The position numbers were made by a program, and so were the translations under genes. A model generated the notes under the pieces. It was not told the DNA's origin, ran no database searches, and saw nothing but the letters and a program-made list of their open reading frames with translations. From a virus (lineage: Duplodnaviria > Heunggongvirae > Uroviricota > Caudoviricetes), in IMG/VR virus record IMGVR_UViG_3300020576_002722, positions 1 to 64,000 of that record: a stretch of DNA of 64,000 nucleotides; one strand, given 5' to 3'. Numbering within the stretch: the first letter of the stretch is position 1; each line of letters starts with the position of its first letter. Shown in pieces: positions 1-64,000 of this stretch.

Positions 1-3000
1 ACGGCCTTCACCAAGAAGATCGTCAAGAACATCGATGGTAATGAGGTGCCTGACGGGTACTTCAATCCGAAGGTGTCGGCGACCATGATGAAGTACATGA
101 GCGGAGAGAAGTATGGGTTCGGCATCTTGCCGTGGACCGGGTCTCTCGGACGAGCCCCGGTGGTCGAGCTTGCCCAGTCGTTCCAGTTCCCGAACAGGCG
201 CGACGTAAAGGGTGCCGCAGGTCAGTACGGACAAGAGAGTCTCGACTACTCCGATGACGCGTGCTATGCCGCAGACGTGAACAACGTTGTCGGGGAGACG
301 TTCGAGTGCATGACACAGGGATCCGTGGCAAAGGACCCTGATGGTGGCCCGATCAACTTCATTCCCAACTACGGATCGTACTCGCCGTGGCGTCCGAACG
401 ATGTACCCGGTTCGGCAGCCGATAGCTACGGCATCTCGCCAGTATTCACACGACTTCTGAGTGAGTCGGGAATTGCTCCTGCAAACATCCAGACGAATAC
501 GGGTGCCGCATTCGCTCCAACGTATCATTCGCTCGGCGTGCTCGTTGGGCCTGTGACGAACATACCCGAGTGGGTGAAGGCTATTACGGTTGTTCGTACC
601 GCTCCCGCTGAGACGGTAATCTGTGAGGGCGTAGGCGTGTACAACATTCGGAGCTTTGGGTTTGGAGGAGTAGCCGGAAAGGATAAGAACTCCCTGGTGT
701 GCAACTTCCCAGACATGGACAAGGGTATCGTTCCGCTGGCTACGCAGAACGACATCATACAGAATCCAGGACTGTACAAGGTAAGGTTCGTGTCGCCGCA
801 AGGGATATACACGGAGCCGTACGCGTTCTCCGGCGAACAGATCACCATCAATGAGCTTGGAGGGCACTCGGACGCACCGAGCAACACGACCGTTCCCTGG
901 CTCCAGCTCAACCTTGTATCGAGTGGGCTGACCGGAACGTCGGCCGCCTGGTGTCTCGACATGATCTCTTACGCCAGGGTAATGCACGACTCTGGTGATG
1001 TGAATGTTGGGGATACCGGTGTTCACGGGTTCCAGCCAGCATTCGGAGTTCCAGCGGCAGCGAACCAGACAGGGTATGCCGCATGGAGGAACAACGGAGC
1101 TACGTTGAATGGCATACCAACAGATGGGGATGACTACTCATTCTGGCTTCAGGGTGGAAACAACGGTAACACGTTGCTCGACATCGATTCATTCACACCG
1201 AGGACGAGCGAACAGCGCGGTCAGTCGTGGGTGCTGAAGACGGCGCAGGATATCTACTACAATAACGGTCAGATCACGGCCAACAGGACAGCGTTCACGG
1301 ATCCACTGGTAAAGAAGTTCCACCAGCCCGTGTACATGATCCAGCTGATCAAGACGGGTGCCGTAATTCATGACAGCAACACTCAGCCGTACATCAATAC
1401 CGGCGCAACGGTTCTGATGGATTCGTGCATCGGCATCTATAACGGTGTCGACACGCAGTTCGAGTTGATCGATGAAAGGTGGGAGGACTGCTCCAATTAT
1501 CTTCCATCCGACTTCAGGTACATCTACATTGTCGAGCCAGGTGGTGCGAAGAAGATCTACGTGGCACTCAACGGGAACGTGTACTTCACCTTCCCAGCCA
1601 ACCTGACGAACGCGCTGAACAACATAGCCGCCAACGGATTCTGGGTGGCCCCAGACGGAACACAGGTGAACGGATTCTATCAGACGTCGACGACTGGAGA
1701 CAGCCACTTCGTGAACATTGGAGTGTTCGGATTCCTTCCGGCTGTCGGATCCAGGATCAGTGTCCGGTACGATCCAGATGCCCCGATCCGTGCGTTCGGC
1801 GGCGACACCACGATCGCGCCATCGACGTTCGCGCCTATCGACAGGTATACGTCCAGGGATCTCGTGAACATCCTGGACGACGGAAATAAGGGGCTCGCGA
1901 TCGGTGGACTACCTCTGCCGTACGCTGGGTTCGGCATGAACCCAAACTACTTCATGCCAGAGAACGGATCACAGATCGAGGCGATACCTGTGGCCGACTG
2001 GGTGCCGGCGATCCGCCAGTGGGTGATCATGTCTGACTGCGAGACCAGACAGAACCAGGCGTTCGCTGTAACAGAGAACTCGACGACAGAGGCGCTTGAC
2101 AACGCGCAGACGTTCCCGGCCATCCACTACATCAACAGGTCGTTCCATGTAGACTCGACGTACACGACCGCCGTGCAGTACGGGTGGTACAACAACTACG
2201 ACAACGACTACCCCGGAGAGGTGGCGATATGGAGGCTCGGCGGACTCAGGTTCATACCGGAGATCAACTACGACTACCCTAAGAAGCAGGACCCGAACTA
2301 TGTTGGCATCCCGCAGAGCGGATACGTCGAGAGGACCGACTGGTGTACATCGATCGCCGCATCCAACAAGTTCGATCCGTCGCAGCAGGATGTCCCGAAC
2401 CTGAGGACGTTCACCTTCATCAATGTGAAGGATCTGTCTGAGGAGACCGGAGAGATCAAGGTGATCAAGAGTGGTCGTGGACCAGATGCGAACTACATCT
2501 ACGCGTGGACGCAGGATGGAGTGTGCAAGATCCCGACCGACAGGTCCGTGATCAGCAACGTGGACGGAACCGTTCTCGGGACACAGGTCGTTGACGGGTA
2601 CTGGGGCCAGGAGCAGTGGCTCACAAGGAACATCGGGCTTCCTGACGAGATGTGGAGGCTGTGGACGTTCGGGCCCACGCCACCTACATACCAGGACAGC
2701 TTCCTGTGGCCCAACCGGGAGGGATTCTTCATCATGACCGGAGACCAGATCAGGGACATAACCAGGAATCGCATCCTGTCGAGGGTGCGCCCGATCCTTT
2801 CGGTGTCGTCCATTGGCACCGGATACGATGAAAGGCTGGCGTCGGTGTACGATCCCAAGTACAACGAGGTGCTGTTCTCGATCAACCCCAAGGGTGACTC
2901 CGGGCAGTCTAGGACGGTCCTGGTGTACAACGCCCTGAATGGGGAGTGGACGGCCGAGTATACGTACCAGTTCGATGAGTATCTTTGCCACGATAGCAGT

Positions 3001-3396
3001 CTGCTGGGAATGAGGAACTTGACTACATACACGCTGGACGCCGGAACCACCATAGGTGGTAACCTGGTCACCGGGTACGTGGAGGTTCCGATGACCGACG
3101 GATCCGGCGACTACCAGGAGTTCTGTCGCTTCAAGGTGTACGGAGACAAGCCGCACGCCGTGGACATCCTGGACCAGAACGGCATCGTCATGTGCCACAT
3201 GGACCAGACCAACTACGGGATCAACTGGGTCAAGGACTACAACGGCTGGGAGAACTGGGTGGCCAGGTGTGACTTCAATTACGACGTGAACAACCGACTC
3301 GTCCAGGACAACCTGTTCTTCATGAGGATCTACTTCCGTGGAGGAAACAGGACCACGTTCAAGTTCGCTGCCGGTCAACTCAAAAAGATCAAGTGA
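1..3396 (+). CDS. Large virion structural protein, 5'-partial (frame open from base 1; first ATG at 46; >1116 aa)
   Basis: Uninterrupted ORF running off the window start. First gene of a co-directional structural block with ATGA-coupled neighbours. Confidence 0.5.
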   Translation, partial: TAFTKKIVKNIDGNEVPDGYFNPKVSATMMKYMSGEKYGFGILPWTGSLGRAPVVELAQSFQFPNRRDVKGAAGQYGQESLDYSDDACYAADVNNVVGETFECMTQGSVAKDPDGGPINFIPNYGSYSPWRPNDVPGSAADSYGISPVFTRLLSESGIAPANIQTNTGAAFAPTYHSLGVLVGPVTNIPEWVKAITVVRTAPAETVICEGVGVYNIRSFGFGGVAGKDKNSLVCNFPDMDKGIVPLATQNDIIQNPGLYKVRFVSPQGIYTEPYAFSGEQITINELGGHSDAPSNTTVPWLQLNLVSSGLTGTSAAWCLDMISYARVMHDSGDVNVGDTGVHGFQPAFGVPAAANQTGYAAWRNNGATLNGIPTDGDDYSFWLQGGNNGNTLLDIDSFTPRTSEQRGQSWVLKTAQDIYYNNGQITANRTAFTDPLVKKFHQPVYMIQLIKTGAVIHDSNTQPYINTGATVLMDSCIGIYNGVDTQFELIDERWEDCSNYLPSDFRYIYIVEPGGAKKIYVALNGNVYFTFPANLTNALNNIAANGFWVAPDGTQVNGFYQTSTTGDSHFVNIGVFGFLPAVGSRISVRYDPDAPIRAFGGDTTIAPSTFAPIDRYTSRDLVNILDDGNKGLAIGGLPLPYAGFGMNPNYFMPENGSQIEAIPVADWVPAIRQWVIMSDCETRQNQAFAVTENSTTEALDNAQTFPAIHYINRSFHVDSTYTTAVQYGWYNNYDNDYPGEVAIWRLGGLRFIPEINYDYPKKQDPNYVGIPQSGYVERTDWCTSIAASNKFDPSQQDVPNLRTFTFINVKDLSEETGEIKVIKSGRGPDANYIYAWTQDGVCKIPTDRSVISNVDGTVLGTQVVDGYWGQEQWLTRNIGLPDEMWRLWTFGPTPPTYQDSFLWPNREGFFIMTGDQIRDITRNRILSRVRPILSVSSIGTGYDERLASVYDPKYNEVLFSINPKGDSGQSRTVLVYNALNGEWTAEYTYQFDEYLCHDSSLLGMRNLTTYTLDAGTTIGGNLVTGYVEVPMTDGSGDYQEFCRFKVYGDKPHAVDILDQNGIVMCHMDQTNYGINWVKDYNGWENWVARCDFNYDVNNRLVQDNLFFMRIYFRGGNRTTFKFAAGQLKKIK

Positions 3397-3397
3397 T

Positions 3398-4159
3398 ATG
3401 GCATTCTCAGACCTTCTGATGCACTCGCTGCCGGCCGTAGGGCAGATCGCCGGCGGACCTGTTGGTGGTGCCGTCGGTACACTGGCCGCAGGAGTACTCG
3501 GGCAGTTCGCGGCTGACGGTCAGCAAAAGGCGGCCGACGCCGCTGTGAACGCCATCCCGATGTACGACCCGAAGCAGCTGTCGTACATGAACGACGTGCA
3601 GCGTACCGAGCGTGCGTTCCGTGCAGGCACCGATCCCAATACCACTAACGCTATCAGGCAGGCGGTTCAGGCTGGCGGCCAGGTAGGTGCCAACCTTGTT
3701 CGTGCCGGTGGTACGGACGTGTTCAGCAACCTCCTTCGTGGCCAGGCAGCTACGCAGCAGGCGATCGGAAGGTACTCTGCTGCCGCAGGCGCGGAGGCCA
3801 ACAACGTCATGAACATGCGTGGTCGTCTGGTGGACAACATGGCCGGGAGGGTCTACTCCCAGCAAAGGATGAGGGCCGACGATCTGATGGCTAAGGTTGC
3901 CAGGACGCGCCAAGACGCGAACAACAACATGCTCGCAGCGGTCCCACTTCTTCCGCAGGTTGGACTCAAGAAGAGCACTACTCCGTTTCAGGACATCTTC
4001 GGGCAGCCGGATGGTGCTCTTGGTGGGTCGTGGCGTTCTGAGGGAACCAATGGAGCGATCCCTTCTTCTCCGACAGAAGCAATACAATACCCAATGATCG
4101 ACGGATCGGTGCAATCACCCACATCCGGCTACGACATGGGGCAACAAGTGATAATCTGA
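3398..4159 (+). CDS. Gly/Ala-rich hypothetical virion protein (253 aa)
   Basis: ATG 2 nt after the upstream stop. Low-complexity G/A-rich protein. The 3338 start in the ORF track would overlap gene 1. Confidence 0.5.
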   Translation: MAFSDLLMHSLPAVGQIAGGPVGGAVGTLAAGVLGQFAADGQQKAADAAVNAIPMYDPKQLSYMNDVQRTERAFRAGTDPNTTNAIRQAVQAGGQVGANLVRAGGTDVFSNLLRGQAATQQAIGRYSAAAGAEANNVMNMRGRLVDNMAGRVYSQQRMRADDLMAKVARTRQDANNNMLAAVPLLPQVGLKKSTTPFQDIFGQPDGALGGSWRSEGTNGAIPSSPTEAIQYPMIDGSVQSPTSGYDMGQQVII

Positions 4160-5823
4160 TGGCAACTGGAGGACCAGAGACACCGCTGGCTACTGGCCAG
4201 CCTGACATTGAGTCGGCCATCTCTGGTGCGGCGGCAACGTCAGTTGCGCCAACCCCAGAGGTTCCGGCGGCCGTAGATCCGTCCGCTGTTGATGCTGCCA
4301 ATGCGCAGGCGCAACAGGGTAGTGGCATCAGGCCGACACTCAAGGAGCCCACGATGCCGAACGCCCGTCTCGGCCCTCTGCGTCTCACCCAGGCGGACTT
4401 CTACGGGCAGCCGAACCCGGATACGATCCAGACCAGGACTGGCCCAACCACTGTGGCCAGCTTCGGTCAGGTGCCGCTCGCTATCTCCGGTATGCAGCTG
4501 GCCGAGATCCAGAAGCAGAGGGCCGAGACGCAGAAGGCCATCAAGGACTTCGACATCAACTCCGGAATCGGTAACGCCCCGAGCCCGTATCAGCGGAACT
4601 TCAAGAACCTGGCCATGACCGACATGGATACCTTCCTTCAGAAGGCGATCCAGCTGCACGGTGGCAACAAGGCAGAGGCCGTGAAGGAGCTGATGGACCC
4701 GACCAGCGAACTGAACGCTGCATGGCGGAAGAGGTCTACCCAATGGGAGGCCATCGGCCAGCAGGCGCAGTTCAAGTTCAAGCAGGCCAGCGACCTGTTG
4801 GATGCGGCCAAGACCGGAAAGATCCAGGTATCCCCGGATGCGATGAAGGTGGCCCAGGAGGCGCTCAATGGTATCGGTGAGTTCGGCGGCCCCAAAGGAG
4901 GCGACGTCATGGAGCTGACAGATACGCTGAAGCGCTTCGATCAGATCATGTCCCGCGAGGCGTACATCCAGGACTTCGCAATTCCCGGAATTGAAGCCCA
5001 CATGGCCGAGAAAGGAATCGCGCCCAAGACCACGCGCAACAAGTACGGCCAGCTGATCACTACCTACGGAAAGGAGAAAGACCTGTCTTTGTTCAGGGAG
5101 CAGGCAGCGAAAGACATGGCGTGGCGCGGCATCGGAGAGGGGAACACGATGGAGGAGCGCATCAAGAACAACAAGAAGGCTCTCGATGCTGCTCTTCCGA
5201 GCGACCAAGAGGTTCAGATCGCGATCACCAACCCTCACGCACCGTCCAGTTCCTCTTCGTCCGCAGACGTAAGGCCGAAGCCGGCCATCAGCACAGGCAT
5301 GTCTCCTGCGTCCAGGTACGACCTTGGCAATACAGGATCGGCTGGACAGGGTGTTCCGTCGACGATGGTTCCAACGCTATCCTTCTCAGAGAAGGTCGGC
5401 GACAAGATGGTCCCTATGGCCCCTCGTGAGTTTGACGGACCAAGTGGCCAGGTCAAGATACAGGCACCCGAGTTCAAGTACATCAGTGGCCACTGGCGGA
5501 TCGTTGGACGCGGTACCGGTACCACCAACGAGGCCAGGGACGTTGTTGGCGCAGCACCGACAAGGGGTTCCATCAGTAGCGCTAAGGGCCGGTCGAACGG
5601 CTCGACCGAGTACGAGGTTACCAAGCAGCGCGAGGGACGAATGGAGTTCCTCGACTACGAAAAGAACATACCCAGGGTAAAGAGTTACTTTGGCGAGGAT
5701 TTCGATATCTGGAATGTCGTCAAGGAGAAGGCGCAACAGAAGGGCCAGGCATGGGATCAGGCCGCATTCGATGCGCTTCCTAACGGTACCCGCCAGAAGG
5801 TAATGGACTACCTGTTCCAATGA
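4159..5823 (+). CDS. Hypothetical structural protein (554 aa)
   Basis: TGATG overlap with the upstream gene. Ser-rich linker (PSSSSSSADVRPKP). Sits in the structural block. Confidence 0.55.
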   Translation: MATGGPETPLATGQPDIESAISGAAATSVAPTPEVPAAVDPSAVDAANAQAQQGSGIRPTLKEPTMPNARLGPLRLTQADFYGQPNPDTIQTRTGPTTVASFGQVPLAISGMQLAEIQKQRAETQKAIKDFDINSGIGNAPSPYQRNFKNLAMTDMDTFLQKAIQLHGGNKAEAVKELMDPTSELNAAWRKRSTQWEAIGQQAQFKFKQASDLLDAAKTGKIQVSPDAMKVAQEALNGIGEFGGPKGGDVMELTDTLKRFDQIMSREAYIQDFAIPGIEAHMAEKGIAPKTTRNKYGQLITTYGKEKDLSLFREQAAKDMAWRGIGEGNTMEERIKNNKKALDAALPSDQEVQIAITNPHAPSSSSSSADVRPKPAISTGMSPASRYDLGNTGSAGQGVPSTMVPTLSFSEKVGDKMVPMAPREFDGPSGQVKIQAPEFKYISGHWRIVGRGTGTTNEARDVVGAAPTRGSISSAKGRSNGSTEYEVTKQREGRMEFLDYEKNIPRVKSYFGEDFDIWNVVKEKAQQKGQAWDQAAFDALPNGTRQKVMDYLFQ

Positions 5824-8800
5824 GCACACAGACACCTCCAACATTCGCCGACCTGGTAAAGGCGGCGACATCTTCCGATGCGCCACAGGTTCCGCCTGCC
5901 GGCAACCCTGCGTCGTCCGGATCTTTCGATGACCTGGTAAAGGCTGCCACCTCCCCAAAGGAGTCGACCCAGTCTCCCGAGAAAGCTCCGGTAGTCGGGG
6001 CGGAGGCTGGGCTTACTGGATCGGGTACGCGGTCGGATCTGCCAGCGCAGCGGCCGCCAGGTATGCCCGAACTTGTGCGGCCGGATATGCCGCAGGCAAG
6101 CACGCCCGAGCAAGACGCGGCGCTTGATAACATCGGAGGTCCGCCGCAGGAAGGCCAGCAGATCGGAGGTGTATCGCTTATCCAGCAGCCAAAACGCGGG
6201 ATGCGAATGACGCTCCCTACGTACACGATAGGCCAAGACCTGAAGGTGCGAGAAGTGCGTAAGCCATCAATGGCCGAGGACTCATTTGTCCGCACACAGC
6301 AGCGGGAGAGTGAGCGCGCAAAGGAGGCGATGGCCAAAGAACAGGCGGCGAGTGAATGGCGCAGGCAGCTTGATCCGACCAAGGAGGATGACCCGCAGGT
6401 GCGCGATCGCATCATGGGCGAGAAGCAGGCCCTTGATGAGCAGCTATCGCTTGCCAACCAGTATGATCCGGTCGCCCCTGATCAGCGGGGAGTCTTTGCC
6501 GGGTATTTTGAGCAGCCACAGCCGCACGATATGGGGGGCTATGTCTTTGACCAGCGGGACGACAAGATCCTGAAGGATTACGTGCAGCACTTGCAAATGC
6601 ACGGAGATGGCCAATACAAGACCTCGACGACACTCGGTGCATTGCAGGCCGGAAGAGAATCGGCCATCGACCGCTTTGCGGATTACTACAAAGACGCACT
6701 TCAGACCCAGACGGATGCGCTCAACGGCCGCGTGACGCGATTGTACCAGATGCGCGAGCGGGGTGCCGACCCACAAATGCTTCAGCAGGAGGCTGCCGAC
6801 ATTGAGGCCGGATACGAGTTCGTGCAGGCGCGCATGGACGACTGGGTGAAGAATGCGCCGAAGAGCGAAGTGCGCAAGGCTATTGAGCAGCGGCAGAAGG
6901 AGACGAATGAGGAGTATGACCGCATCAAGGATGACTGGTTCACGCCATTGTATGCCACAAAGAAGGGATTGCATGCGGCGCAGCTTGGATGGAATGAGAT
7001 GCTCTTCGGGTCGGCGGCAGGCATAGCTCGCGCCTTCGGAGACAAGGAGAACTACGATTGGTCGGATGACGTGTCCGACTACGTGGATCGCGCCACCAAG
7101 ATGAACGAATCGGCGCTGCCTACCGAATGGCAACAACCGTTTTCGCGAACGGTGAAGAGCCCGATCAGCGGTAAGGAGACGACCAAATACAACATCTTGC
7201 CGAGCCTGATTCGTGGCGGCGGCGGCATGGCCGCACTGATGGCTACGGGCAATCTTGCGGCGGCTGGTGGTCGTGCGCTCGGTATGGCACTGGGACGCGG
7301 AGTAGTCGGGGCTGCCGGAGGTGGCGCGAACGTAGCGCTATCCGAAGCCACCATGACGGGAGTGGGCCGAGCGTCCGCCCTGGCAGGAGAGCTTCCTGGA
7401 TATGGACAGAATGCAGGCTTCACCGCAGGCATGTTCTTTCCGGAATACGAGAGCTATGTGCGACAGGCAATGGATGGTGGCGTACCCGAGAAACTCGCCT
7501 CGGATGCTGGCCTGTTCTATGCCCTTGGATCCGCGTACATCGAACGCCTGAACCCACAGTTGTATGTAGGCGGAAAAAAGGCATTCCGCACCGCATTTAC
7601 GCAGGCTATCAGGGATGGGAAAGGTCCGAAGGCCGCGCTCGGTGATGGGCTGCGGCAAATCGGGATACAGGGCGGGAAGGAGGGAACTGAGGAGTTGATG
7701 CAAGGTGAGTTGATGCGCAAGACGAACCTTGCCGTGAATATGCTGACGGGGGCGGACCTCGAATCAGCGACCACACTTCGCGAGAAGATGAACGAGTTCG
7801 GTACCGGTGCCATCCTCGGCAGCATCGCCGCACTACCCAGCAATGGCGTTGCGCGACAGAAGCGCACGTTGGCGGAGAAGGAATCGCTCGCCTTTGCTGC
7901 GGAGTATCCCGAGTTCGCCGCTGAAGTCATCCGCAGGGACGTTCCTGAGGCGCAGCAGAAGGAGTTCCTCGACAAGCTGGAGAAGCTGAATAAGCTGTAC
8001 GTTGGCAATGGACTGACGGACCTTCCTGTCGATAATGCCGATCGCGTTGCTCAGGCGCTTGCCAAGAAGAAGGATCTACAGGAGCAGATCAAGAAGGCTC
8101 CTATCGCTGATGCGCTGCGTTCAGCCAAGGGTGACCCAAGGGAGGTTGAGGTCAACAAGTTGAATGTTGATGTGCTCCGTGAAATGAATGTTCCAGAGGA
8201 TGACATCGCACTGGTCTTGGCGAGCGAAGGTGTGATAAACCTTCCTGACGGAGCCAAGGTCACAAAGGGTGCTGACGGCAAGCTGACCCTTGACATAAAG
8301 GAGCCCAAGGAGGGAGAGCCGGCCGTCAGTAAGGAGGACGTTCTGTCGGGCCTGGTGAAGCAGGTTCATGGTATCGCTGGAGAGAGGACGACTGCTGCCG
8401 CCAAAGAAGCCAAGAAAGCTCCTGACAAAGATCCTGACGAAGAGGTAGAGATCGCACCGGTTGGTGACGCCACTGATCTGGATGCCGCGCTAGCATCGGT
8501 TACCCCAGGAATGAACAAGGCCCTTGACTCCGAAGTGGAGGCCGCAGCCAAGTCGCTATCCGGGGTTGGCGTCAAGGTTGTTGTGCATGATGACATCAAG
8601 TCATTCGCTTCTGCATTCGAGCAGGCCGGCGGATCGAAGTCGGTCGACCACCTGAACCACGAGGGATTCTACGATCGAGGTGGCCGTACTATCCACATCA
8701 ATCGCACCAATAACAGGTCTGGACTTGCCGCTCACGAGGGTGTTCACGCCCTGTTCATGGGCGCACTGTCGGATGTTGCTAACGGCAGGCAGATCATTGC

Positions 8801-11800
8801 GGAGGCCGCCAGGCAGGTAATGAACGAGTCGCCAGAAACGAGGTCATCTATTGCCAGGTTCCTTGAGTCGTACGGTGGGGCCATTCGTAAAGAGGATGGA
8901 TCGATCGATATCGAGGCTACCGTAGCGGACCCGAAACTGGCGCACGAGATATACGCAGAGTTCGTTTCCAGCGTGGCCAATGGTACCATCAAGCTGAACG
9001 GTGGACTTCGCACCTGGCTCAAGGACATGTACAACAAGATCATGGCCACGCTCGGTGTGTCCATGAAGTTCGACCCGAAGAGCGACGACGACTACATCAA
9101 GCTGGCTGCTGATCTTGCGAGCGCCATGAAGACCGGTCGCGTGATCAGGGCTGCGGAGAATGTTGCGGAGAATACAGCACCGGCACTCAGCGTACGTCGT
9201 GCATCAGACCTCGCCCAGCAACTAAACATCGCATCCACCGGGGCCGAGAAGGAGTTCTTCGGGAAGACGTGGCCTGGCTTGCTCAGGCAAGTAGGCAATG
9301 TATTCAAGCCTACCAAGGCTGGGTTTGAGGCTGCTGCCGATCTGGCCGTGAAGGACGTTGAAGAGTTCACCAGGGAGAATCCGAAGTACCAGGACTTCTA
9401 CAACAAGGATTGGGCACTTGCTGTGGCTATGCTCAATGATGCGTTCCCGATAACCAAGGAGCAGCCTGATCTGGTTCTTGCGTTCAGGGCTATGTCCGGA
9501 CTTACGAGTCCACAGACGTCACTTGGCCAGAATATGGTTGAAGCTGTATCTGCATTCGATCACTGGCTGAATAACGGAAGCTTCGATGCTGTAAAAGTAG
9601 TACCAACAGAGAAGGGTAATTTCTCACTCAAGAAATCACCGTTCAGTCTTGGTGGAAAGACAGCAACGAACAAGGCCAGGTCCCTCAAGGGTCTCGGCAA
9701 GCTGATAGATGAGAACGGAGTTGGAAAGGCTATTGAGATACTGAAGGAGCCTGTGTCCGCAAAGGAACTCAATGAGTTCAACGGGAGCCTTGGGTACAAG
9801 AGCGCTGTCGGAGGCATGAAGGCCGTGAAGAACGTGGTCTTGTCTGCTACTGGGCAGAGCGATAAGGTGCCAAGGATGTTCGTGTTCGGACCAAAGCTCG
9901 GTGCCTACACACTGAACTCGCTTGGTGATGGAAGGTTTACGACTATCGACATCTGGGAGAGCAGGTTTATTCGTTCATACTTCCCGAGGATGTTCGCGAG
10001 CGCCGGAGGAAAGATCCTTAACAACAGCACTGATAGCGATATCTTTACCGAGTTCATAGAACAATTCGCAAAGGCTTTCAGGGAAAGGAACGGATTTGAC
10101 CTTGACCCGTCGGCGTATCAAGCGATGCGCTGGTACACTATGATCGACGCTGCCCAGAAGGCAGGGTACACAAAAGCACTCACAGATGGAACAGTCTCAG
10201 ACTACACAGCAGAGGCCCTCGGAAGGGTTAAAGGACACGTTGTTCCTGGATATGCTGGCCGAGGTGGCTTCGACAGCTATCAAAGCAATGATCCAGAAGC
10301 AGAAAACTATGTACCATTCAGTATCCGCCGAGGATCTCCCGGTGGCGACACAGGAGGGAGGGCCGAGCCAGGAAAGAACCTGATACCTAAGGATATCAGG
10401 AAAAACCTCACCAGCGATGGCGACGGTAGCTACTTGTTCTACCATTACGGTGAAGACCTGAATGGCGGACGCATCAATCCAAAGTATGCTGGAACCGGGG
10501 CTGATAAAGGTACCAGGAACGAAGGAAGGAACAACAATGTATCCATGTACTACACGAAGCCTGACGAGCGGGAGTCGATGGTATCTGGAGATGTTCACGT
10601 TGTCAAGGTTCCCGAATACAAGGTGTATCCGTTCAATACCGATCCACTTGGCCTGTACGACAAGGCAGAGAGGATGTTCAGGAAGGACTACGGAGACTAC
10701 ATCGACTTCAGCCCCGTGAAGCAGGCTGACTACATGGGCCCGCTGGCTGCGAAGGCCGGATTCGACATGATGGTGGCCCAGTGGTCAAAGTTCCCGTTGC
10801 GCGGTGAGACGACCAAGGCGCTCAAGTGGGATCGCGAAGCTACCGACAAGGCGCGTGATCCAGCGTTGTCCACCGGATCACAGAAGTTCAACGACATCGC
10901 CCGCGCACTGATCGCTGCCGGCCACAACACCAAGGCCAAGGCCAAGGCGTATCTGAAATCGAAGGGGCAGGACGGGATCATTGATGCTGTCATCGAAGAG
11001 ATGGGGCGCATCCTTGAGGCGCAGCGCGAGATCCGCAAACGCAATGCGGCCGACAATAAACTGTCTGGAGAAACGACCACTCCGTTGCAGAAGCAGATCA
11101 TCGACGACTCTGGACCCGGACAGAACAGGTCTATGATCACTGTCGATGAGCGTATGCTGCTGAAGGACCGCATCAAGCGTGAGGCGCAGCTCGCTGCACA
11201 GTCAGCCCGCAAGGCAGCGACGGCCGCTCGCAATGCAGCCGACCTGGCGCAGACGCACACCGATCAAGGGTACAGGCAGGGCCTCGCCGAGGGTCAGCTT
11301 GCCGGCGAGATATCGGGCAAGGCTCAGGGTCGCAAGGAGGGTGCCCGTGAGGGAGCGGCAGAGGCCGCCCGTCAGCGTGACCTGTTCGTGAAGAGCGTAC
11401 GCGCCCATCTATCGGAGCTTGGCACCAAGTTTACGGAGGCCAAGACGAAGGCCATCATGACCAGGGCCGTGTCGGTGAACCCGACAAACAGGAACCAGGT
11501 CGAAAGATTCTTGGCCTATCTGGATGCGAAGATCGACGAGGCCAACGAGGCGGCACTCGGCAGCGCCGTGGACAGGATCATCGAGCTGACCAACCCGTCA
11601 CGGTACAAGCAGACCAACGAGTCTGGCATCCTGAAGGGGAAGATCGATGACCGCGTTCGCAAGCTGCTCGGGGTGATCCACTCGGCAGTCAAGGGAATGA
11701 CGCTCGAAGAGGTGTCCGACAAGATCGACGCCATCGACGCAGCGCTTTTCTCTCCAGACGCTGATGTGGCCCTTCTGGAGGACCAGCTGGAGGCGTATCG

Positions 11801-14081
11801 GATCGCCCACGGTGCCCTGTCCGGTGATCCGGAAGGCGTGGCCGGTGCGGAGGAGGCAGTGAAGCAGATCATCGCAGAGGGTCGCAGCAAGTTCCGCGAG
11901 GTGCTGGCCGCCAAGCACGAGCGTTACGTGGCCATGAGGCAGGATGCCATCTCGGCCATCACTGGCGACAAGGGTATCAAGTCAGGGTTCGAGGAAGTGA
12001 AGCTGGAGGAGAAGAAGCGCAACTTCCTAAATCACATGCTCGACGGGATCGGATCGTACCTCGACATGAACGAGGGACTCCGTACGCTGCTCGACAAGAT
12101 CGACAAGTCAGCTAGGGGCGGAGATCCTTGGAGCGGCAAGCTGGACCAGTTCTATCGCAAGGTGGCCAACAGCCGCAACACGATGAACACCAGGGCCATC
12201 TCCACGCTCGACGAGATGCGTGCGAAGCTGGAGGACATCTACGGCGGGAAGAAGGAGGTTGCTCGCGCCGTGAACGAGAACTCAAAAGTGAAGTCTCTCG
12301 GGAACTTCACCGACCTGAATGGCAACAACGTGGAGATGCTGCTGTCACAGAACAGGGCATACTACCTGTACAACCTGATGAAGAGCCCGGAGAACGAGGC
12401 TACATTCAGGGAGATGGGATTCACGGACGAGATGAAGAACGCCGTCGTTGACTTCATGACACCGGAAGTGAAAGAGTGGGCCGACTGGCAGACCGACGTG
12501 TTCTACAAGAACATGTACAATGATGTCAATGAGGTGTACAAGGGACTCAACTACATTGATCTACCGAAGAACAAGTACTTCACGCCTATCAGGCGCGTTG
12601 GCGTTGATGACTCTGCACCTGTTGAGGTGGGAAAGTTCCAGCGCAGCGCTGCCGGTGTAGTGAACGGATCACTGAAAGAGAGGACCGGATCCACGAAGCC
12701 GTTCGATCTGACGACGGATGGAGACAGCGTACTGTACCAGTACGTCGCTGCGATGAATCACTACATCGCATTCGCTGAGACTGTGCGCGATCTTAACGCA
12801 ACGTTCGGATCATCTGATGTGCGCAAGGCTATCTCGCAGAACGCCAACTCCAAGGATAACGATATAATCTCAGGGTTCATTGACGCGCTTGCGAATGACG
12901 GAAGGAATAGGGCGCTGTCGATAGGATTCTGGCAGAAGATACGCGGACTGCACGCAACAGCAAAGCTGTCACTGAACATGGTGGTCGCACTGAAGCAGCT
13001 GTCAGCGATGCCGGCGTACATGACCGATCTGTCGCCGAAGGACTTCGCTGTCGGCCTGATGGACTTCATGCGCCACCCGATCGAGGCGTCCAATATCCTG
13101 ATGGAGAGTTCGTACATCCAGGAGCGATACAAGAGCGGGTTCGATCGCGACATGGCCATAGCTATGGCTCGCGACTACCAGAAGGCGTTCTCTGGAAAGA
13201 GCACCCTGATGGACAAGCTGATGTTCAACGTGCGCTGGGGCGACAAGGCCGCAGTGTTCTCCGGCGGATGGGCGGTGTACAAGTACCATCACGATAAGGA
13301 GATCAAGGCTGGAAAGAGTGAGGCAGAGGCCAAGCGCATAGGTCTGTCCGAAATGGACGAGGCCACCAAGATGTCGCAGCAGTCTACCGGCACCGAGGAC
13401 TTGAGCGCATTTCAGAGGGCTGGAGAGGCATTCAAGTGGTTCACGATGTACAAGACGAACCCTATGGCTTTCTTCCGCCAAGAGCGCAAGGGCGTCAGGG
13501 ATATGGTTCGCGGTCTCAAGTCCGGTGACAAGACGCTGGCCGGAGATGGGTTCCGAAGGTTTATCGTGTACCACTTCGTACTCCCGGCCGTATTCCAGTT
13601 CGTGGTCAATGCACTTCCAGGCGTACTTACGTCTTCGGACGATGACGACGACAAGGATATGCTCAGGGCCCTAGCTCTTGGATCCATGAATGGATTGTTC
13701 ATAATGGGAGACTTCATGGAATGGATAGGCGATCGACTAACTGGTAAGCCGTGGGCTACCCACAAGGGGTCGCAGGCGGTGGAGGTTCCTATCTTCAAGT
13801 CCATGTCAGACATGATAGCGTCCATAGGCGATGTCATTGAGAGTTGGAAGAATGACGACGATGAATTGACCAAGAACATCATGGAGACGCTTCTTGAGGC
13901 TGGCGATGCGTCAGGCATACCAGCCAAGAGGGCGGCCAAGATGATGGAGAATGGAAGGTTCACGATGGAGTACTGGGACCAGTTGACGCCTGGCGAGCGT
14001 GCGGCCCTGATTTCGGGGTACGATCCACGGGAGATGGGCGACGGATACGGAGGACACCTGCAAAACCCTGAGAATCAGTAA
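5820..14081 (+). CDS. Giant 2753-aa virion protein with zincin-like HExxH motif (possible tape-measure, ejection or polyvalent protein)
   Basis: Single 8.3 kb ORF with ATGA start overlap. Has LAAHEGVHAL (HExxH), long coiled-coil A/Q/K-rich stretches and a DDDDDKD acidic patch. Directly upstream of the tail fibres. Confidence 0.7.
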   Translation: MSTQTPPTFADLVKAATSSDAPQVPPAGNPASSGSFDDLVKAATSPKESTQSPEKAPVVGAEAGLTGSGTRSDLPAQRPPGMPELVRPDMPQASTPEQDAALDNIGGPPQEGQQIGGVSLIQQPKRGMRMTLPTYTIGQDLKVREVRKPSMAEDSFVRTQQRESERAKEAMAKEQAASEWRRQLDPTKEDDPQVRDRIMGEKQALDEQLSLANQYDPVAPDQRGVFAGYFEQPQPHDMGGYVFDQRDDKILKDYVQHLQMHGDGQYKTSTTLGALQAGRESAIDRFADYYKDALQTQTDALNGRVTRLYQMRERGADPQMLQQEAADIEAGYEFVQARMDDWVKNAPKSEVRKAIEQRQKETNEEYDRIKDDWFTPLYATKKGLHAAQLGWNEMLFGSAAGIARAFGDKENYDWSDDVSDYVDRATKMNESALPTEWQQPFSRTVKSPISGKETTKYNILPSLIRGGGGMAALMATGNLAAAGGRALGMALGRGVVGAAGGGANVALSEATMTGVGRASALAGELPGYGQNAGFTAGMFFPEYESYVRQAMDGGVPEKLASDAGLFYALGSAYIERLNPQLYVGGKKAFRTAFTQAIRDGKGPKAALGDGLRQIGIQGGKEGTEELMQGELMRKTNLAVNMLTGADLESATTLREKMNEFGTGAILGSIAALPSNGVARQKRTLAEKESLAFAAEYPEFAAEVIRRDVPEAQQKEFLDKLEKLNKLYVGNGLTDLPVDNADRVAQALAKKKDLQEQIKKAPIADALRSAKGDPREVEVNKLNVDVLREMNVPEDDIALVLASEGVINLPDGAKVTKGADGKLTLDIKEPKEGEPAVSKEDVLSGLVKQVHGIAGERTTAAAKEAKKAPDKDPDEEVEIAPVGDATDLDAALASVTPGMNKALDSEVEAAAKSLSGVGVKVVVHDDIKSFASAFEQAGGSKSVDHLNHEGFYDRGGRTIHINRTNNRSGLAAHEGVHALFMGALSDVANGRQIIAEAARQVMNESPETRSSIARFLESYGGAIRKEDGSIDIEATVADPKLAHEIYAEFVSSVANGTIKLNGGLRTWLKDMYNKIMATLGVSMKFDPKSDDDYIKLAADLASAMKTGRVIRAAENVAENTAPALSVRRASDLAQQLNIASTGAEKEFFGKTWPGLLRQVGNVFKPTKAGFEAAADLAVKDVEEFTRENPKYQDFYNKDWALAVAMLNDAFPITKEQPDLVLAFRAMSGLTSPQTSLGQNMVEAVSAFDHWLNNGSFDAVKVVPTEKGNFSLKKSPFSLGGKTATNKARSLKGLGKLIDENGVGKAIEILKEPVSAKELNEFNGSLGYKSAVGGMKAVKNVVLSATGQSDKVPRMFVFGPKLGAYTLNSLGDGRFTTIDIWESRFIRSYFPRMFASAGGKILNNSTDSDIFTEFIEQFAKAFRERNGFDLDPSAYQAMRWYTMIDAAQKAGYTKALTDGTVSDYTAEALGRVKGHVVPGYAGRGGFDSYQSNDPEAENYVPFSIRRGSPGGDTGGRAEPGKNLIPKDIRKNLTSDGDGSYLFYHYGEDLNGGRINPKYAGTGADKGTRNEGRNNNVSMYYTKPDERESMVSGDVHVVKVPEYKVYPFNTDPLGLYDKAERMFRKDYGDYIDFSPVKQADYMGPLAAKAGFDMMVAQWSKFPLRGETTKALKWDREATDKARDPALSTGSQKFNDIARALIAAGHNTKAKAKAYLKSKGQDGIIDAVIEEMGRILEAQREIRKRNAADNKLSGETTTPLQKQIIDDSGPGQNRSMITVDERMLLKDRIKREAQLAAQSARKAATAARNAADLAQTHTDQGYRQGLAEGQLAGEISGKAQGRKEGAREGAAEAARQRDLFVKSVRAHLSELGTKFTEAKTKAIMTRAVSVNPTNRNQVERFLAYLDAKIDEANEAALGSAVDRIIELTNPSRYKQTNESGILKGKIDDRVRKLLGVIHSAVKGMTLEEVSDKIDAIDAALFSPDADVALLEDQLEAYRIAHGALSGDPEGVAGAEEAVKQIIAEGRSKFREVLAAKHERYVAMRQDAISAITGDKGIKSGFEEVKLEEKKRNFLNHMLDGIGSYLDMNEGLRTLLDKIDKSARGGDPWSGKLDQFYRKVANSRNTMNTRAISTLDEMRAKLEDIYGGKKEVARAVNENSKVKSLGNFTDLNGNNVEMLLSQNRAYYLYNLMKSPENEATFREMGFTDEMKNAVVDFMTPEVKEWADWQTDVFYKNMYNDVNEVYKGLNYIDLPKNKYFTPIRRVGVDDSAPVEVGKFQRSAAGVVNGSLKERTGSTKPFDLTTDGDSVLYQYVAAMNHYIAFAETVRDLNATFGSSDVRKAISQNANSKDNDIISGFIDALANDGRNRALSIGFWQKIRGLHATAKLSLNMVVALKQLSAMPAYMTDLSPKDFAVGLMDFMRHPIEASNILMESSYIQERYKSGFDRDMAIAMARDYQKAFSGKSTLMDKLMFNVRWGDKAAVFSGGWAVYKYHHDKEIKAGKSEAEAKRIGLSEMDEATKMSQQSTGTEDLSAFQRAGEAFKWFTMYKTNPMAFFRQERKGVRDMVRGLKSGDKTLAGDGFRRFIVYHFVLPAVFQFVVNALPGVLTSSDDDDDKDMLRALALGSMNGLFIMGDFMEWIGDRLTGKPWATHKGSQAVEVPIFKSMSDMIASIGDVIESWKNDDDELTKNIMETLLEAGDASGIPAKRAAKMMENGRFTMEYWDQLTPGERAALISGYDPREMGDGYGGHLQNPENQ

Positions 14082-14093
14082 CTTCGCACCCAC

Positions 14094-17000
14094 ATGTTCG
14101 CCCTCAACGTATCCCTCTGCGGATCCTGTAACCAGCTATCGTTCGAGGATTCGACCGGGCTCTTCTCCATTGACAACTCTGGAGGCTACAACTCCGGGGA
14201 CGCCGACACCCCGCAGTCGCCCAGCGACTTCGACACGTATGTGCTGACCATCTGGAAGCCTGGTGCCGACCTGGATGGGCCACCGACATACACTCTGGAC
14301 CTACTGGCCAACGTGCCGAACCCGGACTCTGACTACCACTTCACCTGGACCATTACGGCGTCTGCCCTGGGGATCGATCCGATCGTGTCCGGCATCTGGA
14401 ACGCCCACGTTGAGGCGGCCTACGATCAGGTGACCTATACGGCCGACTACGCCGGCTTGATCGACAGCGATATCCTGGACAAGCTGGACGTGGAGATCAT
14501 GCGTGCCGGTCCCGTTCGTGGCCACCTGACCAAGTGCCAGATCAAGCTCATGAACCTCAAGTCCCTCCTGTGCGCAGCGCACTCCGCTGCTGGCTGCAAC
14601 AAAGCCGACATCGCTCAGGAGATCATCAATTACCTGTATCAAAACTTCCGTCGCTGCTGCGGCTGGCCGAGGGCCGGTAACAACTGTGCATCTGCGCCGT
14701 GTGGATGCGGTAGTCGCGCGCTCCCCGCTGGCCGTCCCCGTCGCAACGGATCGGTGTGGTATTCTGGTATCGGAGCACCGTCTGCTTCCCTCGGCTCTAC
14801 CAGCGACTGGTACGTCGACACCGAGCACAACGCCGACACGCCCGTTGGGTTCGACACCTTCTACCAGAAGGTGGCCGGCGTGTGGACGCTCAAGTTCGTC
14901 ATCGAAGACGGTGCCCCAGGTAATGATGGACCTGCCGGGGCTGATGGCGCTCCTGGGTTCACTACTCTCCTGGCCAGCTCACTAAATCCGGCTATCGGGT
15001 TTACGCAGCCAGCAGCTGATGGATTCAGCTATACACTCGCCAACGTAGCTGACAATAGCTGGATCGCCATCGGTGCCCCGCTATTCATTGGTAACGGCGG
15101 CCAGTACATCGTGGTCGGGAAGGCCGGTGCCAACCAGATCTCGATCGTCAACCTCCAGAACACCGCCATCATCGGATCGTATCCAGGAAACGTTCCTCCC
15201 GGAAGTACGGTCCCTATCGGAGCTATCGTGGCCGCAAGTGGATTCCAGGGCCCAGCTGGTCCAGGATCTTCCTTCAGCGGAGCCTACTCCGATCTGACCG
15301 GAATCCCGTCCAGCTTCAACCCGTCCGCTCACGCTCCAACGCACACCGCAGGAGGCAGCGATCAGATCACCGTTGTCGAGTCGATGATGTCCCTGTCGGA
15401 CAACACGCTCAACAACGCAAGCACGACCAAGCATGGCTTCCTTCCGAAGCTGTCCGGCAATGCAGCGCAGGCGCTTCTCGGTAACGGAACCTGGGGCGCG
15501 AGCGCAGGGTATACGGACGAGCAGGCGCAGGACGCTGTCGGAAACAACATGTTGGACACCAGCACGGTGGATGCTGTGTATACCGACGGTGCTCCATCGA
15601 ACCAGTTCAGCTGGAACGTGAAGCCTGCCGGGATCGCGCTCGACACCCTGGGCAGTCCGACCGACAACACGAACCTGAACGCGACCACCACGTACCACGG
15701 CCTCCTGCCCAAGCTGAATGGATCCACCGGTCAGTATCTGCGCGGCGACGGTACATGGGGTACCCCGGCCGGCAGCGGGTCGGTGACCAACTACCCGGAC
15801 CTGGCTGACGTGGAGGCGATCGCCACTGCGTACAATGAGACGATCCAGGTGAACGGAGATGGCACCGGACTGGTGAACCGCTTGGTCAGCAACCCGACGA
15901 TCGATCTCGGTGCGATGTTCAACATCCGCCCGAAGACGTACGCCAACATGAACAACATCGATCAGTGTGGCCCGGACCTGGGCATGGTGATCGCCGACTT
16001 CATCGACCTGTTCCCGAACTACTACGACGTGCTCAGTGTTGAGCTTGGGTGGTCCGATGCGGACATCCTCAGGCTGACCTACTTCACGGCCGCCTTCAAT
16101 GAGATCGGATTCCTCGCATGGAACGGCGGATCCGGCTACGCGTACACGCGCTACAAGATCGCCCTCCCCGCTGGCAAGCTCTGGTACAACTCCGAGCTTC
16201 GCATGGGGCAGAACATCGTAGAGGGACAGGGTTCCTTCTACTACGGCGGATACGGCAACACGGAGGTGGCCTGCACGCACACCGACTGGAAGAGCCTGTA
16301 CGGATCACAGAACGACGGCACATACCTCGGATTCTGCCCGTGGACCTACGCCGGTGAAGAGGGCGCATCGATCGATCCGGTGGCCACACTCGGTGGATCC
16401 AGCTGGTGCCACAGCACCATGATCAAGGATCTCTGCATGTCTGGCACATGCACCGACTTCAACGACTACCGCTATCGCGAGGCCGGGTTCAACTATTGGG
16501 GTCCTGGTGAGAACTCCGGTGCGGAGAACTGCCTGTTCGTACACTTCAATGACTCGGGCATCGTAGTCAGGGCCCAGTGCGCCTATGCGTACGCCAACCA
16601 CTGCTCCTTCTTCTCGAACGGGGTCAGCGGCTACGGCATCGGTGGTATCTCTCGCGCTACGTTGAGTCTTAGCGCTTCGGGTGACCTGAACCCGTTCATG
16701 TACTACACCTATCGTTGCGGAGAGACGAACACGGCACCCAACGCAAGGGCTGCCGTCACTGCGACGACAGCGAACTTCATTCAGCCGGCCGTATCCGGAA
16801 CGGTGGCAGTTGCCGTAGCGGATACTGGAACCCTGCGTATCGGGCAGCCGTTCTATGTGACCGGTGGAGGATACTATGAGATCACCAACATCGTTGGACT
16901 CACGCTGACGCTGGAGAACACTGGTGACTACCAGAACGCAGCTCCTGGTGCATCGATCCTGTCCGGAGCAGTGTGCAACTTCCCATACTGGCCCAACACG

Positions 17001-17573
17001 TTGTCCGGAAACCCTGGTGGGAACATCACGGTCCCATACCTGAAGCTGGAGTCGTTCGCCTGCGGCACCCTGATCGGAACGTACAGCCCATGCCCGAATG
17101 GCGCAGAGGGCAAGGGTCAGATGCTGGCCCGCCTGACCGGTCGATTCCACTTCGCTGTACTTGGCGGAACAGCCACGTCGGAGGGCGGAAAGTGCGACAG
17201 CCTGATCCGCGTGGAGAACGATGGCGATACCGGCGGAACGATCCCACTGTCGAACTCGTCCGTGTACGTGGCCAACCTCGGCTCCATCAGCTGGGCCCAC
17301 TGGCTGCACGACGTGAAGAACGACACCAAGTACGTGGCCAACGTGGTCGACGACGACACCCACGGAAGCGGGATCATGTGGACCTATGGGTATCCGTCAG
17401 CTCCTGCTGACGCGTTCGACCCACTGAAGGTTGGCGTTACGCTATCGACCATCACCGCCACCTACAAGGGCATCCAGCCGTTCATCAACGACGCCGATCC
17501 TATCGTGTGGAACCAGTCTACTGGTCCATCTGCCGGAGATGGATGGGACGCTGTAACCGGAATCCTGAACTGA
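14094..17573 (+). CDS. Tail fibre protein with collagen-like Gly-X-Y tract (1159 aa)
   Basis: GAPGNDGPAGADGAPGF collagen-like run. Repeated TTKHGFLPKL...LLGNGTWGA and TTYHGLLPKL...LRGDGTWGTPAG motifs typical of phage fibres. Cys-rich C-terminal region. Confidence 0.7.
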   Translation: MFALNVSLCGSCNQLSFEDSTGLFSIDNSGGYNSGDADTPQSPSDFDTYVLTIWKPGADLDGPPTYTLDLLANVPNPDSDYHFTWTITASALGIDPIVSGIWNAHVEAAYDQVTYTADYAGLIDSDILDKLDVEIMRAGPVRGHLTKCQIKLMNLKSLLCAAHSAAGCNKADIAQEIINYLYQNFRRCCGWPRAGNNCASAPCGCGSRALPAGRPRRNGSVWYSGIGAPSASLGSTSDWYVDTEHNADTPVGFDTFYQKVAGVWTLKFVIEDGAPGNDGPAGADGAPGFTTLLASSLNPAIGFTQPAADGFSYTLANVADNSWIAIGAPLFIGNGGQYIVVGKAGANQISIVNLQNTAIIGSYPGNVPPGSTVPIGAIVAASGFQGPAGPGSSFSGAYSDLTGIPSSFNPSAHAPTHTAGGSDQITVVESMMSLSDNTLNNASTTKHGFLPKLSGNAAQALLGNGTWGASAGYTDEQAQDAVGNNMLDTSTVDAVYTDGAPSNQFSWNVKPAGIALDTLGSPTDNTNLNATTTYHGLLPKLNGSTGQYLRGDGTWGTPAGSGSVTNYPDLADVEAIATAYNETIQVNGDGTGLVNRLVSNPTIDLGAMFNIRPKTYANMNNIDQCGPDLGMVIADFIDLFPNYYDVLSVELGWSDADILRLTYFTAAFNEIGFLAWNGGSGYAYTRYKIALPAGKLWYNSELRMGQNIVEGQGSFYYGGYGNTEVACTHTDWKSLYGSQNDGTYLGFCPWTYAGEEGASIDPVATLGGSSWCHSTMIKDLCMSGTCTDFNDYRYREAGFNYWGPGENSGAENCLFVHFNDSGIVVRAQCAYAYANHCSFFSNGVSGYGIGGISRATLSLSASGDLNPFMYYTYRCGETNTAPNARAAVTATTANFIQPAVSGTVAVAVADTGTLRIGQPFYVTGGGYYEITNIVGLTLTLENTGDYQNAAPGASILSGAVCNFPYWPNTLSGNPGGNITVPYLKLESFACGTLIGTYSPCPNGAEGKGQMLARLTGRFHFAVLGGTATSEGGKCDSLIRVENDGDTGGTIPLSNSSVYVANLGSISWAHWLHDVKNDTKYVANVVDDDTHGSGIMWTYGYPSAPADAFDPLKVGVTLSTITATYKGIQPFINDADPIVWNQSTGPSAGDGWDAVTGILN

Positions 17574-17575
17574 CC

Positions 17576-17794
17576 ATGAGCATCAACAACAAGATCCCAG
17601 GAAAGCAAGACTTCATCCGTGCCGGCATCAGCTGGGACCGGGTGGAGCTTGCACGTAAGGCGGTAGCCGAGTCCGAGGCGAAGCTCGCCGAAGTGAGGGC
17701 CGACGACAAGCTGTCCAAGGAAGAGAAGACGGCCAAGATCAAGGCCATCAAAGACGCCCACACCGAGTACATCCTTTCGATCCGGAACAAGTGA
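17576..17794 (+). CDS. Small hypothetical protein (72 aa, coiled-coil)
   Basis: ATG 2 nt after the fibre-gene stop. Charged helical K/E-rich sequence. The 17507 start in the track would overlap. Confidence 0.4.
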   Translation: MSINNKIPGKQDFIRAGISWDRVELARKAVAESEAKLAEVRADDKLSKEEKTAKIKAIKDAHTEYILSIRNK

Positions 17795-19095
17795 GCATCG
17801 TTATCCCCGACAACGCGATCCTTTCCCGCAGGATCAACTACTCCTGCTGTGTAGCCGACCTGGCGCACCAGTTCATCGTGGCCGACCGCTACGGTGAGGC
17901 GTGCGCAGAGGAGCTTCTTTACAAGATGGAGTGGATGCAGAACGCGCTCGGGGTAATGAACCGCACGCCAACGTCCACGGAGGAAGGGTGCGTGACGCAC
18001 GCATACGCGTGCAAGATCATGCAGTGGGCCGACCCAATGTGCGGACACTGCGAATGCTGCCCTCCGTTCTACCAGCAGGACCCGTGCGCCACACTGCCGT
18101 TCATGCAGGTAGCCTCGGCCGAGGACGCCGGACAGCAGAACGCGCTGGTCGGCAACACCGGTATGCAGTACCTGATCGTGAGCAACAGCCCTCCCGCCGG
18201 AAACGAATGGGCCTCTCATGTTGGCGACATCGCAACGACCAACGGTACCACCTGGTCCTATGTGACGCCTCCGGCCGGATCATTGATCCTGTCGATCAAC
18301 GGTTCAAGCTACTGGATCACCTACTCCGGCGGTGCAGGTACCCAGTACCCTGTCGTTGATGGACAGCTCGCCGGTGCATCCATCTTCCTGTCGTCCGTAT
18401 TCCCGCAAGTGAACGCTATCGCTGCCAGGAACGTAGTCGTACAGGTCAGCAATAACAGCACTGACTGGGTCACCGTATTCGTAGGATCCGAGTCTGCCCT
18501 ATCTACGATCCTGATCGTGGACGCCATCGTACTGGATGCCACGTACATCAGGTCGTACTACTACGTCAACGAGTGCCAGTATGGCCCATCGAACGGAACC
18601 GTTCAGCCTGACGCGTGCGCCGTTGCCCGCACCATCGCCTACGGGGCCGACGCGTCCGAACAGGGAACACTGCCGAACACGCTGGGCATCGAATACCTGA
18701 TCATCTCGGATGAGACAGGTGCCGGAAACGCCTGGGCTTCACAGGTGGGTGACATCGCTACCGGTGACGGCGTCGGCGGGTGGACATACACTACGCCGGC
18801 CGATCTGTCCACCAGCCGTACTACCACGGACTTCTTCGGAGGATCGAACGTCATCTGGATCACATCTGGTGGCGGAACCATCACCCCGTACTTCCCGCCA
18901 TTGTTGGCCAATGTTCTCTGGAACACGGCCACGATCACGACGGACTGGACCCCGAGCGGACACGACATCATCACTCGTCCGGTAACGATCGAGCAGAGCA
19001 ATGACGGCGGAACAACGTGGACGACCGCGTTGGACCAGAGTCGGACCTTGGGGACTCGCTCGACATCACGATCATCCCAGGCGTGGATCCGCTGA
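17791..19095 (+). CDS. Tail fibre-like protein with internal duplication (434 aa)
   Basis: GTG start overlapping the upstream stop. Two ~40-aa repeats: GMQYLIVSNSPPAGNEWASHVGDIATTNGTTWSYVTPPAG and GIEYLIISDETGAGNAWASQVGDIATGDGVGGWTYTTPAD. Cys-rich N-terminus. Confidence 0.6.
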   Translation: MSIVIPDNAILSRRINYSCCVADLAHQFIVADRYGEACAEELLYKMEWMQNALGVMNRTPTSTEEGCVTHAYACKIMQWADPMCGHCECCPPFYQQDPCATLPFMQVASAEDAGQQNALVGNTGMQYLIVSNSPPAGNEWASHVGDIATTNGTTWSYVTPPAGSLILSINGSSYWITYSGGAGTQYPVVDGQLAGASIFLSSVFPQVNAIAARNVVVQVSNNSTDWVTVFVGSESALSTILIVDAIVLDATYIRSYYYVNECQYGPSNGTVQPDACAVARTIAYGADASEQGTLPNTLGIEYLIISDETGAGNAWASQVGDIATGDGVGGWTYTTPADLSTSRTTTDFFGGSNVIWITSGGGTITPYFPPLLANVLWNTATITTDWTPSGHDIITRPVTIEQSNDGGTTWTTALDQSRTLGTRSTSRSSQAWIR

Positions 19096-20075
19096 TGCGT
19101 GTATTGTACGGTGGCCTCTGCCCAGGACAGTCCACTGTGATGGTGTCCGTGGTACCGGCAAGGTCGCTCAGGATATCGTCAGGTGCCCAGATGTCGTACG
19201 GTTCCCCTACCGTCGGGTTGATAGTCCCGGTGCGTCAGCAGACATTCACGTTCGGAACGTACATGAAGGCAGCTGGCGCTCTTGATGTGAACGCGTTCTA
19301 CTTCGACTACACCGTGAGCCGAAGCAATGGATACGTATCCGTTCGTGCCGCCCCCGGCCCCCCGGCATCCCCTCCGGCGCTTCCCGAAAACTATCAGCCG
19401 ATCATCATTTCACTGATCAAGGATAGTACCGATCCTCGCTGGCTTGGTAACCACAACATCATACTGAGCTGTTCTTGCCGTAGCAATGTGCAGCCACTTG
19501 ACTACGACGTATACAGCAGGGCGTACGAGATACCTGGATTGCGTGCGCTTTTGGAGGATGGAAACTGGCACAGCATTGATATCGTCAGGTCCACGGTCAC
19601 TGTGAACAGCTTCGACTTCGCCGACTGGAAGGTTTACGTTGACGGGTCTCCAGTCGTGTTGAACGAGATCTACACGGTAGGGTCTGTCGACCTTCTGGTA
19701 GGATATACTAATGTTGCCGGAAACTTCGCCCCTAAACTCACGGCAGATGGACTCACCGGTGGACGCGATCTCCTATGGAAGAACACCTATTGGTGTACCG
19801 GTGCCTTGACACAGTCGCAGATCACCAACGTGGCCAGGACCGGATCTTGGAGCGGAGCGATAGTTGGCCTTCAGGCCATGTTCGGGTACGATCTTCCGGC
19901 AACATGCAGCTGGCCGCCCACGCTGCCGTACATGGGAGAGCGGTACAACCCGGCCATACCGAACGATCCGGCCGGAGGCGGCCTGATTCCAGGAGGAATG
20001 ACCCTGGTTCGATCTGGCCCGACCGGTAACGGGGAGTTCGTGAACGATGTTCCGTCAACCCTCCTGTTCCCGTAG
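19095..20075 (+). CDS. Hypothetical tail-associated protein (326 aa)
   Basis: TGATG overlap with the upstream gene. Start refined from 19017 to the in-frame ATG at 19095. Confidence 0.5.
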   Translation: MRVLYGGLCPGQSTVMVSVVPARSLRISSGAQMSYGSPTVGLIVPVRQQTFTFGTYMKAAGALDVNAFYFDYTVSRSNGYVSVRAAPGPPASPPALPENYQPIIISLIKDSTDPRWLGNHNIILSCSCRSNVQPLDYDVYSRAYEIPGLRALLEDGNWHSIDIVRSTVTVNSFDFADWKVYVDGSPVVLNEIYTVGSVDLLVGYTNVAGNFAPKLTADGLTGGRDLLWKNTYWCTGALTQSQITNVARTGSWSGAIVGLQAMFGYDLPATCSWPPTLPYMGERYNPAIPNDPAGGGLIPGGMTLVRSGPTGNGEFVNDVPSTLLFP

Positions 20076-20113
20076 AACATGTACAACCGGATGACAATCA
20101 GTACCTTCGCATA

Positions 20114-20407
20114 ATGGAAGTCACCGTAAGCACAGGCTACCTGACCGTCGATCAGAACCCAGGGGTGACAGCTCCTGTCGTGCTGAACGGGGGCACCATC
20201 ATAAGGTTCACTCCGGTCAACAGCAAGAAGTTCGGGGTCAGCCTTTCCGGGTACACATCAGTTGACGACTGGGAGATCGTGATATCCCCCAACGATCTGG
20301 CCATCGACAAGATCCGCCTCGGGGACGTGACGAACCAGGCTGGATGGACCAATGACCTTGCCGGCGCACAGCAGGCTGCCGCAGACCTTTCAGTAGCACT
20401 TCAATGA
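20114..20407 (+). CDS. Small structural protein, paralogue of the N-terminus of the next gene (97 aa)
   Basis: MEVTVSTGYL...WTNDLAGAQQAAADLSVALQ parallels MEVVVTTGQV...WTNDLAGTIQAATDLSVAFQ of the adjacent gene. Confidence 0.5.
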   Translation: MEVTVSTGYLTVDQNPGVTAPVVLNGGTIIRFTPVNSKKFGVSLSGYTSVDDWEIVISPNDLAIDKIRLGDVTNQAGWTNDLAGAQQAAADLSVALQ

Positions 20408-20408
20408 C

Positions 20409-21521
20409 ATGGAAGTAGTAGTAACGACAGGCCAGGTAGCCATCTACGAGGACACGGTAGCGACCAGCGCACCGGTGATCCTGAACGGGAAGTGCATCAT
20501 CCGCATCGAGTCGATCGACGGGAACAAGTACCAGAACGGTGCGTCCGTTTCCGATCCAGCGCTTCCGTACGACGGAGCGCCGTATACCAGCAACCCGCAA
20601 TGGGTCATCGTGCTCGTGCAGAACGATCGCGCCATCGAGAAGCTGGAGATGGGCAAGATTACCAACCACCTGGGCGACTGGACCAACGACCTGGCTGGCA
20701 CCATTCAGGCAGCCACTGATCTCTCTGTCGCGTTCCAGTCCCCTGGAGGAGGTGGTGGCGGCATCGATACAATAGACGGTGGAACCACTGGATACTCATT
20801 CTCGGCTGGTCCAAACAGCGTTATGACCGGGTCTCCGGTCGTACCAATACCGTACGGACGAACGATATTCGTTGACAACGAATTAGGGTCTGATACCACT
20901 GGGACGCCATACCGATTCGACCTGCCTTATGCTACATTCGCAGCCGCCATCGAGGACGCCTCAAATGGTGACACTGTCGTTCTGCGCCCATCATGCTCGG
21001 ACACGATAGCTGACTCTGTTTCGTCTCCAGGAAGCCTCCATATCGTTATAGAACCAGGGATACATAACAGCTCCATCATCGTGGCTATCACAGAGAGTGC
21101 TACCACGTGGAGCATATACGGTCCAGGTTGTACGATAAACACTGTGACCATCAATGGAGGTTCGAGACTGATAATGACCGTCAGGGGCACGAGCAATGTT
21201 ACTATCCTGGGCTCGTCTATACTTGATCTATACGGAAACGTGGATGGGTACGTTGTCGTATCTGGAACGGTAACCCTGAACAATGGAGTAGCCGGTTCGG
21301 CTATCCAAATAAATGACGGGTCTACCACTACTTTGACCAACTACCACGCAGCGGGTGGCATCGACTGCCCCGGCATAGGCGTTAACGTAGATGCTCGTTC
21401 ATCCAGTACCACAGCCATCACTGGACCTGTCTCTATCAATGGCGACATGTTCACCATAGCATCAGGTGGGGCTGGCTCTGTGGCCACGCAGTCGGCTGAC
21501 GGAAGTTGGACTTGGGTATAA
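20409..21521 (+). CDS. Tailspike-like protein with predicted right-handed beta-helix (370 aa)
   Basis: N-terminal domain shared with the 20114 gene. Gly linker GGGGGG. Repetitive G/T/V/N-rich segments (NVTILGSSILDLYGNVDGYVVVSGTVTLNNG) typical of pectate-lyase-fold depolymerases. Confidence 0.55.
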   Translation: MEVVVTTGQVAIYEDTVATSAPVILNGKCIIRIESIDGNKYQNGASVSDPALPYDGAPYTSNPQWVIVLVQNDRAIEKLEMGKITNHLGDWTNDLAGTIQAATDLSVAFQSPGGGGGGIDTIDGGTTGYSFSAGPNSVMTGSPVVPIPYGRTIFVDNELGSDTTGTPYRFDLPYATFAAAIEDASNGDTVVLRPSCSDTIADSVSSPGSLHIVIEPGIHNSSIIVAITESATTWSIYGPGCTINTVTINGGSRLIMTVRGTSNVTILGSSILDLYGNVDGYVVVSGTVTLNNGVAGSAIQINDGSTTTLTNYHAAGGIDCPGIGVNVDARSSSTTAITGPVSINGDMFTIASGGAGSVATQSADGSWTWV

Positions 21522-21543
21522 TTACAGCACCATCTATCGCAAC

Positions 21544-22017
21544 ATGAGCGTACGACGCATTGAACAGGTCATGATGCAGGTGTTTTCCTTTGGGGACAAC
21601 ACTGTATCCAAGGTGATCACTGTGATCCTGTCGGCGGCAGCTGGATTCATCGCCCCCATCTGGCCTTTCCTGGCCCTGTCGTTCGTGCTTTCCGGATTCG
21701 ACCTGTACACTGGTTGGCGCAAGAGTAAGAAGCTGACCGGATCATCAGTAACATCCAAGGGGCTCGGAGGAACAGTAGAGAAGATTGTCCTGTACAGTCT
21801 GGCCATCCTGCTGGCCGAGGGCGTGCGAGTGGTGTTCGGCCTGGATGACATTTGGGGTCTCAATAAGATGACCTACGTGGTGGCTGGACTGATCGCGTGG
21901 CGTGAGCTTCTGAGTTGTTTTGAGAACATCTCCATAGTGATAGGTTGGGACCTTGTCGGTGAGTTCAAGGAGGCTATAAGGAATGGCGTGGCATCCATCT
22001 TCAGGAGCAAGTCTTAG
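21544..22017 (+). CDS. Holin (toxin-secretion/phage-lysis holin family-like, 157 aa)
   Basis: Two TM helices followed by FDLYTGWRKSKKLTGSSVTSKGLGGTVEKIV, resembling the conserved core of TIGR01593-type holins. Start refined to the first ATG after the upstream stop. Confidence 0.55.
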   Translation: MSVRRIEQVMMQVFSFGDNTVSKVITVILSAAAGFIAPIWPFLALSFVLSGFDLYTGWRKSKKLTGSSVTSKGLGGTVEKIVLYSLAILLAEGVRVVFGLDDIWGLNKMTYVVAGLIAWRELLSCFENISIVIGWDLVGEFKEAIRNGVASIFRSKS

Positions 22018-22543
22018 CGAACTCTTTGTGTAGCCTTTTGGCTGCATCAACGTATGCCTCATGAGCCTTTTGTGGATCGTCAAACACGCCCAGGTAGTAG
22101 TGCTTTTTGTTGGCTCCTATCTGGGCGACCCATTTGTTGCACTCCTTACTCCACGACACCCCTTTGAATCCGCTCTTGTTCCTGGAGTCCATGCTTCGAT
22201 TCATGTTGTTTTGACTCCTAGTAGCGAGCCTGAGATTGGACAGGGAGTTATTCCAGGGGTTATTGTCGATGTGATCAATGACCATTCCTTTGGGGATCAC
22301 CCTCCCCAGCATGGACCAGATGACATGATGCGCCGCCATCCTTTTGTAGTCAACACATACGGTTACCTGAAGGGCGGATCCATCTGGTTTTGTGCTTTTG
22401 CTTCCGGCCACCTTTCCGAGGTCGCGAACAAGGAACGTGTTGTAAGCCTGATTGCTTCCAAAGGACTCTCTTGGGCGCATCTTGAACGTAAGGTCCCCAG
22501 AGATGGGATCATAGTTGAATCGGTCAGAAAGGTTGGTGGTCAT
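22001..22543 (-). CDS. HNH homing endonuclease (HNH_3/AP2-like, 180 aa)
   Basis: Real frame starts MTTNLSDRFNY. HIDNNPWNNSLSNLRLATRSQNNMN HNH_3 motif plus FKGVSWSKECNKWVAQI...YLGVFDDPQKAHEAY AP2-like domain. The longer ORF-track frame is GC-rich read-through. Confidence 0.75.
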   Translation of the reverse strand: MTTNLSDRFNYDPISGDLTFKMRPRESFGSNQAYNTFLVRDLGKVAGSKSTKPDGSALQVTVCVDYKRMAAHHVIWSMLGRVIPKGMVIDHIDNNPWNNSLSNLRLATRSQNNMNRSMDSRNKSGFKGVSWSKECNKWVAQIGANKKHYYLGVFDDPQKAHEAYVDAAKRLHKEFAKTCS

Positions 22544-22765
22544 GCTTGTTTGTAATTGCAATATGCAAACATACGACAAAGTCTTGACGCCACCCCAGCA
22601 AGAAGGCTTGATTTGCATGTTCCGGAAATCGTTGTACATTCGCCGCCGTGGAGCGTAGGTCTGTCTACCATCCCGAGGGGAGAAAGTCTTCGTCAGCCCT
22701 GTCGGTAGGTCTTCGGCAGTACCACCACATCGAGCCCGCTCCCATTCCAACGAAACCACCCACAC

Positions 22766-23770
22766 ATGGCAGGAAAGCAAAGCGTTGCAGGGCAGATCGT
22801 AGAGCAGTATTGCAAGGACTTCCCGAAGATCAACAACGGAAGGCTGGCAAGAAAGATCGCAGAGGAACACCCACAGCTGGGGACCAGTGAGAAGATCCGA
22901 TGGCAGGTAAGGTTCTACCGTCTCCAGGCCGGGAAGACGCACCGCGACACCAGGAAGAAGAACGGTCACGCTCACATGGAGAAGGAGTCCGCTTCGAGCA
23001 ATGTGTACGAGCTTCCTGAGCCACGCATCATTGAGCGGGTCCCGTTCAAGATGCCAAGCTCGATCCGCAAGCTGCTTGTGTTCTCGGACATCCACGTACC
23101 GTACCACGACATGGACGTGGTCAAGCGTGGCATCGAGTTCGGCAAGAGCGAGGGGTGCGATGGGATTCTGCTGAACGGCGACACAATGGATATGTGTGGG
23201 CCATCGTCGCATGATCCGGATCCACGCAGCCTGGACCTTCCGTCCGAGCTGGAGGATGGACGCCAGTTCCTCAGGCACCTGAGGAATAAGTTCCCTAACA
23301 TCCCCATCTACTTCAAGGACGGGAATCACGAGAATAGGCTGGAGCGATATCTGATCAAGCAGGCACCCGTCCTGCTTGGCGTGGATGATTTCGAGCTGCG
23401 CAGCCTGCTCCGCATGGGCGAAGTGGGCATCCAGTGGATCGGCGACAAGCGCCTGTTCCTGGCCGGCAAGCTGGTCATCATACATGGCCACGAGTACAAG
23501 GGCGCGGGTGGTGTCAATCCGGCCAGGTGGCTCTCGCTGCGCACGTCCGGATCGATCATGTGTGGTCACTTCCACCGAAGCTCCTCGCACTTCTCCAAGT
23601 CCATCATGGACGAGATCTCTGGTGCCTGGTCTACCGGATGCATGTGCCACATGAGTCCCGACTACTCACCGTACAACCAGTGGAACCACGGGTTCGCGAT
23701 GGTCCACGTCAACAAGGACAAGACCTTCGAGGTTGAGAACAAGATGATGATCGGTGGCAAGGTACGATGA
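22766..23770 (+). CDS. Calcineurin-like metallophosphoesterase (334 aa)
   Basis: Canonical motifs in order: FSDIHVPYHD, NGDTMD, DGNHENR, IIHGHEY, CGHFH. Confidence 0.8.
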   Translation: MAGKQSVAGQIVEQYCKDFPKINNGRLARKIAEEHPQLGTSEKIRWQVRFYRLQAGKTHRDTRKKNGHAHMEKESASSNVYELPEPRIIERVPFKMPSSIRKLLVFSDIHVPYHDMDVVKRGIEFGKSEGCDGILLNGDTMDMCGPSSHDPDPRSLDLPSELEDGRQFLRHLRNKFPNIPIYFKDGNHENRLERYLIKQAPVLLGVDDFELRSLLRMGEVGIQWIGDKRLFLAGKLVIIHGHEYKGAGGVNPARWLSLRTSGSIMCGHFHRSSSHFSKSIMDEISGAWSTGCMCHMSPDYSPYNQWNHGFAMVHVNKDKTFEVENKMMIGGKVR

Positions 23771-24294
23771 TCGAGAAGCTGCTGGAGATGGCCGTCGAGT
23801 TCGCCGAGAGGCTGACGCCTGTGTACTTCGTCAAGGAGTACCAGCGAGGGGTCATGTTCCGTGGCGGCAGGTTTAAGGGAGAGATCACGCCAGGCACCCA
23901 CTTCAAGTGGCCGATATTCGATGACATCGAAGTGTTCCTGGTGGCCACTACAACGATGGCTCTTCCAGCGCAGAGCGTCACCACCCGTGACGGCCGCAAT
24001 GTAGTGATCAAGTCCAGGATCAAGTACAGGGTAAGCAACGTCAAGGTGTTCGGTGTCGAGGTGGCCGACGCGCTCGATGCACTCAGCGACATGGTGTGCG
24101 GGATCCAGTTCGACCTGATCCGATCGATGACATGGGAGGAGTCGTGCCTGGCCAACCTGGACGAGGTGATCACAGCCGACGCCAAGAAGGAGGCCAAGAA
24201 GTGGGGCATCACCATCGAGAAGGTGACCGTGACCGACTACTCCGAGATGCGATCGATACGCCTGTTCAACGAGGGCGGCAAGGTGACCGACTAA
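23767..24294 (+). CDS. SPFH/band-7 (stomatin/prohibitin-like) domain protein (175 aa)
   Basis: ATGA-coupled to the phosphoesterase. YFVKEYQRGVMFRGGRF...GTHFKWPIFD matches the SPFH fold signature. Confidence 0.7.
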   Translation: MIEKLLEMAVEFAERLTPVYFVKEYQRGVMFRGGRFKGEITPGTHFKWPIFDDIEVFLVATTTMALPAQSVTTRDGRNVVIKSRIKYRVSNVKVFGVEVADALDALSDMVCGIQFDLIRSMTWEESCLANLDEVITADAKKEAKKWGITIEKVTVTDYSEMRSIRLFNEGGKVTD

Positions 24295-24378
24295 CGATTC
24301 GTCACAAAGTACTTGACGTATCAGGAATCTCTCTTACATTTGGGGCGTCATTGTCAATGGGGGTTGGGTTTTGATGGA

Positions 24379-24448
24379 GGCCGTGTAGCTCAGTTGGTAG
24401 AGCAGCCCCGACCGGGGTTGGTCGCAGGTTCGAGTCCTGCCACGGGTT
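24379..24448 (+). tRNA. Aberrant tRNA-like gene (possible pseudo-tRNA)
   Basis: Canonical D-arm (TAGCTCAGTTGGTAGAGC) and T-arm (GCAGGTTCGAGTCCTGC). The anticodon arm is 3 nt short (GCCCC-GACC-GGGGT, a 4-nt loop) and the acceptor has a G-G clash. Confidence 0.3.
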
Positions 24449-24570
24449 CAGGGAGTTCTTTTCTTCATGGTAGCAAAGGCGGGGTGATCACCGCCGAACT
24501 GGTAGTCGGAAGGCCGCAAGCCGGAGACGTTGTACCACATACGGCCTGTTATAGGACTTGGGGCCGTGCC

Positions 24571-24642
24571 GGACGGGTAGCTCAGATGGTAGAGCAGCCG
24601 CCTGAAAAGCGGTGGCCGGTCGTTCGAGTCGACCCCTGTCCA
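24571..24642 (+). tRNA. tRNA-Phe (anticodon GAA)
   Basis: Manual cloverleaf: acceptor GGACGGG/CCTGTCC, D-arm GCTC-AGATGGTA-GAGC, anticodon stem GCCGC/GCGGT with loop CTGAAAA, T-arm GGTCG-TTCGAGT-CGACC. No encoded CCA. Confidence 0.8.
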
Positions 24643-24757
24643 CTATATGGCGGCGTAGCTAACCGCAAAGCTGGCAGATGTTGGGATGAACGCATATACT
24701 CCCGGCCCACGTTCAGAGATGCCACACAGCGCTGCTTTATTGACTCGGGCGCGAAAT

Positions 24758-24829
24758 TGGACAGTAGCACAGCGGTAGTGCAGCTCCCTGTTAAGGAGCA
24801 GGTCGGTGGTTCGATCCCATCCTGTTCAG
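24758..24829 (+). tRNA. tRNA-Asn (anticodon GTT)
   Basis: Acceptor TGGACAG/CTGTTCA, D-arm GCAC-AGCGGTA-GTGC, anticodon stem GCTCC/GGAGC with loop CTGTTAA, T-arm GGTGG-TTCGATC-CCATC. Confidence 0.8.
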
Positions 24830-25069
24830 CAAACAAGCGTGTGCCCTGGCAAGGGTTTTGCTCCACGCCCGAAGTCACACACCCTTCAAGTGTGGCCTAT
24901 GTTTATGGGTGACGCGCCGGAGAGACGGCACCATTAGTAGCCAATGGTCCTGACGGGTAAAGCCGTGGGTAAAGCTACCATCCCGTGGGTGGAAACACGT
25001 GCAATGTGAACCGGCACATGACAGTGTATAAAACAACGGTGACTTGGTGCTTCAGAGAAAGTACCGCCT

Positions 25070-25141
25070 GCGCGGATGGTGTAATTGGTAGCATGTCAGC
25101 CTTCCAAGCTGAGGGTGCGGGTTCAAGTCCCGCTCTGCGCT
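25070..25141 (+). tRNA. tRNA-Gly (anticodon TCC)
   Basis: Acceptor GCGCGGA/TCTGCGC, anticodon stem TCAGC/GCTGA with loop CTTCCAA, T-arm GCGGG-TTCAAGT-CCCGC. Confidence 0.8.
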
Positions 25142-25142
25142 C

Positions 25143-25535
25143 ATGGTGCGAATCGTATCCCATACCAGGATCAAGAAGCTCAGTGGCAAGGGCTACTGGA
25201 TATCGAAGATCTGTGTGCTCGATGAGCGCGGAAACACCGTGTTCGATTGCTACGCCCTGGAGGATGCGGCTGAGTGCCCTCCGGTAGGTACATGGGAGCT
25301 TGTCCTGGAGTACTCGCCCAAGTTCGGCAGGAAGCTGTACGAGATGAAGGGGATACCTGGCAGGGCCGAGATCAAGTACCACGTCGGAAACACCTTGGCC
25401 GACACCGACGGGTGCCCGCTACTCGGAGCCAACTACATCGGCAACACTGTCAATGGATCACGCCTAGCGCTTGATCGATTCATGAGGGCCATGCGTGGCG
25501 TCGACTGCACGACGGTCACCATATCGATCCAATAG
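25143..25535 (+). CDS. Hypothetical protein with H-x-G-N...D-x-G-C motif (130 aa; possible L,D-transpeptidase-fold or cell-wall hydrolase)
   Basis: Starts 2 nt after tRNA-Gly. Has KYHVGNTLADTDGCPLLGANY. Followed by a terminator hairpin. Confidence 0.45.
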   Translation: MVRIVSHTRIKKLSGKGYWISKICVLDERGNTVFDCYALEDAAECPPVGTWELVLEYSPKFGRKLYEMKGIPGRAEIKYHVGNTLADTDGCPLLGANYIGNTVNGSRLALDRFMRAMRGVDCTTVTISIQ

Positions 25536-25571
25536 TCGTACCTTCGCACTCGTGTTCATGTGTGGTCAAGG

Positions 25572-25604
25572 CTCCAGGTCTGAAAGGATCTGGAGTTCTT
25601 GTTT
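25572..25604 (+). terminator. Rho-independent terminator-like hairpin
   Basis: CTCCAG-(12 nt)-CTGGAG followed by TTCTTGTTT. Confidence 0.5.
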
Positions 25605-25637
25605 ATGTGGGCACCAATGCCTATGTTTGACACCCCT

Positions 25638-26354
25638 ATGAGGATCCTGTTCGCTGCCCTGATGCTCGTATCCTTGTTGGTACGCGGGCAATCCACATGC
25701 TCGACGGCAGCTCAGTTCTCGTACGGATGCGAGAACTTCCCACCACTGTATCCGGTTCAGGTGACCAGGTGCTACACCTTCCAGACGGGAGGATCGTCGG
25801 CCTACTACAACTTCTTGGTCACGGCCAACTGCTCCAACGACGTCATCTATTCCTTGTACAACCAAGAGTGCGATGTGCTGATCGACCAGAACATCTCCGG
25901 CGTCTTCAGCCTGATTCCGAATCAGGTGTACGTCGTGTGTGTGGACGTGGCCTGTACCAGCTCGGGCGGTATCAGGGCCATCTGTCCGTACGAGGAGTTC
26001 ACTCTTCCGATCGAGCTGCTCCGCTTCGATGCGCGTGCTGCGCAGGACGGTGTATCGGTGTCGTGGTCCACGGCCACCGAGCAGAACTCCTGGTACTTCA
26101 CCCTGTCCAGGTCCAATGACACGGAGCATTGGAGCCAAGAGGCCCAGATCCAGGCGGCCGGCAACAGCCAGAACACCATCAGGTACCAGTTCGTTGACCA
26201 TGAGCCCGCACTCGGCATCAGCTACTACAAGCTGGAGAGCGTTGACATCGACGGCAGCGCCCGCTTCATCGGCGTGGCCTCGGCCATCATGGTGTCGGGT
26301 GGAATTACATCATCCATTGATCCATACGACCTGATCGGTCGCCAAGTGAAATGA
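25638..26354 (+). CDS. Secreted protein with N-terminal signal peptide and C-terminal beta-rich domain (239 aa from MRILFAAL)
   Basis: Signal peptide MRILFAALMLVSLLVRGQS. Cys-rich mature region. C-terminal ~80 aa (YQFVDHEPALGISYYKLESVDIDGSARFIG...) loosely resembles a Bacteroidota type-IX secretion C-terminal sorting domain. Start set after the terminator. Confidence 0.5.
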   Translation: MRILFAALMLVSLLVRGQSTCSTAAQFSYGCENFPPLYPVQVTRCYTFQTGGSSAYYNFLVTANCSNDVIYSLYNQECDVLIDQNISGVFSLIPNQVYVVCVDVACTSSGGIRAICPYEEFTLPIELLRFDARAAQDGVSVSWSTATEQNSWYFTLSRSNDTEHWSQEAQIQAAGNSQNTIRYQFVDHEPALGISYYKLESVDIDGSARFIGVASAIMVSGGITSSIDPYDLIGRQVK

Positions 26355-26824
26355 AGAACGACCTATTCCCAATGCCCAAGTGGTTCTTTCCGATACTCGT
26401 CACTGCGCTCATTGTGGTGCTGTCCGGGCTTCTCACTTCCTGCTCCCCAGAGAAGAAGCTGAACAGGCTTCTGATGAAGTACCCCGAGCTGCGCACCACC
26501 GACACGATCCATGACACCGTCGAGGCGATCGTGTCGTACGTACACACGGACACCGTATTCAAGCCGACCACGGGTGACACCGTTCGCCTGAGCGATGGCC
26601 GCCTGCGCGTGAAGTACGTGCGGATGCCGGGTGACACCGTATACCTGGCCGGAGAGTGCCTGGCTGACACCGTGCGCGTTCCGGTGGAGACCATCGTCGA
26701 ACGCGTGGCCCCCAAGGAGTTCGTAGACCGGACCCCCTGGTGGATCTGGCTGATCATCGCTGTGCTCGCCGCATTGGTAGCGCTGCCAAGGGTAACACAA
26801 TCGATCGCTATCCTGAGGAAGTGA
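26351..26824 (+). CDS. Lipoprotein with DTV repeats and C-terminal TM helix (157 aa)
   Basis: ATGA overlap with the upstream gene. Lipobox LLTSCS. DTV recurs every 8-10 residues (HDTVEAIV..HTDTVFKP..GDTVRLSD..GDTVYLAG..ADTVRVPV). C-terminal hydrophobic helix. Confidence 0.55.
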   Translation: MKNDLFPMPKWFFPILVTALIVVLSGLLTSCSPEKKLNRLLMKYPELRTTDTIHDTVEAIVSYVHTDTVFKPTTGDTVRLSDGRLRVKYVRMPGDTVYLAGECLADTVRVPVETIVERVAPKEFVDRTPWWIWLIIAVLAALVALPRVTQSIAILRK

Positions 26825-26965
26825 GAGGATACGTAGCGCGGATACAGTACACGGTATCCGAACGGATGGGCGAGTTCCCTCCACTGGACAAACAAGAACC
26901 ATACACATACGAACATGGCAAGACCAAGGCAGGAGGCATCGACATCACAGTCGAGCCGGGAGAAG

Positions 26966-27133
26966 ATGGACAGGAGCATGACGCTCGTGTTCAGGAACGG
27001 AGCGAGGCATGTAGTCCACCCGACCAAGGCGTTCGAGGGTGACTGGAGGGGCCTGGCCGACTACATCGCCGGTGGCGAGCCGTACCAGATCGAGCGCCAA
27101 GTGAAACACGAAACACCTGAACCGAAGCAATGA
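26966..27133 (+). CDS. Small hypothetical protein (55 aa)
   Basis: ATG preceded by GGGAGAAG. Ends 3 nt before the next gene. Confidence 0.35.
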   Translation: MDRSMTLVFRNGARHVVHPTKAFEGDWRGLADYIAGGEPYQIERQVKHETPEPKQ

Positions 27134-27474
27134 GCACACAGATGGAGTTCCCTGGAGAGGGGCAATTCAAGGCCGAAATTCCCAAGGACTTCGACCCCAA
27201 GCAGATGATCGCTGACGCGGTCGATAAGCTGGAGGAGGAGATCCAACTCCCAAGGTCATTCCCAGGGATCCTGATGGTGGACCACAAGTTCACCGATGAC
27301 CCGGCCGTCAAGTACGAGCGTGCTCACGAGAAGAGGCGACTGAAGGCGTACCTCAAGGGACACCAGCGGTTCCAGCACGGGTGGCAGCCGGCCTATCCGA
27401 TCGGCCGCAGGCCCATCATGTTCCCCATGTACGAGGGACCCAAGAACGACAAACCAACACAAGCAAAAGCATGA
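27130..27474 (+). CDS. Hypothetical protein (114 aa)
   Basis: ATGA-coupled on both sides. Confidence 0.5.
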   Translation: MSTQMEFPGEGQFKAEIPKDFDPKQMIADAVDKLEEEIQLPRSFPGILMVDHKFTDDPAVKYERAHEKRRLKAYLKGHQRFQHGWQPAYPIGRRPIMFPMYEGPKNDKPTQAKA

Positions 27475-27692
27475 GAGAGCTGACCATTGGAGAGAAGCGG
27501 GTTCGCATTGAGTTCAACCCGAGCAACCAGGATAATGTCTTCCGGGTGAAGACCAAGATCGCAGAGCTGATCAATGAAGCAGAGGCCATCAAGGCTACGG
27601 TAACTGATCCTGAGGCAAAGCGTCTCGCAGCTCTCGCCTCCACTGATCTTGAGAACGCGGCCATGTGGCTGGTGAAAGCACTTACGGCATGA
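27471..27692 (+). CDS. Small hypothetical protein (73 aa)
   Basis: ATGA overlap at both ends. Start refined from 27381. Confidence 0.45.
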   Translation: MRELTIGEKRVRIEFNPSNQDNVFRVKTKIAELINEAEAIKATVTDPEAKRLAALASTDLENAAMWLVKALTA

Positions 27693-28117
27693 GCAACGGA
27701 AGGATCATCGCCATCGATTTCGATGGCACATGCGTAACGCATGAGTACCCGAAGGTCGGAAAGGACATCGGCGCTGTGCCCGTCCTGAAGGCGCTGGTAG
27801 AGGCTGGACATGCCCTGATCCTGTACACGATGCGATCAGGTCAGACGCTCAATGATGCAGCCGACTGGTTCCGAAGGAACGGGATAGGGCTGACGGCCGT
27901 AAACGTGAACCCGTTCCAGTCTACCTGGTCCAGCTCGCCCAAGGTGTACGCTCAGTTGTACATCGATGACGCAGGGTTCGGGGCACCACTGGTGCTTCCG
28001 GATGGAGAACAGCGTCCGCACATTGATTGGGCGTTGGCTGAGAACTGGCTACGCCTGGCCGGGTACCTTCCCCAAGTCAAGGAAGCCAAGCAAGAAGAAC
28101 AAACCACCGAAGTATGA
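27689..28117 (+). CDS. HAD-superfamily phosphatase-like protein (142 aa)
   Basis: IIAIDFDGTCV carries the DxDGT HAD motif I, as in polynucleotide kinase 3'-phosphatase and deoxynucleotidase domains. Start refined to the ATGA overlap. Confidence 0.5.
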   Translation: MSNGRIIAIDFDGTCVTHEYPKVGKDIGAVPVLKALVEAGHALILYTMRSGQTLNDAADWFRRNGIGLTAVNVNPFQSTWSSSPKVYAQLYIDDAGFGAPLVLPDGEQRPHIDWALAENWLRLAGYLPQVKEAKQEEQTTEV

Positions 28118-30618
28118 TGAAGAAACTGTTACTGATCCTGTCACTGCTGGTCACCTCACTGTGCCCCGCCCAATACCCGGCGCAGACCGCGTCGGTACCC
28201 ATCTCTGCGGTGGCCAACGTGAGTCCCGCCAAGATCACGTTGACGTGGACCGCGTTCTCCGGGACGACCGGGTTCACCCTGTACCGCAAGACCAAGGCGC
28301 AGACCACCTGGACCCAGATCGCTACCCCGGCCAGCAATGCCACTACGTATGAGGACGCCACCGCAGTGGTCGGCACCTATTACGAGTACAAGCTGGTACG
28401 AACGGCGTCGGCCGGTACGGGTTACGGTTACATCGCCGCCGGGATCACGCTTCCTGTGGTCGACAGCCGTGGCAAGATGGTTCTCCTGGTGGCCGACAAC
28501 ATGACCACGCCGTTGGCAACTCCGCTATCGCAGCTTGTCGCTGACCTTCGCGGTGACGGATGGGTGGTACTGAGGCACGACGTCAGCACGAGCGCGTCAC
28601 CAACCACGATCAAGGCCGTGATCCAGTCCGACTACAACGCGGATCCAACGAACGTGAAGGCGGTGTTCATCTTCGGGCACGTCCCGGTACCCTACTCCGG
28701 CAACATCAACCCGGACGGGCACGGCAACCACCAGGGCGCTTGGCCCTGCGACGGCTACTACGGTGACATGGATGGAGTGTGGACCGACAGCACGGTCAAC
28801 AACACGTCGTCCAGCGCTGACGGAACCAGGAACGACAATGTACCGGGTGACGGCAAGTTCGATCAGAGCAGCTACCCGAGCGCACTTGAACTCCAGGTGG
28901 GTCGCGTTGACCTGTACAACATGGAGTCGTTCTCGTTCTACGCTGGACTCAGCGAGACGCAGCTGCTGACCAACTACCTGACCAAGCTGCACAACTTCAA
29001 GATCAAGCAGTTCACTCCGACGTTCAGGGGTGGCGTGTTCGACAACTTCGAGGACGTGTCGCAGCCATTGCTAGCTGGCGGATACCGCAGTGTGTTCTCC
29101 AATGTGGGCCCATCCAATACCACCGACTGGAACGGTAACGGTTCACCGTACAGCTCCTACATCAACGGGCAGAGCTACCTGTGGACGGCGACCGCCGGCG
29201 GTGGACAGTTCACCAGCTCGCAGAACGTGACCAGCACAGGTGAGCTGGCTCAGTCGGTGGTCAACGGTGCCATCTTCAACCAGATGATCGGCAGCTACTT
29301 CGGCGACTGGGACTGCATGAACAACTTCCTCAGGGCACCCTTGTGCAGCGGCAACGGTCTCACCAACTGCTACAACGGGCTCCCGGCCTTCTTCTGGTTA
29401 CACCACATGGGCATGGGCGACAATATCGGGTACGGTACCCTGGTCTCCATGAACAACGTGGCCACTACTGGGACCTATCAGCCACAGGGACCAGCCTACC
29501 AGGGGGTGAGCGCCGGCAATAACCGGGTGAACATGGGCCTCATGGGGGACCCCAGCCTCCGCCAGATCTCCGTGGCACCACCTTCCAACCTGGCCATCAC
29601 CAACTCAGGAGGGTTCGCCTCGTGGTCTTGGACGGCGGCAAGCGGATCACCGCTCGGCTACCACGTATACGACCTGGGTACCGGATCTACTGCACCGGTG
29701 AGGCTTACGACGGATCCAGTGAATGCCACCAGCTGGAGCCCTGGCACCGTCCCTTTCGTCGCGGCCCGTCAGTACATGGTACGAGCGGTCGTCCTCACGA
29801 CCGGGGCCACCGGCACTTACTACAACATGTCCCTGGGGGCACTGGGGACATCGGCATCTACTCCGACCATCCTTGTCAGCCCGCGTGCATTCCTGGAGGG
29901 ACCATACGTCAGCGGCGTAGGCACAATGTCCGACGGGCTCCGCACCCTGTCCACGTTTCCCCTCAGCGATCCATATCCAGCGCTCGGCTACGTACACGTT
30001 GGGACCGGCGCTACTGGAACCATCAACGCTTCGGCTCTCACTGTTACCGGCAACAACGCCATCGTTGACTGGGTTGTCGTTGAGATACGATCCAACGCTT
30101 CCCCGTATGCTGTCGTTGCAAGCAAGAGTGTCCTCGTCCAGCGCGACGGTGACGTTGTGGATCGGGATGGTACCTCGGCGGTATCGTTCCAGGTCGCGGC
30201 GGCTACATATCGGGTTGCGGTGAGGCATCGGAACCACCTGGGTATCATGTCTGGTGCCGGTATCGCGCTCACCACGACGACCACTGCCGTCAACTTCACG
30301 TCGACCAACACATCGATGTATGGAACCAGCCCGCGCAAGCAGATCATTGGATCATTCACCACCTGGGTCATGTACGCCGGCGATGTGAACTTCAACCGCC
30401 AGATCAAGTACGTGGGATCGGCCAACGACAACGACCCGATCCTCGTGGCCGTGGGTGGAACCACACCGAACAACACGATCACCAACACGTACAGCGGTGC
30501 CGACACGAACATGGACGGCCTGATCAAGTACACGGGCAGCCTGAACGATCGCGACATCGTCCTGGTGAACGTTGGCGGAACGACACCGAACGCAGTGCGT
30601 AACGCGCAGTTACCGTAA
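28114..30618 (+). CDS. Large secreted multidomain protein: signal peptide, FN3-like domain, His/Cys-containing central domain, two C-terminal dockerin-like repeats (834 aa)
   Basis: MMKKLLLILSLLVTSLCPAQ signal. FN3-like PAKITLTWTAFSGTTGFTLYRKTK...YEYKLV. GHVPVPYSGNINPDGHGNHQGAWPCDGYYGD. Paired ~40-aa repeats GDVNFNRQIKYVGSANDNDPILVAVGGTTPN and GADTNMDGLIKYTGSLNDRDIVLVNVGGTTPN. Confidence 0.65.
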   Translation: MMKKLLLILSLLVTSLCPAQYPAQTASVPISAVANVSPAKITLTWTAFSGTTGFTLYRKTKAQTTWTQIATPASNATTYEDATAVVGTYYEYKLVRTASAGTGYGYIAAGITLPVVDSRGKMVLLVADNMTTPLATPLSQLVADLRGDGWVVLRHDVSTSASPTTIKAVIQSDYNADPTNVKAVFIFGHVPVPYSGNINPDGHGNHQGAWPCDGYYGDMDGVWTDSTVNNTSSSADGTRNDNVPGDGKFDQSSYPSALELQVGRVDLYNMESFSFYAGLSETQLLTNYLTKLHNFKIKQFTPTFRGGVFDNFEDVSQPLLAGGYRSVFSNVGPSNTTDWNGNGSPYSSYINGQSYLWTATAGGGQFTSSQNVTSTGELAQSVVNGAIFNQMIGSYFGDWDCMNNFLRAPLCSGNGLTNCYNGLPAFFWLHHMGMGDNIGYGTLVSMNNVATTGTYQPQGPAYQGVSAGNNRVNMGLMGDPSLRQISVAPPSNLAITNSGGFASWSWTAASGSPLGYHVYDLGTGSTAPVRLTTDPVNATSWSPGTVPFVAARQYMVRAVVLTTGATGTYYNMSLGALGTSASTPTILVSPRAFLEGPYVSGVGTMSDGLRTLSTFPLSDPYPALGYVHVGTGATGTINASALTVTGNNAIVDWVVVEIRSNASPYAVVASKSVLVQRDGDVVDRDGTSAVSFQVAAATYRVAVRHRNHLGIMSGAGIALTTTTTAVNFTSTNTSMYGTSPRKQIIGSFTTWVMYAGDVNFNRQIKYVGSANDNDPILVAVGGTTPNNTITNTYSGADTNMDGLIKYTGSLNDRDIVLVNVGGTTPNAVRNAQLP

Positions 30619-30643
30619 CCAGATAGGAGGCCGGTCAATGAAA

Positions 30644-30682
30644 GGGGCTAAGGAGGTTGCACTCCGAGGCCCCTTTCGATTT
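30644..30682 (+). terminator. Rho-independent terminator
   Basis: GGGGC-(20 nt)-GCCCC followed by TTTCGATTT, directly after the 834-aa gene. Confidence 0.6.
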
Positions 30683-30709
30683 ACCTGGAATACGTATCTT
30701 TGATTCCAA

Positions 30710-31105
30710 ATGGATATCAACTGTACTAAGTGTGGTTCCCTGATCAGGGCCGACAACAGAAGGTCAAAGAGTCGCTGGTGCAAGGAGTGTCACAAGGAGT
30801 ACGACAGAGCCAGGTATGCGCAGAACGCAGACTCAAGAAAGGCAGCGATCAAGGCACAACGCATATCTGTTCAAGAGTTTGTAGACGAGATCAAGAGAAC
30901 GTCTCCATGCACTGACTGCGGGGGATATTTTCATCCGGCCGTAATGGAATACGATCATCTGCCAGGAAGCAAGAAGACGGAGACTCCGTCAAACCTTGCC
31001 AGGACAGGAAGGAAGAACAGGTTCATTGAAGAGATCAAGGGGTGCGAACTGGTGTGCGCAAACTGCCACAGGATGAGGACCGTTCTACGCAGGAGGAAGC
31101 GCTAG
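30710..31105 (+). CDS. HNH endonuclease (131 aa)
   Basis: CxxC...CxxC zinc knuckles (CTKCG, CKEC, CTDCG). HNH core EYDHLPGSKK...CANCHRMRT. Sits in a low-GC island. Confidence 0.7.
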   Translation: MDINCTKCGSLIRADNRRSKSRWCKECHKEYDRARYAQNADSRKAAIKAQRISVQEFVDEIKRTSPCTDCGGYFHPAVMEYDHLPGSKKTETPSNLARTGRKNRFIEEIKGCELVCANCHRMRTVLRRRKR

Positions 31106-31581
31106 AGCTTCAGTCCGGCCAGGTCGAAGATACCGATGCACTCCAGTAGCATCTGGTGCCCTCTGGTAGTGAGCGAGCAGTCGGACACGTCGCCGTTGTG
31201 CTCGATGAATCCTTCGCGATCGAGCATGGCCAGGATCGTATCCAGGTGGCCGGATGGGAACATCCTTCGGAGCACGCCGTCCCACTTGATCCAGTGACAG
31301 AACCCCTGCTGGGGGTCGTCGCGCTCGTCGATGATGTAGAGGGCTGACGCGATGTGCGACAGGACTACCATAGAGGAGTCGCCGGCCGCCATACCCATCA
31401 GCCTGATCATGGCCAGCGGCTCATTGATGAACTGGTCAGACTCGTTGCCGTACAGCTCGATCTGTTCAGACAAGGTCCACAGGTCCGGATAGAGCGGATG
31501 CGGGATGATCAGCGGCTGCGACTCGATCTCTATGATGTTGAGCTGGTCCTCAAGCAGGGATACGGTATCTGACATGGCCAT
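31102..31581 (-). CDS. Hypothetical protein (159 aa)
   Basis: First gene of the long minus-strand block. ORF only. Confidence 0.45.
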   Translation of the reverse strand: MAMSDTVSLLEDQLNIIEIESQPLIIPHPLYPDLWTLSEQIELYGNESDQFINEPLAMIRLMGMAAGDSSMVVLSHIASALYIIDERDDPQQGFCHWIKWDGVLRRMFPSGHLDTILAMLDREGFIEHNGDVSDCSLTTRGHQMLLECIGIFDLAGLKL

Positions 31582-31606
31582 CTATTCGATACAGCTAAGG
31601 TACGGA

Positions 31607-31990
31607 TCAGCGCCCGGATCGAGGGTAGAAGACCCCTTTCATGTAGTCGTTCACGTCTGTCATGAACTCCTCTAGGGAGCGGCATTCATAGACTATCCAT
31701 CCAGCCTCTGAGAACCTGATCTGCATCTCTTTCTGTGACTCGGATAGCTTGCCTTTGTCAGACTTCATCTCGATGGCCATGCCGCAGACGTGCGTATCTC
31801 CATACGTCCTGGGATGGCACACCAGGATATCAGGGACTCCGGCCAGTACCCCCATGTCCTTCCACAATTTCCCCATGTGTGGACTCCCGGCATCTCTGCC
31901 ATTGGGAGGGTGGAACGCCAGGACGTTAGGGTACTGTAACCGGAGCCACTTGATACACGCCTTCTGGAGCGCTTGTTCTGGACGCTTCAT
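31607..31990 (-). CDS. VRR-NUC domain nuclease (127 aa)
   Basis: Start refined to MKRPEQALQK (ATGA overlap with the RNA ligase stop). AIEMKSDKGKLSESQKEM and VLAGVPDILVCHP fit the PD-(D/E)xK VRR-NUC fold. Confidence 0.6.
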   Translation of the reverse strand: MKRPEQALQKACIKWLRLQYPNVLAFHPPNGRDAGSPHMGKLWKDMGVLAGVPDILVCHPRTYGDTHVCGMAIEMKSDKGKLSESQKEMQIRFSEAGWIVYECRSLEEFMTDVNDYMKGVFYPRSGR

Positions 31991-33063
31991 TCCTCGTACT
32001 TGAGAAGGAACTGAGGATTGATCGCCTTGAACGATATGCGTCCACGGGTCACCGTCTTGCCGGTGATGAAGGTCTCGGTCATCTCTTCCAGGCTGCGCAC
32101 CACGATCCCCTCGGCCCATACGTCGGGGTTGATGGCGCTCTTGCGGGTGGCGAAACCAACCAGCTCGTCAACACTGAGGGCACCAAGGGTGAGGCAGTCG
32201 ATGTACGGGACCATCTTCAGGTCCATCGATCCGAATGCGACTGCGGCATCGCTAGGCAGGTACGGCTTGCCGGCATCGATGTCGAACACGTTGAAGAAGA
32301 GAACCTTGCGGCCGGTCAGCTTGTACTTGTTGCCCTGGATCCCTTCGCCGATCAGCTCGCCCTGGATGGCGATGTTCTTGCCGTAGTCGCGGAGCTTCTG
32401 CTCGACGTTCATCTCTCGGGCGTACTGCCAGAACGCATTCCTTTCGTCCTCCTTCAGCTCCAGGTTGCGCGAGCAGACCCCGAACTCCCCGTTGTACAGG
32501 TAGAAGGTAGCGCTGCTGCCGTCCATCTTCTCGCGGATCTCCACCTGCGCTGCGGCGTACTTGTCCAGGATGCCTGGCATGTTCTGGATCCGCTCCTCGT
32601 CCGTCTTGTGGATGAAGGATGGGAAGTAGCCGCGCACGGTACCGCCCAGGCAGGCCGGGATGGCGGGCTCGTACTTGATGATGCCGAGCAGCTCTGTCAC
32701 ATCGTACCCTTCTGCTGACAAGCCCAAGGCTGCGAACAGCTCGTGCTCGGCCGTGATAACATCGGCAAGGATCGACACCGGCATCATCAGGCCCTGGGAT
32801 ACCTGTCCCTTGAGTTTGATGGTGCGCACACGCATGTGGCGTGGCTTCATGAACTCGAACTCTGGTCGGTCAGGAAGGATGCTGTCCGGCTCTATGAATA
32901 CGATCGAATCGCCAATTCTGTGTCCGGCATCGTTCCTGATCACGCACTTCCACCCCAATACGCTGGCTACGGACACTTCGTCGGCTCCGGGTATTGGCTG
33001 GATGTCAGAGATCGTCTGTATGCTTGCAAGTTTTCTGCTCATGATTTTGTGTTTGAGAGCCAT
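31987..33063 (-). CDS. ATP-dependent RNA ligase, DraRnl/Rnl5-like (358 aa)
   Basis: N-terminal MSRKLASIQTISDIQPIPGADEVSVASVLGWKCVI OB-like module and KMDGSSATFY nucleotidyltransferase motif I (KxDG). Confidence 0.65.
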   Translation of the reverse strand: MALKHKIMSRKLASIQTISDIQPIPGADEVSVASVLGWKCVIRNDAGHRIGDSIVFIEPDSILPDRPEFEFMKPRHMRVRTIKLKGQVSQGLMMPVSILADVITAEHELFAALGLSAEGYDVTELLGIIKYEPAIPACLGGTVRGYFPSFIHKTDEERIQNMPGILDKYAAAQVEIREKMDGSSATFYLYNGEFGVCSRNLELKEDERNAFWQYAREMNVEQKLRDYGKNIAIQGELIGEGIQGNKYKLTGRKVLFFNVFDIDAGKPYLPSDAAVAFGSMDLKMVPYIDCLTLGALSVDELVGFATRKSAINPDVWAEGIVVRSLEEMTETFITGKTVTRGRISFKAINPQFLLKYEE

Positions 33064-33458
33064 TCGATCGCTGATCGTAGGCGGTTAACGTCATCTTTCA
33101 AGTGGCCTATTCCCTTATTACAGGCAGAGCACAGGAGTCCCCTGACCCTACCGGTCTTGTGGTCGTGATCTACTGTCACTGTATCCATTGCTTGACCCTT
33201 GGTCTTTGTGGGCATCTTCATCTTGCACTTGCATATACCACACTCTCCGCGAAACGCCATCCACATGGCGTCAAACTCGCCCGGATCAAGCCCATACTTC
33301 TTGCTCAGGTGCCAGTTCCTGCGATATATGGATATGTCTGCATGTATGCGTCTATGCGATCCATTGCATTTGTAACAACGGACTGACTTATTTCCAGCCG
33401 TACCGGTTCCGCAGTCAATGCAGTGGCCTCTGATCCTACGCGTCTTGACTAACTCCAT
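33039..33458 (-). CDS. Endonuclease VII-like Holliday-junction resolvase (139 aa)
   Basis: GECGICKCKM...VTVDHDHKTGRVRGLLCSACNKGIGH matches the T4 endonuclease VII family signature. Low-GC island. Confidence 0.75.
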   Translation of the reverse strand: MELVKTRRIRGHCIDCGTGTAGNKSVRCYKCNGSHRRIHADISIYRRNWHLSKKYGLDPGEFDAMWMAFRGECGICKCKMKMPTKTKGQAMDTVTVDHDHKTGRVRGLLCSACNKGIGHLKDDVNRLRSAIEWLSNTKS

Positions 33459-33906
33459 TTGCTTCGTTGCGTAATGTATCCCTTCTCATGAACATGATGA
33501 TCCACGACTCCTGATCACCGTGCTTGCCAGATTCAAGATCCTCCCGGTTATTGTCATGCCAAGACTGGTGACAATGGCCGCAAACGATGCGGATATTCCG
33601 AGGATCCGTCTTGTAGTTCCTATACGTTCCCCTCTCAAGGAGGTGGGAGAAGTTGATCGGCTGCGGTGGATCGGATATTGGAATGCCGCATACCTCACAG
33701 CAGTGTTCCCGTAGGCCAAGATCATCACCGGTCTCCCAGATCTCCAGGGCTGCTTTCCACCAGCCCTTGTTTGATGGTGCCCTCTTCCGAAGTGGCTTCC
33801 TCTTGCTCTCCAGCTTCGACGCCTTCGTCACCAGGCCCCTCTTCATCATCTCCGTCAACGATGGCTTGGTGAACGGCTTCCTTGCGAGCTGCTTTTTCCT
33901 GAGCAT
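33436..33906 (-). CDS. HNH endonuclease (up to 156 aa; true start uncertain)
   Basis: CCEVCG...IVCGHCHQSWH HNH core. The N-terminal ~60 aa overlap the upstream gene out of frame. Confidence 0.55.
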   Translation of the reverse strand: MLRKKQLARKPFTKPSLTEMMKRGLVTKASKLESKRKPLRKRAPSNKGWWKAALEIWETGDDLGLREHCCEVCGIPISDPPQPINFSHLLERGTYRNYKTDPRNIRIVCGHCHQSWHDNNREDLESGKHGDQESWIIMFMRRDTLRNEANGVSQDA

Positions 33907-34183
33907 TGGTGGTGAGTTCGTTGAACAGTGTGTCGGCGGACTCCTGGTCCATGCGGATCCAGGCGATCTGGCCGACCATCTCGTTGGACCAGAGCCGTTC
34001 GCCGGCCGGGATCACGTTGCCTGCGATTGTTCCGCCTTTGTCGCGGTGGATGTAGCCAACCTCGAAGGCTACCTGCCTTCCCTTGTCGCGCTGGATGAAC
34101 ATGGCGACATGCTCGTTGCGCTTGACCAGGTCGTAGTCGTACCCGTTCTTGCGGTAGTGTTCCTTGAGTGGGTTCATGATCAT
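33725..34183 (-). CDS. Hypothetical protein (152 aa) with acidic low-complexity C-terminus
   Basis: Protein-like N-terminal 90 aa. The C-terminal EEGPGDEGVEAGEQEEATSEE tail overlaps the HNH gene by 180 nt in another frame. Confidence 0.45.
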   Translation of the reverse strand: MIMNPLKEHYRKNGYDYDLVKRNEHVAMFIQRDKGRQVAFEVGYIHRDKGGTIAGNVIPAGERLWSNEMVGQIAWIRMDQESADTLFNELTTNAQEKAARKEAVHQAIVDGDDEEGPGDEGVEAGEQEEATSEEGTIKQGLVESSPGDLGDR

Positions 34184-34488
34184 GCGTCTACGAGTTGAAG
34201 TTCATCTTCGTTCACTGTGTCCTTGTCGAGTACCTTGTCGGTGGGCGCGAACAGCTGCTCCAGGATCCAGGTCTGCGGATCATTGTGCCGCTCCATGCCG
34301 CAGATACATCGGCCGGCCGGCCTCATTCCTGGTGGCACCTGTTGTGTCACGCCGACATCAACGGACATCGTGCCGCAGTTGAGGCATCTGGTCTGGTCGA
34401 TCACATGGTAGTGTTTGCCTACCTGTACCAGGTTCTGGGAGTGCCGCTTGATGCAGACCACCTCCGATCCGATGTGTATCCCGCTCAT
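34180..34488 (-). CDS. Zinc-ribbon hypothetical protein (102 aa)
   Basis: ATGA overlap with the next gene. CLNCG...CICG cysteine pairs. Confidence 0.45.
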   Translation of the reverse strand: MSGIHIGSEVVCIKRHSQNLVQVGKHYHVIDQTRCLNCGTMSVDVGVTQQVPPGMRPAGRCICGMERHNDPQTWILEQLFAPTDKVLDKDTVNEDELQLVDA

Positions 34489-34661
34489 AGCACAGACAGT
34501 ACTGGTGACAGTATTGCGGCGATGATCGCGATCATGATCACCCTGGCTACAAGCGACACGACGACGGGCTTATCGGCGTGCGATCTCCTTGCCCTCCTGG
34601 CATCCGATGCACCATGATGTACCTTGATGGATGCGTGCCTGGTAACGTTGTTCGTCTTCAT
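34485..34661 (-). CDS. Small predicted membrane protein (58 aa), not in the ORF track
   Basis: Found through an ATGA overlap with the 34488 start. Hydrophobic VVVSLVARVIMIAIIAAILSPVLSVL. Confidence 0.3.
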   Translation of the reverse strand: MKTNNVTRHASIKVHHGASDARRARRSHADKPVVVSLVARVIMIAIIAAILSPVLSVL

Positions 34662-34673
34662 GAGGCTGCAATG

Positions 34674-35057
34674 TTACTCACCGTTAGGGTTCCATCCAAG
34701 TCCTTGTGACGGAACGTTGGGCTTAGGCTCCTCGTCCGGGAACAAGCCTGGGATCTCGGGTGGCTTCTGCATGGTCGGCTGCCTCTTGATAGACTTCTTC
34801 CGGTCGATCATGTCGCACGCCTCTTGGATGGTGATCGGGTCTCCGCTGGCCGACCTGCACACGATGCGCTTGATTCCGCTCTCTGTGCCGACGACCTGCT
34901 TCCTGCCGGCCTTCTTGTCGTTCTCGTCACGGGGTACCTCGTCCCGGCCCGTGGTCCTCCACGCCTCGAACGACCCGTCAGGGTGCCGGTACACCGCGTA
35001 CCCGTTCCAGTGCATCACGTACTCAGGCTGACTTGGTGGGATCGATAATTGGTTCAT
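34674..35057 (-). CDS. Hypothetical protein (127 aa)
   Basis: ORF only. Confidence 0.45.
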   Translation of the reverse strand: MNQLSIPPSQPEYVMHWNGYAVYRHPDGSFEAWRTTGRDEVPRDENDKKAGRKQVVGTESGIKRIVCRSASGDPITIQEACDMIDRKKSIKRQPTMQKPPEIPGLFPDEEPKPNVPSQGLGWNPNGE

Positions 35058-35244
35058 TGATGAAGTGGTCTTTTGCTGTGTTGACTGCGCTTACGAACAG
35101 GGTGGCCTCGTGCAGTGATCGGCCAGGCATCACCTTGACGTTGAACTTCTTCTTGGCCAGGATGTACTGCTCGATCAGCCAGATGCCTTCCGGGATGGAT
35201 GTCTCGGCCTTGTGCGCCATCTCCTTGGCCATGAAGTTGGTCAT
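35023..35244 (-). CDS. Small hypothetical protein (73 aa)
   Basis: Start refined to MTNFMAKE, giving an ATGA overlap with the primase-like gene stop. Confidence 0.35.
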   Translation of the reverse strand: MTNFMAKEMAHKAETSIPEGIWLIEQYILAKKKFNVKVMPGRSLHEATLFVSAVNTAKDHFINEPIIDPTKSA

Positions 35245-36410
35245 GATATGGTGATGTTGTTGACGTCCAGGTCCAGTTCCTTGATCATGTGATCGATGGC
35301 TGGATTGATCTCGATCAGCTTGTCGATGGCCGGTATCCCGCAATTATCCCCCACATTCTGCGGGATGAGCGTGGGCTTGATCATCTCCTTGGCCTCTGGC
35401 GTCACCTCGATCCCTTCCATCTCACCCTTGAGGATGAGCGTCGGAGTGCCACTATTTGGCTTCGGGTCCTCGAACTCGTCATCGATGGCGTGGCCCTCGA
35501 TCAGAAGGTCAGCAATGTCGATCCCGATCTCGCGCTCGGCGTCACTGGCCACCGTCTCCACGTAGGAGCTGACGTGCATCGACAGGAACAGTGGCTCATA
35601 CTGGTCGGCCAGCTTGTTCCACTCGACGAACCCCTTGCCGGCGTCCGGGAAGATGTACACCCTGCGCCCGTTGAGCGGAAGCATCTTGCGTCCCGACATG
35701 TTTCCGCTGCCGCCCGTGGCTACCCATACGATGTCCGGGTAGAAGAAGCGACCGACCAGTGCGGTCTTCTCGCTCTCTACCAGGGCCACCTTGGCGTCGG
35801 GGTACGCGGCCAACAGGTGCTCACCGAAGAGGCATTGGATAGCCCCGATCTCGCTCCCCTTCTTGCCAGTGATGATGCGGCTGATCCAGGTAGGGGTCAC
35901 ATCCTTGTCCCGGCGGAACCCCTTGTACTGCATCAGCTTGCCGTTGAGCAGTTCGCCTTTGGCATTGAACTGCCAGAACACGGTGGCGTTCTCCCACTTC
36001 TCGCTGCCCTTGATCTTGGGGAAGGTGCCGACACAGTACTCGGACCAGATGGGCTCGATCGCCTCTCCGAACTTCGCCCGCAGATCCCTCCACAGGGGGT
36101 TCATCCCGTGGCTGCGGGTCTTCTCGTACTTACCAGCCGGCACCCTCCAGTCGTCGCGCACCGGCTCCGGTGGCGGCAGAGGCTTCCGTTCAACCTGGCC
36201 GAAGCCACCCTTCGATCTTATGTAGTCCATCGCTGTGTACAGGTATCCGCAACTGTTCTCCCGATCGCACACACCCACCTCTTCGGGAAGAAGCTCTCCA
36301 GACACCGTGTCCATGTACCGGCGGAACCTCTTTCGACCACACTGTGGACACTGGGTCTTCTCTGTTCCGTGGGCCAGTCGGTAGCGTGCGGCCGGGTTCT
36401 TCAGACTCAT
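35241..36410 (-). CDS. Primase-like protein with N-terminal zinc finger and TOPRIM-like core (389 aa)
   Basis: Start refined to MSLKNPAARYR (ATGA overlap with the dnaB stop). CPQCGRKRF zinc ribbon. ALVESEKTALVGRF...VWVATGGSGNMSG...IFPDAGKG acidic motifs. Adjacent to the helicase. Confidence 0.55.
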   Translation of the reverse strand: MSLKNPAARYRLAHGTEKTQCPQCGRKRFRRYMDTVSGELLPEEVGVCDRENSCGYLYTAMDYIRSKGGFGQVERKPLPPPEPVRDDWRVPAGKYEKTRSHGMNPLWRDLRAKFGEAIEPIWSEYCVGTFPKIKGSEKWENATVFWQFNAKGELLNGKLMQYKGFRRDKDVTPTWISRIITGKKGSEIGAIQCLFGEHLLAAYPDAKVALVESEKTALVGRFFYPDIVWVATGGSGNMSGRKMLPLNGRRVYIFPDAGKGFVEWNKLADQYEPLFLSMHVSSYVETVASDAEREIGIDIADLLIEGHAIDDEFEDPKPNSGTPTLILKGEMEGIEVTPEAKEMIKPTLIPQNVGDNCGIPAIDKLIEINPAIDHMIKELDLDVNNITIS

Positions 36411-37642
36411 TCCTGCCAGATGATTCGTTGGGTAGGGAGATCGTAGTGGAGCTGTCCCTCGTACCGGTCCCCGTACCTGTTCTTCCACATGGTGAAGTCG
36501 ATCAAGTACTTGTTATCAGGGTTGGTCAGGATGGATAGTCCGGAGGTGGCGTCGTTGGCCGGCACAGAGGACCCGTATACGTCGTCAGCCTCTGGCATGG
36601 ACGTCGGGGTCTCCAGCTTGCGCGGCTGCGCCAGTGCCATGATGGCCACGTCGCAAGCCAAAGAGATCCTGGTTATCTCATTGGAGACAGCCTCGATCCG
36701 ATCCACGGTAGACATCTGAGTGGCCGTCCGGACCCGTTGCAGATAGTCGATCACGATGAACTGTACGCCGTGCTCCTGTACCATCTCGCGGATGATCGGG
36801 TGCAGCATCTCCAGGTACAGGGAGTGGCCAGGTTGCCAGTGGATCTTGCCCCAGTGATCAGGCTTCGGTGTCCTCTTGTGCTTGTCCACGGTCTCCCGTT
36901 CCAGGTGGGACATGCGGCCGCTCTTGATGTGATTCCCGTTCACGCCGGTGTCCATCGAGATCAGCCTGTTCATGAGATCCTCTACCCGCATCTCGAACGA
37001 GAGGAACCCGCTCGATATGCCCTGCATTCGTAGGTTCCTCACGGCGTTCAGGGCGATGGCCGTCTTGCCCTGGCCCCTCTTGCCCATGACGATGTTCATG
37101 GTGCCCGGATAGTGCTCCCACACGTCGTCAAGGGGGCCGAACCCGAGCCTCAGTCCAGGCTTGTCGACCTTCCCGATCGATGCGGCCATGTCGAAGTCGT
37201 AGTCGGTCATCAGGTGACCGGACAGGTTGCTGTGCTTGGCGGCGAACGAGGTGATCGCCAGGATGGCAGGAGAGATATCGCCCGGCCTGGACGAGAGGAT
37301 CAATGTCTCCTCCAGCTTCTTCTGGAAGTCCTTCCGCAGCTTGATCCTGGCCACTACCGATACGGTGTGCTCCAGGTTCAATGCATCGGGAACCTCCATG
37401 ATAGCGGCAACAATCCTGTCGGCGTGCTCGTCGCTCCAAGCCTGTGCCCGGAACTCCTCACGCAGGGTGTCGACCGTGACATCGAACGACTCCCGATAGA
37501 TGCAGTCGCCCATGTCGAAGGCAAGCCGCATGTATGGATCCTCGAAGTGATCAGAGGTGACCGACCTGACGACGTATCCTGCCCTGCCGGTGACCATCGC
37601 CTTGATGATCTGTGCCTCGGCAACTACTGGTTCGTAGCTCAA
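36407..37642 (-). CDS. dnaB: DnaB-family replicative helicase (411 aa)
   Basis: Walker A GKRGQGKTAIALN, Walker B FIVIDYLQ, RecA-fold C-terminal domain, N-terminal DnaB-like helical domain. Confidence 0.8.
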   Translation of the reverse strand: MSYEPVVAEAQIIKAMVTGRAGYVVRSVTSDHFEDPYMRLAFDMGDCIYRESFDVTVDTLREEFRAQAWSDEHADRIVAAIMEVPDALNLEHTVSVVARIKLRKDFQKKLEETLILSSRPGDISPAILAITSFAAKHSNLSGHLMTDYDFDMAASIGKVDKPGLRLGFGPLDDVWEHYPGTMNIVMGKRGQGKTAIALNAVRNLRMQGISSGFLSFEMRVEDLMNRLISMDTGVNGNHIKSGRMSHLERETVDKHKRTPKPDHWGKIHWQPGHSLYLEMLHPIIREMVQEHGVQFIVIDYLQRVRTATQMSTVDRIEAVSNEITRISLACDVAIMALAQPRKLETPTSMPEADDVYGSSVPANDATSGLSILTNPDNKYLIDFTMWKNRYGDRYEGQLHYDLPTQRIIWQE

Positions 37643-37941
37643 AGTTTTCTGAGCCCAGGGCTCGTGTTGTTCGGGTCAAACATACCCTTTTTAGGCTCCG
37701 GTACAAAGAACTTTTTCTCCTGGAAGATGCCGTTCCAGTTCTGCGACATCGAGTACTCGATCGCGGCGATCACGTCAGCCTCGCTGGTGAAGTCCCTGAA
37801 CAGGCGCTTGATCAGCATGTGTTCTCCGATCGGCTTGTATGCCTGCTTCTTCTCCTTCTTGTAGGCGATCCACAGGTCGAATGCGTCCCAGAATGCATTC
37901 GTCACCCACAGTGGATTAGGTACTGGCTTCAGCTCTTTCAT
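37639..37941 (-). CDS. Hypothetical protein (100 aa)
   Basis: ATGA-coupled to dnaB. Confidence 0.45.
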   Translation of the reverse strand: MKELKPVPNPLWVTNAFWDAFDLWIAYKKEKKQAYKPIGEHMLIKRLFRDFTSEADVIAAIEYSMSQNWNGIFQEKKFFVPEPKKGMFDPNNTSPGLRKL

Positions 37942-37946
37942 GGCGG

Positions 37947-38687
37947 CTATCCGTTGTATGATCGACCGACATCTTGCGATGAGTCGTCTGACCTTGTGGG
38001 TATGTATTGGCCTCCGTCCGACTTGATGGACCCCTTCACGGTTCCATTGGTCTTCATGAAGTGCCTGAATCGTTCCCTATCTTCGGGCTTCCAGTCCATC
38101 TCCGGCTTGACCGGCCCCAGGTCATCCTCCATCTTCAGATCCTCCACATACTCCTCCAGTTGCTTGGGTTTCGCTGCAACGAAGGAGAACCAGTCGGGCT
38201 TCTCGTACTTGTTGGAGCCCTTCATGCCGGCGTTGATAGAGCTGGCTGCCATGAGCCACTTGATGTCGTCGTATACCTCGGAGGATGTCTGTATCCTGCG
38301 CACGCCATAGATGATCGTAGCGTGGTCCCTGCTGTACGCTGCGGCGATCGATACATAGGTCAGCCCCATCTTGCGCAGCAGCCACCAGGCCACCATGCGT
38401 GCATTGGCCGCCGTGGCATTGTACCTGAGACCGGATCGCATGATCTCGTCGGTCAGCCCGTGGCACAGTACCTCGCTCATGGCCGACAGTACAGCCTCGT
38501 TCGCCTTGGTAACGAACTCGGGCGAAGACATCGATTGCGACATCTTCTGTGAGGCACGCAGCTGCTTGTCCCGAAGGATGCAACCTGCCACGACTCCATC
38601 GATGTCCTTTGTCCCGAGGGACGCCCTCTGTCTGATGTACTTGGCCAGGTGGCCAGGTACCGTGATCGTCATCATCTCTGCTTCCAT
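37947..38687 (-). CDS. DnaA C-terminal domain (domain IV)-like HTH DNA-binding protein (246 aa)
   Basis: ARMVAWWLLRKMGLTYVSIAAAYSRDHATIIYGVRRIQ resembles the DnaA domain IV helix-turn-helix. Start codon abuts tRNA-Arg. Confidence 0.55.
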   Translation of the reverse strand: MEAEMMTITVPGHLAKYIRQRASLGTKDIDGVVAGCILRDKQLRASQKMSQSMSSPEFVTKANEAVLSAMSEVLCHGLTDEIMRSGLRYNATAANARMVAWWLLRKMGLTYVSIAAAYSRDHATIIYGVRRIQTSSEVYDDIKWLMAASSINAGMKGSNKYEKPDWFSFVAAKPKQLEEYVEDLKMEDDLGPVKPEMDWKPEDRERFRHFMKTNGTVKGSIKSDGGQYIPTRSDDSSQDVGRSYNG

Positions 38688-38688
38688 G

Positions 38689-38760
38689 AGGCCCCGCCAG
38701 GAGTCGAACCTGGATCTAGCGTTTAGGAAACGCTCGTTCTGTCCATTGAACTATGAGGCC
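38689..38760 (-). tRNA. tRNA-Arg (anticodon CCT)
   Basis: Reverse complement folds as a cloverleaf: acceptor GGCCTCA/CGGGGCC (one A-C mismatch at the stem base), D-arm GTTC-AATGGACA-GAAC, anticodon stem AGCGT/ACGCT with loop TTCCTAA, T-arm CCAGG-TTCGACT-CCTGG. Confidence 0.7.
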
Positions 38761-38845
38761 AAGTGGTGTCGGGTGTGAAACAGGATACCTGTCGTCGAAC
38801 CAGGTAAACGCCCCTGCGTTGCCTTCGGGGCACCCGACACCGGGA

Positions 38846-39238
38846 CTACTTCTCTTTCTTGTCCAGGTCGTCCAGATCCTGGAGCTTGTCCTTGAGCTGC
38901 TTGTTCAGCATGTCCATACGCCACGCGTAGTAGTCCTTGAAGCTCTGGAATCCACTGGGCTGCTTCTCCCAGGTGCGGTACAGGATGTTCTTCATCCGCT
39001 TGCTCTTGCTTACCGGGTTGTCGTTCAGATCCGTGTCGAGGGCATCCAGCTCACTCTTCTCGGCCTGGGTCAATTCGGTCTCGGCCTTGAAGTACATGTA
39101 GCCGAAGGTGTCGATCATCCCGTGGATCTTGGCGATGTCCTCGGGAGTCATCTCCTGGGTCACGAACTTCAGCATCACGGTCCTGTCCTTCCGGTTGCTG
39201 TAACCGTCGAACTGTGCTGGTAGAAGGATCTTGCCCAT
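38846..39238 (-). CDS. Hypothetical protein (130 aa)
   Basis: Charged, coiled-coil C-terminus. Confidence 0.45.
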   Translation of the reverse strand: MGKILLPAQFDGYSNRKDRTVMLKFVTQEMTPEDIAKIHGMIDTFGYMYFKAETELTQAEKSELDALDTDLNDNPVSKSKRMKNILYRTWEKQPSGFQSFKDYYAWRMDMLNKQLKDKLQDLDDLDKKEK

Positions 39239-39241
39239 CGA

Positions 39242-39967
39242 TCAGAAGGCTTCATCTTCTTCACCGATCCCTGATCCCGGCACATTGCGTACGCCTTCAG
39301 CCACCTCCGCTGTTACGGGAGCCGTTCCGCCTGCCGCGATCAGCCGCTCCTTGGCCTGGGCCAGCACCACGTCACGCAGGAACTCGTTGCGCTCCAGGAA
39401 GGTCCACTCCATCTTCCCGGTCTTCGGGTTCTTGGCCTGGGTCGCCTCTGGCAGCCCATCGATATTCCCGGCCATCACCTTCTCGTCGTCCTGGTAGATG
39501 GCGATACCCTGCTTCAACGACGTCTTCCCTGTCTCCTTGTTGGTGGCCTCGAAGGAGTATGGGCTCAACTTGACGTCCTTTGTGAAGTCGATACCAGGTG
39601 AACGCATCAGGAAGTTCTCCCAGTGGCGCTTGAACTCAGGCAGGTCGACCCGGTACTTGGTACCATCAGCAGCCGTCAGGTGTACCGACAGGAACACGGT
39701 CTCCTCTCCATCGTACAGCTGTGCCTTGCGCTCGCTGAACGAGGTGATCCGTCCTTCCAGATTCTCGTGCTCGGTTCGGTACTTGTGGTTGCCATCCTTG
39801 TCGGTGGCCGGTTCGTCATGGTTCTTGCCCTTCATGACCTGCACCGCTCCTGGCGCTCCCTTCTCTGCCGGCAGCGTGAATACTCCGCCGCTGACCCCTA
39901 CCCACGTCTCGTTTCCCTTGCGACCTTCGTCGCCTCCTGTGCCTTTCGGCTTGCTCAATCCGCTCAT
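39242..39967 (-). CDS. Putative single-stranded DNA-binding protein (241 aa)
   Basis: Acidic C-terminal tail ...GSGIGEEDEAF ending in Phe, like SSB partner-binding tails. Located in the replication module. Inference only. Confidence 0.4.
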   Translation of the reverse strand: MSGLSKPKGTGGDEGRKGNETWVGVSGGVFTLPAEKGAPGAVQVMKGKNHDEPATDKDGNHKYRTEHENLEGRITSFSERKAQLYDGEETVFLSVHLTAADGTKYRVDLPEFKRHWENFLMRSPGIDFTKDVKLSPYSFEATNKETGKTSLKQGIAIYQDDEKVMAGNIDGLPEATQAKNPKTGKMEWTFLERNEFLRDVVLAQAKERLIAAGGTAPVTAEVAEGVRNVPGSGIGEEDEAF

Positions 39968-39982
39968 GTTGTTGGTTGTTGT

Positions 39983-40357
39983 TTACTTGGTTCGTGTGAC
40001 CCACTCGTAGATCGAGTCGGCGTAGTCCTTGAAGTTGTCGAAGCTGGCTCCCAGAGCTGCCGCCGAGTTGACGCAGGCCATCCTGGTGATCCGCTCCTCG
40101 CGATCGAACTCGGCCACATCGAAGGGGCGGATCTTGGTCTCTTTGCCCTCGGCCTCGATCACAATGAAAGCGCAGTGCTTTCCGACCGTGAACGGTGGCG
40201 GGAACTGGCTTCCTTTTTCGTCCTGGTCCGGGGTCCAAGTGAGCCCCTGTGAACCGTCCGTGAATCGGACGAACCACTTGTGCCAGATAGCGCCCCCGCT
40301 CATACGGGTCGTGCCACGGTCCTCTACCGTGAGAGGTGTCGACTTGTGGACTTGCAT
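39983..40357 (-). CDS. Hypothetical protein (124 aa)
   Basis: ORF only. Confidence 0.4.
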   Translation of the reverse strand: MQVHKSTPLTVEDRGTTRMSGGAIWHKWFVRFTDGSQGLTWTPDQDEKGSQFPPPFTVGKHCAFIVIEAEGKETKIRPFDVAEFDREERITRMACVNSAAALGASFDNFKDYADSIYEWVTRTK

Positions 40358-41010
40358 CAGCAGTCGAATTTGATGGTGGCCTCCTCTTCGAGCGTGTTCA
40401 TCTCGGCCTGCGCCTCCTTGATGCGCTTGCCCAGGTCTGCGCCCTTCTCGCGGATGTGGCGAGCCTTCGCTTTGGCCGCCAGGTTCTCCAGCGTGTCACG
40501 TTCGGCACCCCAGCGTGCGATCAGGAACCGGTCCTTCGGCTGGAATCCGATCGTGTGGCCGGCTGCGCGAACCTCTTCGATCTTCTCCGGGCTTTCGATC
40601 TCCTGCCAGTCGACCACGCCGGGGATCTTTCCACCGGTACCGTACGTGTACCGGTGCCCAACCTCTCCGATAGCCACCGGATTGGGTGCCTTGTCATCGT
40701 AGCGGATCATGATCCGGCTGAAATGGCCCCCACGAAGCGCCAGCTTGATGTGTTCCAGTGCCTCCAGCGGGATAGCTCCGGACCTGTACTCCTTCAGCTC
40801 CATCTCGCGGGGGCACAGTGTCTCGAATGTGGCCACCATCGACGGGGTCATGTGCAGGTATGGGACAGGCGACTTTTCCGGCTTGGCGATGGATCCCTGT
40901 CCGGTGAGACCCAGCTCAGCCACCGTGGAGTGCCACTTGTCGAGAGCTTCCGGGTCGGTCACCAGATCGACCAGCTCTTCCTGGAGGTACGATTCAACTT
41001 GTGTGCTCAT
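40357..41010 (-). CDS. Hypothetical protein (217 aa)
   Basis: ORF only. Start preceded by the CTCAAACCAA leader motif. Confidence 0.45.
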   Translation of the reverse strand: MSTQVESYLQEELVDLVTDPEALDKWHSTVAELGLTGQGSIAKPEKSPVPYLHMTPSMVATFETLCPREMELKEYRSGAIPLEALEHIKLALRGGHFSRIMIRYDDKAPNPVAIGEVGHRYTYGTGGKIPGVVDWQEIESPEKIEEVRAAGHTIGFQPKDRFLIARWGAERDTLENLAAKAKARHIREKGADLGKRIKEAQAEMNTLEEEATIKFDC

Positions 41011-41077
41011 GTTTGTTGGTTTGAGGTTGCGAATCTAGTGTGCGTTGTCGACTTGTCAACATTCGTGTGACGAATAG

Positions 41078-41275
41078 TTAGCCCACGATCTCGGTAGACA
41101 CGATCGTTGCCCCCGTGGCCGACTCGATGAATTTCTGTGCCGTATGCTCGGCCATCTCTTCGGTCTGGTATACCGGGTAGTCGATCACCAGGCGAACGGT
41201 CCTGTACTTGGCGAAGTCTGTTGCGTTGGCCGGGTTGCGCGGATCTGTGTCGGCCCCTTCTGGTATGTTGTTCAT
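41078..41275 (-). CDS. Small hypothetical protein (65 aa)
   Basis: Stop codon embedded in a 16-nt repeat. Confidence 0.3.
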   Translation of the reverse strand: MNNIPEGADTDPRNPANATDFAKYRTVRLVIDYPVYQTEEMAEHTAQKFIESATGATIVSTEIVG

Positions 41276-41865
41276 GATCTTGGTTGCTGTTTTAGTTCAC
41301 CTCTAAGGGCTGACAGCGCGGCCACAAGCGCCTCAATAGCCAAGTCCCGTGCTTCGGAGGACAGGGGGGAAGGACCGTAGACCGGGAACATTCTCACAAA
41401 GTCGCGTACTTCGGAGTAGGGGAACATCGCATCGTATGGGTAGCCTTCGGGAAGTGTGTCCTCGTAGATCCACGCCACCGGGGTCTGCTCACCTATCGCC
41501 TGCGACGGACGGAGGTAGCCGTGGTCGCGGGCGTAGCGCAAACCGGCACGGAAAGAAGCCCTACCTCGCGATCCCAATCCAAGGGCATCGGTCACTCGAT
41601 CTATCTCATCATCCGTGAGCATCTTCGGAGCACTCGCTTTGGTTTTTTCGCCGCGCCATTCCATCAGGGAAGCATTGTTACGCGCCAGCGCAATGGATAC
41701 GGGATCGCGCCCGACTTCATACTCCCCTGCCTGCGCCTCCTGTGCTTCGGCTTGGGCGATGCACTGGTCGAGCATCTTGGTAATGGGGTCGTGTTCGTCG
41801 CACGCCTTTGGCACGACAGCTTCGCGCAACTCGCGCAGTCTCTGGGATAGGGTCTTGTCGCTCAT
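41272..41865 (-). CDS. Hypothetical protein (197 aa)
   Basis: Start refined to MSDKTLSQRL (ATGA overlap with the upstream stop). Confidence 0.45.
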   Translation of the reverse strand: MSDKTLSQRLRELREAVVPKACDEHDPITKMLDQCIAQAEAQEAQAGEYEVGRDPVSIALARNNASLMEWRGEKTKASAPKMLTDDEIDRVTDALGLGSRGRASFRAGLRYARDHGYLRPSQAIGEQTPVAWIYEDTLPEGYPYDAMFPYSEVRDFVRMFPVYGPSPLSSEARDLAIEALVAALSALRGELKQQPRS

Positions 41866-42185
41866 GGGAAAAGGGTTTTGAGGCGGGCGCGGAGGTCGTC
41901 CATCGTTGCGTTCCAATTTGGATGGCCGCGATCGTATTGCCATCCGTGATCGCTGCTATGGTCGTGCATCTCTTCAATGCCTTCCTCGATGTAATCTTCG
42001 AGAAACTCCATCAACTCATCAACCGTTTCCTCCACCGTAGGGGCCACCTCCTTGGGATGGGCGTCCTGCTGGCCACGGGTGTAGCCATTGATGAATCCTT
42101 CGGCACGGAACACGTCCGGGTGGATACGGTTGTCGCCCTTGCTCTTCGGGTACTCCTCCATCGCTATCTGTTCTGCTGTGGTCAT
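41862..42185 (-). CDS. Hypothetical acidic protein (107 aa)
   Basis: Start refined to MTTAEQIAMEE by ATGA coupling. Confidence 0.35.
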   Translation of the reverse strand: MTTAEQIAMEEYPKSKGDNRIHPDVFRAEGFINGYTRGQQDAHPKEVAPTVEETVDELMEFLEDYIEEGIEEMHDHSSDHGWQYDRGHPNWNATMDDLRARLKTLFP

Positions 42186-42400
42186 GGCTTGGTGAAGAAT
42201 TTGGGTTCCTTCTTTCGCAGCTCGTCTGTTGCCGGGAATACGGTACCACGGAAACGATTGGACAACGGGTCGCGCCTTCCTTGCGTAATCTGAACTTTTC
42301 GCGCCTGACACTTGGCCTTGCTCGTGAACCTGCCTTCGCTAGTGAGTTCGCGCTGGTTAACGCAGTCCCAGAGATACCACTTGTCCTTGGTCTGTTCCAT
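42182..42400 (-). CDS. Small hypothetical protein (72 aa)
   Basis: Start refined to MEQTKDKWYLWD. The upstream part of the ORF-track frame is Arg/Ser junk. Confidence 0.3.
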   Translation of the reverse strand: MEQTKDKWYLWDCVNQRELTSEGRFTSKAKCQARKVQITQGRRDPLSNRFRGTVFPATDELRKKEPKFFTKP

Positions 42401-42425
42401 GTGTTCAGGGGAGTTTGATTCCGCC

Positions 42426-42944
42426 TTACCGGGGCTTCTCGAACTTGATCGAGTCCTTCTTGTAGGTCTTGATGGCCGGGATGATCTCTTCCCCATCAGC
42501 CGTCCCGGTCACCATCCCCTTGTCGGCGAGCTGGGACGCTGTCTTGGCCTTGTCCTCGATCTCCTTCATCCTGGCCTTCAGATCTGCCCACTCAGGGATG
42601 TGGTCGTACTTGTACTCGGCCGCACCCTGCTGCGCCGACACCTTCCACCCCTGCATCTCTGCTACCCTTTTCGGATACGCTTCGAGTGCGGACTCCAGTG
42701 TCGGTGTCAGCCGCTTCAGCAGATCCTCAGCATGGTCCTTCACGCTCCTGATGGCGATGGCCACCGATATGACATCAGCTTCTCCCTGCATTGCGGCGTC
42801 GAACGCCTCGTTGATGTCTCCGATATTCGTGTCTGCCATCTCTTGTGGTTTGTTGAAGTGCTTGTCTTCGAGATACCGTTGGCGTGTGGTGTCGCCGCGC
42901 AGGTCATCCTGCTGTTGTTCCCACAGTTGCTTGCTTGCTCCCAT
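42426..42944 (-). CDS. Hypothetical protein (172 aa)
   Basis: Start refined to MGASKQLWEQ (ATGA overlap with the small membrane gene stop). Confidence 0.45.
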   Translation of the reverse strand: MGASKQLWEQQQDDLRGDTTRQRYLEDKHFNKPQEMADTNIGDINEAFDAAMQGEADVISVAIAIRSVKDHAEDLLKRLTPTLESALEAYPKRVAEMQGWKVSAQQGAAEYKYDHIPEWADLKARMKEIEDKAKTASQLADKGMVTGTADGEEIIPAIKTYKKDSIKFEKPR

Positions 42945-43144
42945 CACCTCTTCGGTGTCAACAGTTGAAGGGCGAAAGATAGGGCCACGATGCCACCGGC
43001 GATCCACAGGATGCTGACCAGCTTGTCGGGCGTACGCACGGACGTGAAGAACGACCACGCGCTCATGAGGGCCAACAGGACTCCGATGATGGCGGGTCCG
43101 CCGCCCTGTTGCGACGGACCCCTGGCCACAGGTACCTGGATCAT
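42944..43144 (-). CDS. Small two-TM membrane protein (66 aa), embedded in a longer ORF-track entry
   Basis: ATGA overlaps at both ends (parB-like stop 43141, next start 42944). AIIGVLLALMSAWSFF and LVSILWIAGGIVALSFALQLL helices. Confidence 0.35.
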   Translation of the reverse strand: MIQVPVARGPSQQGGGPAIIGVLLALMSAWSFFTSVRTPDKLVSILWIAGGIVALSFALQLLTPKR

Positions 43145-43941
43145 TGGGCGACCGGGAATTTCTCGCCGTCCACAGAACGCATCCTCTGGATGTTCTTCTT
43201 CCCACGGAACGCGTTCCACGTCTTGATAGTGAGACCCAGCAGCTCCCCTCGGTACATCTTCTTGCTGGAAGAGGCGTTCTGGATCAGCACCGCTTGCAGC
43301 TTCTGGAGGGCACTTCCACGGGTGATACCGGTCCCTGTCAGCAGGGACGTCATGAAGGCGTCTGCATCGCTTCGGCTGTGCCGTGAGAAGATGAAGTGGC
43401 ACGCCGCTGCGATGGATGGCTGAAGTACGGCCGTCTTGTGATTGATGGCCACGGCCACGCTCTCACGGATCTTCGGATACTTCTCCAGCCACTTTTCGTA
43501 ATCCTGGTTGGTGGCACCTTCTGCGGTCAGGCGCGACCCGTAGGAAACGTTCCCGTCATCGTACAGCTTGACGATGACCAATGCCGCCGCAAGGGCCGCG
43601 TAGTTCTTCTCTTCGCGTACGGCGAAGGTGTCGGCCGCACCACGGCGGCGTCCGCAGTCGATCGTATCGAACGCCTCGGCATCGAGACCCGTGGACACGA
43701 GCGTGTCGAACGGAACATTGGCAGCCACGCAGGCGGCCAATCGGTGCTGTCCATCGATCAGCCGGTCCTGTCCAGCGAACTTGATGGACTCACCGTTCAT
43801 CTTCCAGCGCTCTTCGGTCATATCCTTGGCGTAGAGCCCTACCTGTTTGGGGCTCAGTGGCCTGTTGCGCTTGTTCATCAGCAGCCACCTCTGTGCCATT
43901 GCGGGAGTGACCCGCATCTTCTCTGTCCTTACCTGTGCCAT
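43141..43941 (-). CDS. ParB-like nuclease domain protein (266 aa)
   Basis: ParB/sulfiredoxin-fold signature QDRLIDGQHRLAA. (CA)7 tract immediately 5' of the start. Confidence 0.7.
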   Translation of the reverse strand: MAQVRTEKMRVTPAMAQRWLLMNKRNRPLSPKQVGLYAKDMTEERWKMNGESIKFAGQDRLIDGQHRLAACVAANVPFDTLVSTGLDAEAFDTIDCGRRRGAADTFAVREEKNYAALAAALVIVKLYDDGNVSYGSRLTAEGATNQDYEKWLEKYPKIRESVAVAINHKTAVLQPSIAAACHFIFSRHSRSDADAFMTSLLTGTGITRGSALQKLQAVLIQNASSSKKMYRGELLGLTIKTWNAFRGKKNIQRMRSVDGEKFPVAQ

Positions 43942-43970
43942 GTGTGTGTGTGTGTTGAGGATTGTACCTC

Positions 43971-44014
43971 GCGGGCCTCCCGGTCTCGAACCGGGAAGAC
44001 TGCCTGTGGCCCCG
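43971..44014 (-). ncRNA. tRNA-like minihelix element TL1
   Basis: T-arm CCCGG-UUCGAGA-CCGGG flanked by acceptor-like complementary ends. Sits between the 44019 stop and the parB-like start. Confidence 0.4.
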
Positions 44015-44018
44015 TTGA

Positions 44019-44288
44019 TCAGCTGAACAGCTCGTTCTTCAGCTCTTTGAGCATGGTCAGCCCCTTCTCCAAGCTGGCCACCTCGTCGAGCGCATCAATG
44101 ATGGCCGCCCCGGACAACGGCACGGCGGACTTCAGCGTGTTCACTTTGCGCTTCGCCGATGTGAGCGCCTTTTGGGTGGCCAGGATATCGCTGTCCAGTT
44201 GCAACGCTTGCTCGGCGTCCGTCTGAGCGAACTGCTCTGCCTCCACCACCGCCTTGTCCTTTGTCAGACTTTCCAGATACTTGCCCAT
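44019..44288 (-). CDS. Coiled-coil hypothetical protein (89 aa from MGKYLESL)
   Basis: Protein-like K/E-rich helical sequence. The frame opens exactly where the upstream gene's protein-like sequence degrades (see findings). Confidence 0.4.
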   Translation of the reverse strand: MGKYLESLTKDKAVVEAEQFAQTDAEQALQLDSDILATQKALTSAKRKVNTLKSAVPLSGAAIIDALDEVASLEKGLTMLKELKNELFS

Positions 44289-44751
44289 GTTGGGTTGTTG
44301 TTTGTTTGGTGGATGCAGGTCCACCGGCCTTTATCTTCTTGAAGCGTTCGGCAAACATACGCACACCGTTGCTTATCTCTATCAGAGACGGATCTCCGTT
44401 CACTCCGACACGAATGACGATGTCCATGTGTCCGACCACAGCCCTGCTATCCCCTGACTTATCAATGACTTCCACGGTATCGCCCACCCGTATCACGTCG
44501 TCCGTCTGATGGACGCCGATGCAGAAATGGGCCAACATCTGCTCCTTGGTCACCATAGGTCTGCTGTTCTTGGCGCAGTTCTCGATGGAGTCACCAGAAA
44601 GGCCGGCTGCCCACAGCATGAATATCGGATACGTTCCATCGGCGGTAATCGAGGTCATCGATGCCCCGGCGGCCTTGATCTGTCGGATGAACTCCATCCG
44701 CTCGGCCATATCGTCGATGCGTACGGCGCATCCATCGGGTAGCTTGCTCAT
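44095..44751 (-). CDS. Hypothetical protein (218 aa from MSKLPDGCAV); C-terminal ~60 aa look like out-of-frame junk
   Basis: N-terminal 150 aa are protein-like (..DDVIRVGDTVEVIDKSGDSRAVVGHMDIVIRVGVNGDPSLIEI..). Overlaps the 44019 gene by ~190 nt. Confidence 0.4.
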   Translation of the reverse strand: MSKLPDGCAVRIDDMAERMEFIRQIKAAGASMTSITADGTYPIFMLWAAGLSGDSIENCAKNSRPMVTKEQMLAHFCIGVHQTDDVIRVGDTVEVIDKSGDSRAVVGHMDIVIRVGVNGDPSLIEISNGVRMFAERFKKIKAGGPASTKQTTTQHGQVSGKSDKGQGGGGGRAVRSDGRRASVATGQRYPGHPKGAHIGEAQSEHAEVRRAVVRGGHH

Positions 44752-45096
44752 GTTCCTTGTGTGTGGGCACAAAAATGGGGAACCGTTTCCGATTCCCCAA
44801 ATCTGTGTGACGAATAGTTAAGGGCGGCCGCTCACTTCGCCCTCAGAAGGACATGCGCTTTCCGTACAGGACCAGATCGCCATTGTTGCGGATCAGGTTG
44901 CGCATGATCTCCTTCATGCGACCGGTGGGTGACTTTTTGCCATGCGTGCCAGTCCATTGTTCTACATGCCGCGCCCCGAACAGGTGCTATGACCTGTTCG
45001 CGAGCGAATGGATCCCTGACGGGGCGCGGGCTTATTGTAAGTTACGGCATTCACGAAGTACGGTCATAGCTCGGCAAATGTATGAACTATTCCGAA

Positions 45097-45432
45097 TCAG
45101 TCGTTGGGGTGTTTGAACGCGTTAGGGTCCTGTCCGGGACGTGTGATCGTATTGGTGCGCAGCACGAAGGCGTACACCGCACAGCCACCCACCGGAGTAA
45201 TGATGCCGTGCGACGTTATGGTGTACCCGTGGTCGAATGCCCACCGATAGATCACATCCAGTGAGTTCTCGTCCTCCGGGGTGAACGGAACCACCTCGCT
45301 GTACTCGAACCGGGCTACCTTGATGCGGACGCGCATCCCACGGCGTTCGGTCGGCTGCATGTACGTGCCGGTGGCCACCAGTGCGTTATTCTGGTGGTTG
45401 GCCCCTCGTTGTGTCATCCTGTTCTTTCTCAT
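45097..45432 (-). CDS. Hypothetical protein (111 aa from MRKNRMTQ)
   Basis: Start placed 10 nt downstream of the ATGTGA-loop hairpin, as for other genes in this cluster. Confidence 0.45.
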   Translation of the reverse strand: MRKNRMTQRGANHQNNALVATGTYMQPTERRGMRVRIKVARFEYSEVVPFTPEDENSLDVIYRWAFDHGYTITSHGIITPVGGCAVYAFVLRTNTITRPGQDPNAFKHPND

Positions 45433-45442
45433 TGTCGTTGAT

Positions 45443-45456
45443 GGCGATGTGACGCC
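45443..45456 (-). promoter_or_regulatory. Conserved-loop hairpin H1 (GGCG-AUGUGA-CGCC on + strand)
   Basis: 10 nt upstream of the 45432 start. Confidence 0.5.
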
Positions 45457-45459
45457 ATG

Positions 45460-45500
45460 TGCGCGTCCCGGAATCGAACCGGGACGTGAACCGTTCGCGC
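45460..45500 (-). ncRNA. tRNA-like minihelix element TL2
   Basis: GCGCG-AACGGUUCACGU-CCCGG-UUCGAUU-CCGGG-ACGCGC. No D or anticodon arm. Abuts the 45504 stop. Confidence 0.45.
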
Positions 45501-45503
45501 TTA

Positions 45504-45752
45504 CTATTCTTCGCCCTGAGCGATGACAGGGAGTCCGTGGAACGCTATGTCGTTCCGGTATGTTTCGAGCGCCTCTGCTATCGACCTGCATTCAGCGACG
45601 ACCCCCTCGGGGGTGTGCATGATAACGCGTCGGAAGCCCCTGGTGATGGCGATGCCTCGTAGCTGGCAGGCCAGCGACAGGGTGTCCCATTTGGTCCGGC
45701 GCGGGTCCTGCTGGGACTGGTGCCGGGTCATCGAGTGGTGCGCTGTGTACAT
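45504..45752 (-). CDS. Hypothetical protein (82 aa)
   Basis: TGATG coupling to the upstream gene. Stop abuts a tRNA-like element. Confidence 0.35.
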   Translation of the reverse strand: MYTAHHSMTRHQSQQDPRRTKWDTLSLACQLRGIAITRGFRRVIMHTPEGVVAECRSIAEALETYRNDIAFHGLPVIAQGEE

Positions 45753-45961
45753 CACTTTTCCTCGTTGTAGTGTGACTGTGCCCGTCGCAGCGCATCAGCG
45801 AAGTCCGTCTGAGCCTCATTGGTATCGCAGTAGTGCATCAGGTCGGCCAAGATGTCGCAAACCGTGTTGGCGTTGTCGTCGGCACCAAGTTCGGCCACAT
45901 ACGCATCGACCAGCTTGGCACCCATTGCCGCCCGGTCCTTGTTCGTTCTTTCGATGTCCAT
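45752..45961 (-). CDS. Small acidic hypothetical protein (69 aa from MDIERTNKD)
   Basis: Start preceded by the AACCAAUACCCAAAACAAC leader. Confidence 0.4.
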   Translation of the reverse strand: MDIERTNKDRAAMGAKLVDAYVAELGADDNANTVCDILADLMHYCDTNEAQTDFADALRRAQSHYNEEK

Positions 45962-45980
45962 GTTGTTTTGGGTATTGGTT

Positions 45981-46027
45981 TGAGCCTGCGGGCGGAATCG
46001 AACCGCCCTGAGTACTCCATTGCAGGC
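45981..46027 (-). ncRNA. tRNA-like minihelix element TL3
   Basis: GCCUGC-AAUGGAGUACUCA-GGGCGG-UUCGAUU-CCGCCC-GCAGGC-UCA. Confidence 0.45.
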
Positions 46028-46035
46028 TGCCGGGT

Positions 46036-46461
46036 CTACGACCACTCGGTGATCAGCGCCACTTTGTCGGCGTTCAGTCCCCACGTATTCGCCCGGTCGC
46101 GGAGCCTCGACTGGACCCCTTCTACCGTGCGCGACTGTTCGTATTCCTCGCCGGGTCCATCGTGCGCCGTTTGCATGTCCACGAAGAAATTCTGCGGCAA
46201 CACCGGCAGATAGTCCTTCGCAGCTTCATACACATCATCGTTGCGTATGAATGATGTGCCGCCGGAGTTCAACATCGAATCCAGCTTGACGGCCACATTA
46301 TCCGGCAACATGCAGCCGACGGCGCAGCTTGTTCCGCCCGGTCCACGATAGGCGCACCCTGTTGCTGGTGCCATTGCCCGACGCCTCTGCTTGGCCATGT
46401 GTTCGACGATGAAGTCGAACGTTTGCTGCATGTCCATCTTCTTGATATCCTCCGTGTTCAT
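46036..46461 (-). CDS. Hypothetical protein (141 aa)
   Basis: Start 11 nt after the hairpin (GCACAUGAACA-AUG). Confidence 0.5.
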   Translation of the reverse strand: MNTEDIKKMDMQQTFDFIVEHMAKQRRRAMAPATGCAYRGPGGTSCAVGCMLPDNVAVKLDSMLNSGGTSFIRNDDVYEAAKDYLPVLPQNFFVDMQTAHDGPGEEYEQSRTVEGVQSRLRDRANTWGLNADKVALITEWS

Positions 46462-46472
46462 TGTTCATGTGC

Positions 46473-46488
46473 GGGCAATGTGATGCCC
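46473..46488 (-). promoter_or_regulatory. Conserved-loop hairpin H2 (GGGCA-AUGUGA-UGCCC)
   Basis: 11 nt upstream of the 46461 start. Confidence 0.5.
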
Positions 46489-46491
46489 TGT

Positions 46492-46530
46492 GCTGCCCCC
46501 GGAATCGAACCGGGGGAGAACCATTGCAGC
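46492..46530 (-). ncRNA. tRNA-like minihelix element TL4
   Basis: GCUGC-AAUGGUUCU-CCCCCGG-UUCGAUU-CCGGGGG-CAGC. Abuts the 46531 stop with a 0-nt gap. Confidence 0.45.
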
Positions 46531-47022
46531 TTACAGGTCGAGTGCGTCGATGCGCCCCACCATCTTGCGGGCCTTGGCGATGTCGCCCACCGTGGCCGTG
46601 CAGTGTACCAGATGCTCGGTGAGCACCTCGATCATGTCGCGGGCCTCGCGCAGCACACCGGACACCGTCTCGAAGTCCACGGGGACATCTTCGGACTCTT
46701 CCATCCATGCCGTCTCCACATACTGCTGCTGGCCGTACGTGATCACGCCCAAGCTCACCAAGAGCTTCAGCGCGTCGTGGATGTTGTTGAAGCCCCTGAT
46801 GGCCTGCACTCGTCCATCCACGCTGCCGTACACGGTCCAGAACACGCTGTTTGCTGGCGCATCCTCTGGAGGCTCGACGCCGTTGAGCGGTTGCGTATCG
46901 GTGCCGTCATCCATGCACAGGGAAAGCTCGTACGAGTTGAATGTACCGACATTGGAGGTGTCCTTCGTGAACAGCCACCGGTCGGGGCGCTTCTCGTCGT
47001 GCATCCGTTCTACTTTGGTCAT
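46531..47022 (-). CDS. Hypothetical protein (163 aa from MTKVERMHDE)
   Basis: Start refined using the hairpin-spacer rule. Stop directly abuts a tRNA-like element. Confidence 0.5.
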   Translation of the reverse strand: MTKVERMHDEKRPDRWLFTKDTSNVGTFNSYELSLCMDDGTDTQPLNGVEPPEDAPANSVFWTVYGSVDGRVQAIRGFNNIHDALKLLVSLGVITYGQQQYVETAWMEESEDVPVDFETVSGVLREARDMIEVLTEHLVHCTATVGDIAKARKMVGRIDALDL

Positions 47023-47034
47023 TGGTTCATGGTA

Positions 47035-47052
47035 GCGCAATGTGATGCGCTG
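47035..47052 (-). promoter_or_regulatory. Conserved-loop hairpin H3 (AGCGCA-AUGUGA-UGCGCU)
   Basis: 12 nt upstream of the 47022 start. Confidence 0.5.
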
Positions 47053-47121
47053 GTGGAGCCGGGGGAATCGAACCGCCCGCGAATGCGCTCTACTTGCTGC
47101 GCAAGGGTACCATAGCTCCAC
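47053..47121 (-). ncRNA. tRNA-like element TL5 (near full length, non-canonical)
   Basis: Perfect 7-8 bp acceptor GUGGAGC/GCUCCAC, 3' CCAG, T-loop GGUUCGAUUCC. The 35-nt insert does not fold into canonical D and anticodon arms. Confidence 0.4.
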
Positions 47122-47128
47122 GCCTTCT

Positions 47129-47884
47129 TCACGATAGCCTGTTGGCGCTCGATGTTGCACCGGACACCGGCCTATTGAAATTCACATTGTCTCCAGCAGA
47201 ACGACCGGAGTTGTAGGCATCCCTGCTTCCTGCGTGTCTGCGGCTTGTCGTGGTCCGCAGCTTCACCCCAAGGTCGCCCAGATACTTCTTGTACTTCTGG
47301 ACGGTCACATTGCTCTTCACGACCATAATGGCCGTGCATGAGTTGCCCTCTGCCGCCTTTCGCTCTGCCACCATGCGACGTAGTCGTTCGGCGATACGTG
47401 ATCCCATGCCGAGCATGAACGAGGCACGCAGAGTACGACCGTGCATACTGGTACCGCCATCTCGTTTGAGGCGCTTCAATTCAGCCTGCTTCAGCTTCCA
47501 CGCCTGCTCCATAGCTCCCTGTATCATGTCGCACAGGTAGAAGGCCATCTCGGTGTCTTTGGCGGTTCCGAAGTATAGCATTTCGCCGTTGTACCACTTC
47601 GTCACCTTGGTATCGGTGAACTCGGAAATGGCAACGGAGCACGAGTTTACCACCTCAGGCCACCTGTTCATATTCACGCCCGTGGCGTACGGACGCTTTC
47701 GGGCACCGTACTGGTCACCCATGATGGACGCCTCGTCCATAGTGATGTTGTATTCGCGGATAAGGGAGTCCAACTTCTGTGCTGCCGCGATGGCCTCTGC
47801 CTCAGTGCAACCGTTGCTAACGGTACGCGCCTGAAGCTCCCGGATGATGCGGGCTATCCGCTCCCGATTAACGTTCTGTTCCAT
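47129..47884 (-). CDS. DUF2786-like phage protein (251 aa)
   Basis: N-terminal IARIIRELQARTVSNGCTEAEAIAAAQKLDSLIREYNI pattern typical of the DUF2786 family. Inference from memory. Confidence 0.45.
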   Translation of the reverse strand: MEQNVNRERIARIIRELQARTVSNGCTEAEAIAAAQKLDSLIREYNITMDEASIMGDQYGARKRPYATGVNMNRWPEVVNSCSVAISEFTDTKVTKWYNGEMLYFGTAKDTEMAFYLCDMIQGAMEQAWKLKQAELKRLKRDGGTSMHGRTLRASFMLGMGSRIAERLRRMVAERKAAEGNSCTAIMVVKSNVTVQKYKKYLGDLGVKLRTTTSRRHAGSRDAYNSGRSAGDNVNFNRPVSGATSSANRLS

Positions 47885-47895
47885 TGTTCATGTGT

Positions 47896-47913
47896 ATACC
47901 CATGTGAGGGTAT
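47896..47913 (-). promoter_or_regulatory. Conserved-loop hairpin H4 (AUACCC-AUGUGA-GGGUAU)
   Basis: 11 nt upstream of the 47884 start (ACACAUGAACA-AUG). Confidence 0.5.
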
Positions 47914-47916
47914 TGG

Positions 47917-47971
47917 AACGGTGGATGGTGTCGATCCATCAGCACGCGTGCTCACCGGCCGGGGCACCGTT
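47917..47971 (-). ncRNA. tRNA-like element TL6 (variant T-loop AUCGACA)
   Basis: 7-bp acceptor AACGGUG/CACCGUU followed by CCA. T-arm GAUGG-AUCGACA-CCAUC. 23-nt insert with palindromes. Confidence 0.35.
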
Positions 47972-47977
47972 CAGGTA

Positions 47978-48370
47978 TTACATTAGGCCCAGACCACGCA
48001 GGGCGCTCATATCCTTGTCGAAGCTCGCCGGCCACTTCACCGTGGACAGGTCGCGCACGAACGTCGACGCCTCCGCGTCAAGGAACAGGCACCCACCGAT
48101 GGACACCTTGAATGGGTTCGGTTGCAGCCCGTTCCACGCTGCGAACGCCAGAGGGTCACTCATGGCGCTCGGAGCCTTCTTCAGTAGCCGCATGTGCTTC
48201 TGTGGCCCGACCTTGTAGAAGGCCCTCTGGATGGCGTCCAGATGCGTCTGCGGGATGTCGCACCCGTGCTGCGCCTTGTGGATGTCCTTGGCCACGTTCT
48301 GGGCCAGTTGCAGTGCGGTCATACGTTGGACCTTGTCGGCGTGCTCTGCGTACGCCTTCGCTGTGCTCAT
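47978..48370 (-). CDS. Hypothetical protein (130 aa)
   Basis: Start preceded by the ACAAACCAAUACAACCACAGAACA leader. Confidence 0.5.
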   Translation of the reverse strand: MSTAKAYAEHADKVQRMTALQLAQNVAKDIHKAQHGCDIPQTHLDAIQRAFYKVGPQKHMRLLKKAPSAMSDPLAFAAWNGLQPNPFKVSIGGCLFLDAEASTFVRDLSTVKWPASFDKDMSALRGLGLM

Positions 48371-48394
48371 TGTTCTGTGGTTGTATTGGTTTGT

Positions 48395-48434
48395 GCCCGC
48401 CGTGGAATCGAACCACGGCGTGAACCGTTCGGGC
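48395..48434 (-). ncRNA. tRNA-like minihelix element TL7
   Basis: GCCCG-AACGGUUCAC-GCCGUGG-UUCGAUU-CCACGGC-GGGC. Overlaps the 48434 stop by 1 nt. Confidence 0.45.
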
Positions 48435-48538
48435 TACTGGTCGGCCAGTGTCTGGTCGTCGGGCCGCTGTTGCGACCGCTTCTGTTCAGCCTTGCGGCGT
48501 TCGTGCTCTTCGCGGAGCACCTGTGTGTAGTGCGTCAT
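48434..48538 (-). CDS. Possible micro-ORF (34 aa, MTHYTQVLREEHERRKAEQKRSQQRPDDQTLADQ)
   Basis: ATG 2 nt after the upstream stop. The longer ORF-track frame is GC junk. Weak. Confidence 0.2.
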   Translation of the reverse strand: MTHYTQVLREEHERRKAEQKRSQQRPDDQTLADQ

Positions 48539-48540
48539 AG

Positions 48541-48765
48541 TCAGTTCAGGGTGAGTCGTGGTACTACAACGAAGGCCCCCAGTTCCCGGTGGAACACGTA
48601 GCGTGCCCCGATAGTGGAGCACAGGCATACACGGCCCTCGGCCATCAGTACCCGTGCATAGGTGGGCACCTTGTCGATGGGGTCGAGTCGTAGGCACCCG
48701 TCTATCAGGTGCCCGTCAAGGTCGTGGGCCAGCGCTGCGGCCCGCTCTTGGTCCTTGGTATTCAT
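48541..48765 (-). CDS. Small hypothetical protein (74 aa)
   Basis: Start 10 nt after hairpin H5. Confidence 0.4.
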   Translation of the reverse strand: MNTKDQERAAALAHDLDGHLIDGCLRLDPIDKVPTYARVLMAEGRVCLCSTIGARYVFHRELGAFVVVPRLTLN

Positions 48766-48775
48766 TCGTCAGTGG

Positions 48776-48793
48776 ACGGCAATGTGATGCCGT
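48776..48793 (-). promoter_or_regulatory. Conserved-loop hairpin H5 (ACGGCA-AUGUGA-UGCCGU)
   Basis: 10 nt upstream of the 48765 start. Confidence 0.5.
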
Positions 48794-48796
48794 TGT

Positions 48797-48838
48797 GCGC
48801 GGGCAGGGAGTCGAACCCCGCCCTCGGACCATCCGCGC
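48797..48838 (-). ncRNA. tRNA-like minihelix element TL8
   Basis: GCGCGG-AUGGUCCGA-GGGCGGGG-UUCGACU-CCCUGCCC-GCGCA. Confidence 0.4.
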
Positions 48839-48840
48839 TG

Positions 48841-49122
48841 TTACTTCCACACTTCCGCCACCACCTCAGGTGGCGCATCCTCGGTCGCCCTGCACATTTC
48901 CCAACCAGTGGTGCTCAGGATGGCTTGGCCGTACTTCTCGTCGCACTTGACACTGACCACTTGCCCTTGGTGTACCGGGTTGGACCCATAGGCCGACGGA
49001 TACGCCTCAAAAGCCTCGCCATCGCGAGCTATCAGGATGGCGTGCCTCAGGCCGAACGAATTGGTGTTGGTGGACAAGATGGCCACCTTGAACTCCTTAC
49101 GGAGCATGGATGTCTGGTTCAT
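48841..49122 (-). CDS. Hypothetical protein (93 aa from MNQTSMLRKE)
   Basis: ATGA overlap with the upstream zinc-ribbon gene. The N-terminal part of the ORF-track entry is out-of-frame junk. Confidence 0.45.
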   Translation of the reverse strand: MNQTSMLRKEFKVAILSTNTNSFGLRHAILIARDGEAFEAYPSAYGSNPVHQGQVVSVKCDEKYGQAILSTTGWEMCRATEDAPPEVVAEVWK

Positions 49123-49268
49123 CGCTTTGCTGGTGTTGGTTTCTTCTCGGTGTAGAACATCATCCCGCACTGGTAGCAGCGGAAATGGATGATGGTGCCC
49201 ATGAGTCCCATAGGCGCGTTGGTCGTGCTGCACATGGGGCAGCTACGGCGTACTCGTTGCCATGCCAT
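49119..49268 (-). CDS. Zinc-ribbon micro-protein (49 aa, MAWQRVRRSCPMCSTTNAPMGLMGTIIHFRCYQCGMMFYTEKKPTPAKR), not in the ORF track
   Basis: CPMC...CYQC. Start exactly 10 nt after hairpin H6. ATGA overlap with the next gene. Confidence 0.4.
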   Translation of the reverse strand: MAWQRVRRSCPMCSTTNAPMGLMGTIIHFRCYQCGMMFYTEKKPTPAKR

Positions 49269-49278
49269 TGTCTGTTGG

Positions 49279-49294
49279 TCGCAATGTGATGCGA
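49279..49294 (-). promoter_or_regulatory. Conserved-loop hairpin H6 (UCGCA-AUGUGA-UGCGA)
   Basis: 10 nt upstream of the 49268 micro-ORF start. Confidence 0.5.
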
Positions 49295-49296
49295 TG

Positions 49297-49342
49297 ATCG
49301 CTGTCTGGACTCGAACCAGATGTCCCGCCTATCGGGCAGCGA
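49297..49342 (-). ncRNA. tRNA-like element TL9 (acceptor + mini-hairpin + T-arm)
   Basis: UCGCUG-CCCG-AUAGG-CGGG-ACA-UCUGG-UUCGAGU-CCAGA-CAGCGA. Confidence 0.4.
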
Positions 49343-49376
49343 AGGGTGCGCTACGTCCTTGGTGGCGCGGTATTGG

Positions 49377-49763
49377 TCAGCCTTGGTTCACCGGCTGAAG
49401 GTGTGCGTTCAGTGTGCGGCCATCGGGCATCAGGAAGAATTGCGGGTTGAACTCGCCCCACTTCTCAGCTTGCGGGCCAACGAGGTAGCCCTTGCCGCCC
49501 CGGTTCCAGTACACGGCGATGGCCTCTTGTCCGAGGGTTTCAGACAACCGGTGGACAAGTGTCTCTTCAACGGCATTCCACCCGGCAGCGCCAACCTCCA
49601 CTACCATCGTCGGTTCGGTGTTGCTGTTTATCGGGCCGTGAAAGGTGAGCGGAGCGTGGATGCCTGTGTCGGTCGGATACGTCCTTCGCACCGCATCCAT
49701 TACCTGTTCTACGGTATTGGTTCCGCCGTCCGGCCTGTTGAGGCCGATGTTGAGTGTGAACAT
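49377..49763 (-). CDS. Hypothetical protein (128 aa from MFTLNIGLNR)
   Basis: Start set by the hairpin H7 + 11-nt spacer rule. The longer frame would run through the hairpin and tRNA-like element. Confidence 0.45.
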   Translation of the reverse strand: MFTLNIGLNRPDGGTNTVEQVMDAVRRTYPTDTGIHAPLTFHGPINSNTEPTMVVEVGAAGWNAVEETLVHRLSETLGQEAIAVYWNRGGKGYLVGPQAEKWGEFNPQFFLMPDGRTLNAHLQPVNQG

Positions 49764-49774
49764 TGCTTGGGGAT

Positions 49775-49788
49775 GTCCATGTGAGGAC
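49775..49788 (-). promoter_or_regulatory. Conserved-loop hairpin H7 (GUCC-AUGUGA-GGAC)
   Basis: 11 nt upstream of the 49763 start. Confidence 0.5.
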
Positions 49789-49794
49789 ATTGTG

Positions 49795-49868
49795 GACCGT
49801 ACGGGAGTCGAACCCGCCGTCAAACCCCACCCGGGGCGGCCCTGTATTGCTCCACGGCTCAGTACGTC
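49795..49868 (-). ncRNA. tRNA-like element TL10 (near full length, non-canonical)
   Basis: Acceptor GACGUAC/GUACgGUC, T-arm GCGGG-UUCGACU-CCCGU. The 42-nt insert has irregular arms. Confidence 0.35.
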
Positions 49869-49877
49869 TTTTGAGGG

Positions 49878-50114
49878 TCAAGCTGCGTCGGGCCCTGAAG
49901 GCATTTCTACCACTTCCTCGTCCCATGTTTCTACCTCGGCCTCGGTGTCTTGGGTGAACTTACCCACGTCTGCAAGGTATTCCGCGCCTGCGGCAAGATT
50001 CTCCTTCAGTTCTTGGATGGATGCCCCGTTCATGGTGTATTCCACCTCGATAGTCAGTCTCAGTTTAGCGGTCTTCATGTTCGTGCTATGCTTAGCGCTT
50101 GTCTTGATATCCAT
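49878..50114 (-). CDS. Acidic hypothetical protein (78 aa)
   Basis: Start 9-10 nt after hairpin H8. Confidence 0.45.
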   Translation of the reverse strand: MDIKTSAKHSTNMKTAKLRLTIEVEYTMNGASIQELKENLAAGAEYLADVGKFTQDTEAEVETWDEEVVEMPSGPDAA

Positions 50115-50123
50115 GGCCTTGAT

Positions 50124-50141
50124 AGCGCAATGTGATGCGCT
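50124..50141 (-). promoter_or_regulatory. Conserved-loop hairpin H8 (AGCGCA-AUGUGA-UGCGCU)
   Basis: 9-10 nt upstream of the 50114 start. Same stem sequence as H3. Confidence 0.5.
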
Positions 50142-50659
50142 GCCTGTCCACCGGGCATCGCTCCCGGACCTCGTTGGCGGTTAATTACTCCGCCACGTTG
50201 CGCTTCATTAGCTGAACAGGTTGTGCGATGTTTCCGTTATCGTGCATCGCCTCACTGGCCCTTTCATGAGGTGGAGCCATACCCGGTGGCGCATTACGGT
50301 GCGCTCTACCTGCGCCCCCTATCCCGCATCGAAGCGGGTGGCCACGTAGTGACGGTGGTCGCGTCCTGCTAGGGGGTATAGTTCCAAGATGTCAAAGAAC
50401 GCGCTCTAGGTCACACCGCACCGTGTTTCTCGGTACAGTCCCGTTCCCAGCGGCCTTCCTACGGGCCATCGCGGCTAGTAGTTTCGGCACCACATCATGT
50501 GGCTGCTGGTCAGTGCGTTACGTGTGAAAGAACGACGCCTAGCTTGGTGGCCCTCACGGGTGACTGTTGCCGAACGCGATGCAAGTGTAGGCTGCCGCAT
50601 GGCCACCGACCTAATTTCCAGTGACGAACGGTTGGGAACGGGACGAACGGTTGGCCAGA

Positions 50660-50890
50660 CTAGGTGGCTTGATCGCCTGGAGGCCGCGATACTGTAGGCC
50701 AGAACGACATCTTGTAGCCAAGTAGCTGCAAATAGGCTTGGAGCGTAGACATGGACGTGGTAAGCACGTTGGCTTCGAGCCTGGCCACGGTCACTGGCTT
50801 CACCCCGATGCGTTCGGCCACGTCCGCTTGTGACCACCCGAGCCGCCTGCGTTTGGCGATCACAAAGTTGTCCATCTTGCGCCTGGCCAT
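50660..50890 (-). CDS. XRE/Cro-CI-family helix-turn-helix transcriptional regulator (76 aa from MARRKMDNF)
   Basis: LGWSQADVAERIGVKPVTVARLEANV is a classic HTH_3 motif. The upstream part of the ORF-track entry is junk. Confidence 0.6.
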   Translation of the reverse strand: MARRKMDNFVIAKRRRLGWSQADVAERIGVKPVTVARLEANVLTTSMSTLQAYLQLLGYKMSFWPTVSRPPGDQAT

Positions 50891-51159
50891 GCCCCAAAGG
50901 TAAGCGGCCACGCGGATACGGTGATCACGCTGCCCATGCGATAGCGATAGGAGCGGATAGCCCGCAGCCCGAAGGGCGAGGACTATGAGCGGATAGCGCG
51001 GGCCGAAGGCATCGCCCAAAGGATGGAAGCACTCTACTACAAGAGAGAGAACATGCTGGTGATCAGGCTGTTGGACCGGTAACACGTAGACACATAGCCA
51101 TATCACTATGTGTAAGCCCTTTCTCGGGGACAATAGGTGAACGCGTGCGCGTGGTGATC

Positions 51160-51390
51160 TGGTGGCTGATCTTGGGTAGTGGTGGCCATGTTGGGGACTA
51201 TCCCCACGCCCACGACATTAAAAGGCCCACCAGTCAAGGCTTTCCACTCAAACGCGTGCCCATACACGTACACCCCTCAAAGGGCTCACCCCTCACACAC
51301 TGGTGGCCAGAGACAAGGTGGCCAGTGATCAGGTTTGACCTGTTATTGGTGGCCCAGACTAGGATCCCTTTTCACTTTGTGGCCCCGATC
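51160..51390. repeat. Cluster of (T)GGTGGCC(A) direct repeats plus CACCCCTCA x2 in the large intergenic control region
   Basis: GGTGGC at 51161, 51181, 51302, 51317 and 51349, and GTGGCC at 51379. CACCCCTCA at 51271 and 51288. G8 tract near 51411-51443. Confidence 0.5.
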
Positions 51391-51592
51391 GAGGCGACCC
51401 GTTTCCCTTTTTGGGAGGCCAGGGGGGAGGGCAAGGGGGGGGAGTCCCCCAAATTCAGATATACCGGGCACCCCTTTTCAGGCAAGCCAGGGGGTATCCG
51501 CCCCATACCGGTACCTGCTTGTATCGAATTTCATGATCAAAGCGAAACACATCCCAGGAGTTGTATTACATTTGCGGGCATAAACGATACAC

Positions 51593-51820
51593 ATGACTAT
51601 AGACACACTGATCATCGCAGCCTGGGCCACCGCCTCCCTTGGTGTGTTCGCCTATGGCGTGCAGGAGATCCTCTTGGATGGGGGCGAGGATGACTTCGGG
51701 AACAAGATGAGGCACCGGATCGACATCCCTCTGCTCATGGCTACCACCTGGCCACTATGGTGCCTTGTCGTGTGGCCGGCTGAGGCTATCACATGGATCT
51801 GGAAAAAGCTGGTACGATGA
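51593..51820 (+). CDS. Small membrane protein (75 aa)
   Basis: Two hydrophobic helices. First plus-strand gene after the control region. Confidence 0.4.
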   Translation: MTIDTLIIAAWATASLGVFAYGVQEILLDGGEDDFGNKMRHRIDIPLLMATTWPLWCLVVWPAEAITWIWKKLVR

Positions 51821-52035
51821 GCCCAGTATCACGAGCAGCCTACCAGAGGTACCTCAGGTGGGACAAGAACCCGATCGCCAAGAGAACGGTCGGCCGCCTG
51901 TCGGTCTGCTTCATCCGTGGCCTGGATGACGAGGCCAAGAAGTTCGTGCCAGCCACCCGGTACCGGAACCTGGAGAACGAGGTGGCCACACTGAACGGAT
52001 GGAACCTCGGCCCGGTCCAACCATCCATCACTTAG
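51817..52035 (+). CDS. Small hypothetical protein (72 aa)
   Basis: ATGA-coupled refinement of the 51793 start. Confidence 0.35.
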   Translation: MSPVSRAAYQRYLRWDKNPIAKRTVGRLSVCFIRGLDDEAKKFVPATRYRNLENEVATLNGWNLGPVQPSIT

Positions 52036-52052
52036 CACTTGCACTATCAGAA

Positions 52053-53063
52053 ATGGCGCTTACATTTGCGGGCATGAGTCTGAACGAGTACCTGCGACAG
52101 AAGGTCCATTACATCCGCAAACAACGGAAACAGCTTCCGAACGACGCCTGGCACATGGACGATAGCACTCGTCAACAGATGCGCGACATCATCAGTGACC
52201 TTGGGGCACTGCAAGATATTCAGGCCGGCAGGCGCAAGGTGCTTCCTGGTGTCGTCGACAGGACCAAGAGTGGACCTATTGCGCACCCGGATGAATACGG
52301 ACCCGTGATCTATCGGTACGACGGGGTCGTCTATCGCCGGAAGAACGGAGTCACCACCGCCCTTGTTGAGCTGGATGAGACGATCAAGTGCGACGGATGC
52401 AACGTCTACCCAAACCAAGAAACCAACAACACACACATGGTAAGCCAAAGCAAGATCGATGAGGCCAAGTCCAGGGGTATTGTACCTGGAGCAACGATCA
52501 AGTGCGCATCGGTTCCCGACAGGTACGGCGTGGTCATGCCCACCTCGTACTGGAGGACAACGAGTGGCGGGGCTATCGATGTCGGCCTCGACAACAAGGG
52601 CACACAACTGTTCGCCTACTCCGGAGTGTTCAACAAGTGGTCCGAAGTGATCACCCTGGCACCGCCACCCATCGGGCTCCAGCCACAGGACGCCGTGAAG
52701 GCATCAGGGGCAATGCTCGCCGCCATCGCCGACAGGGCCGCCGAACTCGGGCTTCTCGACAGGAAGTTCGCGGGTGAGAACGGATCCGACTACCTGAATA
52801 GCGTGTCGGTACACTGGGACCCGACATGCTATTGCCCACTCCAGGTCGGCCACACACACGTCAAGCATAACCTTCTGACGCCGGACGAGTTCCTCCGTCG
52901 CCTGGAGAGCACGGTGTTGCAGCCTGTCACCAAGATCACAGAGCCGCGCATTGGCCGCGATCTTGAGCACACGGTCAAGTTCAACAAGGGCTCCATCACC
53001 GTTGGACGCACGACCGTTCCCAATGAAACCGTCCGCAAGATCGCGGCAAACCTCAAGGACTGA
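52053..53063 (+). CDS. Hypothetical protein (336 aa from MALTFAGMSL)
   Basis: ORF. Start set after the upstream stop. Confidence 0.5.
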   Translation: MALTFAGMSLNEYLRQKVHYIRKQRKQLPNDAWHMDDSTRQQMRDIISDLGALQDIQAGRRKVLPGVVDRTKSGPIAHPDEYGPVIYRYDGVVYRRKNGVTTALVELDETIKCDGCNVYPNQETNNTHMVSQSKIDEAKSRGIVPGATIKCASVPDRYGVVMPTSYWRTTSGGAIDVGLDNKGTQLFAYSGVFNKWSEVITLAPPPIGLQPQDAVKASGAMLAAIADRAAELGLLDRKFAGENGSDYLNSVSVHWDPTCYCPLQVGHTHVKHNLLTPDEFLRRLESTVLQPVTKITEPRIGRDLEHTVKFNKGSITVGRTTVPNETVRKIAANLKD

Positions 53064-53248
53064 TGACCTACCACATCGTTCAAGCGCTTGCCCTGGCCGT
53101 GGCCCTGTGGCTATCCGGTAACTACGTCGGCAACCTGGCTGTGGCTATCAAGGAGCACAGCAATGTTGCTGTGTCAAAGGCCAATATCAGCCTGCGGCTA
53201 TCAGCCATAGCGTGGGCCATATTCTGGTACATGTCATGGGGACACTGA
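53063..53248 (+). CDS. Small membrane protein (61 aa)
   Basis: Hydrophobic helix. Overlap-coupled. Confidence 0.35.
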   Translation: MTYHIVQALALAVALWLSGNYVGNLAVAIKEHSNVAVSKANISLRLSAIAWAIFWYMSWGH

Positions 53249-53439
53249 GACTGTTCCTCCTGTGCGTGGCCGGGTTCTCGCTCATCCTGTGGCTGGCAGA
53301 GTCTATCGATCAGCGGGCCACTATGGGCAGGAATCGCGTATACGTAGACCGAAGTACGTACGAGCCTGCCATAATGAGACCCATCTGGTGGGCAGCGGTA
53401 GCCATTGTGTCGACCTGCGCAGCCTATGCGCTTTCATGA
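53236..53439 (+). CDS. Small membrane protein (67 aa)
   Basis: Two TM helices. Start refined. Confidence 0.3.
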   Translation: MGTLRLFLLCVAGFSLILWLAESIDQRATMGRNRVYVDRSTYEPAIMRPIWWAAVAIVSTCAAYALS

Positions 53440-53645
53440 GCTGATCCTCGTGGCCCTGGCGGCTGCATCGATCGGATACCAGCTGACGGATTTCGGGATC
53501 ATGTGGGAGGACGAGTTCCACATGATCCCGCCCGCTCGTCTATTGATACACGAGCCCCGTCGAACTTCATTGCCGTTCTACCATCCAGAGGCTACCTTTG
53601 TGAGGAGGAGATCTATCAGAAGGTCTTCTGTCCGAAAAAACGAGG

Positions 53646-54026
53646 ATGAAATACTGGATCGCGTTCATCGTTGCTCTCTTCTGCCTGGACTCGTGCGCCC
53701 AGAGGTTGATGAGGAGCCACCTGGTTGGTGACTCTACCTCCAAGTGCATCCTGGTGATCAGGGACATGGACTCCTATGGCGATCCGAAGGCGTACGAGTT
53801 CCGCAAGTACAACGCCTTCAACCTGAAGCCCGGTGACTACCTGATCGGGTACTTCATCGACACCGGCTTCGTACACACCGAGATCATGCACGTCTCCCAC
53901 GAGAAGAGCGTGCAGGACCAGTTCATCCTGATCCGTCCGGTTCCACTCCACAAGGTGCGCTTCGCGCCTGCTGACAACGGGGACTCCACATCGTTCTTCT
54001 TTGATCTCGATTACCTGGACCCATGA
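53646..54026 (+). CDS. Lipoprotein (126 aa)
   Basis: Lipobox ALFCLDSCAQ. A-rich leader (CGAAAAAACGAGGATGAAAT). Confidence 0.55.
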   Translation: MKYWIAFIVALFCLDSCAQRLMRSHLVGDSTSKCILVIRDMDSYGDPKAYEFRKYNAFNLKPGDYLIGYFIDTGFVHTEIMHVSHEKSVQDQFILIRPVPLHKVRFAPADNGDSTSFFFDLDYLDP

Positions 54027-54119
54027 AACGAATGACCCTCTTCATCAACGAGGGGTTCGCCACTGCGGTAGCGATCCTTCTGATGGTTCTGTTCTGCTGA
54101 CAGTGGGTACCTTTGCGGT

Positions 54120-56063
54120 ATGGCAACCCGCACCGGTACGATCTTCGTCCTGAACTTCGACCCAAGGCCAGTGCCATCGGGTGACATCTGGATCGAGGTT
54201 CCGGGTGAGTACGACCAGGCCACCAACACCCGCAGGTTCAAGTTCAAGGTCGGCACCGGGCAGACCGCTTACAAGTATCTCCCGTACGGGCTGATCGGAG
54301 AGGAGACCGCCGCGCCGGCATCGACCGGCGGCAACATGGTCGGTCCCGCGTCGAGCACCGACAACGCACTGGTCCGATGGGACGGCACCACCGGTAAGCT
54401 GACCCAGAACTCGGTCATCGTCGTCTCTGACCTGGGAGCCATCACCGGGATCCTGTCGCTGAACGGGAACACGTTCGGGCCTACCCCAGGGGTACTGATC
54501 GTCCAGGGCAACGCGCTCACCCTCCTGTCGTCCGGGGCAGCCGCCGCAGGCCAGGTGGCTACCGCCGATGGGGCCGGCAACATCACATGGGTAACACCGA
54601 CAGCTGGGACAGGAGACGTCGTTGGACCGGCATCCGCCGTAGATGGCCACATCGTACAGTTCGACGGGGTAACCGGTAAGCTGATCAAGGACGGCCTGGC
54701 GACGTCCGCCGGCGGGAACGGTACGGCCGACTCCGGGAAGGTCCCTGTGTTCGGCGCTGACGGAAGCCTGTCAGTGGCCAATACAGGAGGCTCCGGATCA
54801 GCTCTGCTGGCCACGTCCGACGTTGCCTTCTTGCCCGCCGTGAACGCACTCAGCAATGGGAGCGGGCCGGCCGGCGCATTCTACAACAGCTCCACCGGCG
54901 ACGGGGTCAACGCATCGGTGAACGACGGGTACGCCGTATTCGGACTGAACGACTCGATAACGGCACCCGCTGGCCACTTCCAGAACGTGGACCCCACGAA
55001 GACTGGGGACCTTGGGCAGTTCCACAATGCCGATGACGACGGGCTCATCATCGAGAACGACGGTGGCCTCGACTGGACGACCCCTACTGGAGCGCAGTCA
55101 ACGGCCACCAATCTGCCCGTGTTCAGTGCTCTCAAGAAGGGAGTCGTGCCGGCGGCCGGCGCAGTACCATCGGCCACCAAGTTCCTGGACGAGACCGGGG
55201 CCTGGGCAGTTCCTCCGGACACCGATACCGGGATCACCCAGCTCACTGGAGATGTCACGGCTGGGCCTGGAAGTGGATCGCAGGCAGCTACGCTCGCCTC
55301 CGTCATCACGGCTGGTGGGCCGACGGGTAGCGCTTCGGTCGTCCCGGTCATCACCTATGACGCCAAGGGGAGGTTGACCGCCGTGTCCACGGCAACCATT
55401 ACACCTGCCGCTATCGGCGCTCCGGCCGGGTCAGGTACAAGTACAGGAACGAATACCGGGGACCAGACCAACATCTCCGGGAACGCGGCAACCGTTACCA
55501 CCAACGCCAACCTCACCGGCCCGGTCACGTCGGTAGGTAACGCCACCACGATCGCGGACCCAGAGCTGGCGGCTATCGCAGCCCTGACAAGCGCAGCGGA
55601 CAAGACCATCCAGTTCACTGGATCCGGAACGGCGGCACTGGTGAACTTGAAGGAGGGTCCGGAAGCGGCCTACACTGGAACGATCACATGGACAGCCGGA
55701 GCGGCCCCGTCTGGAGCGTCGTCACTCAGGCAGTTCTATACACAGGTCGGCAACCAGGTGTCGTGGCAGATCAGCTTGACGTACGCCAACACCGGAACTA
55801 CCGTAACGAACGTAGTGTTGACCTTCCCCACTGAATTCCCGACACCCGCGATACCATCAGGCTTCACGGGTGCCAGCGTTCGCCTGTACAGTTGCGACAA
55901 CGTACGCTTGTTGAGTACGCCCACCGGCTCGCTCGCTAATGCAACGGGCTTCTTCGTGATGCGGAACGCGGCTGATACCGGGTTCGATATCAAGAGCACT
56001 GGTACGTTCGCATCCGGATCCTATCGCACGTTCATCTTCGGTGGAACATATTTCACCTCCTGA
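54120..56063 (+). CDS. Second tail fibre-like protein (647 aa)
   Basis: Repeats STDNALVRWDGTTGKLTQNS and SAVDGHIVQFDGVTGKLIKDG, and KFLDETGAWAVPP, all common in phage fibre and host-specificity proteins. G/T/A-rich beta-sheet repeats. Confidence 0.65.
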   Translation: MATRTGTIFVLNFDPRPVPSGDIWIEVPGEYDQATNTRRFKFKVGTGQTAYKYLPYGLIGEETAAPASTGGNMVGPASSTDNALVRWDGTTGKLTQNSVIVVSDLGAITGILSLNGNTFGPTPGVLIVQGNALTLLSSGAAAAGQVATADGAGNITWVTPTAGTGDVVGPASAVDGHIVQFDGVTGKLIKDGLATSAGGNGTADSGKVPVFGADGSLSVANTGGSGSALLATSDVAFLPAVNALSNGSGPAGAFYNSSTGDGVNASVNDGYAVFGLNDSITAPAGHFQNVDPTKTGDLGQFHNADDDGLIIENDGGLDWTTPTGAQSTATNLPVFSALKKGVVPAAGAVPSATKFLDETGAWAVPPDTDTGITQLTGDVTAGPGSGSQAATLASVITAGGPTGSASVVPVITYDAKGRLTAVSTATITPAAIGAPAGSGTSTGTNTGDQTNISGNAATVTTNANLTGPVTSVGNATTIADPELAAIAALTSAADKTIQFTGSGTAALVNLKEGPEAAYTGTITWTAGAAPSGASSLRQFYTQVGNQVSWQISLTYANTGTTVTNVVLTFPTEFPTPAIPSGFTGASVRLYSCDNVRLLSTPTGSLANATGFFVMRNAADTGFDIKSTGTFASGSYRTFIFGGTYFTS

Positions 56064-56375
56064 TCACTGGTCCTCCCAGCTGATCACCTGGCCGATCGGA
56101 AGGCCGTCAGCGTACGACCTGAACTCCCAGCTTGAGTCCAGGTAGGCCACGTAGGTCTGGTCGTGCGTATAGGCAACGACGATCTGATCGGGCTCCGGAA
56201 GCTCCATGACGTGGCTGGATCGAAACGACAGCAGGTACCCGATCGCTACGCCGGCTGCCAGCGCTACGGATGCCCACACCTTCACATTGGAGATGTACTC
56301 GTCCTTGGCCTGCTTCAACTCCAGGCGATGGCGCTCAAGCGCTGCGTTCCTGGCCTCCCTTGCTGTGCTGTTCAT
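56064..56375 (-). CDS. Hypothetical single-TM protein (103 aa)
   Basis: Central hydrophobic helix VWASVALAAGVAIGYLL. Confidence 0.45.
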   Translation of the reverse strand: MNSTAREARNAALERHRLELKQAKDEYISNVKVWASVALAAGVAIGYLLSFRSSHVMELPEPDQIVVAYTHDQTYVAYLDSSWEFRSYADGLPIGQVISWEDQ

Positions 56376-56950
56376 ATTTTGGTCCTTGTTGATGGCATGT
56401 ACATGTTGACCGGGTATCCGTAGTCGTACTTGCGTCCATTGACATCAACCAGGTACCTGTATTCATCCTTTGCGACGATCTCCAGGTGCCTGTCGCTGTA
56501 TCCATTAGGAGCCGGCTTGATCTCCCATCCATGGTACATGATCTTTCCGCCAACGTTTCCATGATTCTTTCGCACGATACCGCGACGATCAAGCTCACTG
56601 GCGAGTTCATGGATATTCCTTGCACCCATCATGAGGTAGAAAGACTGCGGATCCAGGGCCAACGCATAGATCTTCATATCGATCGCGCTGATGATGTCGA
56701 ATGGCTTCGACTCGGCAACTCTGATCGGAAGTGGATTCCTGCTGACCAGGTCATCCACGTCACGATGTGTGCAGCTCCCGAACATCTCAGAGTACTTGTC
56801 GGCAGAGATCTTCTCCTCTGCGAACAGCTTCTTGAGCCTCTGGTCAGGTGACTCCTCTTTTTTCATTTCGCTCCAGAATGTCCGGTAATCAATATACTGT
56901 TCACTGAAAATCATCACCATCTCATCGACGGCCCTAATATGCTTTTCCAT
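56372..56950 (-). CDS. Hypothetical protein (192 aa) in a low-GC island
   Basis: ORF. AT-richer than its neighbours. Confidence 0.5.
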   Translation of the reverse strand: MEKHIRAVDEMVMIFSEQYIDYRTFWSEMKKEESPDQRLKKLFAEEKISADKYSEMFGSCTHRDVDDLVSRNPLPIRVAESKPFDIISAIDMKIYALALDPQSFYLMMGARNIHELASELDRRGIVRKNHGNVGGKIMYHGWEIKPAPNGYSDRHLEIVAKDEYRYLVDVNGRKYDYGYPVNMYMPSTRTKI

Positions 56951-57347
56951 GCTTGTGCGGCCTCGTTTCGTTGTAGGCCATCTTCAGCTCGATGTGGCGC
57001 TCCAGGTCGATACCCATCGCTCCGCACATGTCGGCGATCCTGATCACTGCATCGGCCAGCTCATCCTCGAAGGTGTCCTTGATGTGCTCAGTGAACGCCT
57101 CTTTGAAGATAGGGCTCTCAATGCGCTGCACGATCTCTCCGCGCTCATCCACCTTGAGCATGGTTGGACGTACCTCTATGTCGAAGGCACCAATAGATGC
57201 CCTCCTGTTATTCCTGTCAGCCTCCAGCGCCTCGCTCAGTTCACTGACCACGAGCATCAGGCGCTCGCCTACGTTCTGCTCGCGCTCGTAGAAGCCCTTG
57301 GCCACTGCGTTCGCGTGAGCCATCTTGATCAGATCCTTGATGTTCAT
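56934..57347 (-). CDS. MazG-like nucleoside triphosphate pyrophosphohydrolase (137 aa from MNIKDLIKMA)
   Basis: LMLVVSELSEALEADR and EDELADAVIRIADMCGAMGIDLE match the MazG/NTP-PPase EExxE/D helices. Confidence 0.6.
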   Translation of the reverse strand: MNIKDLIKMAHANAVAKGFYEREQNVGERLMLVVSELSEALEADRNNRRASIGAFDIEVRPTMLKVDERGEIVQRIESPIFKEAFTEHIKDTFEDELADAVIRIADMCGAMGIDLERHIELKMAYNETRPHKHGKAY

Positions 57348-57640
57348 AGCGAAAGCGTAAGCGTGTCTCCGCACATTCTGGTATTGAATGTTGCGCTATC
57401 TACGCGCACGCATCGAACACCGGAACGATTGGCGATGAACCAGTTCCATTCCGGATACTTCCATACGTGATGATGTACGACCACGACCGGTACGTATGCG
57501 TACGAATAAGTCCTTGTGCCATCGTGACACATGTGCCCAGGTGTATACTCCTTGGCCACCAGGTATCCGTGGAACGGCTCAGGGTCACACCCCGACAGGA
57601 GCGCTGTCAGGAACAGCAGCGCCATCATCTTTCGTTTCAT
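57344..57640 (-). CDS. Lipoprotein (98 aa)
   Basis: MKRKMMALLFLTALLSGCD signal and lipobox. ATGA overlap with the mazG-like start. Confidence 0.5.
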   Translation of the reverse strand: MKRKMMALLFLTALLSGCDPEPFHGYLVAKEYTPGHMCHDGTRTYSYAYVPVVVVHHHVWKYPEWNWFIANRSGVRCVRVDSATFNTRMCGDTLTLSL

Positions 57641-57899
57641 TTGTCATGACCTGTTTTACGTACTCTTCGATCGGTACTCCTTCCGGTTTCTCCTTCATGA
57701 TGCGCTCGTTCACGGCGAGCAACTGCTTCCATTGTGCCCCGGTCATCGACTTGCCGGCGATCGGGCCGTCCTCGAATGTGTAGACGACCTTGTCGTTCAT
57801 GGCCGCTACCACCTCGCCGAACGTGTGCTTCTTCTCGATGACCCGTTTGCTCTTGCGACGGGCCGCCCTTCCTGGGCTGCGTGGGTTACTCTTGCTCAT
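57585..57899 (-). CDS. Hypothetical basic protein (104 aa)
   Basis: ORF. Overlaps its neighbour by 56 nt. Confidence 0.4.
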   Translation of the reverse strand: MSKSNPRSPGRAARRKSKRVIEKKHTFGEVVAAMNDKVVYTFEDGPIAGKSMTGAQWKQLLAVNERIMKEKPEGVPIEEYVKQVMTNETKDDGAAVPDSAPVGV

Positions 57900-58036
57900 C
57901 GTGACAGGTCTTTCAGGTGCTTGATCCGCTTGTGGCCTACCTCATACCTGCGATTGTGCGGGGCATCCATCAGGTAGCACAGGATCCCGTACGAGATCAC
58001 TGCAACGACCAGATGCGCTATCAGGTACGTGATCAT
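57896..58036 (-). CDS. Small membrane protein (46 aa), not in the ORF track
   Basis: ATGA overlaps on both sides. MITYLIAHLVVAVISYGILCYLM. Confidence 0.3.
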   Translation of the reverse strand: MITYLIAHLVVAVISYGILCYLMDAPHNRRYEVGHKRIKHLKDLSR

Positions 58037-58326
58037 TGGTCGATCTTCGTCAATGCGTTCGGCTTCACGAACTGGGCGATGTCGATCCGCTCGTTCAGCT
58101 TCTTCACCTCGTCGGCCAGCGTGTCGTGCAGCGCTACGATGGCACCATCGACGGTTCCGGCCGTATTCGACAGGGTTGTGATCTGCTTCTTGATCGACCT
58201 CGACAACTCTTGCTGGGAGCCTCCCCAGTACTCGAACGCAGATTCAACGTCCTTTGCGGTCTTCTTGTCCTTGCGCAACTTCCACAGGAATGCCGCAGTG
58301 AGCAGTGTTAGCCAGATGGTGTTCAT
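58033..58326 (-). CDS. Membrane-anchored coiled-coil protein (97 aa from MNTIWLTLLT)
   Basis: N-terminal TM helix then a coiled coil. Upstream part of the ORF-track entry is junk. Confidence 0.4.
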   Translation of the reverse strand: MNTIWLTLLTAAFLWKLRKDKKTAKDVESAFEYWGGSQQELSRSIKKQITTLSNTAGTVDGAIVALHDTLADEVKKLNERIDIAQFVKPNALTKIDQ

Positions 58327-58487
58327 GAGTTGTTGGGTTTGTACTTGCGGGTGAGGAGGACGTGGTACGTTCCATTGGGTCCAGGAAGTACGGCAATGGC
58401 GATAGTCGCCTTGCCGTGACTGGTCACAAGGCTCTCGATCAGGTCCGGTAGGCCCTGGAGGTCGGTGTCGAATTGGACTGTTTCCAT
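58323..58487 (-). CDS. Small hypothetical protein (54 aa, METVQFDTDLQGLPDLIESLVTSHGKATIAIAVLPGPNGTYHVLLTRKYKPNNS), not in the ORF track
   Basis: ATGA overlap with the 58326 start. Confidence 0.3.
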   Translation of the reverse strand: METVQFDTDLQGLPDLIESLVTSHGKATIAIAVLPGPNGTYHVLLTRKYKPNNS

Positions 58488-58615
58488 GATTGGAGGAGGC
58501 AAGGGTAAGAGGTATCACTGAGTAATGCAAGAGGAATTTTCGCCTCACAGGTCAACTCGCTGATACTCAGGTGGAAAATTTCCTACCTTCGCATGTTCAA
58601 ACGAGAGAACGTTAC

Positions 58616-58969
58616 ATGGAAATCACTTTCGCACCCACCGGCCAGGTCGTTGATACGGCTTTCGCCACGCCCCAGAAAGGCACCGTCATCGCCCCGGTAG
58701 GTATCCCCTATCTGAATGTCCCCGACACCGATCCTCCGACCACCCCGTACGACGGAGTGATCGTGGACGGTGGAAGCTCCCTGTACCCGATCATGGGTGG
58801 ACCGGTGTACAACCTGTCCTTCTATGGCCCCGGTGGGACCCTGAAGGTGGCCGACTTCGCTATGGAAAGCGAGGCCGCTATCGCCACCGCTCAGGCTACC
58901 ATCGCTACCGCCCTGAACGCGACTACCGCTGCCATCACGCTGAACGCGGACGGAACGCTCGGTTCCTAA
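58616..58969 (+). CDS. Hypothetical protein (117 aa from MEITFAPTGQ)
   Basis: Lone plus-strand gene between two minus blocks. Start after an A-rich leader. Confidence 0.45.
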   Translation: MEITFAPTGQVVDTAFATPQKGTVIAPVGIPYLNVPDTDPPTTPYDGVIVDGGSSLYPIMGGPVYNLSFYGPGGTLKVADFAMESEAAIATAQATIATALNATTAAITLNADGTLGS

Positions 58970-58993
58970 GGATCCTGCCCGACAAGGCCGAGA

Positions 58994-60508
58994 TCAGCCC
59001 TGAGAGGGGCTTTTCTTGTTTGCCATCCTCTCTGCCACTTCTGCCCTGATCCGGTCGAACTTGGCCTTGTCCTCCTCGGCCTTCCTGTTTATGTAGGCGG
59101 CCGTACCTCTCTCCGGAGGGGACTTCATGATGATCGTATTGACCCTGTCGACCCAGTTGATATCGAGCATCTTGGCCAGATCCCTGATCACGCGGTAGTC
59201 CCCCCTGCGCCAGGGCTCCCACTCGACCGACCCAAGGTGCTGCGAATGGAAGGCGAACGAGATCCCGCTGATATCGCCGGCCACGATCTTGCCCCAATTC
59301 TCGTTTGACGGTATCAGCTTCTGTCCGGACATGGTCCTCCAGATCGTCGTCTGGTCAGGATGCAGCTCGCTGGCGATGTTGGCCAGGCCATTCGGCGCAA
59401 TGATATCGTCGTCGTCCAGGTACATGACATACCCGGATCGCACATGTCTGGCCAGCTCATTCAGGTACCTGTTGGCAGCCAGTGGTGCCGCGTAGTCTGG
59501 CCCACCTGGTGGTGCACCGACTGCGTACGGATGCACGCGCACCTTGTAGAACGGGTATTTGCAGATGAACCTGAATGTGTCGTCATCATGGTACGACGCG
59601 ATGACGTTCCAGTTGCGGTACAGCTGACCCTTCAAGCTGCTGTACAGCCTCTCGATCCCCTGCTCCCTGCGGTGGCATCGGACCAGGATGTTGATCAGCG
59701 GATCCTTGGCCACCCACTTGGAGAACACGATGGCGCACAGGTCGTCGTATGTATGTACAACCTTTATGATCGATCCACCCAGGTCCGGGTACCAGTTGTT
59801 GAAGCTGTTGATGTTGGGCCACAGCTCTCGGCACTCCTTGGAGTAGATGATGTTCTCGCCCCCGAAGTAGCTGCACAGGATCGAGTGGCCACCGTTCATG
59901 GTGATAAATCGCTCGCAGCCGGCGAACACTCGGCACTGTACCTCATTGAAGTCGCCCCCATGCGAGTCGACCAGGTCGTTCATGAACACGACCTCAGGGT
60001 ACTCCCTGGCGATCATGTCGTAGTCTCCAAGGTCCATCGAGTGGGCCGTATCCTCAAGTTCCTCGTTCCCGCGCACGTTCACGTACACGACCGTGTGGTC
60101 CGGGATCAGCATGTCGAACAACCTGCGCAGCGTCGGCAGGTCGAAGTAGTTGATCGGGCCACGACCCCACTCGCTATTGTAGCGGTTGCAGATGCATACG
60201 GTAGGCTTCTCGAACGTGATCGCGTCGGCCGAGAAGTGCTCCTTCAGCGGAGGTGGACGCCACTTGTCCTTGTCGAGGATTGGCTTATGGATCCTCATGT
60301 TGGGGATCTCCTTCACCGCCTCATTCGTGGCCTCGAAGCTGCGCTGCTTCGGATTGATCTGGTGGTCCGGCGAGAACCAGTATAGTGGCTCGCTACCTGG
60401 GCCACTGATGGTCCCCTCCAGGGTCCCGTTCAGGAAGTGGTAGTACGCGTACGGGAGCGTAGCGATCAGCTCGTACCCGAACTCAGTGTTGTGGCTGTTG
60501 ACTCTCAT
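58994..60508 (-). CDS. Two-domain protein with C-terminal GT-A-type (DxD) glycosyltransferase-like domain (504 aa)
   Basis: YVMYLDDDDIIAPNGL DxD motif in the C-terminal ~200 aa. N-terminal ~290 aa are of unknown function. Lower GC. Confidence 0.5.
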   Translation of the reverse strand: MRVNSHNTEFGYELIATLPYAYYHFLNGTLEGTISGPGSEPLYWFSPDHQINPKQRSFEATNEAVKEIPNMRIHKPILDKDKWRPPPLKEHFSADAITFEKPTVCICNRYNSEWGRGPINYFDLPTLRRLFDMLIPDHTVVYVNVRGNEELEDTAHSMDLGDYDMIAREYPEVVFMNDLVDSHGGDFNEVQCRVFAGCERFITMNGGHSILCSYFGGENIIYSKECRELWPNINSFNNWYPDLGGSIIKVVHTYDDLCAIVFSKWVAKDPLINILVRCHRREQGIERLYSSLKGQLYRNWNVIASYHDDDTFRFICKYPFYKVRVHPYAVGAPPGGPDYAAPLAANRYLNELARHVRSGYVMYLDDDDIIAPNGLANIASELHPDQTTIWRTMSGQKLIPSNENWGKIVAGDISGISFAFHSQHLGSVEWEPWRRGDYRVIRDLAKMLDINWVDRVNTIIMKSPPERGTAAYINRKAEEDKAKFDRIRAEVAERMANKKSPSQG

Positions 60509-60749
60509 TCTCGCAAGCTATGACCTGCGTATTGTCCAGGGTCTCGCAGTGCCGGCATCCGGATGTCGTGGACTCGATCCACTCGTGGCCGTTGGTACAC
60601 TGGAACACCTTGATCGATACGGTTCGATCGTGGAAGTGATAGCCGTCGTCATCGTTGATCCTGAGGAGGGGCCCCTCTTGCTCGGTCTCCTCCATCAACT
60701 GTGGCCTGCTTCTCAGACCATCCCTCTTGCACACCGGACATTCGCTCAT
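60483..60749 (-). CDS. Zinc-ribbon protein (88 aa)
   Basis: CPVC...CTNGHEW...CRHC. Confidence 0.45.
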   Translation of the reverse strand: MSECPVCKRDGLRSRPQLMEETEQEGPLLRINDDDGYHFHDRTVSIKVFQCTNGHEWIESTTSGCRHCETLDNTQVIACENESQQPQH

Positions 60750-61204
60750 AGTTTCCAGAGATTCTTCTCAAAGGTATCAGGAATCCTGAAGTCGATGATC
60801 TCTCGGACCACGTTCCAGTTGAGGCCACCCAGGTGGCATCCGATCAATGGGAAGTTGATCGCAAGTGTTCCGTCGATCGCAGCCAAGACGGCTACCTGTT
60901 GCATACACGCATCCATCGCATCGTAACTCGCATACTTCCTCCCGTCCTTTCCGTAGAACTCCTGCGTGAAGCAGTTCATGACGATCGTGTTGTCGCTGCC
61001 GAACAGATGTACCTCTTGAACGTCACCAAGCAAGTGGCCTCCAGGTCTCTTGGACGCAACATGCTTCAAGTACTCAGTGAACACTTTGGGCCACTTGTTC
61101 CGGATGGCGAGCGCCACACCAGATCCCATCACGCCTTGGGTATTAACCCCGTGCAGGATGATGCCTTTCGCGGTGAGAAGGTCACCCTTGATCTCGTTGA
61201 TCAT
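60746..61204 (-). CDS. Macro domain protein (ADP-ribose-binding or ADP-ribosylhydrolase-like, 152 aa)
   Basis: GDLLTAKGIILHGVNTQGVMGSGVALAI matches the macro-domain G-rich phosphate-binding motif. Confidence 0.7.
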   Translation of the reverse strand: MINEIKGDLLTAKGIILHGVNTQGVMGSGVALAIRNKWPKVFTEYLKHVASKRPGGHLLGDVQEVHLFGSDNTIVMNCFTQEFYGKDGRKYASYDAMDACMQQVAVLAAIDGTLAINFPLIGCHLGGLNWNVVREIIDFRIPDTFEKNLWKL

Positions 61205-61986
61205 TTGAAGTAGGAGTCGATGCGTTCGCGGATCTCCCTCATGCTTCCAGCCCTAGTGATCACCCCGTCAGCGAACACCACATCGAAGGCGCAGTCGTGA
61301 ACATCTTCCCATGATGCCTGCTCCTGCAATAGGAACCCGTGATCGTGGTCGTGGTGTACAGCCAGGAGCCCCTTGGCGCTGTTCTTTCCACCATTGTCGG
61401 TCTTCGGCTTCTTGAAGATCTCGCGAGGCTTGTAGTTCACCACTCCGTAGGTGGCCTTGATCGCCATGCCGTAGGTGTCACGGGTCACATACTGGTACGT
61501 GTAGCTGCCGATGCCGAACACGACATTGGTGCTGGCGAACCCTTTCGCGATCAGCCTGTCGACGATCTTCTGGGCACGCTCCGGGGTGATGCTGTCTCCG
61601 TAGATGGCACCGATATGCGGGTCGAGAACCTTGAATCCCTTCTCGTTCACGGTACCTCCGAAGGTGTTCCATAGGCACTCAATGAGCCCTTTGCCCTCTG
61701 GGGTCATCTTGGTAAAGGTTCTAGTACCAGGAAGATGGTATCCGCACAGGATGTCCACCGGATCCCCGCTGTCTGGCCTGATCACCACCTTGCCTTCACG
61801 ATTCATGATCTCTGATTTCAGGGCCGGCAGATACTCGGTGACCACCTTCCAGAAGTCCCATGTGTCGCTGACGATGCTGATGATCCCGGACGGATGTACC
61901 TCAGTGATCAGGCGCTTGAAGTGGAGAAATTCCCCTCTTGTAAGTCTCTCTTCTTCAGAGAGTTTCCTTGTCCGTGTTTTCTTCAT
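61201..61986 (-). CDS. nadV: Nicotinamide phosphoribosyltransferase, C-terminal half (separate ORF, 261 aa)
   Basis: IVSDTWDFW, VIRPDSGDP, IYGDSIT and VVFGIGSYTYQYVTRDTYGMAIKATYGVVN align with the C-terminal catalytic half of NAMPT. Confidence 0.8.
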   Translation of the reverse strand: MKKTRTRKLSEEERLTRGEFLHFKRLITEVHPSGIISIVSDTWDFWKVVTEYLPALKSEIMNREGKVVIRPDSGDPVDILCGYHLPGTRTFTKMTPEGKGLIECLWNTFGGTVNEKGFKVLDPHIGAIYGDSITPERAQKIVDRLIAKGFASTNVVFGIGSYTYQYVTRDTYGMAIKATYGVVNYKPREIFKKPKTDNGGKNSAKGLLAVHHDHDHGFLLQEQASWEDVHDCAFDVVFADGVITRAGSMREIRERIDSYFK

Positions 61987-62012
61987 ACTTTTGCTGTCGT
62001 TAACATGACCCT

Positions 62013-62675
62013 ATGATCGGGACAAAGATATGCTCCAGATGCAAGGATCGAAAGGTTCTTGACGAATTTCCAGTGAACTCCAGGTTCCCGGACGGAAGGA
62101 ACTCCAAATGCAAGCTCTGTACGAACGCACTGAACAAGGCTTACAGGGACTCCAATAAGGAGGCATTCTGCGCATCCAGGAGAAGGCACTACATAGCAAA
62201 CCTGGAGAAGATGCGATCTGGAAGGCGAAAGTACGCCGCATCCAACAAGGACAAAAAGAGCCAGTATGATGTATCGTACAGGGCTCAAAACAAATCCAAA
62301 ATAGCGGCCTACAAGAAACAGTGGGAAAGGAACCTCATGAGTGACCCTGTGTTCAGGATCAAGAGAAACCTTCGCCGCAGGATTAGTCACGTCCTTAACG
62401 GAAGACTGAAGACGGCAGATACGTTCAGCCTCGTTGGATGTACGCCGTCCGAGTTCAGGGACCACATTCAGTCCCAATGGACCGAAGGGATGTCCTGGGA
62501 TAACTACGGATACCGTGGATGGCATGTTGATCATGTGATACCGTGCTGCTCATTTGATCTGTCTACCGAGGATGGCCAGAGAAGGTGTTTTCACTTCAGC
62601 AACCAAAGGCCGCTATGGGCATTAGACAACCTTCGGAAGGGCAGGAAGATCCCTGACCCACTTCCATTGTCCTGA
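62013..62675 (+). mobile_element. HNH homing endonuclease gene (220 aa) on the strand opposite to the nadV gene it splits
   Basis: CSRCKDRK and CKLC zinc knuckles. GYRGWHVDHVIPCCSF...NQRPLWALDNLRKG HNH core. AT-rich relative to flanks. Its 3' end overlaps the nadV N-half tail by 54 nt. Confidence 0.75.
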
Positions 62676-63452
62676 CGCCTCGTCGTACTCCTCTTCAACC
62701 TCCAGCACCTCTTCTGCATAATCTGTTGATGCAAGGCAGCAGACAGCATGTTCTGTGGCCGGCACCGAGTATCCGTCTGCACCTCCGTAGTACTCGTCAC
62801 AGAAGTCGAGCGCAGCGAACGTATCGGTCCCAAGGAACGATGTCAGGTGCGCGGCACCGCTCATGATAGCGGCCTCCACTCCGAACATCCCGCGCATCGA
62901 GAAGTCGTGGCCCTGGAACTTGACGAAGAACTTGTCGCCGCCACTCATTTCTGCGGCCCCCTCCAGGATCTGCCGGTACCGGAACGCCGTAGTTGCTGAC
63001 GTGATCATCGGCCACAGGGTGACAGACATCAGGGTCTCCAGGTAGTTCGGCAGCCAGTAGGCGCTCGGGTGCGTGTTGTAGGTCACCAGGAACGGGACCT
63101 TTGTCCGGACCTTTGATCCTTCAGGCAGCGCCATGATCGTGATCGGCAGGTATCCTAGATCATGCAGCTCTTCGATATGCTTCATCGATACCTTGTCGGG
63201 CCCAAGGTACGCGTCGATGCGCTTCTTGTAGGCAGCGACCGCGTCAGCCTTCGGAACCCCGAAGAAGGATTCATTCCACTCCTTTATCAGGTAGCGCTTG
63301 ATGTAGTACTTGAGGCCAAAGAAGATGTTGTAGTCGACACCAGGAATGCGGCTGCTCCTTGATGTCATGTTGTTGAACACGAGCGACGTTCCTTCCGGGA
63401 ACATGGGCGCATGTCCCACCTTGTATCCGTCTGTCAGGTTGAGCGCTTTCAT
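62622..63452 (-). CDS. nadV: Nicotinamide phosphoribosyltransferase, N-terminal half (276 aa from MKALNLTDGYK)
   Basis: LNLTDGYKVGHAPMFPEG, FQGHDFSMRGMFGVEAAIMSGAAHLTSFLGTDT and GYSVPATEH align with the NAMPT N-terminal half. The last ~40 aa do not align and read into the spacer. Confidence 0.8.
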   Translation of the reverse strand: MKALNLTDGYKVGHAPMFPEGTSLVFNNMTSRSSRIPGVDYNIFFGLKYYIKRYLIKEWNESFFGVPKADAVAAYKKRIDAYLGPDKVSMKHIEELHDLGYLPITIMALPEGSKVRTKVPFLVTYNTHPSAYWLPNYLETLMSVTLWPMITSATTAFRYRQILEGAAEMSGGDKFFVKFQGHDFSMRGMFGVEAAIMSGAAHLTSFLGTDTFAALDFCDEYYGGADGYSVPATEHAVCCLASTDYAEEVLEVEEEYDEASGQWKWVRDLPALPKVV

Positions 63453-64000
63453 ATCTCTGTGCGGTTGATGCGTGATTCGTCGATACTGTCGAGCATGAAC
63501 GAGTTGGTCGTGTAGATGGCGTCGATTCCGTCGTTCAGCAATACGTCTAGGCCGTGCGTGAAGAGGCCGTGCGTGGCGCATAGGATGACCTTCTGGGCTC
63601 CGGCGTACTTCAGCTTCTTGGACAGCTCGATGAACGTCCTTCCTCCGTCGCAGATGTCGTCGACGATGATGACATCCTTATTGAGTAGGTCTGCTCCCAT
63701 GATCGCACCTGGGATCACTTTTCCGTCCTCCCTCCTCTTCGTCGTGAAGCAGATGCCATTGGTGTTGCCAACTGCGGCCGACATCAGGTCCACGCGCTTC
63801 ATGGCACCCAAGTCTGGTGCGCAGAACACAGCGTCAGGATACGCGGCCTTCGCAGCCATGACGTGGCCGACGAACCGCATGGTCGTGTAGTTGTCGATCA
63901 GCGCCGGCATCACATCGCTGTGCGGATCCAATGACATCACGCTCGTGTACCCCTGCGCATTGATCAACTTAGCCATGACCGACGCCGACAGGGCCTCCCC
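63449..64000 (-). CDS. prs: Ribose-phosphate pyrophosphokinase (PRPP synthetase), 5'-partial at the window edge
   Basis: VIIVDDICDGGRT PRPP-binding loop. Aligns with the C-terminal two-thirds of Prs. Frame stays open to the window end. ATGA-coupled to nadV. Confidence 0.8.
   Translation of the reverse strand, partial: GEALSASVMAKLINAQGYTSVMSLDPHSDVMPALIDNYTTMRFVGHVMAAKAAYPDAVFCAPDLGAMKRVDLMSAAVGNTNGICFTTKRREDGKVIPGAIMGADLLNKDVIIVDDICDGGRTFIELSKKLKYAGAQKVILCATHGLFTHGLDVLLNDGIDAIYTTNSFMLDSIDESRINRTEI

Follow-up and report, generated by a model that had tools for sequence, protein, structure and literature searches.

In the 64,000-nt phage sequence analysed here (the window), gene orientation and AT skew both flip at a region of about 1.4 kb, in which the gene of a small helix-turn-helix (HTH) regulator lies between two gaps of 545 nt (50115-50659) and 702 nt (50891-51592). 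The features of the region are collected in Table 1. Nearly all elements described in the original prediction were present, including the HTH gene, which was confirmed by Pfam.

The ~500 nt and ~700 nt on its two sides had been considered free of credible ORFs, and this was borne out. Codon log-odds were below 0 for all ORFs in the gaps except one of 31 aa (50185-50280, +5.5 bits) that sits inside a cassette specific to the window, and none showed coding-like codon usage. Substitutions among relatives were periodic by codon position in the HTH gene (4/5/30) and flat in the gaps (upstream extension 8/11/5, plus-strand ORF 22/18/16, leader 21/15/23), where indels break the frame even between close relatives. 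By codon usage, the lack of codon periodicity and the frame-shifting indels, both gaps are non-coding.

About eight related contigs were found. The close relatives are 95-97% identical, and the non-coding DNA can also be aligned with a distant one, L009 (68.5% identity), in which the flanking rightward genes align only as short pieces. No known phage in INPHARED matched the region by megablast or the 1159-aa structural protein by tblastn. IMG/VR scans with the flanking proteins yielded two distant contigs only, both without the elements described below.

The helix 2-3 region of the HTH protein is near-invariant among the relatives and its closest solved structures are the HipB/HigA antitoxins. 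Phage matches were restricted to generic antitoxin-type HTH genes of N15 and phiKO2; in these, gp48 is partnered with a RelE/ParE toxin, which has no bearing on the function here. A longer version of the protein, of 157 aa when started at TTG 51133 or of 119 aa in the gene call of one relative, was rejected on the basis of codon usage, and its N-terminal extension is also ruled out by the flat substitution phase and by frame-breaking indels in L006.

Table 1. Positions of the features in the control region; numbering follows the window.
Feature	Position	Strand	Remark
Hairpin AGCGCA-UCACAU-UGCGCU	50124-50141	-	9 nt before ATG of 78-aa gene (49878-50114)
tRNA-like cloverleaf TL1	50143-50220	-	minimum free energy fold is a cloverleaf, z = -3.0
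tRNA-like TL0	50315-50376	-	7-bp acceptor-like stem CCCCCUA/UAGGGGG, connector hairpin, T-arm-like CCCGC-UUCGAU-GCGGG
BoxA-2 (putative) GUUCUUUGACA	50390-50400	-	context CGUUCUUUGACAUCUUGGAA; 13 nt 5' of first tRNA-like element
Invariant CCGUAGGAAG	50455-50464	-	after P3/P4
Hairpins P3 and P4	50459-50506	-	P3 50487-50506, P4 50459-50481
BoxA-1 (putative) GUUCUUUCACA	50523-50533	-	within invariant 28-mer GUCGUUCUUUCACACNUAACGCACUGAC (50509-50536)
Hairpin P2	50533-50578	-	irregular 46-nt stem-loop, invariant GUGA (GNRA) tetraloop at 50551-50560
Direct repeats R1 and R2	50623-50654	-	R1 50654-50642, R2 50635-50623; directly 3' of HTH stop codon
XRE-family HTH regulator, 76 aa	50660-50890	-	Pfam HTH_3, E 4e-11
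P_HTH, predicted leftward -7 box TACCTTTG	50895-50902	-	exact TAnnTTTG match
Conserved non-coding DNA between promoters	50903-51566	.	alignment with four relatives
Two GAGCGGATAGC units	50951-51010		with small CC-TTC-GG hairpins
Invariant palindrome ACACATAG-N8-CTATGTGT	51090-51113
Invariant palindrome ACGCGTGCGCGT	51141-51152
Invariant palindrome GGGGACTATCCCC	51193-51205
Hypervariable block	51300-51400		inside inter-promoter DNA
G8 tract	51435-51442		single one in window
Invariant palindrome GGGGAGTCCCC	51439-51449
Invariant palindrome TACCGGTA	51506-51513
P_R, predicted rightward -7 box TACATTTG	51567-51574	+	exact TAnnTTTG match

Predicted outward promoters and the DNA between them

Judged by motif, both -7 boxes fit the promoter definition of the Bacteroidota sigma factor sigma-ABfr, namely a TAnnTTTG element at -7 whose G lies at -5, the TTTG at -33 being weak or missing (PMC6847099, PMC7366714). 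The consensus and its spacing to +1 were taken from PMC6847099. The two promoters assigned in this way face outward, lie 665 bp apart and do not overlap. Transcription from P_R is predicted to start at ~51579, 14 nt 5' of the ATG at 51593; its 16-mer TTACATTTGCGGGCAT is found again at 52060-52075 ahead of the next large gene, and L009 has TATCTTTG at the matching place. In P_HTH, the G(-5) at 50895 sets the predicted +1 on the A of the HTH ATG (50890) and the mRNA is thus predicted to be leaderless. This box is invariant in all relatives. In L009, an insertion of 10 nt supplies another in-frame ATG, and the distance to the box is kept. Within the window, 10-12 of 16 TAnnTTTG matches are non-coding and oriented toward genes, with non-coding DNA making up 13% of the sequence (P ~7e-6), and three boxes put the predicted +1 on an ATG or at most 2 nt away from one. 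GGAG as Shine-Dalgarno motif preceded only 3 of 79 gene starts in the window, and neither sigma-70 promoters nor intrinsic terminators were found above chance.

The flips of orientation and AT skew, the outward -7 boxes and the conserved non-coding DNA support the divergent regulatory region that had been proposed. We lean somewhat towards reading the ~1.4 kb as the non-coding centre from which a phage controls its early genes, in a host with gene-expression signals of the Bacteroidota type.

Besides the palindromes of Table 1, both GGGGA-N1-3-TCCCC sites of the window fall between the promoters. A structured RNA at this place was dropped from consideration, as no fold on either strand was more stable than shuffled sequence (z -0.9 to +0.4). 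The G8 tract and the two CACCCCTCA repeats (51271 and 51287) noted earlier were both present. Instead of the five or six GGTGGCC repeats reported upstream of the HTH gene, there are four exact plus-strand copies, of which one is conserved across all relatives. The density of the heptamer does peak here with 7-8 per 1.45 kb against a window average of ~1.3, including four copies within 174 nt (51181-51354), and it is over-represented throughout the window (59 against 13 expected). Repeats that bind nothing and are also absent from relatives had been named as a reason to reject the proposal; most GGTGGCC copies are not conserved, and the core AAC-N-GTTCGTC of the repeats behind the gene is kept by all relatives.

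An origin of replication with iterons, as suggested originally, is very improbable. Short direct repeats and palindromes cluster in a long non-coding stretch, but they measure 7-13 nt, are irregularly spaced and mostly unconserved, whereas an iteron-type origin is defined by at least three regular repeats of 17-22 bp with an AT-rich element, DnaA boxes and an adjacent initiator gene. No AT-rich unwinding element was seen (the GC minimum of 0.44 sits at the rightward promoter) and the region has zero DnaA-box matches. Primase-like and DnaA_C-domain genes are 10-15 kb off, with no initiator gene adjacent. In the skew analysis proposed along with the origin, AT skew flips and GC skew has no turning point.

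The region had also been read as a Cro/CI-like switch. A lambda-style lysogeny switch would have the HTH protein as a repressor of CI or Cro type, which binds repeated operators (GGTGGCC, GAACGGTTG) lying between the two divergent promoters and so decides between lysis and lysogeny. An HTH_3 gene does adjoin such promoters, with several invariant palindromes between them, and two 11-bp imperfect palindromes CGAAC-G-GTTGG, 19 bp apart, occur in all relatives with a freely varying central base, as would be expected of a DNA site bound by a dimer. However, this AAC-N-GTT pair sits after the gene and no such site is near either promoter, GGTGGCC is mostly unconserved and common window-wide, and the promoters are far apart. 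A second HTH was not seen, the three rightward proteins scanned (75, 80 and 354 aa) had no Pfam match, and no integrase was among the ~20 window proteins scanned. With a single XRE-type gene nearest to HipB/HigA, and with neither two divergent repressor genes nor shared multipartite operators over both promoters, a lambda-style lysogeny switch appears unlikely.

The leader RNA and its putative BoxA elements

As had been described, GACGAACGGTTGG stands at both 50623 and 50642 as an exact direct repeat, and it is absent elsewhere in the window. At the RNA level, CCAACCGUUCGUC appears twice, in a C-rich stretch with 47% C and 16% G. The central base of AAC-N-GTT is C, G or T among the relatives and uncompensated. 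The core of the repeats is the imperfect palindrome GAACGGTTG and not GAACGGTTC as previously stated. Exact GAACGGTTC occurs on the minus strand at 45488-45496 and 48422-48430, each time directly 5' of a tRNA T-arm-like GGTTCGATTCC, and for this sequence the claimed recurrence in the TL2 and TL7 spacers holds. Antisense pairing through the 17-mer GGAGCGGATAGCCCGCA, common to the start of the DUF2786 gene, was discarded since the second copy is missing in relatives.

The HTH stop codon is followed by ~545 untranslated nt. Conservation covers the first ~345 of them (50315-50660), whose fold on the minus (sense) strand consists of covarying hairpins. The last base of P2 is the first base of BoxA-1. 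P2 exists in two allelic forms with ~15 differing positions and the same fold, including pairs changed on both sides (G-C/A-U, C-G/G-C and C-G/G-C). In the P3 stem, CCACA pairs with UGUGG in the window, CCACG with CGUGG in L008 and L018, and CCCGC with GCGGG in L009; the P4 stems are kept through G-U changes. In the leader, 96.3% of the cells were paired, five pairs change on both sides and the covariation score was reached by 0 of 500 shuffles, with about three independent sequence types behind these values and a structure derived from the same sequences; slid control structures had 20-44% paired. The G-U pairs and the GUGA loop fit the minus strand only. The whole leader was not more stable than shuffled sequence in the window (z = -0.8; -2.1 in L009). 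The suggested Infernal/Rfam search gave no family for the RNA of this region: with Rfam 15, the scan of the window at gathering threshold returned tRNAs only, and the scan of 49900-51700 at E <= 10 a spurious lncRNA only. Of the structured ncRNA predicted at 50142-50660, the conserved covarying part is at ~50315-50660; outside it, the two strong hairpins belong to a cassette that varies.

GTTCTTTCACA and GTTCTTTGACA are the sole two matches to GYTCTTTNACA in the 64 kb, with 0.16 expected and none of 100 shuffles reaching two. Both are on the sense strand, 357 and 490 nt downstream of the motif-predicted P_HTH start, within the untranslated leader and ahead of the tRNA-like spacers. BoxA-1 is invariant in 7/7 relatives; BoxA-2 is kept in the six close ones and missing in L009, and no further sites were present within up to 20 kb of each relative. 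The BoxA consensus GYTCTTTAANA is gamma-proteobacterial, and published instances from other phyla tolerate G or C at position 8. At the place of the A in the E. coli consensus, each copy carries C or G; the BoxA of the phage's own host may differ. The BoxA-1 variant TCTTTCACA is among published BoxA instances, and BoxA-2 is identical in 17 of 20 positions to the CRISPR-leader boxA AGTTCTTTGACATGTTGAAA of Odoribacter (Bacteroidia) and in 16 of 20 to that of Haliscomenobacter (PMC7665894, Supplementary file 4). BoxA is documented in Bacteroidetes ahead of untranslated CRISPR arrays. The two elements thus agree with BoxA in sequence, in placement on the predicted transcribed strand and in conservation. 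A lambda-type nut site has, beside BoxA, a BoxB hairpin with a GNRA-like loop to which a phage N protein binds by an arginine-rich motif. Here, the covarying hairpin with the invariant GUGA loop is located 17 nt 5' of BoxA-1, which is the order of rrn leaders, and Pfam and PHROG scans of the neighbouring genes identified no N-like or Q-like antiterminator.

From metagenomes, exact-motif scans returned one match in AT-rich coding sequence and five lake contigs whose 183-nt tandem arrays have a 20-mer in common with BoxA-1. Genomes gave Halobacillus and Vibrio matches without rRNA nearby, and viral contigs one match that was again AT-rich and coding. These were taken as chance, since 19 specified bases are expected to give a few random matches in ~1e12 bases searched.

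The conserved RNA resembles a BoxA-bearing leader that acts in cis more than an independent RNA. A trans-acting ncRNA of a new class at 50400-50660, for instance derived from the 3'-UTR and released by RNase P at TL0, would suit the alternation of covarying hairpins with invariant single-stranded stretches of 14, 28 and 10 nt, the distance from R1 to CCGUAGGAAG that is fixed at 200 nt even in L009, and the empty Rfam result; the tRNA-like element on the 3' side could set the RNA end. We nevertheless judge it improbable, as a dedicated promoter or terminator was not found, the best-matching motifs are the cis-acting BoxA elements and no target complementarity is kept in relatives, in a family too small for further covariation testing. 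Immunity RNAs of the P4 CI-RNA or P1 c4 type, which the repeats and tRNA-like ends brought to mind, were rejected because conserved complementary targets were lacking.

A further account concerns the repeats, through which the HTH protein might act on an internal leftward promoter TACACTTG (50589-50582). The operon would then have its own regulated promoter and the 'P1 hairpin' would be promoter spacer DNA; a BoxA function downstream is compatible with this. The box is one mismatch from TAnnTTTG and does not vary in any relative, L009 included. It is separated from R2 by 35 hypervariable bp, as fits a promoter spacer, and a third AACCGT(T/A) site lies beside the box in L009 and L005. The predicted start would coincide with the base of hairpin P2 and leave ~45 nt to BoxA-1, which is a usual distance from promoter to BoxA. 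But the mismatch hits T(-8), one of six near-invariant positions (PMC6847099), and the variant TAHHCTTG is not enriched in the non-coding DNA of the window (4/18). This account is considered rather unlikely.

tRNA-like elements and a possible antitermination mechanism

The leader ends with TL0, behind which the window has TL1 as an additional cassette. With z ~0, the fold of TL0 has no stability beyond that of shuffled sequence. Close relatives conserve the element; a C-to-U change in one of its pairs leaves G-U, and in L006 compensation is seen in the connector stem. In L003 and L005, TL0 is directly followed by a UCACAU hairpin and a gene. TL1 is closed by an 8-bp acceptor-like stem CCUGUUCA/UGGACAGG, and its anticodon-arm-like (50177-50195) and T-arm-like (50150-50166) stems are the two strong hairpins of the original prediction. 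This architecture is common to six other elements of the operon. The exact TL1 cassette is absent from the relatives, which carry shorter or different versions, such as the shorter element with a similar AGCGA T-loop in L006, L008 and L018. Neither TL0 nor TL1 was called as tRNA by ARAGORN or matched RF00005 up to E 10. They share only the acceptor stem and T-arm layout with tRNA, and sister elements gave weak tmRNA-like and mascRNA-like matches.

The hairpin at 50124-50141 is the first of eight minus-strand hairpins with an invariant UCACAU loop and differing stems of 5-6 bp, each placed 3-11 nt before an ATG within 45452-50135, where ~1 is expected by chance. Recombination junctions among the relatives coincide with these hairpins.

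On the sequence evidence, the leader is best read as a Nus-factor antitermination leader, similar to lambda cro-nutR or to rrn leaders, to which we assign a probability of roughly 0.55. Host RNA polymerase would start at P_HTH and perhaps also at the weak internal box. Once the leader is transcribed, the BoxA RNAs would recruit host NusB/NusE together with other Nus factors. Modified in this way, the polymerase would escape termination by Rho on its way through the leftward early operon, with its long, untranslated and highly structured spacers and its eight or more tRNA-like elements and hairpins. The regulator probably binds some of the invariant inter-promoter palindromes and/or the AAC-N-GTT repeats and may in this way time early expression. 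The layout would correspond to lambda P_R-cro-nutR-tR1 or to the leaders of rRNA operons and CRISPR arrays.

More tentatively, the leader, the tRNA-like elements and the UCACAU hairpins may form one system, an early mRNA operon built like an rRNA/tRNA operon. After BoxA/Nus antitermination, host RNase P or RNase Z would cut at each truncated tRNA-like spacer. The monocistronic mRNAs released would start with a fixed-loop 5' hairpin 3-11 nt before the AUG in a host without Shine-Dalgarno pairing, and units of tRNA-like element, hairpin and gene would double as recombination cassettes.

Comparison with known systems

Almost nothing is known about the layout of early transcription in phages of Bacteroidota-type hosts, for which this locus could serve as a compact model with putatively leaderless genes exactly at the +1 of TAnnTTTG promoters. 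With a BoxA leader, a phage of such a host would join the lambdoid phages and the rRNA operons and CRISPR arrays for which Nus-factor antitermination has been described so far. The leader is linked directly to an operon with tRNA-like elements between its cistrons, and the locus has ~250-350 nt of conserved RNA absent from Rfam. Should the two elements not be BoxA, what is left is a conserved regulatory module with clear limits, but an ordinary one.

The locus shares with the CI/Cro switches of temperate phages an XRE-family HTH gene at divergent promoters with palindromic candidate operators. Unlike them, it has a single regulator gene and widely spaced promoters, it lacks a tripartite operator, and nothing in it points to lysogeny functions. 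The put RNA of HK022 is a protein-independent antitermination RNA of ~70 nt that lacks BoxA and has two specific stem-loops; like the leader, it is a structured cis-acting RNA just downstream of an early promoter. No similarity was found. The locus also resembles lambda P_R-cro-nutR-tR1, where a small Cro-type HTH gene is the first after the early promoter and a BoxA RNA site comes next. As at nutR, the putative BoxA has a hairpin of GNRA loop type and untranslated C-rich RNA in its neighbourhood, and both sites precede a long early operon. Unlike in lambda, there is no identified N-like protein, the hairpin is 5' of BoxA in rrn order and not 3', BoxA is present twice, the promoters are of Bacteroidota type and tRNA-like elements follow, all this without sequence homology.

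The BoxA leaders of rRNA operons and CRISPR arrays likewise carry GYTCTTT(A/G/C)ACA upstream of a long untranslated structured RNA that would otherwise be a target of Rho (PMC7665894, PMC5725501). In contrast to these, the transcript protected here would be a phage mRNA operon with tRNA-like untranslated spacers. The PeSL cassettes of T4 are also repeated structured elements before early genes that coincide with recombination junctions, and in mitochondrial tRNA punctuation, tRNAs between cistrons direct the cuts of RNase P and RNase Z, as the tRNA-shaped elements between the cistrons could do here. Different from both, the tRNA-like elements of this phage are truncated and each is then followed by the fixed UCACAU-loop hairpin shortly before the ATG. 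If true, the tentative reading of leader, tRNA-like elements and hairpins as one system would make the operon a bacterial-virus counterpart of mitochondrial tRNA punctuation.

Predicted divergent promoters around the HTH gene

The window (G+C ~58%) has four or five tRNAs and codes for an RNA ligase, NAMPT-like enzymes, a primase-like protein and structural proteins of very large size; no close relative was found among deposited phages. A gene model built from codon usage gave four strand blocks (see table), which makes the control region the single point from which a 19-kb block runs leftward and another block rightward. At this point the AT skew also reverses. The HTH protein and a neighbouring protein of 336 aa led to seven related contigs; six are 88-98% identical over the shared region, and the most distant, L009, 68.5%.

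TAnnTTTG with G at -5 is the -7 element of the housekeeping sigma factor of the Bacteroidota, a phylum without Shine-Dalgarno use. Between 10 and 12 of its 16 matches in the window are non-coding and face a gene or the tRNA cluster (P ~7e-6, against a non-coding share of 13%). Such boxes precede genes and the tRNA cluster (24335), with examples at 50890, 52074 and 54120, and three put the predicted +1 on, or at most 2 nt from, an ATG. GGAG stands upstream of 3 of 79 gene starts, the upstream stretches being mostly A-rich. Lack of Shine-Dalgarno sequences and boxes placing +1 at or near an ATG together suggest leaderless mRNAs and a Bacteroidota-like host. The box before the HTH gene is unchanged across relatives and its predicted +1 is the A of the HTH ATG; L009 has a 10-nt insertion that creates a new ATG, in frame and equally far from the box. 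On the other side, the box lies 19 nt ahead of the first rightward gene, and the 16-mer holding it was found again ahead of the next large gene. As these boxes point outwards on both strands, with motif-assigned promoters 665 bp apart, the region is a divergent promoter region, as the original prediction had proposed.

The predicted regulator gene indeed encodes an HTH_3 protein, with substitutions among relatives of 4/5/30 by codon position (8/11/5 in a possible N-terminal extension). It has 39 variable sites in 228 nt (~17%), mostly synonymous, while the first rightward genes (51593-52050) show almost no substitutions among close relatives; the two sides therefore differ in recent history. 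The recognition region of the protein is nearly invariant across relatives, so its actual operators are to be expected among the invariant elements.

Both gaps beside the gene (50115-50659 and 50891-51592) are non-coding. Codon log-odds were negative for all their ORFs except one of 31 aa in the window-specific cassette (+5.5 bits) and positive for the small flanking genes. By codon position, the long plus-strand ORF had 22/18/16 substitutions and the gap downstream of the HTH gene 21/15/23; close relatives also differ by frame-breaking indels. Further long gaps lie at 33042-33725, 53248-53646, 61986-62622 and 44288-45097; the last (809 nt, no coding-like ORF, minus-strand TAnnTTTG boxes at 45082 and 44359) is kept at equal size in L006 (13774-14583).

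Coordinates of blocks and elements (leader elements in order of transcription)
Feature	Position	Strand
Gene block 1	up to ~31.1 kb	plus
Gene block 2	31.1 to 50.9 kb	minus
Gene block 3	51.6 to 56.1 kb	plus
Gene block 4	after 56.1 kb	mostly minus
HTH gene	50660-50890	minus
Promoter box TACCTTTG	50902-50895	minus
Promoter box TACATTTG	51567-51574	plus
Leader 1, two C-rich repeats, core AAC-N-GTTCGTC		minus
Leader 2, allele-specific segment		minus
Leader 3, invariant UACACUUGCAUCGC		minus
Leader 4, hairpin P2, invariant GUGA loop		minus
Leader 5, invariant 28-mer		minus
Leader 6, hairpins P3 and P4		minus
Leader 7, second conserved block		minus
Leader 8, tRNA-like element TL0		minus
Direct repeats GACGAACGGTTGG	50623, 50642	
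Invariant TACACTTG	50589-50582	
BoxA-1	50533-50523	
BoxA-2	50400-50390	
UCACAU loop starts	50135, 49784, 49289, 48787, 47907, 47045, 46483, 45452	minus
Exact GAACGGTTC cores	45488, 48422	minus
Further T-arm-like sites	48417, 46007, 43995	

DNA between the promoters

The inter-promoter DNA can be aligned with L009, the flanking rightward genes cannot. Five palindromes in it are invariant; it also has two copies of a GAGCGGATAGC unit, with small symmetric CC-TTC-GG elements, and a hypervariable block (51300-51400). Neither strand folds more stably than shuffled sequence. We read this stretch as predicted protein-binding DNA. The expected pair of CACCCCTCA copies is present and retained in close relatives only. 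The G8 tract is likewise there, the sole one of the window; this tract (51435-51442) adjoins an invariant GGGGAGTCCCC palindrome, has 9 bases in L003 and L005, is deleted together with 14 nt in L006 and is interrupted in L009. GGTGGCC does reach its peak density here, but with four exact copies upstream of the HTH gene instead of five or six; one of the four is present in all relatives, and the motif is common window-wide (59 vs 13 expected). An origin with iterons is unsupported, since the region contains no AT-rich block, DnaA box or GC-skew turning point.

GTGATCA(G/C)G, which contains GATC, occurs 15 times in the window (2 expected), three times in the region (50921, 51059 and 51325). A perfect 17-mer, GGAGCGGATAGCCCGCA, is common to 50950-50966 (plus), upstream of the HTH gene, and 47848-47864 (minus), codons 7-12 of a DUF2786/DUF7168 gene; it is probably a recombination trace, because its second copy did not turn up in relatives. 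The short blocks 50550-50650 and 51300-51400 have two or three sharply distinct allelic forms in relatives otherwise 95-97% identical. These forms assort independently between the blocks, which points to small modules exchanged by recombination.

The proposed leader RNA and the tRNA-like elements

The HTH stop codon is followed by 545 untranslated bases, a conserved part (50660 to ~50315) and a variable one (~50314-50115). Conservation extends even to L009 from 50660 to ~50405, and all relatives keep a spacing of exactly 200 nt between the first repeat and the motif CCGUAGGAAG. P2 has two allelic forms with identical fold that differ at ~15 positions, and P3 has three distinct stems among relatives. 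In the 27-pair structure the paired fraction of cells is 96.3% and five pairs have both sides changed; the covariation score was matched by 0 of 500 shuffles, and slid controls were 20-44% paired. These figures represent about three independent sequence types, from which the structure itself was derived. Its G-U pairs and GNRA loop are compatible with the minus strand only. As a whole, the leader has no exceptional folding stability, and Rfam has no entry for it.

The direct repeats were found exactly twice, as predicted; their proposed palindrome is present, though imperfect (GAACGGTTG). The core recurs, as claimed, at tRNA-like spacers, each exact copy beside T-arm-like sequence. The AAC-N-GTT repeats fit better as a DNA site than as an RNA helix, because their central base varies among relatives without compensation. 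The invariant TACACTTG could be a weak internal promoter with these repeats as its upstream regulator sites, which would be compatible with a BoxA function of the leader.

The minimum-free-energy fold of the variable part is a cloverleaf (z = -3.0). The two hairpins noted originally exist; one is its anticodon-arm-like stem, the other its T-arm-like stem, and an 8-bp acceptor-like stem closes the structure. Directly after it, 9 nt ahead of the next ATG, comes a UCACAU-loop hairpin. The exact cassette is absent from relatives: in L003 and L005 TL0 is followed directly by the UCACAU hairpin, and L006, L008 and L018 have a shorter element whose T-loop is similar. Eight UCACAU hairpins (~1 expected by chance) with invariant loops and differing stems of 5-6 bp lie 3-11 nt ahead of an ATG. 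In seven cases a truncated tRNA-like element, made of acceptor stem, connector and T-arm, comes before the hairpin, the T-arm loops being mostly of the GGTTCGANTCC type. The system also occurs in L005, L006, L009 and L018 and is absent from the distant contigs L001 and L002. For the series Rfam gave no more than weak tmRNA-like and mascRNA-like matches, and neither ARAGORN nor the tRNA model called TL0 or the cassette element TL1 (50143-50220).

BoxA motifs and known antitermination systems

The leader contains the BoxA repeat CGTTCTTT(C/G)ACA twice. These are the only GYTCTTTNACA matches in the window (0.16 expected), and no others turned up in relatives, over up to 20 kb of sequence each. 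The motif corresponds to the BoxA consensus, which reads GYTCTTTAANA in gamma-proteobacteria. BoxA-2 matches published CRISPR-leader instances at 17/20 positions (AGTTCTTTGACATGTTGAAA, Odoribacter) and 16/20 (CGCTCTTTGACAAGTTGGTA, Haliscomenobacter), and the BoxA-1 variant TCTTTCACA is also among them; that study showed that BoxA shields arrays, which are untranslated, against Rho, and it detected the motif in Bacteroidetes. AT-richer lake metagenome contigs (L010, L012-L015) carry 183-nt tandem arrays with TTCTTTCACACGTAACGCAC in each unit, exactly 20 nt of the BoxA-1 block including the BoxA-like core, and no similarity outside. Given the database size, this match is probably chance.

Taken singly, the XRE regulator at divergent promoters and the BoxA antitermination are components of known kinds. 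What appears new is the combination of Bacteroidota-type signals, a regulator gene that is putatively leaderless, a 345-nt covarying leader with two BoxA copies and direct hand-over to tRNA-like spacers, of which the literature searched contained no description. More unusual is the tRNA-like punctuation, which lies mostly outside the control region. The best explanation of the leader is a BoxA antitermination leader, in which the BoxA RNAs would mediate antitermination; binding and function are inferred. The site comes after a Cro-type gene, has a GNRA hairpin and C-rich sequence beside it, and heads an operon whose untranslated spacers are long, a position that resembles lambda cro-nutR-tR1 and rRNA leaders.

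Follow-up and report, generated by a model that had tools for sequence, protein, structure and literature searches.

In this work, we asked how a minus-strand operon at the end of a stretch of tailed-phage DNA (the window: 64,000 nt of IMG/VR record IMGVR_UViG_3300020576_002722) would act on NAD+, and whether its NAMPT-like enzyme, which is encoded in two pieces, is still functional. As far as can be read from the sequence, the operon, with genes for Adps, the N-half and C-half of Namat and a Macro protein, and interrupted between the two halves by an opposite-strand HNH gene, very probably encodes the NARP1-AP counter-defence pathway. In NARP1, Adps and Namat rebuild NAD+ straight from ADP-ribose (ADPR), ATP and nicotinamide, without an NMN step and without NMNAT (10.1101/2024.02.11.579819).

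Organization of the locus

All ORFs that the earlier note had named were present on the minus strand at the given places, and their families were backed by Pfam and PHROG (Table 1). ATGA overlaps were found at three junctions, namely prs/Namat-N, where the ATG of the N-half shares bases with the Adps stop codon, Namat-C/Macro, where the overlap contains the Macro start, and Macro/Zn-ribbon. The Zn-ribbon and GT-like ORFs overlap by 26 nt. The translational coupling proposed earlier thus holds for prs/Namat-N and for Namat-C/Macro, and the Zn-ribbon and GT-like genes are also coupled at the operon end, but there is no such coupling between the two Namat halves. The earlier description of a split NAMPT was right about two real halves, but it overlooked the 635 nt gap with a plus-strand HNH gene and left the split unexplained. 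L002 is the same phage (99.9% identity).

Table 1. Features at the end of the window (positions in the window; strand in brackets)
Feature	Position	Strand	Remarks
prs-like gene (Adps)	63449..>64000	(-)	gene runs past window end
Namat N-half (NAMPT-like)	62622..63452	(-)	276 aa
HNH (endonuclease VII-like) homing-endonuclease gene	62013..62675	(+)	220 aa
Namat C-half (NAMPT-like)	61201..61986	(-)	261 aa
Macro-domain gene, candidate Adpp	60746..61204	(-)	152 aa
Zn-ribbon gene	60483..60749	(-)	88 aa; CxxC...CxxC motifs
GT2-like gene	58994..60508	(-)	504 aa; final operon gene
ORF between two minus-strand clusters	58571..58969	(+)	
Terminator-like hairpin	58996-59011		3' of plus-strand ORF 58571..58969
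MazG-like all-alpha NTP pyrophosphatase gene	56934..57374	(-)	146 aa; outside operon

The MazG-like gene, earlier listed near the module, belongs to a separate cluster beyond the plus-strand ORF and the hairpin. Its product matched PHROG 9236 'pyrophosphatase' (E 2e-36), and its region is a variable cassette, in place of which the relative L005 carries a different one. The Zn-ribbon protein had no family match in Pfam, PHROG or NCBIfam, and its gene was absent beside NARP1 from every other locus examined. The GT-like protein has a weak GT2 domain (Pfam Glycos_transf_2, E 1.5e-4, under the family cut-off) and 259 homologues at E <= 0.001, many of the 120 best being listed with PF00535; the two homologue contexts examined in other phages (L096 and the crAss-like L097) were unrelated ones, both without NARP1. 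The GT-like gene is probably unrelated to NAD+, and together with the Zn-ribbon gene it is a co-transcribed passenger. No evidence was found of a link between NAD+ or ADP-ribose and any of the Zn-ribbon, GT-like and MazG-like genes.

Identity of the NAMPT-like and prs-like proteins

Residues 1-244 of the N-half are equivalent to Namat residues 6-254, and this part contains the catalytic His235 as well as the clamp Arg35 (R40 of Namat). The C-half begins with a 17-aa basic leader (MKKTRTRKLSEEERLTR), which is followed by Namat residues 253-489 with the catalytic Arg70 (R306) and the clamp residues Tyr162 (F392) and Tyr166 (Y396). In a direct comparison, the N-half was 48% and the C-half 53% identical to SPbetaL1 Namat, and jointly they covered residues 11-489 with nothing lost. 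The SPbetaL1 Namat crystal structure (9W5X) ranked first in the PDB for the N-half (E 5e-68; HdNadV 1e-59, human NAMPT 1e-31) and for the C-half (1.5e-76; HdNadV 1e-58, human NAMPT 2e-21). It was also the best fold match (TM 0.82/0.91) of an AF2 model of an artificial single-chain fusion of the halves (pLDDT 88.8). Mutagenesis showed that the use of ADPR-PP is conferred by R40, F392 and Y396 plus the catalytic R306 (PMC12774641). The best fit for the two halves therefore appears to be Namat rather than an NMN-forming NAMPT or NadV.

Only the C-terminal 183 codons of the prs-like gene lie inside the window, its start being ~324 nt past the end, and the full-length protein of 291 aa was read at L002:6271-7146. 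Pfam matches were Pribosyltran and Pribosyl_synth, with Pribosyltran_N added in the full L002 ORF. The protein was 37% identical to ICP1 Adps/NrsA (139 bits), a structurally studied enzyme (PMC13586617), in contrast to only 86 bits for the best canonical PRPS in the PDB. The ICP1 residues F18, R87, H121, D161, D212, D213, I214, C215, D216 and F221 are kept, the PP loop DDICDG..F is common to both proteins, and the C-terminus is short. The departures from the ICP1 enzyme are F92 to C and A218-A219-S220 to GRT, and the equivalent of K185 aligns only after a 2-residue loop shift. By these features the protein matches Adps (ADPR-pyrophosphate synthetase), nearest to that of ICP1.

The earlier note had read the pair as a true PRPP synthetase and a true NAMPT/NadV that form NMN, from which a host or phage NMNAT would make NAD+ (salvage of the NARP2 type). 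We consider this highly improbable. The Pfam/NCBIfam names Pribosyltran/ribP_PPkin and NAPRTase/NAMPT_N point to it, and HdNadV, which truly forms NMN, ranks second among the structural matches of the joined-halves model (40% identity). However, Namat is the closest of the solved structures, with a lead of 9-18 orders of magnitude in E-value, and the clamp positions are Y/Y, as opposed to Q/R in HdNadV and A/K in Xcc NAMPT. The prs-like protein stays below every NCBIfam PRPS equivalog cut-off, and its SPbetaL1 homologue gave no measurable product in a test of Prs activity, yet pyrophosphorylates ADPR (10.1101/2024.02.11.579819). A scan of 20 minus-strand ORFs and a motif search of the whole window turned up neither an NMNAT nor a Nudix partner, and NARP1 requires neither. 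For Bas63, NAD+ was shown to be rebuilt in a host without NMN-utilising enzymes (delta-pncC delta-nadR). Adps and Namat of NARP1 are thus the better fit, although some NMN production is possible because in vitro Namat still has roughly half the PRPP-dependent NMN activity of NAMPT (PMC12774641).

The split of Namat

The Namat gene is divided ~10 residues past the catalytic His, and the two resulting ORFs are intact. Residues 245-276 of the N-half form a split-specific acidic tail (VEEEYDEASGQWKWV...). Of the 120 top-ranking homologues of the N-half, 46 are shorter than 330 aa, and the tail motif is kept in at least 25 of these N-half-only proteins; the basic-leader motif is kept in ~20 C-half-only proteins. 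Catalytic and core residues are conserved in 20 of 20 aligned sequences (13 N-half-only; 49-57% identity). The split lies at the same site in 12 or more divergent lineages, whose Namat cores are only ~35-76% identical and most of which have both the tail on the N-half and the leader on the C-half. In the AF2 single-chain fusion, a tail/leader contact was modelled with moderate confidence (pLDDT 46-72). That the split recurs in so many divergent lineages, with tail and leader conserved, therefore indicates long-term purifying selection, and the comparison argues that the split is functional and not decay.

The intervening gene encodes a protein of PHROG 1035 (endonuclease VII/HNH; E 7e-20) with the motif HxDH...N...N. 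The gene runs antisense to the operon and overlaps the coding sequence of the Namat-N tail with its final 18 codons. Homologues with 44-51% identity are found at this Namat split site in 8 further lineages, pointing either way. We propose that the gap is a long-lived landing site of one HNH homing-endonuclease lineage with a presumed target specificity for it. Genes in pieces by way of free-standing homing endonucleases are reportedly known from T4-like phages, such as nrdA/mobE of Aeh1 and gp39/gp60 with mobA of T4. The Namat locus resembles these cases in the free-standing HNH-type gene between the halves of a conserved enzyme gene and in a two-polypeptide enzyme that is probably still functional. 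It differs in that the split site recurs in very divergent phages and also in a planctomycete genome, and in that the HNH gene is antisense, sense or missing, depending on the lineage. We know of no conserved extra peptides such as the acidic hairpin tail and the basic leader from T4-family split genes.

Two other explanations of the interruption were weighed. Decay, in which the HNH insertion killed Namat and left the operon a remnant, is very unlikely. A 635 nt interruption that bears an opposite-strand gene could suggest it, no Shine-Dalgarno sequence is visible upstream of the C-half ATG, and a single-sequence AF2 model was uninformative. On the other hand, both ORFs retain all catalytic and clamp residues, the halves are identical or near-identical in 23 contigs from several samples, the split with tail and leader recurs across the lineages above, and L007 keeps the two-ORF form without HNH. 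A self-splicing group I intron or an intein that restores one full-length Namat is hardly credible. Phage HNH genes frequently reside inside group I introns, and the C-half of L101 does contain an intein, but at another place in the gene. Against splicing, positions 56000-64000 had no Rfam match even at E <= 1, the HNH gene lies opposite to Namat here and in 5 other lineages, the L007 gap is merely 56 nt, intein Cys/HN junction motifs are absent, and each half has its own start and stop codons besides the conserved extra peptides.

The Macro protein

The Macro protein matched Pfam Macro (E 9e-12) and PHROG 335 'phosphatase' (E 1e-37). Compared with L001, its gene had 15 synonymous and 0 non-synonymous differences, which indicates strong purifying selection. 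Operon membership with NARP1 defines Adpp and is found in ~15% of NARP1 phages, and the sole NARP1-linked Macro protein that has been tested acts as an ADPR-1P phosphatase and is needed against aRES. By analogy, the protein fits a candidate Adpp, the ADPR-1''-phosphate phosphatase of NARP1-AP (10.64898/2026.01.28.702374). It could instead reverse ADP-ribosylation (DarT-type on DNA, or mono-ADP-ribosylation of protein) or remove O-acetyl-ADPR, with a link to NARP1 only via freed ADPR, which we regard as unlikely but deserving of some weight. The best NCBIfam match is the DarG antitoxin macro domain (E 9e-18, under cut-off); although the protein is Poa1p-related, the macro domains of BT1257, SCO6735 and DarG score higher than Poa1p in the PDB; and the nearest homologues from isolates (PBECO4, FADO) do not adjoin NARP1. 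However, the catalytic Lys of DarG/TARG1 (FPTKK) is replaced (FTQEF; FTSSF in Poa1p), the gene is translationally coupled within the operon, and Macro genes adjoin split NARP1 again in L007, L010 and L015. The candidate Adpp function also agrees with the one tested protein.

Relation to known systems and proposed pathway

By its components, the operon is most like NARP1-AP of Vibrio phage Gary (Osterman et al., 2026 preprint, 10.64898/2026.01.28.702374), where a PRPS-like Adps, a Nampt-like Namat and Macro also share one operon, with the same expected role of making NAD+ from ADPR or ADPR-1''-P and nicotinamide. Unlike in Gary, the order is Adps-Namat-Macro and not Adps-Macro-Namat, Namat is in two pieces with HNH between, and the Zn-ribbon and GT-like genes are also coupled downstream. 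With NARP1 of SPbetaL1, Bas63 and ICP1 (NrsA/NrsB), the operon shares adjacent and coupled Adps and Namat genes, Namat 48-58% identical with the same catalytic and clamp residues and, for ICP1, the acceptor-site residues of Adps (10.1101/2024.02.11.579819; 10.1101/2024.06.17.599363; PMC12774641; PMC13586617). Their Namats, however, consist of one chain each (488-491 aa), and the regions examined show no Macro gene next to the gene pair. In NARP2 (Nampt and bifunctional Nmnat/Nudix, phage KVP40) a Nampt-family enzyme likewise restores NAD+, but PRPP and NMNAT are required.

We hypothesize that a host NADase (SIR2, TIR, SEFIR and similar) would cleave NAD+ to ADP-ribose and nicotinamide. Adps would transfer the beta-gamma pyrophosphate of ATP onto ADPR to give ADPR-PP, and Namat would put nicotinamide in place of its pyrophosphate to yield NAD+ directly, as expected from their homologues. 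The Macro protein (Adpp) would strip the 1''-phosphate left on ADPR by RES-type NAD+ phosphorylases, and its product would enter the pathway. The two Namat polypeptides would reassemble non-covalently, probably with help from the two added peptides, the N-half's acidic beta-hairpin tail and the C-half's basic leader. The earlier idea of a toolkit against NAD+-depleting defences gains support from homology with systems that have been validated by experiment. The pathway itself is already known, and it is the two-piece architecture of Namat that is undescribed.

Gene content and organization of the module

In this work, all the ORFs claimed in the earlier note were found on the minus strand, and their families were backed by Pfam and PHROGs. 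The claim of a translationally coupled operon held for three junctions (prs/NAMPT-N, NAMPT-C/Macro and Macro/zinc-ribbon), each with an ATGA overlap, but not between the NAMPT halves, which are 635 nt apart and have a 220-aa HNH gene on the opposite strand between them. The zinc-ribbon and GT ORFs overlap by 26 nt. Nothing linking either of these two genes to NAD+ or ADP-ribose was found. The zinc-ribbon protein had no family match and no counterpart in the other NARP1 (NAD+ reconstitution pathway 1) loci compared, and the 504-aa GT2-like protein is a member of a phage family that is widespread, with no NARP1 in either of the two other contexts examined. The MazG-like gene, noted earlier as lying nearby, is a member of a second, separate and variable minus-strand cluster, with a plus-strand ORF and a terminator-like hairpin in between, and no tie to NAD+ or ADP-ribose was found for it. 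In the related locus L005 (4310-6410), the MazG-like block (window ~57000-58000) is swapped for a different cassette, coding among others for a protein of 267 aa that has a dGTP_diPhyd_N domain (PF18909). No sigma-70-like promoter match was found in window 55500-64000, against 4.6 expected from shuffles, and no Shine-Dalgarno-like sequence was visible ahead of Namat-N, Namat-C or HNH. The expression signals of the host may be different from those scanned for.

Genes of the module region in the window
Feature	Position	Strand	Support
prs-like (Adps) gene, 5' part beyond window end	63449..>64000	-	ORF; Pfam / PHROG
NAMPT-like N-half	62622..63452	-	ORF; Pfam / PHROG
HNH (endonuclease VII-like) gene, 220 aa	62013..62675	opposite to operon	PHROG
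NAMPT-like C-half	61201..61986	-	ORF; Pfam / PHROG
Macro gene	60746..61204	-	ORF; Pfam / PHROG
Zinc-ribbon gene	60483..60749	-	ORF; no family match
504-aa protein, weak GT2 match	58994..60508	-	ORF; Pfam / PHROG
MazG-like gene	56934..57374	-	ORF; Pfam / PHROG

Chemistry of the pathway

The genes had been read earlier as a PRPP synthetase and a NAMPT that together make NMN. This chemistry is probably wrong, because the two halves are closest to Namat and the prs-like protein is closest to the Adps of phage ICP1. From the Namat-type match, the clamp residues and the likeness to ICP1 Adps, the best reading is that Adps would convert ADPR and ATP to ADPR-PP and that Namat would form NAD+ from ADPR-PP and nicotinamide, and not that PRPP is used to make NMN. 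The best PDB match of both halves was 9W5X/9W5W (E 5e-68 for the N-half and 1.5e-76 for the C-half), which is Namat, the NARP1 nicotinamide ADP-ribose transferase, from phage SPbetaL1 (PMC12774641). The corresponding values were 1e-59 and 1e-58 for Haemophilus NadV, and 1e-31 and 2e-21 for human NAMPT. Identity to the SPbetaL1 Namat gene (record OQ921341) was 48% for the N-half and 53% for the C-half; residues 11-489 are covered and nothing is lost. It was reported that a selectivity clamp of R40, F392 and Y396, with the catalytic R306 alongside, makes Namat take ADPR-PP over PRPP (PMC12774641). H235 in the N-half and R70 (= R306) in the C-half align with the catalytic residues. At the F392 and Y396 positions the C-half has the aromatic Y162 and Y166 (GIGSYTYQY), where the NMN-forming HdNadV has Q/R and Xanthomonas (Xcc) NAMPT has A/K; human NAMPT has G/K, per the F392G and Y396K design (PMC12774641). 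R35 of the N-half aligns with R40, a match of weak weight because the clamp loop bearing R40 is described as variable (PMC12774641). When the halves were joined head to tail and modelled by AF2 on a 99-sequence alignment, the mean pLDDT was 88.8 (35.6 in a single-sequence run), and the top fold match of the model was Namat 9W5X (TM 0.82/0.91), with HdNadV and mammalian NAMPT behind. All characterised Namats are single polypeptides of ~490 aa, whereas the window Namat consists of ORFs of 276 and 261 aa. We regard the two-ORF form as an architectural difference, not a catalytic one.

The complete prs-like gene (291 aa) was obtained from L002, a contig of the same phage that matches the window at 99.9% identity over 11.5 kb and extends beyond its end. 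The full ORF carries Pribosyltran_N, Pribosyltran and Pribosyl_synth, and its stop codon overlaps the Namat-N start. The protein missed every NCBIfam PRPS equivalog cut-off. PDB searches with the fragment and with the full protein returned canonical PRPS only and no Adps entry. As the Adps reference, ICP1 ORF228/NrsA was used, the residues of which fit the published Adps numbering exactly (PMC13586617, UniProt F1D1Q1). The ICP1 NrsA/NrsB, Bas63 gp79-80 and SPbetaL1 pairs have genetic or biochemical evidence as NARP1 (10.1101/2024.02.11.579819, 10.1101/2024.06.17.599363). The window protein is 37% identical to the ICP1 reference and scores 139 bits against it, compared with 86 bits for the top canonical PRPS match in the PDB. 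At the acceptor site, F18, R87, H121, D161, D212 and D213 of ICP1 correspond to F41, R101, H135, D171, D222 and D223. In the PP loop and donor site, DDICDG and F221 are kept, with A218-A219-S220 replaced by GRT and F223 by E. Besides, F92 is replaced by C, and K185 of the ICP1 beta-hairpin pairs with K196 only via a 2-residue shift. Where Adps is linked to a split Namat, it mostly has the sequence DDICDGGRTF. The C-terminus is short, as described for Adps: the alignment with E. coli PRPS ends at residue 278 of 316 with 13 query residues remaining, and the window Adps appears to be without the PRPS C-terminal alpha11-alpha12 module, which is supportive only, since archaeal class III PRPS is equally short.

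In NARP2, Nampt is paired with NMNAT (often NMNAT-Nudix), whereas the NMNAT or Nudix partner suggested in the earlier note was searched for in the window and not found. Pfam gave none among the module genes and 20 further minus-strand ORFs at 33-48 kb, which include primase, DnaB, endonuclease VII, HNH and RNA ligase. A scan of all six frames gave no Nudix box and no NMNAT motif; in all, 64 kb and ~6.6 kb of flank were covered.

The Macro-domain gene

A Macro-domain gene, for which the name Adpp was given, is present in approximately 15% of NARP1 operons (10.64898/2026.01.28.702374). Its protein removes the phosphate from ADPR-1''-phosphate, which RES-domain NAD+ phosphorylases (aRES) produce, and the dephosphorylated product can then enter NARP1, the extended pathway being NARP1-AP (10.64898/2026.01.28.702374). 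Adpp was recognized there as a PF01661, PF14519 or PF20016 gene within two genes of Adps and Namat (10.64898/2026.01.28.702374). The window Macro gene matches PF01661 (E 9e-12) and lies directly downstream of Namat-C. It also matches the PHROG 335 'phosphatase' family (E 1e-37). The match to Poa1p (6LFT) has E 9e-5 and covers residues 3-93 only, and BT1257, the DarG macro domain and SCO6735 outscore it. By sequence, the protein falls in the Poa1p/TARG1/DarG group, of which Poa1p is not specifically its nearest member. It has no equivalent of the DarG/TARG1 catalytic Lys (FTQEF in the window, FPTKKHW in DarG, FTSSF in Poa1p). Compared with its relative in L001, a locus of a related phage, the gene has 15 synonymous and 0 non-synonymous differences. 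Macro counterparts adjoin the split NARP1 in three other loci (L007, L010 and L015), and no NARP1 linkage was found for the FADO and PBECO4 Macro homologues. We consider it likely that the window Macro is Adpp. The module would then be NARP1-AP, an already known system, with each of its activities predicted. The earlier idea of a toolkit against NAD+ depletion was right in spirit, but its chemistry would be that of NARP1-AP instead of an NMN route. In L010 (750-10480), the split NARP1 lies within a dense ADP-ribose-processing island with genes for Macro, NADAR, Tpt1/KptA (PTS_2-RNA), metallophosphatase, PARG, three ADP-ribosylglycohydrolases and one nucleoside deoxyribosyltransferase-like protein.

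A recurrent two-piece Namat

The break in Namat falls ~10 residues past the catalytic His. The N-half has ~32 extra residues at the break (...VLEVEEEYDEASGQWKWVRDLPALPKVV), and the C-half starts with 17 extra residues (MKKTRTRKLSEEERLTR), after which the Namat sequence resumes. Among the 120 best N-half homologues, 46 are shorter than 330 aa, and at least 25 of these 46 have the tail motif [VI]EEE[YWF][DN]E..G.W. Around 35 of the 46 look like genuine split N-halves, the remainder being truncated by contig ends. The leader M-x-x-R-x-R-x-L-[ST]-x-x-E-[KR]-L-x-x-GE is common to ~20 C-half-only proteins. Since so many half-size homologues have common tail and leader motifs, and half-size families are already present in PHROGs (16547 and 15800), we conclude from these comparisons that the split is not a local accident. 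Identity within split N-halves equals that between split and full-length ones along the whole N-half, and in the NJ tree of N-halves split and unsplit forms are interleaved. This tree is star-like at ~50% identity, so the split may have arisen once or several times, or may spread as a cassette. In the crAss-like phage cr85_1 (NC_055883.1:92293-93813), a Namat-like gene is annotated as two CDS (50 and 448 aa); the break is elsewhere, N-terminal, and the next gene is Adps-like. The closest isolate relatives of the N-half include several crAss-like phages (49-52% identity).

Endonuclease genes at the split and in the Macro gene

The gene context of the split was read in 12 lineages, window included. 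An antisense HNH gene is present at the split site in the window and in L014, L016, L098, L099 and L100, with 44-51% identity to that of the window. A sense HNH gene of the same family is found there in L009, L010 and L015. The split is without an HNH gene in L007, where the gap is 56 nt, and in L102, which has a different tail type; in L101, also of a different tail type, the halves have no HNH between them and an intein occurs in the C-half. The L009 locus is from a planctomycete assembly (Zavarzinella formosa JH636446.1, 300029-312895), carries Adps besides the split Namat, and is possibly within a prophage.

The arrangement is that of genes in pieces with a free-standing endonuclease, in which the endonuclease gene is flanked by intact halves that have a stop and a start of their own. 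A group I intron is excluded, since Rfam gave no intron or other RNA in 56-64 kb even at E <= 1, the HNH gene is antisense, and the 56-nt gap is the whole interruption in L007. An intein at the window split was ruled out by strand and frame. The HNH DNA also holds a 183-codon frame on its antisense (window 61983-62534, minus strand) with an ATGA overlap with the Namat-C start, and gene callers picked this frame over HNH in L002 and in the related L006. The 183-aa ORF of these two contigs was discarded as a second insert type because it is the same HNH DNA read antisense. It was also discarded as a 'bridging ORF' that couples translation into Namat-C, L014 having no equivalent open frame; as it is not conserved there, it is probably a chance or GC-driven ORF, although of unusual length.

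Of the best 80 IMG/VR relatives of the HNH, only the three closest sit in Namat, which suggests that one sub-lineage is specialised on the Namat split site. HNH distances are uncorrelated with Namat distances (r ~0, only 8 loci). For example, the Namat N-halves of L009 and L099 are 76% identical, and their HNH genes, oppositely oriented, share 41% identity. Since the HNH distances do not track those of Namat, the data point to turnover of the HNH at a persistent split. We hypothesize, quite tentatively, that the acidic tail and the basic leader are a dedicated docking pair and that the break is a stable landing pad for the HNH lineage ('split-and-dock'). In the AF2 model, a beta-hairpin (251-257, 262-265) is predicted for the N-half tail and a strand (280-284) for the leader, at a pLDDT of 46-72, a geometry that is compatible with a small docking sheet and is not evidence for it.

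Insertions were also seen elsewhere in these operons. In L101 (5862-7595), the C-half (577 aa) has an intein-like insertion of ~320 aa inside the conserved motif IRPD/SGDP, so Namat genes appear to attract several kinds of selfish element. In L001, L003, L004 and L006, all from related phages, an HNH_3 gene (173 aa) lies 19-20 codons into the Macro ORF (L001:8466-8987; equivalent window site ~61145-61204). The element takes over the start codon of Macro itself and supplies a second, synonymously recoded version of the first 20 Macro codons, by which Macro is restored. Next to it, the 3' end of Namat-C differs more between these phages than any other stretch, like a co-conversion tract. The repeated invasions leave the genes of the operon intact, which argues that it is under selection.

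The phage and its relatives

The exact Macro protein is present on 23 metagenomic contigs, L002 among them. The plus strand of the window (46-19095) has a run of very large ORFs (1116, 554, 2753, 1159 and 434 aa), and these large proteins have almost no PHROG or Pfam matches. Since the 7-kb region, compared by megablast with 50,697 phage records, also gave no match, the phage lineage is considered uncharacterised. Within the block of large plus-strand genes, a gene on the opposite strand (22001-23650, minus) encodes a protein of 549 aa whose C-terminal domain is HNH (PHROG 99, E 3e-59), which is likely another mobile endonuclease. At 31987-33906 (minus), an RNA ligase gene (358 aa, PHROG 968, E 4e-70) precedes genes for an endonuclease VII and an HNH protein. 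In L007, L096 and L101, too, RNA ligase genes are close to NARP1 or to the GT homologue, a hint that an RNA-repair function in counter-defence may travel with the modules.

Implications

Genes that are standardly annotated as prs and nadV are here reclassified as a putative NARP1-AP, a known anti-defence pathway, and the phage is predicted to be resistant to NAD+ depletion of the SIR2, TIR, SEFIR and RES types with NMNAT unneeded. No description of a two-piece Namat with HNH was found in the literature searched, including the Namat structure paper and the 2024 NARP1 preprint. The undescribed part, as judged from the loci compared, is the recurrent two-piece Namat with its conserved junction peptides and dedicated HNH lineage. 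Surveys that require a full-length Namat would miss a sizeable fraction of NARP1 systems. With its candidate docking peptides, the split Namat offers a natural recurrent case of an enzyme that survives a homing-endonuclease cut. If the split-and-dock hypothesis is true, the docking pair would make a permanent break in the coding sequence of a counter-defence enzyme tolerable, and one HNH homing-endonuclease lineage would have been repeatedly gained, lost and flipped at the landing pad. It would mean a heritable way, other than as introns or inteins, for selfish endonucleases to reside in a conserved gene, spread over many uncultured phages and at least one bacterial genome.
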